NCBI GenBank assembly: GCA_947573745.1
Contig: CANPGX010000001.1
Location: 1-34,540, forward strand
Direction: 5' to 3'
From: an uncultured Erysipelotrichaceae bacterium
GTDB lineage: Bacteria > Bacillota_I > Bacilli_A > Erysipelotrichales > Coprobacillaceae
DNA length: 34,540 nucleotides
The stretch's first letter is position 1; each line of letters opens with the position of its first letter. This document shows positions 1 to 34,540 of the stretch, piece after piece. The position numbers were made by a program, and so were the translations under genes. The notes under the pieces were generated by a model. The model ran no database searches, had not been told where the DNA came from, and was given only the letters and a program-made list of their open reading frames with translations.

Positions 1-404
1 TTTTCTATTTTATGAAATCCTTGTTTTTGAAATTGAGTTTGTTTTTCTAATAATCGATCCTGTTTTTCCTCATCTATTTCATCTAACCAGGCATACTGCA
101 GACGTGTTTGAATAAAGACATATAAAAACAAAAAAACAGCTACAACAAAACTGGTAGCCCATTGATATAAAGCAATGTGTGTAATATCCATAGATCGTGG
201 AACCATCATAAGAGAAGAAGCCATAATTAGCATCGACAAAACAATGGATAATAAAATTCTCTTCTTGATGAGCTCTCTTTCCTTTTGAACATGAAAAATA
301 TGTTCATTCCAATTTGCCAGATCTTCCAACAAAAGATCCACTTGTTCTAAATAATCTCCTCCTAACAATTCTATATCAATTAAAAAAAGATGGATTTCTT
401 TCAT
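1..404 (-). CDS. Tad/T2SS-F-like pilus assembly membrane protein, partial (3' end runs off window)
   Basis: Own minus-strand translation from ATG at 404: MKEIHLFLIDIELLGGDYLEQVDLLLEDLANWNEHIFHVQKERELIKKRILLSIVLSMLIMASSLMMVP...; open to position 1. Absent from the track because no stop lies in the window. Two hydrophobic helices; lies downstream of the CpaF-like ATPase. Confidence 0.4.
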   Translation of the reverse strand, partial: MKEIHLFLIDIELLGGDYLEQVDLLLEDLANWNEHIFHVQKERELIKKRILLSIVLSMLIMASSLMMVPRSMDITHIALYQWATSFVVAVFLFLYVFIQTRLQYAWLDEIDEEKQDRLLEKQTQFQKQGFHKIE

Positions 405-453
405 CCTACGACAAGCATAATGCAATTCTATCTCATTAAATAATGTTGTATAA

Positions 454-783
454 TCATTTGATTATCCCCGTTGATAGCTCATAACTATCCTCTAACGCAT
501 TGATAATCTTAGGTCTTTTTTTAAAAGAATACAACATTGTTTCCAAATAATTAACCACATCGTCAAAACGTTTTTTTTCATAAAGATATCGATCATAGCT
601 ACGAATAAACCAAGGTAACAAAAAAAGAATCTCTATGCAAAGCAAACATATCATACTGCTTTTTAATCTATAAATATATCCTAAAACAACCAATAAAATG
701 ATACCTAAAATAAAATGGATAAAAAACTTTTTTAAAGGATAATGATGGGCTCTTTCCTTTAATGAATATAGCGAATATTTCAT
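454..783 (-). CDS. small TadB/TadC-like pilus assembly membrane protein
   Basis: Track ORF 454..858 trimmed to the ATG at 783, which overlaps the ATPase stop (ATGA). Hydrophobic helices (FFIHFILGIILLVVLGYIY, ICLLCIEILFLLPWF). Function inferred from operon position only. Confidence 0.4.
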   Translation of the reverse strand: MKYSLYSLKERAHHYPLKKFFIHFILGIILLVVLGYIYRLKSSMICLLCIEILFLLPWFIRSYDRYLYEKKRFDDVVNYLETMLYSFKKRPKIINALEDSYELSTGIIK

Positions 784-1778
784 AAATGAAAAGGATCCTT
801 TATATGAGCTCTTTGGAATTTTCTTTGAATATCTTCTAATAATTCTTGACTGATCCACTGCCCATCATCGTAAATTAATTGTTCTCGATTTTCTCCCTTT
901 GCATTATGCTCAAATAAAATAACTTGATCGATACGCCGCTTAATCTTCCCATGTTCCTCTCGCTTTGAAATGCCCACCCCAACATCTATAAACGAATAAA
1001 TCGTATGATCTATCGTTTTTTTCTCTTCTGACATCATATTTTTAATACGGTCAGGAATTTTACGTACATCATCACTATGTAGCGTTGTCAAACAATGGGT
1101 CCCTGTAGACATCGACTCTAACAAATATTTAACTTCATAAGATCGTGCTTCTGACAAAATAATCCATACAGGCAACTGTCTCAAACTGGCTTTAATCGCC
1201 TGAACATAACTAAAATCTTTATCCACTTTAAGTTCAACACAATCTTTTTGTGGATTAATCGCATGATAATGAATCTCTAAATTATCTTCTATCGTAATCA
1301 CCCTCTCCTTAGCAGGAATATATTGAGTCAATAATTTAAGATATTCTGTTTTTCCTACTCCGGGCAACCCAGTAATCACAATATTACACTTTGCTAAAAT
1401 ACAGGCTTTCATAAAACTCTCTAGGCGCTCTTCACAATATCCTTCTTTCATCATCTGTTTCTTTGTTAAACGTCGCTTCATAGGTGATTTTCGTATAGAT
1501 ATGCTTCGTCCCGTCTTAGCAACATCCTCATGAATGATGGATACTCTTAAACCACTATCTTCAGCTTCCAATAAAGGATGATATTTATTAAAGGAAGCAT
1601 TCACCTGATTAGCAACATACATGGAAAAGCGTTGGATAAAGTCTTCATCCAATCGTACTTTTTCCATATATCTTCCTTTTTTTAAATGATCGATCCATAA
1701 TTGTTTTCCATTCCAATTAATATCTGTGATATTTTCATTTTCTATAAATGGTTCTAATGGCCCATAAATAGATGGCAT
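780..1778 (-). CDS. CpaF/TadA-type (VirB11-like) secretion ATPase
   Basis: Walker A GLPGVGKTE, Asp-box ITIEDNLEI, Walker B-like WIILSEARSYE, His-box TGTHCLTTLHSDD. ATG at 1778 overlaps the pilin stop; the track uses the GTG at 1781. Confidence 0.85.
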   Translation of the reverse strand: MPSIYGPLEPFIENENITDINWNGKQLWIDHLKKGRYMEKVRLDEDFIQRFSMYVANQVNASFNKYHPLLEAEDSGLRVSIIHEDVAKTGRSISIRKSPMKRRLTKKQMMKEGYCEERLESFMKACILAKCNIVITGLPGVGKTEYLKLLTQYIPAKERVITIEDNLEIHYHAINPQKDCVELKVDKDFSYVQAIKASLRQLPVWIILSEARSYEVKYLLESMSTGTHCLTTLHSDDVRKIPDRIKNMMSEEKKTIDHTIYSFIDVGVGISKREEHGKIKRRIDQVILFEHNAKGENREQLIYDDGQWISQELLEDIQRKFQRAHIKDPFHL

Positions 1779-1933
1779 CACGATACTTGTCCACCTTGAT
1801 TTAATAATGTATTAATCATCTTTAATAAAGCCTCTTTAATCGCTTCTGCTAAAGGCGATGCAAAAGCAATAAAAATCATCGATACAACAATAACCACCAT
1901 AATCAAACCATATTCTTCTAAAAAGCCTTTCAT
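1778..1933 (-). CDS. Flp-family type IVb pilin-like small protein (51 aa), not in ORF track
   Basis: Own translation: MKGFLEEYGLIMVVIVVSMIFIAFASPLAEAIKEALLKMINTLLNQGGQVS. Has the EYGLI core plus hydrophobic helix typical of Flp pilins. Start overlaps the upstream stop (ATGA) and the stop overlaps the ATPase start. Confidence 0.6.
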   Translation of the reverse strand: MKGFLEEYGLIMVVIVVSMIFIAFASPLAEAIKEALLKMINTLLNQGGQVS

Positions 1934-2310
1934 TTCATGACCTCCTTATTGATATACTCTTCCTTAACCATTTGATAGCGATGCTTAATTTCCCCATCCT
2001 TTCCATGAATATATGGAAAATGCTGAATCACCTCTACATCTAAAACCCCCCTTTCTTGATCGCAAGTATAAAGTTTGATCGTATAATCCCCTCGACTATT
2101 CACTTGTTTAAAAAAATCATCTTTAAATAATGCAAAAACTTCCTCATCATCCATCCTTGTATCCATCTGTTTTAGGGTAAAGGATAAAGCATGCTTCAAA
2201 GCCAATCTTTGTTCTTGAGATCTTAAATCTTTATCCATGATTGTAAGATGAATACATAAAGAATAAAAAAGGATACTCACCAACATCCATATCATTAAAC
2301 TTAATTTCAT
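1930..2310 (-). CDS. membrane-anchored hypothetical protein, first gene of the pilus cluster (TadE-like role possible)
   Basis: 126-aa ORF with an N-terminal hydrophobic helix (MIWMLVSILFYSLCIHLTIM). Translationally coupled to the pilin ORF. No recognisable motif. Confidence 0.45.
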   Translation of the reverse strand: MKLSLMIWMLVSILFYSLCIHLTIMDKDLRSQEQRLALKHALSFTLKQMDTRMDDEEVFALFKDDFFKQVNSRGDYTIKLYTCDQERGVLDVEVIQHFPYIHGKDGEIKHRYQMVKEEYINKEVMK

Positions 2311-2313
2311 GCA

Positions 2314-2339
2314 TAAAAAAAGAGGCTTTTAAGGCCTCT
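2314..2339 (-). terminator. rho-independent terminator after the DUF4250 gene
   Basis: Minus strand reads AGAGGC-CTTAAAA-GCCTCT followed by TTTTTTTAT. Confidence 0.6.
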
Positions 2340-2415
2340 AATATATTCACTTTCACAATACCATATTACCATGGTTATCGATACGCGTAAAGTTCTATTT
2401 TCTATCAAAAAAGTA

Positions 2416-2592
2416 TCATTTGAATTGATTGGTTAAGGCATCGTACTCAAAATCAACACTCTTTAAGCGGGCTATGATTTCTTCTTTTGAAACATTTAAA
2501 TCATCACATAATGCGTCCAGACTCTTATACTCATCTCTAAGTTTCATATTGATATAACTCAACAACATCATATTATCCTTCATCAATTCCAT
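2416..2592 (-). CDS. DUF4250-family small protein (58 aa), not in ORF track
   Basis: Own translation: MELMKDNMMLLSYINMKLRDEYKSLDALCDDLNVSKEEIIARLKSVDFEYDALTNQFK. Pattern (LLSxxNMKLRDxYxSLDxLCxD...YDxxxNQF) matches my recollection of DUF4250. Starts 4 nt after the aminotransferase stop. Confidence 0.7.
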   Translation of the reverse strand: MELMKDNMMLLSYINMKLRDEYKSLDALCDDLNVSKEEIIARLKSVDFEYDALTNQFK

Positions 2593-2595
2593 ATC

Positions 2596-3780
2596 CTATA
2601 CCTTCACTTTCCCATCGTCCAACTTCTTTAAAAAACTTTCAATACGACTTAAGCCCTCTTTAAGCTGTTCAATACTATACGCATAGGAAATACGTACATA
2701 TCCTTCTCCAGCATCACCAAAAGCATCTCCAGGAACACAAGCACATTTTTCTTCTGATAATAATAATTCGCAGAATTGTTTTGATGTCAATCCAGTGGAT
2801 TTAATACATGGAAATACATAAAACGCGCCTCTTGGCATAAAAGTTTTTAAGCCCAGACGATTCAGTCCTTCAACGAGATAATTTCGTCTAGCTAAATAAG
2901 ATAATCTCATTTGTTCAATGCCTTCATCACCATTTTTTAAAGCTTCTATACCAGCATATTGGGCCATTGTATTCGCACACATAATCACAAATTGATGAAC
3001 TTTATTCATCGCCTTAATAAAAGTAGGATGCGCTAACAAATAGCCTAATCTCCATCCTGTCATAGCATAAGCTTTTGAAAAGCCACTGATGACAATGACT
3101 TGATCTTTGATATCATCAAAAGACGCTATGGAACAGAAATGCTCATCATAACATAATTCAGCATAGATCTCGTCAGAAACAACAATCAGTCCATACTTCT
3201 TAATGATAGGCACAAGTAAGGCAAAATCATCGCGACTCATCGTTCCACCCGTAGGGTTATTCGGATAATTCAATAAAAGTATTTTCGTGCGATCTGTCAA
3301 TGCTGCTTCAAGCATTTCCGGTGTAAGTTTAAACCCATTTTCTTCTTTTAATTCAATATATTTAGTAATACCTCCAGACAATGCTATCGCTGGACTATAA
3401 GCTACATAACTCGGTGTCGGTAAAATCACTTCATCACCTGGATTTAATAAAGCACGACAAGCCAAATCGATACCTTCAGATCCGCCCACTGTCACAAGCA
3501 CTTGATCTTCTTGGTAATCAAGATTAAATTTTCTCTTTTGATAAGCACAAATTTCTTTTCTTAGTTCTAAAAGACCAGGATTAGCTGTATAAAAAGTCTT
3601 TCCTTTTTCTAACGCATAGATAGCTGCCTCTCTTACATGCCAGGGTGTATCAAAATCAGGCTCTCCTACTCCTAACGATACAACACCTTCAATTTGATTA
3701 GCCAAATCAAAAAACTTCCTAATCCCACTAGGTGCTAAATCTCTTACCGTTGTATTTAAATAACTTTCATAATCTATCAT
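2596..3780 (-). CDS. class I/II PLP-dependent aminotransferase (aspartate/aromatic type)
   Basis: 394 aa. PLP-lysine context SGFSKAYAMTGWRLGY, NPTG motif. Start overlaps the AsnC stop. Confidence 0.9.
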   Translation of the reverse strand: MIDYESYLNTTVRDLAPSGIRKFFDLANQIEGVVSLGVGEPDFDTPWHVREAAIYALEKGKTFYTANPGLLELRKEICAYQKRKFNLDYQEDQVLVTVGGSEGIDLACRALLNPGDEVILPTPSYVAYSPAIALSGGITKYIELKEENGFKLTPEMLEAALTDRTKILLLNYPNNPTGGTMSRDDFALLVPIIKKYGLIVVSDEIYAELCYDEHFCSIASFDDIKDQVIVISGFSKAYAMTGWRLGYLLAHPTFIKAMNKVHQFVIMCANTMAQYAGIEALKNGDEGIEQMRLSYLARRNYLVEGLNRLGLKTFMPRGAFYVFPCIKSTGLTSKQFCELLLSEEKCACVPGDAFGDAGEGYVRISYAYSIEQLKEGLSRIESFLKKLDDGKVKV

Positions 3781-4271
3781 GGAGTCACAACCAATCTTTC
3801 TTGACGATCTTCATTATCTTCTAAAAGCATACCTGCTTTTTTATATTTTTTTAATACAAATAATGTTGAGGTACCCGTAACACCTTCGATACAAGCCAGC
3901 TTACTTCCCACAAACATAGCCACATCCTGCATCGTTTTTCCACTTACCTCTACAATAAACTCACTTGATCCACTTAATAAATAAAGGGTATCCACCTCTG
4001 GATAACGAGCAATACGTGCAGCAACACGATCATAGCCATATTCTCTTTCTGGTGTAGAATTGATTTGAATAAGTGCTTGAACTTTTTCTTTATTTGTCTT
4101 ATCCCAATTCACCAAGGTATGATATCCACAGATAACGCGTTTTCTTTCAAGCTCGCTCATCGTTTCTAAAATATTTTCTTCACTTTCTTGTAGCGCCATA
4201 GCAAGGTCACTCACACTATAACGCGCTTGTTTTTCAATTAATTGAAGTAATTTTTCTTCCATTGACAACAC
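3777..4271 (-). CDS. Lrp/AsnC-family transcriptional regulator
   Basis: 164 aa with an N-terminal HTH (ARYSVSDLAMALQESEENILETMSELERKRVI) and a C-terminal RAM-like domain. The aminotransferase-adjacent arrangement is common in Bacillota. Confidence 0.8.
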   Translation of the reverse strand: MLSMEEKLLQLIEKQARYSVSDLAMALQESEENILETMSELERKRVICGYHTLVNWDKTNKEKVQALIQINSTPEREYGYDRVAARIARYPEVDTLYLLSGSSEFIVEVSGKTMQDVAMFVGSKLACIEGVTGTSTLFVLKKYKKAGMLLEDNEDRQERLVVTP

Positions 4272-4273
4272 TC

Positions 4274-5170
4274 CTATCTTTCTTGTTTAAAACAAGACTC
4301 AGCATACAACATAGCACCCAGTATATTGGCATCGTTATTATATTTACAACGCTCAATACGTGTCGTGATCAATCCATTGAAATTATGACTGCTTTGATCT
4401 TCCTTAAACATCTTTTGCATTTTTTCAATAAACCAATCTTCTTCAGATATACCGCCACCTAAACAAATGACTTCTGGATTATAAAAAATGATAATCATAT
4501 GAAGTCCAAACAAGATATTCTTGCACCATTCTTCCATCGCCTTAATAGCTACCGGATCATCTTTCAAATATTTTTCCGTTACTTCCGTACCATAAGTTAA
4601 TGGTACTGCTGCCTCACGATTATAAATATCAATGAGTGAAGTAATCGCACCAATCTGTGATAATCCAATATATCGACCATCGGCATCTCTTCCAATAGGT
4701 AAACCAGAAAATTCTCCAGCAACGTTGTCAACACCTTGAATAACACCACTTTCATTGCACACACAACCACCAATTCCAGTACCAATAATATAGTAAACAG
4801 AAGATTTTGTCCCTTTTCCATGACCAATTTTTAATTCACAAAAGCCAGCCGCTTTGGCATCATTCATCGTCGCCACTGGTCGATTTAATCGAGATCCAAT
4901 TTCTTCATTCACATTTGTTTGATACATAATACGCACATTAGGTGCAGCCTTTGACATAATCGTTGAATCATCATTCACAACACCTGGTGCACTCACACCA
5001 ATAAAATCCACTTCTGACACATCAACATCTTCACATAAATATTGATAAAAATCATCTTTTGTTTTCATCAAAATAGATGGCTTTTTCCATTTCTTGACAA
5101 TTTTATAACTTTCATCTACTAATGCATACTTAATAAAAGTTCCCCCAATATCGATTCCTAAATGATACAT
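4274..5170 (-). CDS. ROK-family sugar kinase
   Basis: N-terminal LGIDIGGTFIKYALVD ATP-binding motif, and a GxGIGG block (IIGTGIGGCV). Confidence 0.85.
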   Translation of the reverse strand: MYHLGIDIGGTFIKYALVDESYKIVKKWKKPSILMKTKDDFYQYLCEDVDVSEVDFIGVSAPGVVNDDSTIMSKAAPNVRIMYQTNVNEEIGSRLNRPVATMNDAKAAGFCELKIGHGKGTKSSVYYIIGTGIGGCVCNESGVIQGVDNVAGEFSGLPIGRDADGRYIGLSQIGAITSLIDIYNREAAVPLTYGTEVTEKYLKDDPVAIKAMEEWCKNILFGLHMIIIFYNPEVICLGGGISEEDWFIEKMQKMFKEDQSSHNFNGLITTRIERCKYNNDANILGAMLYAESCFKQER

Positions 5171-5293
5171 TCTTTAATCCTCCTATAATATGATTCTTTC
5201 TTTTATTTTATCATGTCTAAACCATAAAATCTCGCATTACTTTCTCTTTTATATAGATAAAAAAAAGAATATACTGTTAAATGAGGTGATTTT

Positions 5294-6073
5294 ATGCCTA
5301 TTTACATAAAAAATGCTAAAAACTTTCTTACTAAAAGCGAACGCTTTAATTATACTTGCAATCCATATGGAGGATGTGTTCATGGTTGTCGTTATTGTTA
5401 TGCACATTATATGTCCTCTTATAGAAAAGAAAAAGAACCATGGGGAAGTTATATCGATATTCGTGATTTCCAATCCTACACGATTCCTAAAGACGCCTCA
5501 TGTATCTTTATTTCCACAGTCACAGATCCTTACCAACCTATTGAAGCAACTCAGTTAAAAACCCAAAAAGCACTGATGGCCCTAAAAGACTTTCCACATA
5601 AAATTTCTATTCTCACTAAAAGTACACTCGTCTTAAGAGATATCGATATCCTCAAAGAACTATCTCATGTAGAGGTCGGTATGAGCATCGCTACTGTAGA
5701 TGAAAAATTTCGCCAAGTGATGGAAAAAAACACTAGTCCCATACAGGCGCGTTTAGATACATTAAAAAAACTTCATGATGCCGGTATAACTACCTATATC
5801 TTTATATGCCCTATTTTTCCTAAGTTGACAAATTACAAAAAAATCATTCAACTTTCAAAAGATTTTACAGATTATTATATGTTTGATTTTCTCAATCTAC
5901 GTGGACAAAATAAAACATGGGTCTTGCAAGAAATCAAACAACATGCGCCTGAATTATATCCATTATATGAACAAATTTATGTAAAAAATGATGATACTTA
6001 TCTTCAATATATTCGCCAAAGTATCCTTGATTATGCCCAAAAAGAAAAGATTCATCTGAAATCAACTTTCTAA
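5294..6073 (+). CDS. radical SAM protein (SplB/COG1533-like)
   Basis: CX3CX2C cluster motif CVHGCRYCYA near the N-terminus. RBS GAGGTGA lies upstream of the ATG. Confidence 0.8.
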   Translation: MPIYIKNAKNFLTKSERFNYTCNPYGGCVHGCRYCYAHYMSSYRKEKEPWGSYIDIRDFQSYTIPKDASCIFISTVTDPYQPIEATQLKTQKALMALKDFPHKISILTKSTLVLRDIDILKELSHVEVGMSIATVDEKFRQVMEKNTSPIQARLDTLKKLHDAGITTYIFICPIFPKLTNYKKIIQLSKDFTDYYMFDFLNLRGQNKTWVLQEIKQHAPELYPLYEQIYVKNDDTYLQYIRQSILDYAQKEKIHLKSTF

Positions 6074-7471
6074 TGAATCTTTAAGAATTTGAATAGCTTT
6101 TTCTTTATTTTTTAATGAGTACCATATATGTTGTAACCTTTGATAAAACAAGTGGCTGAGTTGATGATCCCTAAAAATCTGAAGCGGATGATGATCTTGT
6201 GCATAGATGAAATCACTATGCTCTTTAGCATGATAGTAACCGCTCATTTGATTTTGTTCTATAAAACCTACTTTTAAAGAAACATGAGAAGATAAATGTG
6301 TTGTTAATTCAGCAAGATAGTTTTTAAAATCTTCTTGTTTTATATAAACATGATGTAAAGTATTTAAAGATGTTTCGCCATAATAAAAGCCCTCTTTTTG
6401 GCAACGTTCTTGAATAGCTGTAAGACTAAACATCATACATATTTCGTGACTACCATCCTCAAAGAAATGATGATAAGTCTGTTTTTGTATAGCTCTCATG
6501 GAAATTTTTTGTTCATGGGTTAATCCTGTGTTATAAGTAAGGACATTTTCCATCAAAGAATGACTCATCCCATAAAAAGGTGGTAATTCACTCAAAAGAT
6601 ATTCTTTTCCTTCTAATAATCTTGCTTCTTGATAAAATGACATATAATCATCTGAATCAATGACCTGACTAGAAGAAAATGTTGCCCATCTTTTTAATTC
6701 ATCAAAAAAGTACTGATAAGATGAAACTCTTCGATGATCAAAAAAGACTTCCGTATAACAAGACTTCTCACAATGCATATACATTTGTAAAATTAAACGA
6801 TCTTCAATAAAATATATAGGAAACTGAGGCACTGAGGTCATCTTATGACGAATATAATGAAGTTCAAAATTTTCATAAAATAACCAACTAAGTAATAAAT
6901 CAAAATGGCTATGTGACCCATCACATTGTTCTAAATCAATATAAAATATGATTTTCCATCCCTGTTGAAGTAATCGTTTTATCTGATGATCAAATTTATC
7001 ATAAAAGATTGCCCCATAATTCATCCAATTTAAACAACCACCATCATATAAATGCATCGTTCCAGGTGTTAAAACAGAAGCACAATTAAAATAATATTCT
7101 AATGCTCTTTTTCTTCCCGTATCTTCTTCATAAATAAAGTAAGAATTTTCATAATTAGCATGGTGTTCTATATTAGATAAAGACTGAGACATGGGAACAT
7201 TATAAGGACTACAGAGATAAGACTTCATAAAAGCATGTTTGTCTTTAACGTAATTATCATCATGCTGAAATACCTGATCTAGTACAGATTCATGGTGAGA
7301 AATCATATAAGTAGCCAATGAATCTAAATGCGGAGAATTCTGATCAATCGTACGGATACCATTCTTCCATTTTCCTACTAAACTTTGATCAACATGAAGA
7401 TATCGTGCAATATGAATCACTTTATCATGACAAATAGAAATAAGAAAACCAAGATTTGTTTTTTGATTCAT
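6062..7471 (-). CDS. HTH-domain protein with a large uncharacterised C-terminal domain
   Basis: Track ORF trimmed to the ATG at 7471, preceded by GAAGGAG. N-terminal XRE-like HTH (HIARYLHVDQSLVGKWKNG). The remaining ~400 aa have no motif I recognise. Confidence 0.5.
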   Translation of the reverse strand: MNQKTNLGFLISICHDKVIHIARYLHVDQSLVGKWKNGIRTIDQNSPHLDSLATYMISHHESVLDQVFQHDDNYVKDKHAFMKSYLCSPYNVPMSQSLSNIEHHANYENSYFIYEEDTGRKRALEYYFNCASVLTPGTMHLYDGGCLNWMNYGAIFYDKFDHQIKRLLQQGWKIIFYIDLEQCDGSHSHFDLLLSWLFYENFELHYIRHKMTSVPQFPIYFIEDRLILQMYMHCEKSCYTEVFFDHRRVSSYQYFFDELKRWATFSSSQVIDSDDYMSFYQEARLLEGKEYLLSELPPFYGMSHSLMENVLTYNTGLTHEQKISMRAIQKQTYHHFFEDGSHEICMMFSLTAIQERCQKEGFYYGETSLNTLHHVYIKQEDFKNYLAELTTHLSSHVSLKVGFIEQNQMSGYYHAKEHSDFIYAQDHHPLQIFRDHQLSHLFYQRLQHIWYSLKNKEKAIQILKDSLES

Positions 7472-7587
7472 ATTTTCATCTCCTTCATCATATTCTTCCC
7501 AGTTACTCAATTATAACAAAATTCTATTTTATTTTAGCTTTCCCATTCCTTTTGTCTTTTATTAGTCTTCGAGACATTTAAAAGACA

Positions 7588-7617
7588 TAAAAAAGAACCT
7601 TAACTTAATAAGGTTCT
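7588..7617 (-). terminator. rho-independent terminator of gltX (overlaps the stop codon)
   Basis: Minus strand: AGAACCTTA-TTAAGT-TAAGGTTCT followed by TTTTTTAT. Confidence 0.6.
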
Positions 7618-9051
7618 GTCTAATCTTTTTAATACTGTTTCTTTTCCTAATAAAGTCAAAATACTTGATAAATCCGGCCCATGCATTTGTCCAGTTAAAG
7701 CAATACGAATAGGCATATATAACATTTTTCCTTTAACTAATGTTTCTTGTTGCACCTTCTTGATACTTTCTTTAACATTTTCTTTTGTCAATACATCCAT
7801 TTTTTCAATATACTGTCGTAATGCAAGAAGTGGTTTTTTAACATCTTCTTGTAACATAAATTGTTGCGCCTCTTCGTCCAATGTAATTTCTTGCTCAAAG
7901 AAATAAGAAACCAAAGGAACTATTTCCTTACCATATGAAAGTTGTGCATGATAGGTTTCTACAAGCATTTGAATCCATTCCGATGATCGATGTGATAAAT
8001 CATAAGCTTCTTTTAAAAATGGTAAACACCATTCAACAGCTTCTTGAATACTTTTATCTTTCATATAACGATTGCTGACCCAGGTTAATTTATCTCTGTC
8101 AAACATAGATGGTGATCTTGATAACCGTTTTTCATTAAAATGCTGTATGAGTTCTTCCTTGGAGAAAATTTCCTGTTCTCCTTCCGGTGACCAACCCAGT
8201 AAAGCCAAGAAGTTAAACATAGCTTCGGGGATATAACCTTCATCACGGTACTGCGAAACAAATTGCATAATACTTTCATCTCGTTTAGATAATTTTTTTC
8301 TATTTTCATTGACAATCAATGTCATATGACCATATTGAGGTGCCTTCCATCCTAGCAAATCATACAACATTAATTGTTTTGGCGTATTAGACAAATGTTC
8401 CTCGCCACGGAAAACATGTGTAATATCCATGCAATGATCATCAATCACTACAGCAAAATTATAGGTTGGAATACCATTCGCTTTCACAATGACCCAATCA
8501 CCAATATCCCTTGATTCAAAAGAAACATGTCCACGAATCATATCTTCAAAAGCGTAAGTCTTATTTTCAGGAACACGCAAACGAATAGTATAAGGCTGTC
8601 CCTGTGCCTCTTTAAGAGCGACTTCTTCTGGGCTCAAGAAAGCACAACGTCCATTATAGCGCGGTGCTATGCCCTCTGAAACTTGACGTTCATGTTCCTG
8701 TTCCAACATTTCCTGTGTACAAAAACATTTGTAAGCATAACCTTGTTCTAGTAACCATTGAGCATAATGGCGATAAATATCTAAACGTTCCATTTGGCGA
8801 TAAGGCGCATATTTGGGGTTAGGACGATAAGGTGACTCATCTGGAACAATACCCAACCAAGCCAAATTTTCTAATTGACTCTCTTCCCCGCCTACAATAT
8901 TTCTTTCTACATCGGTATCTTCTAATCTAAAAATAAAATCGCCTTGATAATGTTTGGCAAATAAATAATTAAATAAGGCCGTTCTTGCCCCGCCGATATG
9001 TAAATGTCCTGTTGGACTAGGTGCATATCTTACTCTCACTTTTTCCATCAT
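7600..9051 (-). CDS. gltX: glutamate--tRNA ligase
   Basis: HIGH motif ([17 protein letters not shown]) and KMSKS variant (KLSKR). 483 aa. Confidence 0.95.
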
Positions 9052-9052
9052 T

Positions 9053-9532
9053 TTATCCTCTTTTCTTTAACATCACGACACAATGGGCCTCTACACCTTG
9101 TTCTTGTCCAACAAAGCCCAGTGACTCTCCTCGTGTTGCTTTAACATTAATTCTGTCTTCATCACAATGTAATACCTTTGCAATATTCATTTTCATTTGT
9201 GGTATATGTGGTGCCATCTTTGGTTTTTCAATTAAAATAAGTGCATCGAGGTTAGATATCTCATAGCCTTCATCTATCATCATTTGATAAGTTTTTTCTA
9301 AAAGGATCATCGAAGAAATACCACGATATTGTTCGTCTGTGTCCGGAAAATGTTTTCCTATATCTCCTTTTCCTAAAGCACCTATAATACTTTCAATCAC
9401 CGCATGAAGCAAAGCATCTGCATCACTGTGTCCCTTTAACCCTTTATCATGCGGAATTTCTACGCCTCCTAAAATGAGTTTTCTATGTGATACCAATGCA
9501 TGAATATCCACAGATTGCCCAATCCTATACAT
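9053..9532 (-). CDS. ispF: 2-C-methyl-D-erythritol 2,4-cyclodiphosphate synthase
   Basis: [10 protein letters not shown]...[11 protein letters not shown]...[11 protein letters not shown] signature. The ispF-gltX adjacency matches the classical Bacillus operon. Confidence 0.95.
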
Positions 9533-9638
9533 ATTTTCACCCTCTTTGTCGCTATTTTAGCATATATTTTTTTTAATGAATAGACACCCTTACAAAATTT
9601 CATGTATAATGGAAAAACAAAGAAAGGAATGTGATTTT

Positions 9639-10442
9639 ATGAAATGTCTAGCTTGTCCAAAGTGTAAGCTTCCTCTCATTCAAATAGGACCCTCTTTTAA
9701 ATGTGCTGCTTCTCATACTTATGATCTTGCTAAGAAAGGTTATCTCAATGTTTTATTAAATCCTGACAAATCAACCAATCATCCTGGTGATAGTAAAGAA
9801 AGTCTCATAGCTAGAAAAGCTTTTTTAAATAAAGGATACTATGATGGGATTTCCCATCAAGTGATCGATATCATCCAGCAATATCGCCCTGGTCCATTAT
9901 CGATTCTTGATCTTGGATGTGGGGAAGGTTACTATACTTATCGTATGAAACAACACATGCCAGAGCATGATTATTATGGATTAGATATCTCTAAAGAAGC
10001 CATCATGATGGCTACACGTTATGATCCTTCAATTTGCTGGCTGGTGGGAAATTCTAAAAATCTGCCCATCTTAGATCATCAACTTGATGTCATTTGTGCC
10101 CTATTTACAGTTGTCAATAAAGATGAAATTGCCCGCTGTTTAAAAAAAGAGGGTATCATGATCCACGTTACTGCTAATGCACATCATTTAATCGAATTAA
10201 AAAAACAAATTTATGATGAAATCAAAATAAAATCTGATCAATATCTTAAACTGCCATTCCCTATTTTATCTTCTAAGGATTATATTCAAAAAGTTCATAT
10301 TCAATCACGTGAAGATACCCTTAATCTCTTAAAAATGACACCCCATTATTATCATATTAAGCAAGATAAAAGAGATATTCTCAATACTTTAGATTCACTT
10401 GATATCACGATTGATATCAAAATCACTGTTTATACTTTATGA
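9639..10442 (+). CDS. rlmA: 23S rRNA (guanine-N1)-methyltransferase, RlmA family
   Basis: N-terminal Zn-ribbon LACPKCKLPL...CAASHTYDLAKKGYLNVL and SAM motif ILDLGCGEGYY. Start moved to the ATG at 9639 behind AAAGGAA. Confidence 0.8.
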   Translation: MKCLACPKCKLPLIQIGPSFKCAASHTYDLAKKGYLNVLLNPDKSTNHPGDSKESLIARKAFLNKGYYDGISHQVIDIIQQYRPGPLSILDLGCGEGYYTYRMKQHMPEHDYYGLDISKEAIMMATRYDPSICWLVGNSKNLPILDHQLDVICALFTVVNKDEIARCLKKEGIMIHVTANAHHLIELKKQIYDEIKIKSDQYLKLPFPILSSKDYIQKVHIQSREDTLNLLKMTPHYYHIKQDKRDILNTLDSLDITIDIKITVYTL

Positions 10443-11325
10443 AATATCATTTAAAACATGAATGGCTTCATCTTAGTATTGATCAAACTTTTGATCAACA
10501 TACGATTCAAGATGTTTTAGATCATTTTTGTTGCGCCAAAAAGACACGTTATCTTTATTTTCAAAATCATGAAATCTTGCTTAACCATCATCTGGCCCAT
10601 CCTTCAGATGTCCTTCATCAAAAAGACATTCTCTCTATCAAAGCTTATGCCTATGAACAACCTGATTTTATTGCCCAGGATATTCCTTTTAAAGTTATTT
10701 ATGAAGATGATTTTTTGCTGATTGTGGATAAACCTGCACATTTACTTGTTCATCCAGATCAAAAACAAGGATTAGACACTTTGTGTAATGGAATTGCTTA
10801 TTATTATCAACAACATCACATTCAAAAAAAATCCGTTATATTCATCGTTTAGATCAAGATACAACCGGGCTCATTCTTTTTTGTAAATGCGCCTTTTTAC
10901 AACCGTTGCTCGATCAACAACTGAAAAAGAAAGACATTCAACGTTTTTATTTAGCGCAGGTAGAAGGCCATTTATCTTCCCCTGATTGGACAAAGATTCA
11001 CACATCTATTGCCAGAGATCGTCATCATTCCAATCAATATCGCGTACATACTTCCGGCAAAGAAGCCATCACTTATTATCGTACACTCCGTCAGCAAAAA
11101 AACACTTCTTTTGTTGAATGCTATCTTGAAACAGGTCGCACTCACCAAATTCGTGTTCATTTAGCTTCTATTCAACATCCCATTTGTCATGATCCTATCT
11201 ATGGAAAAAAAGATTCTTCCCCTTTAGCACTCCAGGCTTATAAAATGATTTTAACCCATCCTTTAACCCAAGAGCGTTTACTTGTTGAACTTCCCAAAGA
11301 AGATCTACTCACTTTTAGAAGTTAA
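10439..11325 (+). pseudogene. RluA/RluD-family pseudouridine synthase, interrupted by a frameshift in an A8 run
   Basis: Track ORFs 10439..10852 and 10906..11325 are the two halves. The catalytic HRLDQDTTGLILF motif is readable in the second frame directly after the A-run at 10824..10831. One extra A would give ...QKKIRYIHRLDQDTTG. Confidence 0.8.
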
Positions 11326-12063
11326 ATATTTCCATAGACATTTGACTTCAAAATACGTCACTTGGTCTTGTTCATCTGTTCCACGTACAATAAAACAAGT
11401 TTGATCCTTTCCTAAATACAGTTTGACACGGGTCATAGGGGGGATCTCTTTTTTATAAAAAATCGTCACATCCTCGATCATGTGGGTACGCATATCTTCA
11501 AGATCAACGACATCATAGACCCATTCTAAGTAACGTGCATTATTCATATGTTGATTTGTATCTATATCACTGAAATAAACTGTTCTTGTCATCTGATAAG
11601 TCAACAAAAATGGTATCTCAAAATGTTCTGGTTTATCGATAGGCGCATCATCCTCTTCTACCCTTGGAACAGACAAGCCTACTTTTTTAGGCATCACTAT
11701 ACTTCTTTTCTTCAAATCTAATAAAGTCCATATCGACGTACAGACAGCTAAAACTTCCCCACGTTCATCAGTAATTTGATAATATCTAGGAAAAATAACA
11801 GTACTGTTTTTCCCTACCCAAGTTTTGATTTCTACACATTGATTCAACGTTATTGGGTGATAAAAATGAAGACGTTGCTTAGAAACAACCCATCCGTAAT
11901 CACTCAATAAGGTCTCATGCCATAATTTTAATTCTAATGCATGTTGTGTAGCAATACTTGATAGTTCACTTAACAAACCAGATAATCGCCACATACCCTG
12001 CATATCGACATCCGAATAGCTGATTTTTTTCTTTTTCGCATAAGAAATCGTCATAAAACTCAC
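11305..12063 (-). CDS. acyl-ACP thioesterase
   Basis: Double hot-dog pattern: YSDVDMQGMWRLSGLLSELSS... and YFSDIDTNQHMNNARYLEW. Confidence 0.8.
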   Translation of the reverse strand: MSFMTISYAKKKKISYSDVDMQGMWRLSGLLSELSSIATQHALELKLWHETLLSDYGWVVSKQRLHFYHPITLNQCVEIKTWVGKNSTVIFPRYYQITDERGEVLAVCTSIWTLLDLKKRSIVMPKKVGLSVPRVEEDDAPIDKPEHFEIPFLLTYQMTRTVYFSDIDTNQHMNNARYLEWVYDVVDLEDMRTHMIEDVTIFYKKEIPPMTRVKLYLGKDQTCFIVRGTDEQDQVTYFEVKCLWKYLTSKSE

Positions 12064-12180
12064 CTCAACTATTTATAATATCACATCATTTAAATATTTT
12101 TTTACTTTTTTATATGCTTCATACACTTTTTTTAGTATAATAATGATAATGAATATCATGTTGAAAGGAAGTTTTTTTAT

Positions 12181-12684
12181 ATGTCATTTTTTGAAAATAT
12201 ATCTTATAATGTTTTCCCTTGGATCTTGTTGCTTTTCTTTCTTTATTTTTTATTACTTCTAATCAATTCTTTAGTCATCTTTTACAAAGCAAAAAGAAAA
12301 GATCCTACAATGGAACATTGTTTAAGCCAACGAGGCATTATTTGTTTAGTCCTACTTACAGTCGCTTTTCTTGCTATCTTAATTTTTACGATTTATGCAT
12401 TTATCACTAAATTGAATAAAGAAGGAATAATGTCCGCTATGCAGAATATCAATCTTATCGCTATCTTTACACTTGTTTATGCACTTGAAATTCAAAATGT
12501 TATCATGGTCGGTAAAAAGAATATCCTTATTGGCAATACCCTATTTGAATACCGAAAAATGAAAAAAATTACCTACCCTAAAGGTAAGAAACTTTCTTTT
12601 GTCTATAGTCAAAAAGACATTCAAACATCCTTATTTTTTATAGATGTTACTAAACTAAAATCAGCCCTATCTAAAGCTAAATAA
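12181..12684 (+). CDS. hypothetical membrane protein
   Basis: 167 aa with several hydrophobic helices. RBS AAAGGAAG lies upstream. Confidence 0.5.
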   Translation: MSFFENISYNVFPWILLLFFLYFLLLLINSLVIFYKAKRKDPTMEHCLSQRGIICLVLLTVAFLAILIFTIYAFITKLNKEGIMSAMQNINLIAIFTLVYALEIQNVIMVGKKNILIGNTLFEYRKMKKITYPKGKKLSFVYSQKDIQTSLFFIDVTKLKSALSKAK

Positions 12685-12707
12685 GTTATATCGTCAATTA
12701 AAAAAAC

Positions 12708-12737
12708 AAACACCAAGTATCAAAATCTTGGTGTTTT
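12708..12737. terminator. bidirectional rho-independent terminator between convergent genes
   Basis: AAACACCAAG-loop-CTTGGTGTTT, flanked by an A-run on the left and a T-run on the right. Confidence 0.6.
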
Positions 12738-12740
12738 TCA

Positions 12741-13319
12741 TTAAAATAAAATATCATAATCAGCGTGATAACAACGTCTTAAATCTGGATAAACATGAGC
12801 GATACGAATACGACGCCGATGATTTCTCTCATTCATATAACAACAGACATCATATCTTTTTTTCACTTTGATACAAGTTAATTCATCTAATCGTGTAATC
12901 TTACATTTTCCGCCCCACCAAATATTCCAAAAACTTTCTCCATGAAGATATCGAAAAAAATAATCTTTTACTGTCTCTTCATTAACGATAATTCTTTTAA
13001 GACTATTTTTTTGATAAAACTGAACCTGCCATAAAACACCATACTCATCACAGACATAGGCTGTTGCTTTAGCCAAATAATAAATAGGTGAAAAATAAGC
13101 TCCTACAATAATCAATAAAAACAAAAGAAACATATAGGATATAGAAAAAATTAAAATAAAAACATCTGTTACACGGTTCTCTAGAAAAATAACACTCCCC
13201 GTAAACAAGAGCGATAATACAATGATCGATAACACCCATACGACACTATAAAGTGTGATATAAAACGGGTGGCATCCTTCCATACGTGCATATTCTTTAT
13301 CATACAAATAAACTTTCAT
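12741..13319 (-). CDS. hypothetical membrane protein (co-transcribed with lspA)
   Basis: 192 aa with three hydrophobic helices followed by a soluble C-terminal part. Starts 2 nt after the lspA stop. Confidence 0.5.
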   Translation of the reverse strand: MKVYLYDKEYARMEGCHPFYITLYSVVWVLSIIVLSLLFTGSVIFLENRVTDVFILIFSISYMFLLFLLIIVGAYFSPIYYLAKATAYVCDEYGVLWQVQFYQKNSLKRIIVNEETVKDYFFRYLHGESFWNIWWGGKCKITRLDELTCIKVKKRYDVCCYMNERNHRRRIRIAHVYPDLRRCYHADYDILF

Positions 13320-13320
13320 T

Positions 13321-13854
13321 TTATTCCTCCGATGAGTGACTCAACCACTTTCCTTTAAACATATGATCCTCTAATAAAATTTCAACAATGATCAACATGA
13401 CTCCTAGATAAATCGCAATATCTGCAACATTAAAGATAGGAAAATTCTTTCCAAAAAGAACAAAATCAATAAAGTCCACAACATATCCTAAAGAAAGTCG
13501 ATCAATGAAGTTGCCTATCATTCCGGAAAATAATAAGAGAAGTCCATAACGCGTAAATTTTTCTTGTGGTTTTGTATGAAGATAATAATAAACCATCCCA
13601 ATACTAGAAATCACAGTCACTAAAAAGAACAACCATAATTCTCCAGATAATATGCCAAACGCCGCTCCTTTATTATGGGTATATGTTAAATAAAAGAAAT
13701 TTTCAATAATTTCCTTGCTGTCTTGGACAACCAATGTCTCCATAACCAGTTTTTTTGTGACTTGATCGCCAATCACTACTAAAAGTACAACACATATTTT
13801 GAAAATGACGTGAATGATGGTCGTGGTTTTTGAATTGTTATGCCATTTCATCAT
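13321..13854 (-). CDS. lspA: lipoprotein signal peptidase II
   Basis: GDQVTK, NKGAAFG and FNVADIAI conserved blocks. Confidence 0.9.
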   Translation of the reverse strand: MMKWHNNSKTTTIIHVIFKICVVLLVVIGDQVTKKLVMETLVVQDSKEIIENFFYLTYTHNKGAAFGILSGELWLFFLVTVISSIGMVYYYLHTKPQEKFTRYGLLLLFSGMIGNFIDRLSLGYVVDFIDFVLFGKNFPIFNVADIAIYLGVMLIIVEILLEDHMFKGKWLSHSSEE

Positions 13855-13891
13855 TCATCGCCCCCTTTCTTTTTATCTTACCACTGAAAAC

Positions 13892-15623
<1,732 letters not shown>

Positions 15624-15706
15624 TAAAGAATTCCTATAAACAAAAAACACTTTTCAAATAAACAAATTATGATACACTAGAATATGAAAATCTTAGGGGG
15701 ATCATC

Positions 15707-16909
15707 ATGAAAAAAATAATATTAATATGTATACTTCTGCTTTCCTGTTTACCTATGTCTATTCATGCTCAAGAGATGCCTGATTTATACAGTCAACAAG
15801 CTATTGTCATGGAAGTCAATACAAAACGTGTCTTATTTGAAAAAAATGCTTATGAAAAAGGATATCCTGCCTCACTGACAAAAATGTTGACCTTACAAAT
15901 TGCTTTAGAATATGGACATTTAGATGATGAAGTTTTCATTGATCAAGATTCAATTGATTCTTTAGATAAAAATTCTTCTTTTGTACCCTTTTATGCTGGT
16001 GAATCTATTTCCTTAAGTGACCTTCTCTATGGTATGGCTATTGCTTCTGGTAATGAAACATGTAATGTCTTAGGAAAACATCTCTATGGATCCGTAGATA
16101 CCTTAGTTCAGGTAATGAATGAACGTCTCCAAACGATAGGTGCCACTAGTACACATTTTAATAATCCCCATGGTCTGTATCGACAAGAACATTACTCTAC
16201 CGCCTATGATATGGCATTAATCATGAATGAAGGAATCAAAGATGAACGCTTTGTCCATTATCTTTCAACAACAGAACATATTATAGAAAAAACAGATAGT
16301 CATCGCTATCATGATATTAAAACGCACAATGAATTAATCGATCCGCAAAGTCAATATTACTTAGAGGGAATTATATGTTCTAAGAACGGCTTCACTGACC
16401 GTGGTCGTCATACTATGGCTGCTTATTTTGAAGTTCAGGGTATGTCTTTTATCATTGTTACAATGAACTGCCAGAAAAAAATTCACCGATTTGATGATAT
16501 TGTTACACTTTATCATTATATACGCTCGCATTACCAATCTGTTCCTGTTCCTTCTTCTTTTAATGAAACATTGATCTTACCTAAAACGCTCCAATTTGAA
16601 AACCCAGAAAACCCTATTTCTTTCGATACCCCTTCTTGGACCATTTTATCAGACACCCAACAATATCCTATTTCTTCAATAGTGACATTTGATGACGTTC
16701 AATCGCCACTAAAACAAGGCGATACTGTAGGAACAATAACGTTTCAACAAAATGATCAATCTTTGACTATACCTTTAATATTAGAAACCAATATCATTGC
16801 AGTGCCTCAAAAAAAGTTCCCTTACAAGGAAGGATTCCTTGTTGTCATATCTTTATTGAGTATTTTAATCATCTACCATCTACATTCTAAGAAAGGCCGT
16901 GTATCATGA
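15707..16909 (+). CDS. D-alanyl-D-alanine carboxypeptidase (PBP5/6 class), membrane anchored
   Basis: Signal peptide, SxxK (ASLTK), SxN (SGNE), KxG (KNG), and a C-terminal hydrophobic anchor. Confidence 0.85.
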   Translation: MKKIILICILLLSCLPMSIHAQEMPDLYSQQAIVMEVNTKRVLFEKNAYEKGYPASLTKMLTLQIALEYGHLDDEVFIDQDSIDSLDKNSSFVPFYAGESISLSDLLYGMAIASGNETCNVLGKHLYGSVDTLVQVMNERLQTIGATSTHFNNPHGLYRQEHYSTAYDMALIMNEGIKDERFVHYLSTTEHIIEKTDSHRYHDIKTHNELIDPQSQYYLEGIICSKNGFTDRGRHTMAAYFEVQGMSFIIVTMNCQKKIHRFDDIVTLYHYIRSHYQSVPVPSSFNETLILPKTLQFENPENPISFDTPSWTILSDTQQYPISSIVTFDDVQSPLKQGDTVGTITFQQNDQSLTIPLILETNIIAVPQKKFPYKEGFLVVISLLSILIIYHLHSKKGRVS

Positions 16910-18111
16910 AAAAATTTCTTCTCTTACTTCTTACATGTCTTTTAATTTTACCCACTCCTATCCATGCTGAAGATACGACACCTTCATTAAATAGCCAATA
17001 CGCTGTTGTAATGGAAGTGGATACCCATCGGATATTATTTGAAAAAAATGCGTATGAAAAAGCCTATCCTGCCAGCATGACAAAAGTCATGACGATCTTA
17101 CTGGCTTTAGAAAAAGGACATTTAAACGATGTATTAACTGTTGATCAAGAATCTATTGATACATTAGATCCAAACTCTTCTGTCGTTCCTCTTTATGTTG
17201 GGGAAAAATTAACCTTAGATGAAATGCTCTATGGCTGTGCCATTGCTTCTGGTAATGAAACATGTAATGTGATTGGAAAATATATTTCACCTTCATTAGA
17301 TCAATTTATCGACTTAATGAATGAGAAAGCACAATCTATAGGGGCTACCCAAACACACTTTATGAATGCCCATGGATTACATCATTCACAACATTATACA
17401 ACCGCTTATGATATGGCTTTAATGATGGAAGCTGGTATTAAAAATGATGATTTTATACATTATCTATCTGCCACACAATATACCCTTGAGCAAACATCAG
17501 AGCATCAATATCATCACATTGTAGGACATAATGCGCTTTTAGATGCCAAAAGTCCTTATTATCTAGAAGGTATGATCTGCTCCAAAACAGGGCATACAGA
17601 CGAAGCCCAATTTACACAAGTCGGCTATTTTCATATCAACGATCTATCTTTTATTGTGGTTACTATGGATTGCGAAACAACCAAACAACGTTATCAGGAT
17701 TTTAGTACCCTTTATCATTATGTTTTAAATCGTTACCAACATGTCTACATCAATGATTATTTATTGGAGCCACTTTCATTAAAACTACCTGCCTATCTCA
17801 AATATCAGGATCGTCATGATCCTTTCTATATCGAAGAAACGCCAGTGACGATCTTAAAAGATACACAGACCTATCCCATCACCTATGATATTCAATTTGA
17901 TACTATTAAAAAGACATATGATATGAACGAAGTGATAGGATCTATCACATTTTATCAAGACCAACAAAAAATCACATTGCCTATTTTAACTAAAACAAAA
18001 ATTGTTCGGCAAATACCATGGTATGTCAAAATCCCTTTAGCACTTTTAGTTTTCATATGGCTTATAAAAAAGGGGATGTCATATTCCCAATTTTCTAAAC
18101 GTGAAAAATAA
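16906..18111 (+). CDS. D-alanyl-D-alanine carboxypeptidase paralog
   Basis: Collinear with the upstream gene: ASMTK, SGNE, KTG, and a C-terminal anchor. ATGA start/stop overlap. Confidence 0.85.
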   Translation: MKKFLLLLLTCLLILPTPIHAEDTTPSLNSQYAVVMEVDTHRILFEKNAYEKAYPASMTKVMTILLALEKGHLNDVLTVDQESIDTLDPNSSVVPLYVGEKLTLDEMLYGCAIASGNETCNVIGKYISPSLDQFIDLMNEKAQSIGATQTHFMNAHGLHHSQHYTTAYDMALMMEAGIKNDDFIHYLSATQYTLEQTSEHQYHHIVGHNALLDAKSPYYLEGMICSKTGHTDEAQFTQVGYFHINDLSFIVVTMDCETTKQRYQDFSTLYHYVLNRYQHVYINDYLLEPLSLKLPAYLKYQDRHDPFYIEETPVTILKDTQTYPITYDIQFDTIKKTYDMNEVIGSITFYQDQQKITLPILTKTKIVRQIPWYVKIPLALLVFIWLIKKGMSYSQFSKREK

Positions 18112-18166
18112 GTGCATTTCAAATTTTTTCCATTATAATGATAACGGACTAAAAGGGGGAAAAAAT

Positions 18167-18928
18167 ATGTATGCTTTAGCCAGTGATTTTGATAACACTT
18201 TATATTTTAGTGATATAGAGGGGTATTACAAACCAAAAGATATCAGTGCTATTAAAAAGTTTCAACAAGAGGGCCATCTCTTTGGCTTATGTACAGGTAG
18301 ACCTTTTATTGGCGCCTTAGAGCCTACTCAAGGAATCATTAATTTTGATTTTTATATTGTTACAACTGGAGCCTGTATTTACGATAAACACTTCAATAAG
18401 ATTTATAGTCAATGTATTGATCGTTCTTTAATTAAATCTATTTATGAAACATTTAAAGACCACGCTATTTGTCTTGTACAAGGTAATGGATATCTCTATG
18501 TTTTTAATCCACTTCATCAAAGAGAAAGTAGCGAATATCTTTGTGTCCCTACACCTGATGATATTGATACAGATCTTATCTATGGTATTTCATTGATGAC
18601 ACCTAATGATCCACTTAAATCAAAATGGATTGCCAGTGAAATTAATCGTCTATATGGTGATCAAATCATAGCTTACCAAAATGTAGATAGTGTTGATGTT
18701 GTGAAAAAAGGATGTTCTAAAGGGCATGGTATCCAATTTGTCAAAGAATATTTCCATTTAGATAAGATAGCAGCTATTGGTGATTCTTATAATGATATTC
18801 CTATGTTACAGACTGCTGACGAAGCTTTTACTTTTCTTTCTTCACCTAAAGATGTACAGAGTGAGGCAAATTATCTTGTAAGCAGTATTGAAGAAACAAT
18901 TCATTGGCTCTGTCCTCAATCAAAATAA
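18167..18928 (+). CDS. Cof-type HAD-IIB phosphatase
   Basis: DFDNTL motif I, GDSYNDIPM motif IV. Start moved to the ATG at 18167 behind AAAGGGGGA. Confidence 0.8.
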   Translation: MYALASDFDNTLYFSDIEGYYKPKDISAIKKFQQEGHLFGLCTGRPFIGALEPTQGIINFDFYIVTTGACIYDKHFNKIYSQCIDRSLIKSIYETFKDHAICLVQGNGYLYVFNPLHQRESSEYLCVPTPDDIDTDLIYGISLMTPNDPLKSKWIASEINRLYGDQIIAYQNVDSVDVVKKGCSKGHGIQFVKEYFHLDKIAAIGDSYNDIPMLQTADEAFTFLSSPKDVQSEANYLVSSIEETIHWLCPQSK

Positions 18929-18935
18929 TGATACT

Positions 18936-18963
18936 AAAAAAAGCTGATAAATCAGCTTTTTTT
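18936..18963. terminator. bidirectional terminator between the HAD and kinase genes
   Basis: AAAAAA-AGCTGAT-AA-ATCAGCT-TTTTTT. Contains the stop codon of the minus-strand kinase. Confidence 0.7.
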
Positions 18964-19845
18964 ATAACTATTTTTAGCTAACTGATAAGCCCCAAACAAA
19001 GCATGATGCTTTGGAGCTATCACTTCACAATTGGATAAGGCACTTGTAAAGGCTTCTTTAAAGAAATGATTTTGAAACATACCACCATAATATGATACCT
19101 TGACGATACCATCAAAGTGAGTTTGCAATGTTTTCACTAATTGAGCACTGTGTCTACCTGCTTCCCTTAAAATATGTTGACAATAGACATGTTCTTTCGC
19201 TAATGAGGCACAAACCTTTGCTAGAGCGGCAATATCTGTTCTTTCATTTTTCAACTGACTAATTTTAGAAATGATTTGATAAGGTTGCGTTATATCAAAA
19301 TAAGTCATGATAGTTAAATAAACTTCATCTTTAGGATATCTTCCATCCACTTGATATGTGAAATATTTTAAAAGTTGCTTACCAATCCAATAACCCGAAC
19401 CTTCATCGCCTAATTGATAGCCCCAGCCACCGCACCTTATCATTTGACCGTGAACCATAGCCAAAGCTATCGTTCCTGTTCCAGCTATGACCATGATACC
19501 TTCTTGTCCCTCTAAAGCACCTATTAAAGCAATATGAACATCGTTAGTCAAAACATAATGATAACCCATCAGTTGCTCACCTATAGCTTGCTCTAAATGA
19601 TGGCGAATCCTCTCATCATTTCCATATCCTGCAATACCCATACCTATGAAAACATCTTTTTTTAATAACTGATGGTTAGCTATCAAAGTTTCAATTCCTT
19701 GTTTAAGACAAGTAGCACACCCGTCAAATCCCACCTGTAAAACATGGGCTGTTGGTAAAGATAATTGTTCTAAACATATGCCATTTTCATCAAACAACGC
19801 AAAAGCAGTTTTTGTTCCACCACCATCAATGCCTATATAATACAT
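18952..19845 (-). CDS. BadF/BadG/BcrA/BcrD-type N-acetylhexosamine kinase (MurK-like)
   Basis: MYYIGIDGGGTKT N-terminus. Start moved to 19845 behind AGGAGAG. Lies immediately downstream of murQ. Confidence 0.75.
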   Translation of the reverse strand: MYYIGIDGGGTKTAFALFDENGICLEQLSLPTAHVLQVGFDGCATCLKQGIETLIANHQLLKKDVFIGMGIAGYGNDERIRHHLEQAIGEQLMGYHYVLTNDVHIALIGALEGQEGIMVIAGTGTIALAMVHGQMIRCGGWGYQLGDEGSGYWIGKQLLKYFTYQVDGRYPKDEVYLTIMTYFDITQPYQIISKISQLKNERTDIAALAKVCASLAKEHVYCQHILREAGRHSAQLVKTLQTHFDGIVKVSYYGGMFQNHFFKEAFTSALSNCEVIAPKHHALFGAYQLAKNSYKKS

Positions 19846-19855
19846 TTTTTCTCTC

Positions 19856-20767
19856 CTAAACTTCTTTTTGATAGGTCCTAATAACTTTTGCCACTTGATT
19901 TTGATTTTGCAACAACATATTTTTACACGATTCCATGTCCATTCCTGTTTTTTGCATAATAATAGCACACTTAACGTCGTACTGACATGTTTCTAGGTGA
20001 TTTCTAGCTTCTTCTTGCGATGTACCAGTACAATTCATTACAATATTGACAGCCCGTTGTCTTAATTTTTGATTGGTTGGTTGAACATCAATCATAAGAT
20101 TTTTATATACTTTTCCCATTTTAACCATGGTGGCTGTCGATATCATATTCAGCACCATTTTTTGGGCACTGCCAGATTTCATACGTGTTGATCCGGTGAT
20201 CACTTCTGGGCCTACTTTTACTTCAATAAAATCATCAGCATAGTGTGAAATCTCACCATTTTCCACACAACAAATAGATACAGTTAATGCACCTATTGTA
20301 TGGGCGTATTTCAATCCTGATATGACATAAGGTGTTCTTCCAGAGGCCGCTAATCCACAAACAACATCTAAGGATGTTAAAGATAATGCCTCTAAATCTT
20401 TTTTAGCTTGTTGCTCATCATCTTCTGCACCCTCAATGGCATTTTGTAAAGCTTCTTGACCACCAGCAATTAAACCGATGACTAAATCTGAACTAACCCC
20501 ATAAGTGGGTGGACACTCAGAAGCATCTAGAACACCTAAACGGCCTGATGTTCCTGCTCCCATATAAATCAGTCTCCCCCCCATAGAAACTCTTTCATAA
20601 ATATGATCAATAGTTTTTGCGATTGTACCTAATTCTTTCTCTATGGCCAAAGCTACTTTTTGATCTTCCCTATTAATGGTTTGAATCTCTATCGTATCCA
20701 TTTCATCAATATGTAATGAATCCAAATTTTGTTGCTCTGTCATTAAGGCATTTAATTCTTTCAACAT
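19856..20767 (-). CDS. murQ: N-acetylmuramic acid 6-phosphate etherase
   Basis: SIS domain with GRLIYMGAGTSGRLGVLDASECPPTYG. Confidence 0.92.
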   Translation of the reverse strand: MLKELNALMTEQQNLDSLHIDEMDTIEIQTINREDQKVALAIEKELGTIAKTIDHIYERVSMGGRLIYMGAGTSGRLGVLDASECPPTYGVSSDLVIGLIAGGQEALQNAIEGAEDDEQQAKKDLEALSLTSLDVVCGLAASGRTPYVISGLKYAHTIGALTVSICCVENGEISHYADDFIEVKVGPEVITGSTRMKSGSAQKMVLNMISTATMVKMGKVYKNLMIDVQPTNQKLRQRAVNIVMNCTGTSQEEARNHLETCQYDVKCAIIMQKTGMDMESCKNMLLQNQNQVAKVIRTYQKEV

Positions 20768-20909
20768 GTCTCTACCGTCCTTTTAAACATTATCACGAAT
20801 ACTATATAACATTATAATCTTTATACCATAAAATCCATCTTTTGAGAATACAAAACGACTTATTTATTCATTAAAATCTTCTAAAGTTAACTTTTACACC
20901 AAATTTCTA

Positions 20910-21626
20910 TCATGTAACACGTCGATAATCAATGTGAGCAGATTTGGCTTTTTTAATTAAATCCTTTGTCTGCACCTTATACATCTTTCCATCTTTAATA
21001 GTATAAGTGCCACATTGTCTGAATTCAAAATTCACATTTTTTCTAATACATTGTTGTCGTAAATCAAGGACCCAATCATAATTAAGTGGTCTGGCTGCTA
21101 TATCAGACTCACCGCCAACCACAACAAGTTCAATATCATCTAAATATTTTTCGATTTCAATATGTTCAAGCAATGGCTGTGCTGTAATACATTTATGTTT
21201 TATGGGGAGTGTTTTAAAAATAGATAGTTTATGATCAGCATTTTTTTGGTTTTCAACAGTACAACAAACAACCACATGATCATATCCCTCAGGCCAGTCT
21301 TCAGGTAAACAGACTTCCCAACGATCAATCCTTTTAGTCAAAAAAAGAAAAGTGCAATCTTGTCTTTCTTTGATCATTTTCCAACATTCATCCCTCCATG
21401 CATCTGCTTCTTCAATAAAAAAATCTGTTGAAAAGCATACATAGACCATACCTGATTTCATTTTATATTGACCATTTTTTAATTTTTCAATAGGTTTATA
21501 AAAATCCTTTGTTTTTGTAATATCCTGGGTATTGATATGTCTTTTAAGATCCCCCTTATGAATATAACAATGCAAACAGCCTTCACTATATTTTTTACAA
21601 CCTCTCCATGGATTCCACATTGACAT
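20910..21626 (-). CDS. DUF5131 (phage Gp37/Gp68) family protein
   Basis: N-terminal WNPWRGCKKYSEGCLHCY three-Cys signature. Confidence 0.8.
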   Translation of the reverse strand: MSMWNPWRGCKKYSEGCLHCYIHKGDLKRHINTQDITKTKDFYKPIEKLKNGQYKMKSGMVYVCFSTDFFIEEADAWRDECWKMIKERQDCTFLFLTKRIDRWEVCLPEDWPEGYDHVVVCCTVENQKNADHKLSIFKTLPIKHKCITAQPLLEHIEIEKYLDDIELVVVGGESDIAARPLNYDWVLDLRQQCIRKNVNFEFRQCGTYTIKDGKMYKVQTKDLIKKAKSAHIDYRRVT

Positions 21627-21639
21627 CTTTTTCCATCTC

Positions 21640-22278
21640 CTAAAGTTTTTTAACAGGGTGCCTAACCACTGTTTTTAGTGTATCTGGGGAACATTTTCTT
21701 GGATCACTTAAATAGATCTCATGATGGAATCTATTTTCTGTGATATCTAATGCATACCCATTTTCTTCCATATATTTATTCATAGAAGCTATTGTTTTAG
21801 GTTCATCATCATAAGGACCAATATGCATACATTGGACACATAAACCTTCATCATAATGTAAAAACTCTATTTTAGAAAAATCTTGCTTCTTTTTCTTGGT
21901 TGCTTGTTCAATGGCCCATAAGACATCTTCTCTTGTCACAAAATCTGGCACTCTGATCATTGAAATAAAACACATTTGTTCTTTATGTTGGTAATCGATA
22001 GATCCTTGAATCCCTTCTTGCCACCAAAACCCTTCTAATGGTGGAACGACATAACTAAAATAGCCTTCTATCTGATGATCAGTTTTATAACTCATTTTAA
22101 TCGTATAAGCCAGACCATACAACAAGCCTATCGATTTTTTATACTCCCCATCTTCATCATTAGGATCCCCTTTTCCTCTTATCGCAATATAGTTCATAGA
22201 AGGAATTTCAATTATACTAGGAACTGTTTTTGGCATATAAAATGCTTTATATTCTTTTTTATAATCAAATGTCATCAT
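21640..22278 (-). CDS. GyrI-like small-molecule-binding domain protein
   Basis: MMTFDYKKEYKAFYMPK...IEIPSMNYIAIRGKGDP... pattern. Start moved to the ATG at 22278 behind AAAGGAGAG. Confidence 0.65.
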   Translation of the reverse strand: MMTFDYKKEYKAFYMPKTVPSIIEIPSMNYIAIRGKGDPNDEDGEYKKSIGLLYGLAYTIKMSYKTDHQIEGYFSYVVPPLEGFWWQEGIQGSIDYQHKEQMCFISMIRVPDFVTREDVLWAIEQATKKKKQDFSKIEFLHYDEGLCVQCMHIGPYDDEPKTIASMNKYMEENGYALDITENRFHHEIYLSDPRKCSPDTLKTVVRHPVKKL

Positions 22279-22374
22279 TATCTCTCCTTTAATCTTATTA
22301 TATAGAATATTTATCAAATTTCATGAATTTATGAAAATACGATTTAAAAAGGGCATTCATGATAACCCCTATAT

Positions 22375-22794
22375 TTAAATCGTAAAATCTTTATATACAT
22401 GACGATAAGCTTTTGCACGTCTGATTCTCATCACCGATTCCTCATTTGGAAAATGTGTTGGATTCATATGTGTCTTCTGATAAATTTCAATGAGATCATA
22501 GGCATCTTGCATCACTTCTTCCAAATCCATCGTTCCATATATTTGAGGAGGTAATAAATAAAGGGGTATAGACGGATTCGTTTCCTCAACAAATTTTTTG
22601 ACAGATATAAATAAATGCGGACAACATAACATAATATCAAAATCCTTGATTTTTTCTCTACACGCTAAAGAAAAAGGTGCAAACTCAATATAAACTTCAT
22701 CTTGTTTTTGTTTTTTGATCACTTCTTTTTTCATTTTTTCTGCCATATGACTTGATGAAAAGCCACCACCACAACATACTAACATTCTCAACAT
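22375..22794 (-). CDS. PTS EIIB (lactose/cellobiose type)-like domain protein with a C-terminal extension, orphan
   Basis: MLVCCGGGFSSSHMAEKMKKE resembles the EIIB-Cel phospho-Cys loop. No EIIA or EIIC nearby. Confidence 0.5.
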   Translation of the reverse strand: MLRMLVCCGGGFSSSHMAEKMKKEVIKKQKQDEVYIEFAPFSLACREKIKDFDIMLCCPHLFISVKKFVEETNPSIPLYLLPPQIYGTMDLEEVMQDAYDLIEIYQKTHMNPTHFPNEESVMRIRRAKAYRHVYKDFTI

Positions 22795-23090
22795 ACACCT
22801 TCACTCCTTTCTAATGGTTGTGTATCTTTGACCCAGTACCATTGTCCATCCCGGGTTCTTTCTAAAAGTTGGTAATCAATCAATAATCTTCTAAGATATG
22901 AGAAATCCGCATAGATCGATTGAAGGATATCATTCACTTCTGTTTCACGATATGAACGTTGTTTTTCAAAACGTTGAACAACTTCTTGTAAAATGATCCT
23001 TTTCCTTTTATCTTTGGAAGGGATGGTTTTTATGGTGCCATCTTCTAATAAATATAATGATAATATTTTTTGTTTTTCTTTTTCATCCAT
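22788..23090 (-). CDS. DUF2087 domain protein
   Basis: IPSKDKRKRIILQEVVQRFEKQRSYRETEVNDIL...YLRRLLIDYQLLER...GQWYW fits the DUF2087 pattern. Has a 7-nt overlap with the downstream EIIB-like gene. Confidence 0.65.
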   Translation of the reverse strand: MDEKEKQKILSLYLLEDGTIKTIPSKDKRKRIILQEVVQRFEKQRSYRETEVNDILQSIYADFSYLRRLLIDYQLLERTRDGQWYWVKDTQPLERSEGVC

Positions 23091-23102
23091 GATCTTTCCT
23101 CC

Positions 23103-24011
23103 TTATTTTTGGCACTGTTGGATAAAGTCAGAAATGACTTGCATATATTTTTGAGGATCTTTATCATAAGCACAACCATGTTTTGCCCCTTCTACAACAT
23201 ATAATGCTTTTTGAGCAGAGCAAGCTTGATAAAGACGATGTACCATAGAATAAGGTACAAAATCATCTTGATCGCCATGAATAAATAATGTTGGCGTCAA
23301 AGACAAATGTAGGGCTTCTAAAGCATCAACATCCTCAAAAAAGTAATCAGCTTTCAGCTTGGCTATCAAACTGGCTAGTTTGATGATGATTTTAGAAGAT
23401 ATATGATACTGTTGATTCATTTGATAAGAAAATTCTTCCATAGCTGTCGTATAACCACAATCTTCAACAGCAGCAATCACATTTTCTGGCAAATCTTCTC
23501 CTGTTGTTAGCATGATGGTGGTTGCTCCCATGGATACACCATAAAGCACAATATGAGCCTGAGGAGCTTCTTTTAGAATATCTCCCATCCAATACAAGAG
23601 ATCAAAATGATCATGATATCCCATTCCAATATAATCGCCTTCACTTTGTCCATGCCCTCTTAAATCAGGTAGTACAACATGATAGCCTAAATCTTGAAAT
23701 GAATGAGCTATATGGATCATATCTAAAGCACTACTTCCATAACCATGCACACAAATAACATAAGTATCTATAGTCCCTGGAAGACTATAAGCGTGTAAAC
23801 GTTTTTGATCAAAACTCTCTATATAAAGATCTTGATAATCTCTTTGATTCAATGTTTCCAACGCCTGTTTACGTCTTTGAAAATGATCTTTACTTAAAAA
23901 AGAACGATGGTGATGACGATCAATGGTTAAACGATAAAAATAATGTCCGATAGAAAGTAAAGTTGTCACTAAACCACCTGTAGCCAATAAGGCGATATGT
24001 CTCTTTTTCAT
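23103..24011 (-). CDS. alpha/beta hydrolase with an N-terminal membrane anchor
   Basis: HGYGSS oxyanion region, nucleophile elbow GVSMGA, and C-terminal D/H residues. Confidence 0.8.
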   Translation of the reverse strand: MKKRHIALLATGGLVTTLLSIGHYFYRLTIDRHHHRSFLSKDHFQRRKQALETLNQRDYQDLYIESFDQKRLHAYSLPGTIDTYVICVHGYGSSALDMIHIAHSFQDLGYHVVLPDLRGHGQSEGDYIGMGYHDHFDLLYWMGDILKEAPQAHIVLYGVSMGATTIMLTTGEDLPENVIAAVEDCGYTTAMEEFSYQMNQQYHISSKIIIKLASLIAKLKADYFFEDVDALEALHLSLTPTLFIHGDQDDFVPYSMVHRLYQACSAQKALYVVEGAKHGCAYDKDPQKYMQVISDFIQQCQK

Positions 24012-24030
24012 TTTCTCATCCTTTCATCCA

Positions 24031-24582
24031 TTATTTTTCACTAAAATAAGGTATCAATCTTTGGTATTCATCTAATAAAATACAATAGGTCTGATATGTT
24101 TTATCTTCAATCAAGGCTTTTTCTAAAGTTTTATATTCCATCCATACAACATCTGTGACTTCACTTTCTTGAAGTTTCAGTTGCTCTAAAGGTTGGTCCC
24201 ATTCTAATAAATAGACATACTGAATTTCATGATCATGAAATGGTTTACCATGAAACATATAATGATGGTTTGCCTCTTGCCAAAATGCAAATTTCAAAGT
24301 ATACCCAGTAATCCCTAACTCTTCTTCTAATTCACGGTATGCTGCTTGTTCAAATGTTTCTCCCGGATCCAAATGCCCAGCACTACTTGTATCTAAACAA
24401 CCAGGAAAAGAATCCTTATCAGGACTTCTTTTCTGTAATAAAATATCTATCGAACCTTGATGATGCCGATAAATAAAAATATGACTTGCACCATGAAGGT
24501 CTCCATCACGATGCACTTTTTCTCGTGGTTTAATGATACCTGATGGTGTTCCATCTGGATTTAAGATCATAAATGATTCCAT
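24031..24582 (-). CDS. NUDIX hydrolase
   Basis: Nudix box GHLDPGETFEQAAYRELEEELGI. Confidence 0.85.
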   Translation of the reverse strand: MESFMILNPDGTPSGIIKPREKVHRDGDLHGASHIFIYRHHQGSIDILLQKRSPDKDSFPGCLDTSSAGHLDPGETFEQAAYRELEEELGITGYTLKFAFWQEANHHYMFHGKPFHDHEIQYVYLLEWDQPLEQLKLQESEVTDVVWMEYKTLEKALIEDKTYQTYCILLDEYQRLIPYFSEK

Positions 24583-24702
24583 ACAATTACCCTCTTTTCT
24601 TTTATTTTACTTTGAAAGCGTTTATATAGCAAGTATCTTAAAAAGAAATGATTTTGTTTGTAAAAACACAGAAAAAAAGCTATATTTTTCAGTGCTAATT
24701 TA

Positions 24703-24731
24703 TTGAGAAGCCCTAAGAGGCATGCTATAAT
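24703..24731 (+). promoter_or_regulatory. sigma-A-type promoter of the pfl locus
   Basis: TTGAGA - 17 nt - TGcTATAAT (extended -10), about 35 nt upstream of the RBS GGGGGA and the ATG at 24766. Confidence 0.5.
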
Positions 24732-24765
24732 TGTGACGTTAAAAAATTAACAGGGGGAAAAATAA

Positions 24766-26810
24766 ATGACATTTAAAGAATTATGGCATGATCACTGGAA
24801 TGGCTTTATCCCATCTGGTAAGTGGAATAAAGTTGTTGATTTAAGAGATTTTATTCAAGCTAACTTCACACCTTATGATGGTGATGAAAGCTTTTTAGCT
24901 GGTCCAACTGAAGCTACAAAGAAATTATGGGAGCAAGTGATGGATCTAACGAAACAGGAAAGAGAAGCCGGTGGTGTTTTAGATATGGATACAAAAATTG
25001 TATCTACGATTACATCTCATGGCGCTGGCTATCTTAATAAAGATCTAGAAACGATTGTTGGTTTCCAAACGGACAAACCATTTAAACGTTCTTTACAACC
25101 TTTTGGTGGTATTCGTATTGCTGAACAAGCTTGTGAAACCAATGGTTATAAAGTAGATCCTGAAATTTCACGTATTTTTAGAGATTGGCGTAAAACACAC
25201 AATCAAGGTGTATTTGATGTTTATACACCAGAAATCAGAGCTTGTCGTTCAAGCCATATCATTACAGGATTACCTGATGGTTATGGTCGTGGACGTATTA
25301 TTGGTGACTATCGTCGTGTTGCTTTATATGGTGTTGATAAACTGATTGAAGATAAGAAAAATCAATTGGCAACATCTCAAGTACGTATGACTTCTGAAAA
25401 CATTCGTTTACGCGAAGAATTAAGCGAACAAATTCGTGCATTACAAGAATTAAAAGAATTAGGTCACATTTATGGGTATGATATCAGTCAACCTGCAAAA
25501 AATACAAAAGAAGCTATTCAATGGTTATACTTTGGATATTTAGCAGCCGTTAAAGAACAAAACGGAGCAGCTATGTCTTTAGGTAGAACATCAACATTTA
25601 TTGATATCTATGTTGAAAGAGATTTAAAAAATGGCACTTTTACAGAAGAACAAATTCAAGAATTTATCGATCATTTTATCATGAAGTTAAGATTAGTCAA
25701 ATTTGCTAGAACACCTGACTATAACGCTATTTTCGCTGGTGATCCAACTTGGGTAACTGAATCTATTGCTGGTGTGAATATCGATGGTCAACACATGGTA
25801 ACCAAGACTTCTTTCCGTTATTTACATACTTTGGAAAATCTAGGAACTGCTCCTGAACCAAATATGACGGTTTTATGGTCTATTAAGTTACCTGCAGCAT
25901 TCAAGAGATATTGTGCTAAGATGTCTATTCATACTTCTTCTATTCAATATGAAAATGATGATTTAATGAGAGGCACTCATGGTGATGATTACGCTATTGC
26001 ATGTTGTGTATCAAGTATGCGTGTTGGTAAAGAAATGCAATTCTTTGGTGCTCGTGCAAACTTAGCTAAATGTTTATTATACGCTATTAACGGTGGTGTT
26101 GATGAAAAGACTAAGAATTCCGCCCAGTTGAAGGTGACTACCTAGAATATAATGACGTGATTGAAAAGTATAAAGATATGATGCAATGGTTAGCTGGTGT
26201 TTATGTGAATGCTTTAAACATCATTCACTACATGCATGATAAATATGCTTATGAAAGAATTCAAATGGCTTTACATGATCGTGAAGTTAAACGTTATTTT
26301 GCTACTGGTATCGCTGGTTTATCTGTTGTCACTGACTCATTATCTGCTATTAAATATGCTAAAGTTAAAGTTAAACGTGACGAAGATGGCATTGTTGTAG
26401 GATACGACGTAGAGGGTGATTTCCCTAAATATGGTAACGATGATGATCGTGCCGATGAAATTGCTTCATGGTTAGTTGAAACATTTATGGACTTCGTTCG
26501 TTCTCATCATACTTATCGTCATTCAGTACCAACTACTTCTATCTTAACCATCACATCAAATGTTGTTTATGGTAAAGCTACAGGGGATACTCCTGATGGT
26601 AGAAAAGCTGGTGAACCTTTCGCTCCTGGTGCTAATCCAATGCACGGTAGAGATACACACGGTGCTATTGCATCTTTATCTTCAGTTGCAAAATTACCAT
26701 TCAAGGATGCCCAAGATGGTATCTCTAATACATTCTCAATGATTCCAGGCGCTTTAGGAAAAGATATTATTACATCTGGATATCTTGATCTTGATGATTT
26801 AGACAAATAA
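24766..26810 (+). pseudogene. pflB: formate C-acetyltransferase (pyruvate formate-lyase) core, frameshifted near 26110-26116 and lacking the C-terminal glycyl-radical domain
   Basis: Track ORFs 24766..26145 and 26157..26810 are collinear with PflB (active-site AIACCVS; ...[30 protein letters not shown]...). The frame switches between ...GGVDEKTK (frame 1) and [15 protein letters not shown] (frame 0). The ORF ends ...[19 protein letters not shown] instead of continuing into the RVSGY domain. Confidence 0.85.
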
Positions 26811-26812
26811 CC

Positions 26813-27019
26813 ATGGTAAAAGAAAAAGATATCGATCAACTTATTCAAATGCTTGACCAATTTGCTATACAAGGATCAAGCCATATGAATGTTCAGGTCA
26901 ATCAAGATGGTGAATTAAACACTGAGGAAATCAGCATTACACAAGGTATGGACTGTGCCCTTGGGGATACAGCTTGTAAAATTCCTAATCTTCCTATGGA
27001 AGATGATGATGAATATTAA
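26813..27019 (+). CDS. 68-aa ORF, degenerate paralog of the N-terminal part of the PFL glycyl-radical domain (no RVSGY motif)
   Basis: KDIDQLIQMLDQFAIQGSSHMNVQV aligns with [24 protein letters not shown] in the next ORF. The C-terminal half is unrelated and includes CALGDTAC and an acidic tail. The ATG lies 2 nt after the core stop, and no clear RBS is present. Confidence 0.4.
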   Translation: MVKEKDIDQLIQMLDQFAIQGSSHMNVQVNQDGELNTEEISITQGMDCALGDTACKIPNLPMEDDDEY

Positions 27020-27040
27020 TTAAATAAGGAGGTTAAAACT

Positions 27041-27280
27041 ATGGAAAATGAACAAAGAGTAGATAATTTAGTGAATATGCTTGATGCATATGTTCAACAA
27101 GGAGGACATCATCTAAACGTAAATGTTCTTTCAAAAGAAACATTATTAGATGCTCAAAAACATCCTGAAAATTATCCACAATTAACAATTCGTGTTTCTG
27201 GATATGCTGTTAACTTTGTAAAACTTACTAAAGAACAACAGGATGACGTTATTTCACGTACATTCCACGAAAGTATGTAA
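27041..27280 (+). CDS. stand-alone glycyl-radical domain (PFL C-terminus / GrcA-like), 79 aa
   Basis: GGHHLNVNV...[37 protein letters not shown] is the canonical PFL C-terminus with the radical glycine motif RVSGY. Has its own strong RBS (AAGGAGG, 8 nt before the ATG). Confidence 0.85.
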
Positions 27281-27425
27281 CTATCTATAATTTTCATCTT
27301 AGCATGATTAAATTATAGCCAATTTAACAAACAAAAACGGGTATTTTTAGGATTTGTTATTGATACAGTATAGTTTCAACTTAAAAACAACTTACCCCAA
27401 AATTACCCCATAAAAAGTTAGAGAA

Positions 27426-27453
27426 GGAGCTGTCTAAGGATAGCTCTTTTTCT
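27426..27453 (+). terminator. weak candidate terminator downstream of the pfl locus
   Basis: GGAGCT-10 nt loop-AGCTCT followed by TTTTCT. Short stem with one G-U pair. Confidence 0.3.
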
Positions 27454-27615
27454 GTACTCAAAAAGCACCATAGAAGGCGCTTAAGTACTATATGTTTAAA
27501 TGTTAGTGATTGTTAACTTTTTGAGCTCTTATTGCCTTATCCTAGAAGATTTCTAAGTTTAGGCATGTATTTATATCTGTTTCCCATTTCTCGTTTAGAT
27601 AGAAATTACAGACTT

Positions 27616-27960
27616 CTATATATCTAATTGATCTATCTGTTGATTCAAAACTTCTTTGTATCTCTTCATATTGATATTGTATAGTTCACATATCTTGTAA
27701 TCCGCTTCTAAGAACTGATACTTATAACATAACAAAGGATATTCTTTGATGACCTTATCTAGTTCCAACCATGCTAGCAACATGCTTTCATAAGCTTCAT
27801 CTCTCTCCTGGAGCCTATCAACTAGGCTTTTATTTGATGTAGATCTTACTTGATCATAATTTATACTAGCTGTTCCGTGTAACTTACTATTGAGATACTC
27901 AAACTTGTTTTTAGCTTTGCCGTAAGATTCTAGAAATACTATTTTCTCTTTTCTATTCAT
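27616..27960 (-). CDS. hypothetical; possible sigma-70 region-4 / DUF1492- or RinA/ArpU-like phage regulator
   Basis: 114 aa. Based on general shape only: a coiled N-terminal half followed by ...PLLCYKYQFLEADYKICELYNINMKRYKEVL, which resembles an r4-type HTH. Last gene of the element. Confidence 0.3.
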   Translation of the reverse strand: MNRKEKIVFLESYGKAKNKFEYLNSKLHGTASINYDQVRSTSNKSLVDRLQERDEAYESMLLAWLELDKVIKEYPLLCYKYQFLEADYKICELYNINMKRYKEVLNQQIDQLDI

Positions 27961-27968
27961 TGGCCACT

Positions 27969-28217
27969 TTATAAACCTTCGATTCTAAATGAGTTGATGT
28001 AGTCTATTTGTTCTTGATTCAATTCTAGTTCCTTTGCTATTTCTAATATCTCTTCTTGGCTCATTTCATTTATCATCATAATTGACTTAAACTTTTCTTT
28101 TTGATCACGTTGATATCTTCTTTTTATACCACTATTGATTCCACCTTTTCGGCCATTTACTCGTGCTCGTTCTTCACCTTTTCTATAGGGTTTAAGGTTT
28201 TCTAAGGTTGCTCTCAT
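27969..28217 (-). CDS. small basic protein (82 aa), possibly DNA-binding / small-terminase-like N-terminus
   Basis: Start moved to the ATG at 28217 behind AGGAGAG. MRATLENLKPYRKGEERARVNGRKGGINSGIKRR is Lys/Arg/Gly-rich. Functional guess only. Confidence 0.3.
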   Translation of the reverse strand: MRATLENLKPYRKGEERARVNGRKGGINSGIKRRYQRDQKEKFKSIMMINEMSQEEILEIAKELELNQEQIDYINSFRIEGL

Positions 28218-28283
28218 ATCTTCTCTCCTTGCGAGTTTATTCACGCTTCAACATATTAAAAAGGGAAAAAGATAGACTTACGC

Positions 28284-28874
28284 CTATCCTATATACTTTA
28301 AGCCACCATCAAATTTTTCACCAATGAAATCATTCATTCCCATAATACCAAATCTAGTAGAACGGTTCCCCAATCCATTTTCAACATAATCTTCTACTTG
28401 TTCTTTTTCTCTATTAAGATAATCAATAGTTTTCTTAACTCGATCTTCTTCTAAAAAGCGTGGAATCGCAACACCGCTCTTATTGATAGCGCCATTAATG
28501 AGTTTCAAAGCATACATATCTTCGATATAATTGTTATTCACGATCTCATGTAATGCCATTTCATCATAAGCTCCAAGTTCTATACCTTTGATAATATTAC
28601 TTAAGCCAACTTGGTAGCTTGTATCTGACAACCTTCTTTTCATTTCTGCTTTGTTATTTTCTTGTACTGCTGTGATTGCTTGATCTAGAATATCATTCAA
28701 AAGCTTTGCATACTTCTCTTCTACCTTGTGGAAATTACTCTGTAAAAGCTCTTTTTGTTTTTTCTTCCCCTCAATGGTGAGATCTTCATTATCATCTACT
28801 TTTGCAATTTTATTCATGATCTTATTTCGTTCGTTCTCATATTCATTTAATAAACGTAAAAATTTTTCTTTCAT
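28284..28874 (-). CDS. hypothetical protein (196 aa), element accessory gene B
   Basis: Track ORF trimmed to the ATG at 28874 behind AAAGGAG. K/E/N-rich and helical-looking, with no TM segment and no motif recognised. Confidence 0.6.
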   Translation of the reverse strand: MKEKFLRLLNEYENERNKIMNKIAKVDDNEDLTIEGKKKQKELLQSNFHKVEEKYAKLLNDILDQAITAVQENNKAEMKRRLSDTSYQVGLSNIIKGIELGAYDEMALHEIVNNNYIEDMYALKLINGAINKSGVAIPRFLEEDRVKKTIDYLNREKEQVEDYVENGLGNRSTRFGIMGMNDFIGEKFDGGLKYIG

Positions 28875-28896
28875 TCCTCTTATATTCTCCTTTCTC

Positions 28897-29490
28897 TTAT
28901 AAAATAAAATCATGGTTGAAGAAGTTTTCTAATTGAGCTTCAATGGCAAGCAATGGGCTAGCCCCACTAAGATATAAGGCTGTTCCTAAACTAGCTCTAT
29001 CCCAGTTCCAAATGTAATGCTCGGCTCCTTCTTTAGCATTGGTCAATAGATCTTGTACGGCATCAGCTGACAAGATATCAATATTCTTTGCCTTTCCTAC
29101 CTCATGTAATAATCCAATGAGCGCCTTGCATGCAATGTAATTCTTTCTATAGCTCTTAATGTAGACTTCTGCTTCTAGATCACTTGTACTTTCTTTACTT
29201 GCCCTAATAGCTTCTAGTGTTGAGGTAAATGTATTTGGTGCTGGTTCTGTAAGAATGTTGTGCATTTCTTCAAATAATTTATTAAACTCTTCATTGATGA
29301 TTGCTAAAGCAGATTGTCTTTCATTGATAACTGTATTGTTCAGCTGTGCAATTGCCTTATCTAATTTCTCATCTAAAAGGGCTCCTCTATAATTATTTTT
29401 ATACTCTTTTTCCACTTTTTCATAGTTCTCATAAGCTGATGTTAAAACATCATTGTATGTATTCATGACTTTTTTTGTTTGTTCAAACAT
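28897..29490 (-). CDS. hypothetical protein (197 aa), element accessory gene A
   Basis: RBS AAAGGAGA upstream. Helical-looking, with no TM segment and no motif recognised. Confidence 0.6.
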   Translation of the reverse strand: MFEQTKKVMNTYNDVLTSAYENYEKVEKEYKNNYRGALLDEKLDKAIAQLNNTVINERQSALAIINEEFNKLFEEMHNILTEPAPNTFTSTLEAIRASKESTSDLEAEVYIKSYRKNYIACKALIGLLHEVGKAKNIDILSADAVQDLLTNAKEGAEHYIWNWDRASLGTALYLSGASPLLAIEAQLENFFNHDFIL

Positions 29491-29515
29491 AGTTTTATTA
29501 TTCTCCTTTTGTTAT

Positions 29516-29713
29516 TTAAATGACTTTTACTTGATGAGCTTCTTTACCGCTCTTTCCTTCTACTGACTGAAATTCTACTTCTTGGTTCGCCACTAGCTTT
29601 CTAAATCCTTGCATATCAATGAAACTTTGATGTACGAAGTATTCATGGTCATCTTCTCCCATGATAAAGCCATAACCTTTTTCTGTGATATATCTTCTTA
29701 CTGTTCCTTTCAT
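29516..29713 (-). CDS. cold-shock domain protein (CspA family) carried on the element
   Basis: 65 aa with RNP1-like KGYGFI and an RNP2-like FVH motif. Confidence 0.9.
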   Translation of the reverse strand: MKGTVRRYITEKGYGFIMGEDDHEYFVHQSFIDMQGFRKLVANQEVEFQSVEGKSGKEAHQVKVI

Positions 29714-29899
29714 TGCTTTACTATCCTTTCTTTATATTTCTTGTTTACTTCCCCCACCACCCACACCACTTATAAATGTATCTTCACTTACTTATGCTCC
29801 TTTCTATTGTTCTTGTGAGCTCGTAAGCTCTTGCGATTCAAACATTCTTATCAAAGAGGACTTATTTATCGTATTTGTACATAGTCCTCTGTAATCGTC

Positions 29900-30136
29900 C
29901 TATAAAGCCTTTATTCTATTTACAATTTCATTCTTATAGTTTTCTAAATCATTCCTTAATGCTTTTAGATCATCTATCTTTGATGTTTGTATGCGATTAT
30001 CTAGCAATCCCTCTATCAGTTTATCTATGGATCCGTAATAGGATCTATTGATGTAGCCCGTCTTGGCTTTCTTTTGAAGGATATAAGATAGATCATCTTC
30101 TTTTATCCTGTATTCGTCATTTAACTGTACAATCAT
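29900..30136 (-). CDS. hypothetical protein (78 aa)
   Basis: RBS AGGTGA. The ATG overlaps the upstream stop (ATGA). A hairpin lies just downstream (29855..29890). Confidence 0.5.
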   Translation of the reverse strand: MIVQLNDEYRIKEDDLSYILQKKAKTGYINRSYYGSIDKLIEGLLDNRIQTSKIDDLKALRNDLENYKNEIVNRIKAL

Positions 30137-30387
30137 GACTTATCACCTACTTTATAATCACCGCATGGGGCACCAATAAGGAGTTTAATAGCTGTATCAA
30201 ACCCAGCTACAAATCCCTGTCTTTCATTGATGACACCATATTCATTGATCAGGTCTTTTACTTCCAAAGGGATGGGCGTAGACTTTGTTATCTGTTCCAT
30301 TATCCTCTTTTCCTCTGTGTTCTCTTCTTCTGCTAAGGTCCAATCCCAATACAGATCTTCTATCAATGATTGCTTGATCTTATTCAT
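30133..30387 (-). CDS. hypothetical protein (84 aa)
   Basis: RBS GAGGTGA 6 nt upstream. Overlaps the end of the upstream ORF. Confidence 0.5.
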   Translation of the reverse strand: MNKIKQSLIEDLYWDWTLAEEENTEEKRIMEQITKSTPIPLEVKDLINEYGVINERQGFVAGFDTAIKLLIGAPCGDYKVGDKS

Positions 30388-30838
30388 CTTTCATCACCTC
30401 TTGGTGTTCTTCCCATTCTTTCATTGCCTTTTTATGCTGTTCTACCCACTCTTCTAAGATAGCAAAGGTTCTTGGTAACTCTCCTTTTTCTCTAAAGTAA
30501 GTATGCATATATGAGAAAATACATAAGCTATTCCAATTGTTAAAATCTTTCTCACATTCTCTGCCTCTAGTCATGCCATAATTAAATGCGTAGATCATGG
30601 CCATTGCTTTATTCTCGTGTCGTGAATCTATTTCTTTAAGAACATGCAAGTAATTCCTATTTTCTATTAATGGCATGTCATCTAATTCTTTCATAGTCTG
30701 TTCAATTCTTTTATTCATTTCTATATACCCCTTTTCCTTGAATTGTGGTATAATCTCTTTGGTGTTTGGATTATACCGTTGGCTCTTTATTGTTGGCGCA
30801 ATATTGAGCCTTTTTATTTTGCGAAATCTATTTATCAT
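30380..30838 (-). CDS. hypothetical protein (152 aa; an alternative RBS-preceded start at M41 is possible)
   Basis: Long ORF in the operon frame. The N-terminal 40 aa are very basic. No motif recognised. Confidence 0.5.
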   Translation of the reverse strand: MINRFRKIKRLNIAPTIKSQRYNPNTKEIIPQFKEKGYIEMNKRIEQTMKELDDMPLIENRNYLHVLKEIDSRHENKAMAMIYAFNYGMTRGRECEKDFNNWNSLCIFSYMHTYFREKGELPRTFAILEEWVEQHKKAMKEWEEHQEVMKDE

Positions 30839-30851
30839 GCGTCTTTATTAG

Positions 30852-31076
30852 TTAGTCTTTTAGGCGTATCGTATTTTCTAGACAATCTATAATATCAGTA
30901 ATTCGTTGCAACCATAATAGTCTCATCACCTTTAAGATTGTATCGAAGTCTGCATTTTCACCATGTTGTGCGATAAACTCTTTAGCTTGATCATATGATT
31001 TTGAAAATTCAGCTTGTCTAGATTTTTCTGCTTTTTGTTGCAATATTTCTAACACCATATTTTTATATCCTTTCAT
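30852..31076 (-). CDS. hypothetical protein (74 aa)
   Basis: Track ORF 30852..31121 trimmed to the ATG at 31076 behind GAGGTG. The longer version would start inside an iteron and has no RBS. Confidence 0.45.
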   Translation of the reverse strand: MKGYKNMVLEILQQKAEKSRQAEFSKSYDQAKEFIAQHGENADFDTILKVMRLLWLQRITDIIDCLENTIRLKD

Positions 31077-31105
31077 TTTTAGCACCTCTAGTGAGGGGAT
31101 ATTTT

Positions 31106-31337
31106 TGATAATGTTATCCATTTTTGTTGATTCTATCAGTGTTTTTATAACATTATCATGTTGATAAGGTTATCTATTTTATTTGATAACATTATCAATT
31201 CTTACAAGCACTTAATTTTATTGAATAACTTTATAACATTATCAAGTTGATAAAGTTATATTTATATTGATTTAATCAATATTTTTTAATAACATTATCA
31301 ATTTTTAAGTGTCACTAGAGAAACTTGATAATGCTAT
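31106..31337. repeat. iteron array / probable replication origin of the element
   Basis: ATAACATTATCA occurs perfectly at 31147, 31186, 31233 and 31289. Inverted copies TGATAATGTTAT occur at 31106 (perfect) and, with 1 mismatch, at 31162, 31248 and 31326. An AT-rich palindrome TTGAT-TTA-ATCAA lies around 31267-31279. Confidence 0.75.
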
Positions 31338-33136
31338 TCATTTTCTTCCAATTCTTCTATTTTTTTCAAACAAATAACTGTTTTCCTTTTGGTATCTCCG
31401 TTTGGACTTCCTATTCTCTTTATCTCAATAAGGTTACTTTTACTTAAATCTGCTTTGGCTCGGTTAAAAGTACCTGTGCTTATACTCATAGCTTTAGCCA
31501 ATTCATTTAATTCTGTAGCTTCCATCCCCCCTTCTTGGAGAGAATTTAATATAAAGTTCTTGGCTTCATCAAAAGCTGTACCTTTTTTATCTATTCTTAC
31601 TTTCCCATTTTGATAGTCATAGTCTTTCTTATTGGTAGTTCCCCAGGCTTGAGGCACCCCATCATTTATAGAAAATATCGTTGTCATCTGTTCAATAACA
31701 TAATTGCTTTTTTCATGAGACAAGTAACGCATATTATCATTTCCAGTGAAGCCAACAATAAATACACTTCTTGCAATATCCCATATATCCGAACTATCAG
31801 CAATACGATTGCGGCCATAAGCATTATCTCTCTTGTTTGTATGGGCCATGATAAGCACTGTCACACCATATTTCATGCCATAGCCTATAAGGGGATTCAA
31901 AACATCTCTCATAGCATTTCTATAACCCATATTAACATTGGCTGGTATAAAACTCTGCAATGGATCAAATACCACCAGCGCCGGCCTATGGTAAGCTATA
32001 AGATTCTCTAGAAACTGGCTATTATATTTAATTTCCTTAAAGCGTGGATCCTCTAGTGGAATGGTCATAATGTTTTCCATATTAGCACCATTTCTTTTTA
32101 ATCTCCCTTTAAGTGTTGCCTGTATATCATCTTCACTTGAAAAATACATAACTTTCTGTGGTGGTTTATCTTCTATGAAATCATAAACATCAAAGAAACA
32201 AGAGCCTCCACTACTAATAGCAGCGACAACATTGCACCATACCGTGGTCTTTCCTACTCCACCATTTCCAGCTATTAAAGTGATTTGCCCTTTAGGAATA
32301 AATCCCTGAATAAGCCATTCTGGTTCCTTTTCTTCCACATTAGACATATTTACAACACTTAGATCATTAGTATTTACCCTACTATTGGTTTTACCAATAT
32401 TAGTACCCTTATCATATTTCAAAGCGCTATGTACTATCGTCTTGACCTCATCTTTCGTTAAAGGTGGATTACACTTAGCTTGATTTTCATTCCATACAGC
32501 GCTAAGGATAGCCTTATCTGATAATCCTTTTGCCTGCAACGAACTGGCCAGTTGAAACAGTGTAGCATTTCTACTGCCTTCACCTATTTCCTTTGGAAGT
32601 TCTAAAGGCGGATTGTATACGTCTTCTATCTCTATATCTTTTATACCTTTCAAGAACTCATAAACGGTCTCTGTAGCGTCATTGATATCCTCGCTTAACC
32701 ATTTATACTTCTTACCATTAATCACGCTAGGCGGTGCTAATACGTAGCCATTATCACTTCTTATGTCTATCCCTTCATAAAGATTGATCTTATTCTTAAA
32801 CTCTCCTTTTACCCAATAGTACATATGATAGCCACCACTAGGGGTTTTTACTGTTGCTGTACTTGGAAGACTAGACCCATAAGTATTGAATGATTCTTGA
32901 CCTTCAGCACCGTTCTTAACATCAACATCAACCACTAAAAGGCTATTTCCTGTAGCTATGCCGATATTATACTTTGGGTTTTTATCCCACCACTTTTGGA
33001 TAGTTTCTTTATCCACAGTTGCTTCATTCTTCCATGATCTTAATACTTGCTTGCTTTTAGATCCTTCTTGTAAGGGAAAGACCCTAAGCCCCATATTAGC
33101 GTATCTCAACGCCCACTCTTTTAAATCATCACTCAC
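31334..33136 (-). CDS. bifunctional primase-polymerase (PrimPol) fused to an AAA_25/RepA-like helicase-ATPase and a C-terminal wHTH
   Basis: PrimPol motifs LLVVDVDVKNG and PSGGYHMYYW. PriCT-like GSRNATLFQLASSL. Walker A GNGGVGKTT, Walker B ALVVFDPLQSF. The GTG start overlaps the upstream stop. Confidence 0.85.
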   Translation of the reverse strand: MSDDLKEWALRYANMGLRVFPLQEGSKSKQVLRSWKNEATVDKETIQKWWDKNPKYNIGIATGNSLLVVDVDVKNGAEGQESFNTYGSSLPSTATVKTPSGGYHMYYWVKGEFKNKINLYEGIDIRSDNGYVLAPPSVINGKKYKWLSEDINDATETVYEFLKGIKDIEIEDVYNPPLELPKEIGEGSRNATLFQLASSLQAKGLSDKAILSAVWNENQAKCNPPLTKDEVKTIVHSALKYDKGTNIGKTNSRVNTNDLSVVNMSNVEEKEPEWLIQGFIPKGQITLIAGNGGVGKTTVWCNVVAAISSGGSCFFDVYDFIEDKPPQKVMYFSSEDDIQATLKGRLKRNGANMENIMTIPLEDPRFKEIKYNSQFLENLIAYHRPALVVFDPLQSFIPANVNMGYRNAMRDVLNPLIGYGMKYGVTVLIMAHTNKRDNAYGRNRIADSSDIWDIARSVFIVGFTGNDNMRYLSHEKSNYVIEQMTTIFSINDGVPQAWGTTNKKDYDYQNGKVRIDKKGTAFDEAKNFILNSLQEGGMEATELNELAKAMSISTGTFNRAKADLSKSNLIEIKRIGSPNGDTKRKTVICLKKIEELEENE

Positions 33137-33270
33137 TCTCTCACCTCATCATATTTCAGTATTAAATCACATAAGGCAATAAAAGCTATGATGATCACCC
33201 AATACCACCTAATGCCCCCTAGAATGGCCATAGCTAACACAAACGTGTAGTATATCCATTCTTTCTTCAT
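33133..33270 (-). CDS. small hydrophobic protein (45 aa), not in ORF track
   Basis: Own translation: MKKEWIYYTFVLAMAILGGIRWYWVIIIAFIALCDLILKYDEVRE. Both ends overlap their neighbours (ATGA upstream, GTGA downstream). Confidence 0.4.
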   Translation of the reverse strand: MKKEWIYYTFVLAMAILGGIRWYWVIIIAFIALCDLILKYDEVRE

Positions 33271-33515
33271 TGTCTTACCTCTTTCATTGTTCTTAAGGCT
33301 TCTACTCGATTGCTAATGTCATAGCCTGTCATGTTCCTTTGGAACTTTCTAAACTCCTCTTGAGTAAATACCCAACCTTTACCCGTTTTAATACCTTTTA
33401 GTAGACCTAGCTCTCTCCATTCATAGACATGTTGCACTGATGTTTTCATCAATTCTGCCACGTCTTCATGTGTTAAGGGCACTAGATCTTTTAATGTTTC
33501 TTTGTCGTAGTTCAT
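33267..33515 (-). CDS. excisionase-like / MerR-type HTH_17 DNA-binding protein
   Basis: LTHEDVAELMKTSVQHVYEWRELGLLKGIKTGKGWVFTQEEFRKF fits the phage Xis/HTH_17 pattern. Confidence 0.55.
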   Translation of the reverse strand: MNYDKETLKDLVPLTHEDVAELMKTSVQHVYEWRELGLLKGIKTGKGWVFTQEEFRKFQRNMTGYDISNRVEALRTMKEVRQ

Positions 33516-33536
33516 TTCTTTAGTTTCTCCTTTCTT

Positions 33537-33734
33537 TTAGTCAGTTCTAAATAGTTCATCTATTGTTCCATCAAACTGTAGGAACTCTTTTACCTTTTTA
33601 CATTCTTCTAGTGTGAAGTTTCTTTTTCCCCTTAACTTTTCAGTTATCGCTGTAGTTCCTAAGCCAATAGCAATAGAAAGCTGTTTTCTAGTGATTCCTT
33701 TTAAAGTCAATTCACGCTCTAAAATGTAGTACAT
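33537..33734 (-). CDS. Cro-like XRE-family HTH regulator
   Basis: 65 aa. LKGITRKQLSIAIGLGTTAITEKLRGKRNFT. Divergent from the repressor gene. Confidence 0.8.
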   Translation of the reverse strand: MYYILERELTLKGITRKQLSIAIGLGTTAITEKLRGKRNFTLEECKKVKEFLQFDGTIDELFRTD

Positions 33735-33761
33735 AGTAGTATGGTCATCTCCTTTCCGGTT

Positions 33762-33828
33762 TACGAAATATCGTTAACTTGTTTACTATATTACACGGTA
33801 TAACAAATATTGTCAACGGTATATCGTT
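33762..33828. promoter_or_regulatory. repeated operator-like pseudo-palindromes in the divergent switch region
   Basis: TACGAAATATCGTT (33762..33775) and AACGGTATATCGTT (33815..33828) are 12/14 identical and 53 bp apart. ATATCGTTAA is perfectly repeated (33768, 33821). ACGGTATA is also repeated (33795, 33816). Confidence 0.55.
33788..33816 (-). promoter_or_regulatory. promoter of the Cro-like / replication operon
   Basis: Minus strand: TTGACA - 17 nt - TAATAT. The -35 overlaps one operator copy. Confidence 0.6.
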
Positions 33829-33856
33829 AATTTTTTTGTAAATACGTTTGTTTTTA

Positions 33857-33885
33857 TTGAAAATATATGTAATTTAGTTTATTAT
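33857..33885 (+). promoter_or_regulatory. promoter of the repressor gene
   Basis: TTGAAA - 17 nt - TATTAT, followed by the RBS GAGGTGA and the ATG at 33906. Confidence 0.5.
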
Positions 33886-33905
33886 TGAGATGAGGTGATA
33901 GCATT

Positions 33906-34540
33906 ATGAGAATAGAAAACGAACTAAAAAACCTTATTTTATCAAGATATAAGAGTTTGAGGCAGTTCTCTCTAGATATTGATATGCCCTATTCGACTAT
34001 AGACACTATGCTAAAAAAAGGTATAGGCGGAGCTAGCATTCAAAATATCATTAAAATTTGCCAAGCATTGGCCATTGATACTGACGCTTTGGCAGAAGGA
34101 AGACTTGAAGAGCGTAAAGCAAACGACATTGTTGTGACTTTTAGGGAACAGACTATGCTTAAAAAATATCGCTCTATTGATCAAGAAGGAAGACAAACCG
34201 TCGATACTGTTTTAAATGATATCTATGAACGTTGTAATATCATCAAAGAAGATGAAATTGTTTATGGTTCATTAAATAAATGGATTGATAAGTTACCATC
34301 TTTAGCAAGTGCGGGTATTGGTGACTATCTAGCTGATGGATATGAAACAGAAAAAATAGCAGTGCCTAACGATAGCAAAGCCAACTATGCTATTGGTGTA
34401 AATGGGGATAGTATGCTGCCAACCTATAAAGATGGTGATGTAGTTCTTGTTCAACGAACTAATGATCTCGATTATGGCGATATAGGTATCTTTATTATTG
34501 ATGGTAATTGTTTCATCAAAGAATACCAACAAGATAAGCT
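33906..34540 (+). CDS. CI/LexA-type repressor (XRE HTH + S24 peptidase domain), partial (3' end off window), not in ORF track
   Basis: Own translation: MRIENELKNLILSRYKSLRQFSLDIDMPYSTIDTMLKKGIGGASIQNIIKICQALAIDTDAL...LASAGIGDY...GVNGDSMLPTYKDGDVVLVQ...FIKEY. The GDSM serine motif is typical of S24 autopeptidases. Confidence 0.85.
   Translation, partial: MRIENELKNLILSRYKSLRQFSLDIDMPYSTIDTMLKKGIGGASIQNIIKICQALAIDTDALAEGRLEERKANDIVVTFREQTMLKKYRSIDQEGRQTVDTVLNDIYERCNIIKEDEIVYGSLNKWIDKLPSLASAGIGDYLADGYETEKIAVPNDSKANYAIGVNGDSMLPTYKDGDVVLVQRTNDLDYGDIGIFIIDGNCFIKEYQQDK

Follow-up and report, generated by a model that had tools for sequence, protein, structure and literature searches.

The window analysed here, the whole 34,540-nt stretch of contig CANPGX010000001.1 from an uncultured Erysipelotrichaceae bacterium, encodes a pyruvate formate-lyase (PFL) in pieces: a core, a 68-residue protein and a 79-residue glycyl-radical module, all on the plus strand. 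A promoter-like site ahead of these genes (24703–24731; TTGAGA, 17 nt, TG-TATAAT) agrees with the consensus at 11 of 12 positions, has an extended −10 element and is the sole strong plus-strand site within 24500–27700. Since nothing comparable separates the three downstream ORFs, they are probably co-transcribed. No gene for the activase, pflA, is found within the 34.5-kb window, a tRNA scan of it gave no hits, and a search of phage DNA with the downstream block gave no match.

The first ORF, of 459 residues (24766–26145), is the N-terminal fragment of the PFL core (PF02901, E 4e-155; TIGR01255 positions 2–444) and contains the active-site Cys-Cys pair in the sequence YAIACCVSS (ACCVS at residue 412). 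Its homology to PFL runs to ~26117, and thereafter the ORF is out of frame until its stop. At the junction (26115–26118) 16 nt (ACAAGTAGGTCCTAAA) are missing in this contig only, a deletion that frameshifts the core and divides it into ORFs of 459 and 217 residues. In three other contigs of the same species (L002, L003 and L005, 99–100% identical) the 16 nt are present and the core is intact, reading ...KTKKQVGPKFRPVEGD... through this point. The C-terminal fragment (26115–26810, listed as an ORF from 26157 to 26810) matches positions 473–647 of PF02901 (E 1e-53), 448–662 of TIGR01255 and 1–48 of PF01228. It ends at the equivalent of E. coli PflB residue 677, and its TAA at 26808–26810 is the stop that the earlier note had reported. 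Judged by the PFL families TIGR01255 and PF02901, the barrel domain and the catalytic Cys-Cys are present; RVSGY lies not on this polypeptide but on the separate 79-residue ORF. An AlphaFold2 model of a 231-residue core fragment from the window has a mean pLDDT of 72.7, falling below 50 in the tail, and a fold search with it, against a library of entries released up to 2026-04-08, recovered E. coli PFL along with further glycyl radical enzymes.

The last residues of the core (26763–26807) form a tail which had been described as non-canonical. It does differ from the canonical sequence, but it is not noise: it is a variant of a conserved motif, [VI][FT].G[DY]L[DE][ILV][DE] followed by acidic residues, that is found on all split PFL cores examined. 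The median dN/dS of the tail region is 0.20, compared with 0.12 for the core. The tail type closest to that of the window is DIITSGDLEVELELDEIESNE, for which one match is named Holdemania filiformis.

Two nucleotides past the core stop, an ATG at 26813 opens the gene for the 68-residue small protein, which ends at 27019. In this window the gene is without a Shine-Dalgarno sequence of its own, whilst relatives have ribosome-binding sequences ahead of both downstream ORFs. Residues 1–33 (26813–26911) are a paralogue of the N-terminus of the radical module, with a helix and a strand of the form H-x-N-V-x-V. The claim that the first half of the ORF is a diverged copy of the start of the module is borne out by BLASTP (13 of 29 residues identical, E 1e-7), by the match of residues 3–31 to positions 2–30 of the NCBIfam GrcA3 model (E 8e-5) and by an hhalign comparison of the two family profiles (probability 97.3%, E 1.6e-11, over 36 columns only). 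At the DNA level the shared 87 nt are 60% identical; the duplication is therefore old, as had been proposed. The remainder of the protein also reads as first described, being devoid of RVSGY and ending in an acidic, cysteine-containing C-terminus. Residues 46–61 (26948–26995) form a cysteine motif, MDCALGDTACKIPNLP, and the acidic end follows to 27016.

The small protein belongs to an unnamed family recognisable by a length of 60–85 residues, a GrcA3-like N-terminus, the motif C..AC.[IV]P[NT]L with an acidic end, and a gene position between a truncated PFL core and grcA3, all of which the window's copy displays. When grouped at 50% identity the family comprises at least 133 clusters, almost all of them of 60–85 residues. 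Stops are absent from the frame throughout, contrary to the frame riddled with stops that a decaying gene would have left in relatives. Cys55 and Pro58 are invariant and a second cysteine is nearly so. In 28 species the frame is open and of constant length, with a median dN/dS of 0.21. Pfam has no family for this protein, and sequence searches of the PDB with two small-protein profiles gave nothing meaningful and no homologue. AlphaFold2 on the protein alone (12-sequence alignment) gave a mean pLDDT of 52, with residues 4–18 as the sole helix.

The third ORF (27041–27280) starts with an ATG 8 nt after a Shine-Dalgarno sequence, AAGGAGG (27026–27032), and AAGGAG-like sites occur in all relatives. 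As the earlier note had recognised, it carries the canonical PFL C-terminus, ...RVSGYAVNF...RTFHESM, in which the radical glycine is encoded at 27200–27202. The 79-residue product scores 162.8 bits against the curated cut-off of 158 for NF038360, ‘autonomous glycyl radical cofactor GrcA3’, over positions 2–78 of 78. The protein itself does not differ from the family so named, and the name implies a repair part. It aligns to PflB residues 678–759, to YfiD residues 67–127 and to positions 49–106 of PF01228; its loop, RVSGYAV, is identical to that of E. coli, and its median dN/dS is 0.13. It falls outside the GrcA/YfiD family TIGR04365 (100.8 against 170 bits), with only residues 15–79 matching, to positions 62–126. 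The best 120 of its 7997 homologues are 77–119 residues long, mostly 78–82, and bear the name GrcA3 in [Clostridium] hylemonae, Dorea, Extibacter, Mobilisporobacter and Oscillospiraceae. The gene contexts of these homologues run from a truncated core of 704–710 residues to GrcA3 and then PflA, and a GrcA3 adjoining a truncated core is common in Lachnospiraceae and Oscillospiraceae too. When the C-terminus of the window's core is compared in turn, its 120 best homologues all lack RVSGY.

Core and module thus meet at PflB residues 677 and 678. It had been noted that removing roughly 26775–27046 would restore a PFL of normal length, and this alignment agrees. The split had also been placed at a domain boundary; this does not hold, as the break falls inside the Gly_radical domain PF01228, with model positions 1–48 on the core and 49–106 on the 79-residue ORF.

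This arrangement is conserved. Seven contigs (L001–L007) are 98.8–100% identical to the window, and the 68-residue protein is coded identically in 7 independent metagenome assemblies, in contigs from different samples, which agrees with the view that the duplication is not an assembly stutter. The pfl loci of relatives had been proposed as a check, and the order core, small ORF, radical module is kept in 27 of the 27 Erysipelotrichales species found, among them the complete genome of Massilimicrobiota timonensis, with cores of 686–691, small ORFs of 65–75 and GrcA3 of 79–80 residues; in many of these loci pflA follows directly. No continuous ORF of ~750 residues takes the place of the split genes in these orthologues. 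The suggestion that this PFL is natively made in several pieces, with its radical module on a protein of its own, is thus strongly supported, by the 7 assemblies, the 27 species and dN/dS values well below 1.

In lineages that have no small ORF, the motif C..AC.[IV]P[NT]L with its acidic residues is found on the core's own tail. Amongst 82 split loci, 27 have the tail cysteines and no small ORF, 49 have the small ORF and no tail cysteines, none has both and 6 have neither. This either/or placement has a Fisher p of 3e-16, with loci counted irrespective of phylogeny. In a neighbour-joining tree of 206 core residues (midpoint root, without support values) the cis, trans and canonical forms are interleaved. 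Because lineages without the GrcA3-like copy have the motif fused to the core, it is the motif, rather than the copy, that looks like the common functional element. The six loci with neither tail cysteines nor small ORF count against the best explanation, given below.

A survey of 80 metagenome loci, picked by similarity to PDB chain 38lb, contained 53 split and 17 canonical forms; 47 of the split loci have GrcA downstream, and in the other 6 GrcA was not seen or the contig ended first. A third homologue search, with its bias to short proteins, returned fragments of 210–403 residues only. The data indicate that the layout is found in many gut Firmicutes, in Erysipelotrichales, Lachnospiraceae and Oscillospiraceae.

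We conclude that the locus is probably a natively split PFL operon of three genes whose products would assemble in trans. The core, of ~680 residues, stops at PflB residue 677 and ends in the short conserved acidic tail, and GrcA3 would supply in trans the last helix, the barrel strand beta-10, the RVSGY loop and the C-terminal helix. The activase PflA would install the radical on GrcA3 while this is unbound or bound only loosely; GrcA3 would then dock in the core's vacant slot beside the Cys-Cys pair, the complex acting as an ordinary PFL. After oxygen damage the 79-residue piece alone would need replacement, and therein would lie the repair advantage of the split enzyme. The small protein may be the trans-encoded form of the cysteine extension that other split PFLs bear on the core tail. 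Its N-terminal third, the copy of the GrcA3 docking segment, probably delivers the cysteine motif to the core, and it may occupy the slot while intact GrcA3 is unbound.

Comparison with E. coli gives this scheme a precedent. YfiD provides PFL with strand beta-10, the glycyl loop and the C-terminal helix in trans and is activated by PflA (PMC8683613), and PflB-G734A together with GrcA yields formate in vivo (PMC12338860). The radical modules of E. coli GrcA/YfiD and of phage T4 Y06I are homologous to that of the window, with an identical RVSGYAV loop. However, YfiD is a 127-residue protein with a disordered 60-residue N-terminus that rescues the full-length enzyme after damage, whereas the 79-residue module has no such N-terminus and is the only radical domain encoded at its locus. 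It also begins at PflB residue 678, ~15 residues ahead of the segment replaced by YfiD, residues 693–759 (PMC8683613). An engineered, truncated E. coli PFL (tPFL, residues 1–695) with YfiD has wild-type catalytic activity once activated (Andorfer et al. 2021, PMC8683613), but binding is weak and activation poor. From this poor binding to tPFL we infer that a split enzyme needs extra binding elements, which we assume to be the core tail and the small protein. The natural split cores have the conserved tail and the cysteine motif, in cis or in trans, whereas the engineered pair has neither.

Small cysteine-containing partners are also found in other glycyl radical enzymes, namely HpdC of 4-hydroxyphenylacetate decarboxylase and BssB and BssC of benzylsuccinate synthase, which are encoded beside the large subunit. 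HpdC, BssB and BssC bind [4Fe-4S] clusters by four or more cysteines, and the glycine remains on the large subunit. The family of the 68-residue protein differs in having one invariant cysteine and a second nearly so, and searches of Pfam and of PDB sequences found no similarity to these partners. Two solved PFL chains in the PDB named ‘Formate acetyltransferase’, 38la (687 residues) and 38lb (739 residues), end at ...SLGKED or run on with a tail, ALGKSGNVMFGECDMCEMKELDDVS, which aligns to the split-core tail. The radical module has no match to either entry, and both are newer than the library used for the fold search. In metagenomes, 38lb has relatives of at most 80% identity.

For the small protein there is a plausible alternative, to which we give well under even weight: that it is a competitive placeholder or exchange factor, the helix-plus-strand copy filling the beta-10 slot when intact GrcA3 is absent. 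It may then displace the N-terminal stump left by oxygen cleavage and in turn be displaced by activated GrcA3. The positions conserved in its first 33 residues are those of GrcA3 and of E. coli PflB ([IV]D.L[IV].ML D..[YF] and G.H.N[VI].V), and a protein that keeps the helix-plus-strand residues conserved in GrcA3 and in all PFLs could compete for the same site. However, the copy is absent from the [Clostridium] hylemonae type of split PFL, which has just the cysteine motif on the tail, so that a placeholder is not required for a split PFL, and the invariant Cys55-x-x-Pro58 is left unexplained. If the copy and GrcA3 use the same slot they cannot be bound together, which leaves more than one solution for what the small protein does. 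We tentatively offer as one possibility that split PFLs are three-component enzymes, made up of the core, an exchangeable GrcA3 and a cysteine-motif element, on the tail or on the small protein, which would govern loading, retention or exchange of the radical subunit or its redox/radical protection.

A quite improbable reading is that GrcA3 is a mere spare part for a separate full-length PFL encoded elsewhere, the truncated core being an inactive or differently functioning paralogue. The known role of its homologue GrcA/YfiD is to rescue oxygen-damaged full-length PFL (PMC8683613, PMC13450708). Yet in every context examined GrcA3 lies directly behind a truncated core, usually with pflA next; the core retains its Cys-Cys pair and is under strong purifying selection, and its end and the start of GrcA3 meet exactly in PflB numbering.

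We regard it as highly improbable that the locus is a decaying pseudogene, in which an old C-terminal tandem duplication broke the gene and left the 68-residue frame as a functionless remnant. The 16-nt frameshift and the absence of pflA from the window fit such decay, and cores with internal frameshifts occur in other assemblies too, although that sample is biased to short proteins. Against this, the small frame is under purifying selection, its many clusters share invariant residues, the core is intact in three further contigs of the species, and each ORF has its own start codon, preceded in relatives by ribosome-binding sequences at both downstream ORFs and in the window at grcA3. As an account of the architecture we therefore reject it; what is left is that the frameshift and the lack of a nearby pflA allow that this contig's copy may be inactive, or that it may be mis-assembled at 26117.

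Finally, the split might be an artefact of assembly, or a normal pflB might have been interrupted by a mobile element such as a group I intron, an intein or a bypassed segment. This would fit the normal-length PFL obtained by excising ~270 nt, but its probability is negligible. The sequence is identical in 7 independent assemblies, and the segment holds two stop codons (26808, 27017) as well as a conserved coding gene that has a start of its own. There is no intein-like frame continuous with pflB, and no group I or II intron or other Rfam family matched the whole window at the gathering threshold, with relaxed settings over 26500–27400 giving only chance-level matches to eukaryotic snoRNA and miRNA models.

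The natively split enzyme thus remains our preferred reading of the locus. PFL is central to anaerobic pyruvate metabolism, and its oxygen sensitivity stems from the glycyl radical, which is destroyed through cleavage of the backbone. The accepted picture has PFL as one polypeptide, to which a spare part may be added, as it is in E. coli, and a June 2026 review of glycyl radical enzymes has that alone (PMC13450708). Our literature searches found no paper that uses the name GrcA3, none in which it is partnered by a core without its own radical domain, and none on the split layout of core, small protein and GrcA3. In NCBI annotation close relatives of the module are named GrcA3. The split cores are entered as ‘formate C-acetyltransferase’ and the small ORFs as ‘hypothetical protein’, labels that give no signal that they belong together.

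Our results indicate that in many gut Firmicutes the radical loop resides permanently on an inexpensive subunit of 79–80 residues, accompanied by a conserved cysteine-motif partner. If the three-component reading is true, the cysteine-motif element would be the first factor dedicated to the handling of a protein-radical cofactor, and it would offer a natural explanation for the poor binding of YfiD by the engineered tPFL. Should the split enzyme work as we propose, it would provide a natural model for the exchange of radical subunits and rules by which modular glycyl radical enzymes could be designed, and it would point to a possible route of recovery from oxygen in gut anaerobes.

Four plus-strand ORFs between 24766 and 27280 jointly spell one pyruvate formate-lyase (PFL). 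The first (24766–26145, 459 aa) is the N-terminal part, with the catalytic pair within YAIACCVSS; the second (26157–26810, 217 aa, its frame open from 26115) is the remainder of the barrel; a small ORF of 68 aa (26813–27019) and the 79-aa radical module, grcA3 (27041–27280), follow. Pfam finds PF02901 on both large fragments and divides PF01228 (Gly_radical), with model positions 1–48 on the end of the core and 49–106 on the 79-aa ORF. Alignment of the core with E. coli PflB reaches residue 677, and the 79-aa ORF aligns with residues 678–759. A promoter-like site (TTGAGA, 17 nt, TG-TATAAT; a good match) lies at 24703–24731, with no comparable site between the downstream ORFs. The earlier note had described, from the sequence alone, a PFL divided at the domain boundary. 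The division is confirmed, within PF01228 rather than at its edge, and the junction given in the note is right in all details: the core ends with TAA at 26808–26810, the ATG of the small ORF comes 2 nt later at 26813, and AAGGAGG (27026–27032) precedes the ATG at 27041 by 8 nt.

The family of the radical module is already known and has a curated name, the 79-aa ORF passing NCBIfam NF038360, “autonomous glycyl radical cofactor GrcA3” (162.8 bits, cut-off 158), and failing the E. coli-type GrcA model (100.8, cut-off 170). The best 120 of its 7997 homologues are 77–119 aa long, mostly 78–82 aa, and those named GrcA3 among them come from [Clostridium] hylemonae, Dorea, Extibacter, Mobilisporobacter and Oscillospiraceae. 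Their context is a truncated core, then GrcA3, then the activase PflA; two such cores, of 704 and 708 aa, have no middle ORF, and one of 710 aa is followed by a middle ORF of 83 aa. A canonical RVSGY end is likewise absent from all of the 120 sequences most similar to the C-terminus of the window's core.

An assembly artefact as the origin of the split is excluded by the identical 68-aa protein in seven contigs from different samples. That the small frame is a decaying pseudogene is rejected, by constant gene order and lengths and by median dN/dS values of 0.12–0.21. Scanning GTDB species, each represented by one genome, gave 27 loci, all in Erysipelotrichales, including the complete genome of Massilimicrobiota timonensis, where NCBI names the trio “formate C-acetyltransferase”, “hypothetical protein” and “GrcA3”; others are from Coprobacillus, Stoquefichus, Fimiplasma, Erysipelatoclostridium and further MAGs. 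The order in every sufficiently sequenced locus is core (686–691 aa), small ORF (65–75 aa) and radical module (79–80 aa), the next gene often being pflA. Medians of pairwise dN/dS (Nei–Gojobori, pairs with dS of 0.05–2 kept) are as follows: core 0.12, core tail region 0.20, small ORF 0.21, radical module 0.13. The 11 small-protein homologues from our first protein search (48–62% identity, all 65–71 aa) share an invariant block, GDTACKIPNL, and ribosome-binding sequences stand ahead of both downstream ORFs in the relatives. These loci thus show neither a continuous orthologue of ~750 aa nor a decayed small frame, the two findings that the earlier note said would refute its proposal. The reading of a natively split enzyme is supported by sequence comparison.

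The two downstream ORFs resemble each other at the N-terminus, as had been noticed. Residues 1–29 are 45% identical (BLASTP, E 1e-7), the curated GrcA3 model matches residues 3–31 of the small ORF (E 8e-5), and the alignment of the two family profiles (97.3% probability, E 1.6e-11) is confined to the first 36 columns. The duplication is old, as proposed, since DNA identity over the 87 shared bases is 60%.

Three elements recur in split PFLs. The first (a) is a core tail, [VI][FT].G[DY]L[DE][ILV][DE] and then acidic residues, directly after ALGK[DE] in every split core; the window has a variant of it. The second (b) is a cysteine motif whose usual form is DC-x3-5-AC-x-[IV]P[NT]L, also followed by acidic residues. 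The third (c) copies the N-terminal helix and strand of GrcA3. The small protein consists of (c), a variable spacer and (b); Cys55 and Pro58 are invariant in its family, with Cys48 and Ala54 almost invariant. At least 133 clusters of this family (E ≤ 0.001), nearly all of 60–85 aa, came out of a full HMMER search against 1.84 billion representative proteins. The AlphaFold2 model of the protein alone, with a mean pLDDT of 52 and one helix, is uninformative, which is consistent with folding only on binding.

Where the small ORF is absent, (b) lies in cis on the core tail, directly after (a), as in ...GDLDLDRIEDCKDLACNIPNIEDSIDNE of the [Clostridium] hylemonae type. Across 82 split loci, 27 have the tail cysteine without the small ORF, 49 the small ORF without the tail cysteine, none both and 6 neither; among these loci, placement in cis and in trans does not overlap (Fisher's exact p = 3e-16, kinship ignored). 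Three further cores with cysteine-free tails, examined separately, all have the small ORF. The six exceptions (loci L049–L052, L109 and L111) have neither tail cysteines nor a small ORF before GrcA, with intergenic gaps of 25–166 nt.

The earlier note missed that the core itself is broken in this contig. Three same-species contigs (L002, L003, L005; 98.8–100% identical) carry 16 more bases, ACAAGTAGGTCCTAAA, at ~26117, and their core frame is continuous there. The deletion junction (26115–26118), with 2–3 nt of A-rich microhomology at its flanks, frameshifts the core in the window contig only. It may be a strain-level lesion or it may be an assembly error; that it creates a GAATTC site is coincidence. 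In three unrelated metagenome contigs from a search biased to short proteins (L045, 2641–4667; L046, 2787–4786; L047, 2847–4900), the split-type core is itself called as two genes that overlap or adjoin, at a different position each time; sequencing errors or real lesions may be the cause.

No pflA was found anywhere in the 34.5-kb window. Its place in many relatives is occupied here by a minus-strand, mobile-element-like block directly after grcA3 (27616–34540), with a HEPN/AbiU2-like ORF (weak match, 28897–29490), a cold-shock protein (29516–29713), a replication-initiator-like ORF (29900–30136), a 600-aa primase/helicase (31334–33136) and an excisionase-like HTH protein (33267–33515). The block matched nothing at the DNA level in the phage collection; its first genes also lie 3' of grcA3 in both other contigs extending there (L001, L004). 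With a frameshifted core and no pflA close by, this PFL copy may be non-functional. The small ORF has no Shine–Dalgarno sequence of its own and starts 2 nt past the core stop, an arrangement that points to coupled translation with the core; the gap in nearly all relatives is 13–18 nt, with GAAAGAAGTG. Its translation here may depend on termination–reinitiation coupling with the frameshifted core.

Split PFL is widespread. A survey of 80 metagenome loci, biased because they were selected for resemblance to PDB chain 38lb, gave 53 split and 17 canonical forms; GrcA lay downstream in 47 of the 53, and in 6 it was not seen or the contig ended earlier. Two PDB chains titled “Formate acetyltransferase” are PFLs without the canonical radical domain: 38la_A (687 aa) ends ...SLGKED, and 38lb_A (739 aa) has a tail, ALGKSGNVMFGECDMCEMKELDDVS..., that aligns with the split-core motif and contains CDMC. 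Both are absent from a fold library of releases up to 2026-04-08 and are therefore recent, so work on enzymes of this kind may be under way elsewhere. According to a June 2026 review, spare-part proteins are confined to formate lyases among the glycyl radical enzymes; YfiD/GrcA is the only one it describes (PMC13450708). We found no mention of GrcA3 or a natively split PFL in the published literature, nor an account of the full system, in which the split is apparently obligate, the tail conserved and the cysteine motif supplied in cis or trans.

GrcA3 encodes exactly the parts that the core is missing: the final helix, strand beta-10, the glycyl loop and the C-terminal helix. Its RVSGYAV loop is identical to that of E. 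coli PFL but lies on a separate 79-aa chain. Residues 61–127 of E. coli YfiD share the fold of PFL residues 693–759, YfiD is activatable by PflA, and PFL truncated at 695 has wild-type activity with YfiD once activated, although binding is weak (PMC8683613); PflB-G734A together with GrcA produces formate in vivo (PMC12338860). The enzyme of these Firmicutes would be assembled from core and GrcA3, with tail (a) and motif (b) providing the binding or control missing from the engineered E. coli pair. Motif (b) might clamp GrcA3, provide a thiol for redox or radical control, or contact PflA. Because the positions conserved in (c) are those conserved in GrcA3 and E. coli PflB, we infer that the small protein docks where the GrcA3 N-terminus does, which would fit a placeholder or exchange role. 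Lineages with (b) in cis, however, lack (c), which therefore seems to serve as a handle that delivers (b). After cleavage by oxygen, only the 79-aa chain would need to be replaced.

Follow-up and report, generated by a model that had tools for sequence, protein, structure and literature searches.

Comparable phage satellites

The closest described systems are the Gram-positive PICIs and SaPIs (such as SaPI1, SaPIbov1 and EfCIV583), in the sense of Fillol-Salom et al. 2018 (PMC6092414). These islands carry, in order, int, a master repressor, a divergent cro-like gene, xis, pri-rep, an iteron origin 3' of the replicase and an accessory operon; they integrate site-specifically at a short direct repeat, lack structural and lysis genes, and have accessory genes for which neither deposited phage genomes nor annotated PHROG families offer homologues. 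A size of 12-15 kb is quoted for PICIs, and the classical repressor Stl is explicitly not SOS-cleaved but is lifted by a helper protein, a PICI hallmark (PMC6092414). In SaPIbov5 and PmCI172 a major-capsid-protein homologue (Ccm) redirects capsid size (PMC6092414). The integrase, regulator and primase-replicase modules of cf-PICIs overlap with those of PICIs, and cf-PICIs require capsid, protease, portal, head-tail adaptor, connector, TerS and TerL genes (PMC10085698). P4-like satellites, reported mostly from enterobacteria, pair a primase-helicase replicase with an integrase and a regulator of the HTH_17/AlpA type. According to SatelliteFinder, the integrase/AlpA-type/primase triad is common to P4 and the "Type C PICI" (PMC10085698).

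The window analyzed here is an entire contig of 34,540 nucleotides from an uncultured Erysipelotrichaceae bacterium. It holds 7.28 kb (27263-34540) of an element that continues past the contig end: an island of about 8.8 kb that has been recently mobile and that brings along an integrase, a repressor of the SOS type and a predicted origin of replication. Its gene order, its site-specific integration at a short direct repeat, its lack of structural and lysis genes and the novelty of its accessory genes are those of the Gram-positive PICIs, and layout and criteria agree with the published definitions (PMC6092414; PMC10085698). A first-pass annotation had listed a divergent S24 repressor/Cro-like pair with repeated operators, an HTH_17 gene followed by a 45-aa hydrophobic peptide, a 600-aa PrimPol/AAA_25 fusion with an iteron array immediately 3' of it, and nine small coupled ORFs free of terminase, portal, capsid, tail, holin and lysin genes; all of these features are present, on the strands it had given.

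The element differs from the Gram-positive PICIs in its smaller size and in a replicase that is a PrimPol-PriCT-AAA_25 fusion, and no TerS, Cpm, Ppi or Pti gene can be recognised in it. It has none of the genes named above as required by cf-PICIs. Unlike P4-like satellites it has a divergent CI/Cro switch as its control region, and general PHROG and Pfam scans returned no homologues of Psu, Delta, Sid or Ash.

Integration site and ends of the element

27263-27280: attL core TTCCACGAAAGTATGTAA, 18 bp, forming the final five codons and stop of a 79-aa glycyl-radical gene
27281-27615: left-end non-coding arm, with a candidate arm-type integrase site and hairpin/T-run terminator-like sequences

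The att core was defined from both junctions and the empty site of the same lineage. The 18-mer TTCCACGAAAGTATGTAA is identical at the occupied left junction in the window and in three other contigs (L014, L015 and L021) and at the right junction (attR, outside the window) in L024, L025 and L026, and it is present once in the empty site L020. These 18 nt are the end of the 79-aa gene, the small pfl C-terminal gene, and the element's copy of the core rebuilds that end. Empty sites, which the first-pass annotation had predicted between pfl and its neighbour, were found there in seven contigs (L012, L013 and L016-L020), the neighbour being an aldo-keto reductase gene. The empty site L020 shows no mismatch to the window across the aligned positions of the compared flank, and the aldo-keto reductase adjoining attR in L024-L026 is 100% identical to that of L020. 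Alleles with and without the element coexist within one lineage. The same annotation had expected a direct repeat matching sequence in 27452-27615; an 18-bp repeat does flank the element, but within the 3' end of the pfl-derived 79-aa gene. The proposed left end at 27452 was off by about 190 nt: the element begins at the att core (27263-27280), and DNA unique to it starts at 27281. No excised attP junction turned up in the collections scanned for one, from which close copies of the element are absent.

The missing right part was supplied by sibling contigs that are 99.9-100% identical to the window where they overlap it. L008 is 100% identical over the overlap, and L009 (99.94%) runs past the repressor stop into the N-terminus of an Arm-binding-type integrase, the C-terminus of which, with HMLRH...DIYTH, is found in L024. 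A tyrosine integrase gene stands at the right end of the element, immediately right of the window, where it had been predicted, and its product probably made the insertion. The left arm contains the candidate arm-type site TACCCCAAAATTACCCCA at 27393-27410, and the 14-mer TACCCCAAAATTAC recurs near attR, in the integrase 3' end (L024). The same motif is close to both ends in the relatives L022 and L001, and L031 is a 150-bp deletion variant without it; the motif may serve as an arm-type site of the integrase.

These ends bear on whether the element could be a deletion remnant, namely the early arm of a once-complete temperate prophage whose late genes were lost. The 18-bp repeat is perfect and neither att junction is damaged, and there is also an empty allele whose flanks are identical, so that the present unit is itself what moved. 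Moreover, the order at the right end (integrase, 89 nt, core, chromosomal terminator) leaves no space for late genes, and L024-L026 argue against virion genes contiguous beyond attR.

Control region and repressor

33906-34540 (window end), plus strand: CI-like repressor, HTH and Peptidase_S24 (Pfam S24, 5.3e-15)
34311-34316, plus strand: Ala136-Gly137 of the repressor, predicted cleavage site
34410-34412, plus strand: Ser169 of the repressor, aligned with the UmuD' catalytic dyad
34518-34520, plus strand: Lys205 of the repressor, aligned with the UmuD' catalytic dyad
33735-33905: divergent control region, with repeats, and promoters by consensus match
33537-33734, minus strand: Cro-like HTH protein of 65 aa, encoded first in the leftward operon (HTH_3, 6.4e-4; HTH_26, 0.011)

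The repressor is 241 aa long in L008 and L009, and its first 211 aa are within the window. Its HTH_26 match is weak (0.015, 16 bits, under the Pfam cut-off), and the HTH_3 match of the divergent Cro-like protein is slightly under the cut-off. Three operator-like repeats of 22 nt (33757-33778, 33796-33817 and 33810-33831) overlap sigma-70-like promoters facing both directions, a putative leftward TTGACA-17-TAATAT (33816-33788) and a putative rightward TTGAAA-17-TATTAT (33857-33885), each a sigma-70 consensus match only. From this arrangement, the repeats would act as operators of the two promoters.

CI-like repressors of temperate phages of Streptococcus (the Javan phages) and Enterococcus share 31-34% identity with the repressor across 97-99% of its length, and the S24 repressor, divergent cro and repeated operators together resemble the immunity and early region found in temperate siphoviruses of Firmicutes. 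This phage-like immunity region is a point in favor of a prophage remnant. The element differs from those phages in having no late genes, in being closed at 8.8 kb by both att junctions, and in its replicase, for which no deposited phage has a counterpart at 80% coverage or more.

With its cleavage site and catalytic dyad the repressor is of the CI/LexA HTH-S24 type, which classical Stl is not. The presence of Ala136-Gly137, Ser169 and Lys205 predicts SOS self-induction, and at the sequence level this bears out the SOS-linked induction proposed from the S24 domain. Repressors that cleave themselves do not follow the PICI hallmark and are equally typical of non-satellite elements; SetR of the SXT-family ICEs, for example, is the S24 repressor of a non-phage element. 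Such control would also suit a self-replicating integrative island other than a phage satellite, one that is excised and replicated upon SOS induction and spreads otherwise (by conjugative-element mobilisation, generalised transduction, vesicles or natural transformation), or that is mainly a cargo or defence island. We regard this alternative as unlikely, though it deserves serious weight in what follows.

Replication module

33267-33515, minus strand: 82-aa HTH_17 protein of the Xis/AlpA type (Pfam HTH_17, 2e-9)
33133-33270, minus strand: 45-aa peptide with two hydrophobic segments (from the ORF list; exact protein on 6 contigs)
31334-33136, minus strand: 600-aa replicase, Prim-Pol, PriCT_1 and AAA_25 (RecA-fold helicase-like), by Pfam and PHROG
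31105-31337: candidate replication origin with an iteron array, immediately 3' of the replicase gene

All relatives conserve the HTH_17 protein, which often makes up the C-terminal half of a protein of 143 aa. The ORF of the 45-aa peptide, called as a gene on the 6 contigs, lies between the HTH_17 and PrimPol genes in translational coupling with them. The replicase has Pfam matches to Prim-Pol (7.1e-35), PriCT_1 (2e-12) and AAA_25 (1.9e-25) and matches PHROG DNA primase/polymerase families; the best matches listed in deposited phages are 22-34% identical. Allowing up to 2 mismatches, the 13-mer TTGATAATGTTAT has 9 matches in 31105-31337, two of which overlap one palindromic site, and they lie in both orientations around an AT-rich core. 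The whole window has 17 matches, against 5.6 expected, a number reached in none of 100 shuffles. By SaPI/PICI precedent the array would be the origin, and the relatives have iteron-like repeats of different sequence also directly 3' of their PrimPol genes.

Accessory operon

27616-27960, minus strand: 114-aa protein, last gene of the operon, sigma-70 region-4-like by its homologues
27969-28244, minus strand: 91-aa (or 82-aa) basic protein, with phrog_2412 (unknown function, 9.7e-6) as sole match
28284-28874, minus strand: 196-aa all-helical protein of a rare family, ORF open to 28913
28897-29490, minus strand: 197-aa helical protein, function unassigned, with a weak relative in L001
29516-29713, minus strand: 65-aa cold-shock-domain protein (Pfam CSD, 1e-17; phrog_729)
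29900-30136, minus strand: 78-aa ORF (phrog_154, 2.8e-9)
30133-30387, minus strand: 84-aa ORF, no matches
30380-30838, minus strand: 152-aa ORF, homologues in L001, L003, L022 and L023
30852-31121, minus strand: 89-aa ORF, no matches

The nine ORFs (27616-31121) are separated by short gaps or overlap, and the last four listed (29900-31121) are coupled. Five of the nine have no family match below E = 0.001, and the matches of the others (CSD, phrog_154, phrog_2412 and a sub-threshold HEPN_AbiU2 match of the 197-aa protein at 8.9e-4) say little about role. The CSD gene has a counterpart at the matching position in L023 and L070. Although the 114-aa protein has no direct Pfam match, it is 32-35% identical to L001 and L022 proteins that pass the Pfam Sigma70_r4_2 or Sigma70_r4 thresholds and match PHROG sigma-factor/regulator families, and it may be a sigma-70 region-4-like DNA-binding regulator of the phage late-regulator type. 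The 209-aa ORF is probably a 196-aa protein starting at M14 (28874). Its homologues are in L001 (54%), L007, L004, L023 and L069; among the loci read the family is confined to these small islands, and it comprises 43 cluster representatives among 1.84 billion proteins. It has no annotated PHROG family (1 of 38 members scanned matched phrog_10714, which has no description, at 5.2e-4) and no convincing PDB match.

Profile searches for hidden structural genes, as the first-pass annotation had advised, detected none: Pfam and PHROG scans of the nine ORFs and the PrimPol recognised no virion, packaging or lysis gene, and these and further homology searches recognised no TerS or capsid-remodelling (Cpm/Ccm/Ppi-type) gene. 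Could the element nevertheless form capsids, as a satellite or miniature phage in which the proteins for head, connector or packaging (the 197-, 196-, 152- and 91-aa products) are too divergent to detect? The five unmatched ORFs and the position of the accessory ORFs, in the scaffold/capsid slot of L022, would fit this. Against it, all ORFs are too short to encode a portal or TerL, the longest accessory one having 209 aa; the AF2 model of the 196-aa protein (pLDDT 65.6) is predicted to be an all-helical bundle, neither an HK97 fold nor a portal, with no Foldseek match below E = 0.027 and no viral or PDB match; and cf-PICIs require about 11 core genes (PMC10085698). The AF2 model of the 197-aa protein (pLDDT 43) is unusable, and tblastn of the 91-aa protein against phages gave no match. 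We consider divergent structural genes very improbable.

Related islands

Six relatives stand closest to the element, with PrimPol proteins 51-59% identical to its own. All are small islands with one gene order: int, repressor, cro, HTH_17, PrimPol, iterons and small genes. They occupy different chromosomal sites, and three have flanking direct repeats (L022, 8,376 bp; L001, 10,934 bp; L023, about 8.9 kb); homologues of the HTH_17, 152-, 196-, 197- and 114-aa proteins are shared among these three. None of the six has terminase, portal, tail or lysis genes. L022 has two virion genes only, one for a head scaffold (phrog_172, 1.3e-7) and the other for a major head protein (phrog_422, 2.4e-62). 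This pair also adjoins replicases of the AAA_25 type in IMG/VR, in loci of 8.3-17 kb on contigs of at most 20 kb. In the window element the corresponding slot is filled by the 197-, 196- and 91-aa genes. L022 and the small IMG/VR contigs, with only this pair beside int, regulator and replicase, resemble SaPIbov5 and PmCI172, whereas the window element has no such pair; the likeness to Ccm is one of arrangement.

In L035 a more distant PrimPol (45% identity) has TerL, portal and minor-head genes 2.3 kb away, which lends the remnant explanation some support and means that the replicase alone is no marker of a satellite. Nevertheless, the relatives sit at other sites, are equally compact and in the same order, three with their own repeats, and the accessory genes are intact and common across the family. 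The first-pass annotation, which had preferred a satellite, had named as grounds for refutation the same block as the early arm of a ~40-kb prophage in relatives, contiguous virion genes, or a missing integrase or att repeat; small islands were found instead, as were the integrase and repeat. The remnant reading, now most improbable, is rejected as largely refuted by the intact att pair, the empty allele and the small-island relatives.

A non-satellite island draws further support from the KAP-family NTPase, a cargo-like gene, at the end of L001, and from the lack of recognisable TerS, capsid-remodelling and interference genes. By SatelliteFinder logic the element has three of the five PICI core components, TerS and capsid-morphogenesis genes being the two not recognisable, a set that the authors of that tool call ambiguous and that can represent other mobile elements (PMC10085698). 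On the other side, profile scans found no relaxase, oriT-associated or coupling-protein family in any family member, the terminal sigma-r4-like gene is of a type that precedes phage packaging modules, and a major head protein and scaffold without any other virion gene, found in L022 and also in many small IMG/VR contigs whose replicases are related, make sense only as capsid hijacking.

A model for the element

We propose that in the resting state the repressor would keep the leftward promoter shut. DNA damage would activate RecA and lead to repressor self-cleavage at Ala136-Gly137 through the Ser169/Lys205 dyad, whereupon Cro, Xis, the replicase and the accessory operon would be expressed. 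Int and Xis would excise a circle, the replicase would amplify it from the iterons, and the DNA would be packaged in capsids of a co-induced helper prophage, with the sigma-like regulator and the 197-, 196- and 91-aa proteins acting in place of the scaffold and capsid genes of L022. The window itself contains no helper phage on which the element would depend.

A PICI-like phage satellite is the most likely identity of the element, which would make it one of a known general kind but of a family little studied in gut Firmicutes. Our best reading, held with somewhat better than even confidence, is that of an integrated, self-replicating element of about 8.8 kb that belongs to a PICI-like satellite family of gut Firmicutes of the Erysipelotrichales type.

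Boundaries of the element

In exact-sequence look-ups, none of the contigs with the window's proteins was longer than 34,540 bp. The window is therefore a complete contig, and the element continues past its end. We recovered the remainder from sibling contigs. L008 and L009 overlap the window at 100% and 99.94% identity, respectively; both complete the repressor at 241 aa, and a tyrosine integrase gene opens approximately 220 nt past it on the same strand, as the first-pass annotation had anticipated in placing an integrase just right of the window. Over its N-terminal 102 aa the product shows 50-51% identity with the corresponding ends of the integrases (374 aa) of two related islands, L022 and L001 (50-55% when the C-terminal 81-aa fragment is also counted), and a homologue search with the N-terminal fragment gave no matches. 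Between them the two fragments cover all but approximately 190 aa in the middle of the integrase.

Contigs that contain the 79-aa ORF at the C-terminal end of the pyruvate formate-lyase (pfl) locus fall into two classes. In the empty class (L012, L013 and L016-L020) the ORF is directly followed by a terminator and an aldo-keto reductase gene, which supplies the unoccupied site that had been sought between pfl and its neighbour; in the occupied class (the window, L014, L015 and L021) the element comes after the ORF. All aligned positions of the flank compared between the window and L020 are identical, and the L020 reductase fragment is 100% identical to P0138, the reductase that flanks the right junction. 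In the contigs bearing P0138 (L024-L026), the integrase C-terminus (HMLRH...DIYTH...stop) is followed by 89 nt, then TTCCACGAAAGTATGTAA, and then the terminator and reductase gene of L020. This 18-bp core is present once in the empty site and in one copy at either end of the element (attL and attR). A direct repeat had been expected within 27452-27615; the repeat exists, at both ends, although its left copy lies instead in the end of the 79-aa gene (27263-27280), so the element starts approximately 190 nt further left than the proposed 27452. If the integrase has approximately 375 aa, like those of the relatives, the core-to-core length of the element is approximately 8.8 kb.

A 14-nt motif, TACCCCAAAATTAC, has one copy 112 nt inside attL (27393) and a second within the 3' end of the integrase gene, 123 nt before the attR core. 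It also lies near both ends of L022 and L001, the owners of the closest integrases, and we consider its copies candidate arm-type integrase sites. From these junctions the attP of an excised circle is predicted to read ...CGTTAAAACCG-TTCCACGAAAGTATGTAA-CTATCTATAATTTTC..., and the attB scar ...TTCCACGAAAGTATGTAA-TAAAGATGTAGTC.... When contigs with the 114-aa gene at the left end of the element were checked for a circular junction, all were attL, one with a 150-bp deletion. Close copies of the element are absent from the IMG/VR and JGI metagenomes scanned, and the matchless scans for the exact attP pattern there are therefore uninformative. In all recovered contigs, a small sample, the att site is empty or holds this element. 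Samples in which the element occurs include ERZ14650989-ERZ14651018 and SRR15730526. Rfam (24000-34540) and tRNA (whole window) scans gave no matches; the att site is thus not an RNA gene. An aldo-keto reductase locus of Amedibacterium intestinale was considered as an ancestral empty site and rejected, as it is not syntenic with pfl.

As a separate observation, L031, from another sample, carries the same element with a 150-bp deletion in the left non-coding arm (window 27301-27450) that removes the candidate arm-type motif and a hairpin/T-run. This copy may have lost its mobility, or the deletion may be an artefact of assembly at low coverage.

The split pfl target and its neighbourhood

The pfl locus that the element targets is unusual in being split (window 26157-27280; also in L012 and L014-L021), and is arranged as follows.

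Pieces of the split pfl locus
ends at 26810: large PFL ORF, ending 48 columns into the Gly_radical domain
26813-27019: 68-aa ORF, whose first approximately 35 residues resemble the next expected PFL segment
27041-27280: 79-aa ORF with its own AAGGAGG ribosome-binding site, holding the rest of the Gly_radical domain including the RVSGYAV radical glycine motif

The same split is seen in a strain with 8-14% divergence over the nucleotides compared. The changes are mostly synonymous (synonymous to non-synonymous, 21:5 in the 68-aa ORF, 20:0 in the 79-aa ORF and 27:4 in the PFL tail), from which we conclude that the arrangement is maintained by selection. The locus resembles a PFL made in two or three pieces, one of them a mini-GrcA-like subunit, and recalls the "spare-part" complementation of truncated PFL by GrcA (PMC8683613).

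Further upstream, a one-base frameshift at approximately 26115-26145 breaks pfl into ORFs of 459 and 217 aa, the second in a frame that is open from 26115 onwards and extends the PFL alignment. The product of 459 aa was seen on this contig alone, and the frameshift may reflect either an error of assembly or a pseudogene peculiar to this strain. The chromosomal left part of the window includes two tandem paralogous D-alanyl-D-alanine carboxypeptidase genes (15707-18111; 400 and 401 aa, Peptidase_S11) and is otherwise ordinary, with CTP synthase, a gene pair for a SIS-domain (MurQ-like) protein and a BadF/BcrAD-type ATPase, a Nudix protein and an alpha/beta hydrolase. The tRNA scan found no tRNA genes in the window, and there were no phage genes among the ten larger ORFs scanned between 13.9 and 24.6 kb.

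Gene content and putative replication origin

All of the features that the first reading had listed for 27452-34540 are present, as judged from Pfam, PHROGs, NCBIfam, PADLOC and repeat counts.

Features of the element in the window
from 33906, + strand: repressor; Pfam Peptidase_S24 (5.3e-15) and a weak, sub-threshold match to the Cro/C1-type HTH_26 (0.015)
33757-33831: three 22-nt operator-like repeats, between the repressor and the Cro-like gene
33537-33734: Cro-like HTH protein, 65 aa, divergent from the repressor
next: HTH_17 gene, 82 aa, then a coupled 45-aa peptide with two hydrophobic segments
31334-33136: replicase, 600 aa, with Prim-Pol, PriCT_1 and AAA_25 domains
27616-31121, - strand: nine small, closely packed ORFs
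29516-29713, - strand: cold-shock-domain protein, the only clear assignment among the nine ORFs
27263-27280: attL core TTCCACGAAAGTATGTAA, forming the last five codons and stop of the 79-aa gene

The operator-like repeats overlap two putative promoters that match the consensus, one leftward (TTGACA-17-TAATAT) and one rightward (TTGAAA-17-TATTAT).

Directly 3' of the PrimPol gene, the 13-mer TTGATAATGTTAT has 9 matches in 233 bp, in both orientations, two of which overlap one palindromic site. Across the whole window it matches 17 times where 5.6 are expected, and none of 100 shuffles reached 17. Iterons beside the pri-rep gene are the layout of a PICI-type origin, and we predict that this region is active as one. 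Iteron-like repeats directly follow the replicase gene in the relatives too; their sequences differ, as expected of replicase-specific origins.

The earlier claim that structural and lysis genes are lacking was borne out: the nine ORFs and the replicase have no match to head, tail, packaging or lysis families in Pfam, PHROGs or NCBIfam, and no ORF scanned with these three collections matched a family for the small terminase subunit (TerS). PADLOC was run on the nine ORFs and the repressor, and Pfam alone on the 45-aa, HTH_17 and Cro ORFs; in PADLOC and NCBIfam the cold-shock domain was the sole match among the accessory ORFs. By Pfam and PHROGs the window has no capsid-morphogenesis gene, whereas the related island L022 has a major head protein and a scaffold. 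The att-bounded unit likewise holds neither late virion or lysis genes nor decayed traces of them (Pfam, PHROGs and reading of the junctions). That the element is a remnant of a decayed prophage is difficult to reconcile with two intact junctions, with the existence of an empty allele, and with a right end that closes 89 nt after the integrase.

A family of compact islands

Homologues of the PrimPol replicase number more than 1,700 at E < 1e-20; of those that are named, the nearest is from a Coprobacillus MAG. The replicase is 51-59% identical in six related loci (L001/L002, L003, L004, L007/L069, L022 and L023), which, as far as their contigs reach, contain an integrase, an HTH repressor, a divergent cro, HTH_17, PrimPol, repeats and small genes, and which have in common homologues of the 152-, 196-, 197- and 114-aa proteins. 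Three of the relatives lie in chromosomal context with flanking direct repeats that we interpret as att cores.

Related islands in chromosomal context
L022: 26-nt repeats enclosing 8,376 bp, of which the left one falls at the 3' end of an acetyltransferase gene
L001: 14-nt repeats enclosing 10,934 bp; a KAP NTPase gene closes the island
L023: 18-nt repeats enclosing approximately 8.9 kb

Terminase, portal, tail and lysis genes are absent from these related islands. Relatives at other sites are equally compact, and a small size throughout the family speaks against decay; together with the junctions, this largely refutes a prophage remnant.

At 9787-11047, L022 encodes a head scaffold (phrog_172, 1.3e-7) together with a major head protein (phrog_422, 2.4e-62); a Sigma70_r4 protein comes next. 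Homologues of this scaffold and phrog_422 capsid (56-74% identity) accompany AAA_25/PrimPol-type replicases in six IMG/VR loci (L036 and L038-L042), of 8.3-17 kb on contigs of up to 20 kb. In the selected large ORFs scanned, an integrase was identified in three of the six (L038, L040 and L041), as in L022, and a sigma factor in L036; no portal or terminase appeared among the few large ORFs scanned in L036 and L038-L041. A capsid gene without the rest of the virion is the capsid-redirection arrangement of SaPIbov5 and PmCI172 (PMC6092414), and these loci resemble satellites that redirect capsids in the Ccm manner, distributed across gut Firmicutes.

No deposited phage carries the window replicase at a coverage of at least 80%, the best matches listed being 22-34% identical. 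L035 is an 18.8-kb IMG/VR contig in which an integrase was likewise identified. Its PrimPol-AAA_25 replicase shows 45% identity to that of the window and lies (within 8416-11745) 2.3 kb upstream of genes for TerL, portal and minor head protein. This replicase type is therefore common to small islands and to true phages or capsid-forming PICIs (cf-PICIs); sharing of this kind has been reported for PICI pri-rep genes (PMC10085698).

Two of the relatives merit separate mention. L001 carries a KAP-family P-loop NTPase (15602-16888) as a terminal cargo gene just inside attR, possibly an anti-phage accessory gene, in a position that PICIs often use for defence systems. In the IMG/VR provirus L007 (1-5800) the island sits just past the tail/lysis end of a siphovirus-like prophage (DUF859 protein and NlpC/P60-SH3 endolysin), with a single Zn-peptidase gene between. 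The same island occurs in L069, a 134-kb human-gut contig, in which BLAST found no match to the L007 tail (DUF859) and endolysin proteins; the two insertions thus look independent.

Accessory genes

The 114-aa protein, encoded by the last gene, is 32-35% identical to proteins of L001 and L022 that pass the Pfam Sigma70_r4(_2) thresholds and match PHROG sigma-factor/regulator families, and is likely to be a late-regulator-type DNA-binding protein. For the 209-aa ORF, Met14 is the probable start, and the product would be 196 aa. Just 43 representatives of this family were found among 1.84 billion proteins, and PHROGs has no annotated family for it; of 38 members scanned, a single one matches the undescribed phrog_10714 (5.2e-4). 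The AF2 model of the 196/209-aa protein is an all-helical bundle (pLDDT 65.6), for which Foldseek returned nothing below E = 0.027 (BFVD) or 0.08 (PDB), and PDB profile searches with the 196-aa and sigma-like families gave nothing convincing. For the 197-aa protein, AF2 run on the single sequence yielded a model too poor to use (pLDDT 43). The assignment of this protein to the HEPN_AbiU2 defence family was rejected, since the match was sub-threshold and no Rx4-6H motif was evident on reading. The 91-aa protein matches only an unannotated PHROG, and tblastn of the 91- and 114-aa proteins found no match in 50,697 phage records.

That one of these proteins is a capsid component in disguise, which would make the element a cryptic capsid-forming one, is unlikely given the sizes of the ORFs and the helical model. 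The element part of the window has no ORF of portal or TerL size.

The repressor and a possible route of induction

In alignment, Ser169 (GDSM) and Lys205 of the repressor match the catalytic dyad of UmuD'/LexA, and Ala136-Gly137 is in the canonical position. Over its full length the protein is 31-34% identical to CI-like repressors of Streptococcus and Enterococcus temperate phages. Because the repressors of five of the six close relatives are HTH-only, lacking S24 (the L004 contig ends before its repressor), the S24 module looks like a swap within the family. LexA reportedly controls SaPI operon I, and an SOS link would thus not be foreign to SaPIs. A hallmark of PICIs is that the master repressor is not cleaved on SOS and is lifted by a helper protein (PMC6092414), as with the non-cleavable Stl; the S24 domain, Ala-Gly, Ser169 and Lys205 predict the opposite here. 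Our literature search on S24-type repressors in PICIs found nothing relevant.

We propose a mechanism in which RecA would stimulate self-cleavage of the repressor, the leftward operon would be de-repressed, Int and Xis would excise the element, the excised DNA would replicate from the iterons, and a helper that is itself SOS-induced would package it. A further-reaching version is speculative, and we hold it with little confidence: a minimal satellite of approximately 8.8 kb would induce itself through a RecA-cleavable CI-type repressor, and would thus be timed with a helper prophage that is SOS-inducible instead of responding to a helper protein. Its 197-, 196- and 91-aa module would provide a new way, not based on a capsid fold, to hijack or remodel the heads of the helper, and could be exchanged for the module of scaffold and major head protein that relatives such as L022 have in the same slot.

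Comparison with known satellites

PICIs are described as having a chromosomal att with direct repeats that is never occupied by prophages, a size of 12-15 kb, packaging in helper-derived particles and interference with the helper (PMC6092414). Set against that account, the element has the organisation, specific att site with direct repeats, origin layout, lack of virion and lysis genes, and island-exclusive genes of a PICI, the last evident from the rarity of the 196-aa family and from the phage searches with the 91- and 114-aa proteins. The order of integrase, master regulator, divergent regulator and replication module is kept in the six relatives. In size it differs, at approximately 8.8 kb (relatives, 8.4, approximately 8.9 and 10.9 kb). 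SatelliteFinder defines a PICI core of five components (PMC10085698); the element has three of the five (integrase, regulator and pri-rep), with TerS and capsid morphogenesis not recognisable, a combination that its authors name "Type C" and regard as ambiguous. The set required of cf-PICIs (capsid, protease, portal, head-tail adaptor, connector, TerS and TerL) gave no matches in the window by Pfam or PHROGs. Judged by its sequence, the element would therefore work in a PICI-like way within a coherent family of small islands, with formal membership of the PICIs incomplete.

The main competing reading is an integrative replicon that is not a satellite at all. Nothing in this member is diagnostic of capsid hijacking, which lends that reading some weight; the absence of conjugation and mobilisation genes and the existence of relatives whose sole virion genes are those of the capsid make it improbable, though still a serious contender. 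We regard the element as probably a new, well-delimited PICI-like satellite in an under-studied host group, with a CI/S24 regulator and no recognisable packaging genes.

Thousands of satellites have already been predicted computationally, and the element is for that reason unsurprising to a specialist; neither it nor its family overturns current ideas. We found nothing relevant in the literature on satellites in Erysipelotrichaceae, and to our knowledge experimental phage-satellite biology is almost lacking for gut Erysipelotrichales and Clostridia hosts. If the satellite reading is true, PICI-like satellites extend into both of these gut groups. The family offers a compact, fully delimited example, with an 18-bp att core, candidate arm-type motifs, a predicted iteron origin and a putative operator set, that can be tested by PCR and induction. 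It also displays modular swapping, with a regulator that is either S24 CI-type or HTH-only, and a slot before the sigma-like gene that holds either a scaffold and capsid pair or uncharacterised helical proteins; this swapping bears on how satellites choose their induction signals and on how they hijack capsids.

What the first reader, a model, noticed from the sequence alone, without database searches (positions are those of the whole stretch)
28284..29490. Twin ~196-aa unrecognisable proteins in the satellite accessory operon: candidate novel helper-interference or anti-phage module
Seen in sequence:
- Two adjacent same-strand ORFs are nearly identical in length: 197 aa, and 196 aa after moving the second start to the RBS-preceded ATG at 28874.
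- They are 22 nt apart, and each follows an AAAGGAG box with an unusually long ~12-nt spacer.
- Both are K/E/N/L-rich and look all-helical.
- Neither has a TM segment, and I see no Walker, HNH, PD-(D/E)xK, TIR, SIR2 or protease motif.
- There is only faint collinear similarity (A: RKNYIACKALIGLL; B: NNNYIEDMYALKLI), so they may be distant paralogs.

Established knowledge: the region downstream of ori in SaPIs/PICIs carries capsid-size redirection and helper-interference genes (cpm, ppi, pti). In other PICIs it carries defence cargo.

Inference: this pair, possibly acting with the upstream csp and the downstream 82-aa basic protein, is the most likely place for an undescribed function.
Basis: partly seen in the sequence, partly recalled or inferred. 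Interest (0 to 1): 0.7.

Follow-up and report, generated by a model that had tools for sequence, protein, structure and literature searches.

The report
Twin helical proteins of phage satellites
Two adjacent genes in a small phage-parasite island encode very distant copies of one undescribed all-helical protein family that seems confined to such islands in gut Firmicutes; it probably helps the island exploit or block its helper phage, but that function is inferred, not shown.

Summary
On the minus strand, A (29490..28897, 197 aa) and B (28874..28284, 196 aa) are real, conserved genes. They lie 22 nt apart, and each follows AAAGGAG plus a 12-nt spacer.

Neither matches Pfam, PHROGs, PADLOC, NCBIfam or PDB. 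A weak HEPN hit for A is a singleton and looks spurious.

An exhaustive profile search shows A is not an orphan. It belongs to an undescribed family of at least 262 clusters, almost all 190-220 aa. AlphaFold gives a confident model (pLDDT 92.6) with no PDB fold match.

No relative was found in 50,697 phage genomes. Every context recovered is a small integrase-bearing island without capsid, terminase or tail genes. These islands often carry a sigma-like regulator, and some carry HK97-gp10-like or Mu-F-like genes.

B is a small, very distant branch of the same superfamily (hhalign score 30.5; shuffled controls reach at most 26.4).

Two paralogues per island recur, but the partners reshuffle. Near-identical B genes sit beside three different partners.

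Best reading: a satellite-specific module that binds helper-phage assembly or packaging proteins. This is inferred at about 0.4. A role with the island's sigma-like regulator is the main rival. A defence function is unsupported.

The parts
28897..29490 (-). Gene A, 197 aa. All-helical: a long N-terminal helical hairpin (helices 3-33 and 36-81) plus a C-terminal helical bundle. Member of an undescribed family of at least 262 clusters.
   Evidence: (pLDDT 92.6, pTM 0.82).
28284..28874 (-). Gene B, 196 aa, all-helical. A small family and a very distant branch of the A superfamily.
29503..29509 (-). AAAGGAG ribosome-binding box of A, 12 nt before the ATG at 29490.
   Evidence: Read.
28887..28893 (-). 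AAAGGAG ribosome-binding box of B, 12 nt before the ATG at 28874. It lies inside the 22-nt A-B gap.
   Evidence: Read. The start is supported by homologue N-termini.
28269..28290 (-). Terminator-like hairpin followed by a T-run, overlapping the stop codon of B. It may end the csp-A-B unit.
   Evidence: consensus scan only.
29516..29713 (-). Cold-shock-domain protein, 65 aa, immediately upstream of A.
   Evidence: Pfam CSD 1e-17. A CSD gene also lies two genes upstream of a distant A relative in L007.
27969..28244 (-). Only a PHROG of unknown function matches, and no relative was found in the other islands.
   Evidence: (phrog_2412, 1e-5).
27616..27960 (-). 114-aa sigma-70-region-4-like small protein, the last gene of the island. 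Homologues sit next to A or B in L001 and L004.
   Evidence: Sigma70_r4_2 at 6e-6 in 2 of 3 family members.
31334..33136 (-). PrimPol / PriCT_1 / AAA_25 replication protein of the island, 600 aa.
33267..33734 (-). Two small HTH genes: an HTH_17 excisionase-like gene (33515..33267) and an HTH_3 Cro-like gene (33734..33537).
33906..34540 (+). Divergent cI/LexA-like repressor (HTH plus Peptidase_S24) that runs off the end of the window. The integrase is presumably beyond it.
   Evidence: Peptidase_S24, 5e-15.

Best explanation
Shown:
- A and B are expressed-looking, conserved genes of a PICI-like phage satellite in a low-GC gut Firmicute.
- A belongs to a previously undescribed all-alpha family of about 200 aa, with a helical hairpin followed by a helical bundle.
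- Every context recovered for this family is a small integrative island that lacks capsid, terminase and tail genes.
- B is a highly diverged paralogue of the same superfamily.

Inferred:
- The two proteins are the satellite's helper-exploitation module. They have no enzyme signature, so they most likely act by binding helper-phage virion-assembly or packaging proteins (capsid, scaffold, connector or terminase).
- That binding would redirect or block assembly in favour of the satellite.
- The A-type gene would be the rapidly exchanged, helper-specific component, and B the slower-evolving one.

Which helper protein is bound, and whether capsid size changes, is unknown.
For: Position. A and B lie after the pri-rep module and are transcribed in the same direction as it. 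That is where PICIs carry interference genes (PMC6092414; window map).

Restriction to satellites.
- There is no tblastn match for A, B or two other family members in 50,697 phage records, a set that includes Streptococcus satellite records.
- All recovered contexts (window, L001, L004, L006, L010, L011/L015, L016, L018) are islands with an integrase or serine recombinase and no capsid, terminase or tail genes.

Morphogenesis neighbours.
- L016: A, then a Phage_Mu_F protein (1e-14), then an HK97-gp10-like protein (2e-8), then a sigma factor.
- L006 ends in a gp10-like gene.
- L018: A-like, sigma, gp10-like, second A-like.

Cassette behaviour.
- B genes that are 84-90% identical are followed by an A-type gene, by a divergent A-superfamily 200-aa gene, or by an unrelated 177-aa helical gene.
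- The A and B phylogenies are discordant.
- This resembles the cpmAB/rcm/ccm swap at a fixed position in SaPI operon I (PMC12409344).

Protein character.
- A is confidently all-helical with a coiled hairpin and shows no catalytic motif, as is true of known size-switchers and scaffolds.
- Two paralogues per island recur independently (window and L018).
Against: - There is no experimental or structural link to any helper protein.
- Foldseek finds no similarity to CpmB, to the 80alpha scaffold or to P4 Psu (3rx6 ranks 40th, E 2.6). The best PDB hit has E 0.21 and TM about 0.2.
- None of 119 family members recurrently hits a scaffold or any other PHROG.
- No terS, pac or cos site was identified, and no helper phage is known.
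- The motif PxPxDFxxTLExIK...KYxxNYxA is conserved across very divergent members. That fits a conserved target better than fast-evolving capsid proteins.
- The consistent neighbour is a sigma-like regulator, which fits a transcriptional role equally well.
- The model of B is poor (pLDDT 63.8).
Confidence: 0.4

Rival explanations
1. A and B are partners or modulators of late transcription. They would bind the island's sigma-70-region-4-like protein, the helper's late activator or RNA polymerase. They would act as anti-sigma or co-activator proteins, comparable in logic to SaPI PtiA/PtiM or to T4 AsiA and Rsd.
For: - A sigma-r4-like or full sigma-70 gene lies in the same gene string in the window, L001 (between A and B, 24 nt before B), L004, L016 and L018.
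- The strongly conserved motif across the family suggests a conserved target.
- SaPI operon I carries ptiA/ptiB/ptiM next to the capsid switchers (PMC12409344).
Against: - There is no fold match to Rsd, AsiA or anti-sigma domains in the PDB.
- L010, L011 and L015 have B plus a partner but no sigma-like gene nearby.
- Partner swapping next to a near-identical B suggests variable targets rather than a conserved one.
Confidence: 0.25
2. A, with or without B, is an abortive-infection or toxin-type defence cargo, for example a degenerate HEPN RNase like AbiU2.
For: - A gives sub-threshold Pfam hits to HEPN_AbiU2 (E 9e-4, 19 bits against a cutoff of 26.8) and HEPN_MAE_28990.
- Satellites often carry defence genes. 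A KAP NTPase follows B in L001.
Against: - The HEPN hit occurs in 1 of 4 close relatives and 1 of 119 family members.
- No conserved Rx4-6H motif appears in the family alignment.
- PADLOC gives nothing, and there is no HEPN fold hit in the PDB.
- The genes behave as core genes of the islands, not as hotspot cargo.
Confidence: 0.07
3. A and B serve the island's own maintenance, such as replication accessory functions, partition or excision control, and are unrelated to the helper phage.
For: - They lie downstream of the replication module.
- Family members occur with several different replication modules (PrimPol-AAA_25, PrimPol-D5, ParA plus PrimPol-like), as a core island function might.
Against: - Their neighbours are morphogenesis-type and late-regulator genes rather than replication genes.
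- There is no DNA-binding or NTPase signature.
- Rapid partner swapping is not expected of housekeeping genes.
Confidence: 0.12

Closest known systems
SaPI operon I capsid-size switchers (CpmA/CpmB, Rcm, Ccm) and the neighbouring PtiA/PtiB/PtiM
   Same: - Satellite-encoded and located after the replication module.
- CpmB and Rcm are all-helical and non-enzymatic, as A and B appear to be.
- The switchers are non-homologous cassettes swapped at a fixed position between otherwise near-identical islands (PMC12409344). This is the pattern seen next to B in L004, L010 and L011.
   Different: - No sequence or fold similarity.
- A and B are about 196 aa with a hairpin-plus-bundle fold. CpmB, by the paper's description, is a much smaller helical protein.
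- No terS is present.
- The island repressor carries an S24 peptidase domain, unlike Stl.
- No capsid phenotype is known.
Satellite P4 late operon: Sid (external scaffold), Delta (late-gene activator), Psu (capsid decoration and Rho inhibitor)
   Same: From my own knowledge of P4, this is analogous architecture: two helical proteins of roughly 190-240 aa flank or accompany a small late-gene regulator. Compare L001 (A, sigma-like, B) and L018 (A, sigma, ..., A).
   Different: - Psu (3rx6) appears only at rank 40 with E 2.6 and TM 0.26, so there is no homology.
- The regulator here is sigma-region-4-like, not Delta-like.
- The hosts are Gram-positive.
Uncharacterised viral-metagenome proteins A0A4D5ZHA1, A0A8S5NXV7 and A0A8S5P6L7 (BFVD)
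   Same: These are the only structural neighbours of the A model. Foldseek probability is 1.0, E ranges from 9.5e-4 to 2.5e-2, and TM reaches 0.73. Two of them are of similar length, 196-208 aa.
   Different: - They are unannotated and I could not retrieve their genomic context.
- Sequence identity is 13-16%.
HEPN_AbiU2 (Pfam PF18734)
   Same: An all-helical domain, with a weak sub-threshold profile hit to A residues 67-171.
   Different: The hit is not reproduced in any relative. There is no Rx4-6H motif and no structural match. Rejected.

Membership tests
PICI-type phage satellite (the island that carries A and B) | Conserved organisation: divergent regulators, xis, pri-rep, then interference genes in the same direction (PMC6092414) | tested here: met
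   S24 repressor on the plus strand. HTH_3, HTH_17, PrimPol-AAA_25, small ORFs, csp, A, B, a 91-aa ORF and a 114-aa ORF all on the minus strand.
PICI-type phage satellite (the island that carries A and B) | Integrase and specific att site | not testable with these tools
   The island runs off the window end at 34540. Related islands L001, L011/L015 and L006 have an integrase in the expected place.
PICI-type phage satellite (the island that carries A and B) | [quoted passage not shown] | tested here: met
   No capsid, portal, terminase, tail or lysis family is found in 27300..34540.
PICI-type phage satellite (the island that carries A and B) | Master repressor not cleaved in the SOS response (Stl-type); induction by a helper protein | tested here: inconclusive
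   The repressor carries a Peptidase_S24 domain (5e-15). That is phage-cI-like rather than Stl-like. Induction was not testable.
PICI-type phage satellite (the island that carries A and B) | Packaging in helper particles and interference with the helper | not testable with these tools
   This needs experiments, and no helper phage has been identified.
New A family (about 200-aa helical hairpin plus bundle): membership of A | Full-length profile match with the motif PxPxDFxxTLExIK...E...KYxxNYxA | tested here: met
   262 clusters at E <= 1e-3 and 129 at E <= 1e-10, nearly all full length. The motif is conserved.
New A family: membership of B | Significant profile-profile similarity above shuffled controls, collinear, with the same helix layout | tested here: inconclusive
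   - hhalign score 30.5, E 1.6e-4, probability 50%, against shuffled maxima of 19.1 and 26.4.
- The A profile hits only B-type proteins among all non-A ORFs of the loci (E 5e-5 to 5e-4). The window's own B scores only 0.31.
- Helix layouts correlate at 0.27, reached by 5 of 181 circular shifts.
- The A motif is not conserved in B.
HEPN / AbiU2 | Profile score above the gathering threshold, and a conserved Rx4-6H motif | tested here: not met
   19.2 bits against a cutoff of 26.8. The hit occurs in 1 of 119 members. No conserved R...H motif.
Phage scaffolding proteins / SaPI CpmB / P4 Psu-Sid | Sequence-profile or fold similarity to a characterised member | tested here: not met
   No recurrent PHROG or Pfam family. 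The best Foldseek PDB hit has E 0.21, and Psu has E 2.6.
Known anti-phage defence systems (PADLOC) | Match to a defence-system protein model | tested here: not met
   Only noise-level hits, E >= 0.004 at 11-15 bits.

The most novel reading that the evidence does not exclude
The A superfamily, including B, is a widespread and previously unrecognised class of satellite-encoded effectors in gut Bacillota. It has a new fold. It is typically deployed as two diverged paralogues alongside a satellite sigma-like regulator. Under this reading it reprogrammes helper-phage assembly or late gene expression by a mechanism unrelated to Cpm, Sid, TcaP, Rpp or Pti. It would also be a practical marker gene for a large, unannotated group of satellites.
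Probability: 0.35. Interest if true: 0.7.

Novelty: new variant of a known kind. Interest (0 to 1): 0.5.

Why it matters
Satellite interference proteins are the main known route by which satellites reshape phage capsids and block phage growth. Each new class so far (CpmAB, Ccm, Rcm, Sid, TcaP, Rpp) has revealed a new assembly-control mechanism.

This family has three useful properties:
- It is unannotated, it has a confident new fold, and it comprises at least 262 sequence clusters.
- It appears specific to small islands of gut Firmicutes, where satellites are almost unstudied.
- It could serve as a marker for finding those satellites.

The natural partner-swap series (L004, L010, L011) would also make helper-specificity determinants directly testable.

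Tried and rejected
Family and structure searches that gave nothing:
- Pfam, PHROGs, PADLOC and NCBIfam on A, B and all neighbours gave nothing for A or B.
- The HEPN lead was dropped after scanning 4 and then 119 relatives.
- PDB sequence-profile searches with 4- and 119-sequence profiles returned only coiled-coil noise such as apolipoprotein A-I.
- Foldseek of A against the PDB gave nothing.
- Foldseek of the low-confidence B model against BFVD gave a best E of 0.34, which is uninformative.

Sequence-collection searches:
- tblastn of A, B, the 152-aa ORF, P0013 and P0119 against the phage collection found no match.
- The PrimPol protein found only distant phage primases there.
- One Streptococcus satellite record (Javan289) scanned in six frames gave nothing.
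- The word-indexed homologue search badly under-reported the A family: 2-5 relatives against 262 clusters by exhaustive search.
- Viral-contig scans with the A4 and A10 alignments found nothing. The A7 and A11 alignments were too diverse to give search patterns.
- The genome and metagenome scans added only L010, L014 and L015.

Other:
- A literature search for gut Firmicute satellites with sigma or head-tail genes returned nothing relevant.
- The idea that A and B form an obligate co-evolving heterodimer was rejected, because their phylogenies are discordant and gene order varies.

Full report
1. What is in the sequence

The finding's two ORFs are on the minus strand. A runs 29490..28897 (197 aa). 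B runs 28874..28284 (196 aa).

Reading directly, AAAGGAG lies at 29509..29503 and at 28893..28887. Each box is 12 nt from its ATG, and 22 nt separate the stop of A from the start of B. A terminator-like hairpin (28290..28269) overlaps the stop of B (consensus scan only).

2. The surrounding island

The surroundings are a PICI-like island.
- On the plus strand, a cI/LexA-like repressor with a Peptidase_S24 domain starts at 33906 and runs off the window end.
- On the minus strand, in order: HTH_3, HTH_17, PrimPol/PriCT_1/AAA_25 (600 aa), four small ORFs, a cold-shock-domain protein, A, B, a 91-aa basic ORF, and a 114-aa protein.
- Relatives of the 114-aa protein match Sigma70_r4_2.
- No structural or lysis genes are present.

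This matches the published PICI layout, in which interference genes follow pri-rep in the same direction (PMC6092414). The S24 repressor is phage-like rather than Stl-like.

3. Recognisability

- A and B have no hit above threshold in Pfam, PHROGs, PADLOC or NCBIfam, nor by sequence profile against the PDB.
- A gives sub-threshold HEPN hits (AbiU2, E 9e-4, 19 bits against 26.8). These occur in 1 of 4 close relatives and 1 of 119 family members, and no Rx4-6H motif is conserved. I treat them as spurious.

4. A is not an orphan

- The word-indexed search found only two relatives. A concatenated A+B alignment added four more.
- The exhaustive HMMER search with a 7-sequence profile found 262 clusters (50% identity) at E <= 1e-3. 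Of these, 129 were at E <= 1e-10 and 40 at E <= 1e-30. Nearly all are 190-220 aa and match end to end.
- The motif PxPxDFxxTLExIK ... E ... KYxxNYxA is conserved. E106 and Y118 are present in at least 90% of 119 members.
- AlphaFold2 with seven sequences gives a confident model: pLDDT 92.6, pTM 0.82. It has a long helical hairpin (3-33, 36-81) followed by a six-helix bundle.
- Foldseek finds no PDB neighbour (best E 0.21, TM about 0.2; P4 Psu at rank 40, E 2.6).
- In BFVD only three uncharacterised metagenomic viral proteins match (probability 1.0; TM up to 0.73).
- None of 119 members recurrently hits any Pfam or PHROG family.

I conclude this is an undescribed family with an apparently new fold.

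5. Where the family lives

tblastn of A, B and two other family members against 50,697 phage records found nothing. That collection does include Streptococcus satellite records.

Every context I could recover is a small island with an integrase or serine recombinase and a replication module, and without capsid, terminase or tail genes.
- L001 (Erysipelotrichales MAG): int, repressor, HTH, PrimPol-AAA_25..., A (213 aa), sigma-r4-like (115 aa), B, KAP NTPase.
- L004: PrimPol-D5..., B, A, sigma-r4-like.
- L006: int, HTH_17, ParA, PrimPol-like..., A..., HK97-gp10-like.
- L016: serine recombinase..., a small 64-aa protein, A, Phage_Mu_F (1e-14), HK97-gp10-like (2e-8), sigma-70.
- L018: D5-type primase, A-like (218 aa), sigma-70, an 86-aa ORF, gp10-like, and a second A-like (198 aa). 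The two copies are 25% identical.

The family is therefore satellite-associated. It sits among late-regulator and head-completion genes.

6. Are A and B paralogues?

- Pairwise BLASTP (E 0.48) and small-profile hhalign (probability 0.4-3%) do not show it.
- With a 133-sequence A profile, hhalign against the 5-sequence B alignment gives score 30.5, E 1.6e-4, probability 50%.
- Controls: reversed 11.3; 107 column shuffles 11.8 +/- 2.2 (max 19.1); 103 shuffles of 14-column blocks 15.6 +/- 2.6 (max 26.4).
- In a six-frame scan of all fetched loci, the A profile hits only A members, the L010/L014 partner (E 1e-8) and B-type proteins (E 5e-5 to 5e-4).
- The low-confidence B model (pLDDT 63.8) has helix boundaries close to those of A. 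The correlation is 0.27 and is reached by 5 of 181 circular shifts.

I rate distant paralogy as likely (about 0.7) but not proven.

7. Is the pair conserved?

B was found in six independent contexts: the window, L001, L004/L005, L010/L014, and L011/L015. It always has an adjacent or near-adjacent helical partner of 177-213 aa.

Gene order varies, and the histories of A and B disagree.
- Window against L001: PrimPol 59%, B 54%, A 23%.
- Window against L004: PrimPol 32%, B 31%, A 44%.

Among L004, L010 and L011, B is 84-90% identical, yet the partner differs in each.
- In L004 it is an A-type gene.
- In L010 it is a divergent A-superfamily 200-aa protein (hmmsearch 3.5e-9; hhalign probability 93%).
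- In L011 it is an unrelated 177-aa helical protein.

So the twin arrangement recurs, but as reshuffled modules. That argues against an obligate co-evolving heterodimer. It favours the A-type gene as an exchangeable specificity component.

8. Mechanism

Nothing here shows function directly. My inference runs as follows.
- The position matches that of PICI interference genes.
- The family is restricted to satellites.
- Its neighbours include Mu-F-like and gp10-like head genes and late regulators.
- The fold is non-enzymatic and all-helical with a coiled hairpin.
- The cassette swapping looks just like the cpmAB/rcm/ccm exchange at a fixed site in SaPI operon I, where the switchers are unrelated helical proteins that bind the helper capsid protein (PMC12409344).

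On that basis I commit to binding of helper assembly or packaging proteins, redirecting or blocking virion assembly, at confidence about 0.4.

The main rival (0.25) is a role with the sigma-like regulator or the helper's late activator, in the manner of anti-sigma or Pti proteins. The frequent sigma neighbour and the strongly conserved motif support it. A defence or Abi role (0.07) and island housekeeping (0.12) are less likely.

9. Comparison with known systems, and novelty

- Functionally the closest analogues are the SaPI operon I proteins and the P4 Sid-Delta-Psu operon. Membership in any of those families was tested and not met, by sequence and by fold.
- The island meets the organisational PICI criteria that can be tested here. 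Its repressor is S24-type, and its integrase and att site lie outside the window.
- I class the finding as a new variant of a known kind: satellite accessory or interference genes carried by a new protein family and fold.
- Interest is moderate (0.5). The family is real, sizeable, unannotated and testable, but its function is inferred from context only.

Noticed in passing
window 24766-27280 (+): The pyruvate formate-lyase gene next to the island is broken into ORFs of 459 and 217 aa. These are followed by two tandem C-terminal-like pieces. The first (26813-27019) is a degenerate copy of the region around IDxLIxMLDxF..G..H.NV.V. The second (27041-27280) is an intact glycyl-radical tail (RVSGYAV). 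This could be a footprint of integration into the pfl 3' end, a GrcA-like spare part, or a pseudogene.
   Followed up: no
window 33906-34540 (+): The island's divergent repressor has a Peptidase_S24 domain (5e-15). It is LexA/cI-like and possibly SOS-cleavable, unlike the Stl repressors of classical PICIs.
   Followed up: partly
L011:224-3432 compared with L015:2218-4030: The same island occupies the same site, next to a zinc-metallopeptidase gene. In L011 it is directly preceded by prophage tail-fibre, holin and endolysin genes. In L015 it is preceded by spoIVA and HU. The adjacent prophage in L011 is a candidate helper.
   Followed up: no
L011:11555-12445 and L001:10729-12015: Likely cargo lies downstream of the A/B module. 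L011 and L015 have a 296-aa protein with no Pfam hit. L001 has a KAP-family NTPase.
   Followed up: no
L006:6552-6749, L007:1057-1242, L008:1106-1309, L016:6597-6791: A conserved 61-67-aa protein (motif ...QQT..G......R....) immediately precedes the A-family gene in the more distant islands. The window has a cold-shock-domain gene in that position, and L007 has both.
   Followed up: partly
L018:6623-7279 and L018:10001-10597: One IMG/VR island carries two clear A-family paralogues (25% identical). They flank a sigma-70 gene and a gp10-like gene. This is an independent instance of the twin arrangement.
   Followed up: yes
window 30380-30838 (-); L001:7453-7788; L004:7621-7980: The 152-aa ORF is another island-specific conserved protein (35-60% identity between islands, motif FNYG..GRECE.D...WN). 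It matches no family and has no match in the phage collection.
   Followed up: partly
(method): The word-indexed homologue search returned 2-5 relatives of A. The exhaustive profile search found 262 clusters. Orphan status inferred from the indexed search alone would have been wrong.
   Followed up: yes
BFVD hits: The best viral structural neighbours of both the A model (A0A4D5ZHA1) and the poor B model (A0A4D5ZKZ6) share one UniProt accession series. From memory I think this series may be the Streptococcus Javan satellite prophages. I could not retrieve the sequences or their contexts to check.
   Followed up: partly
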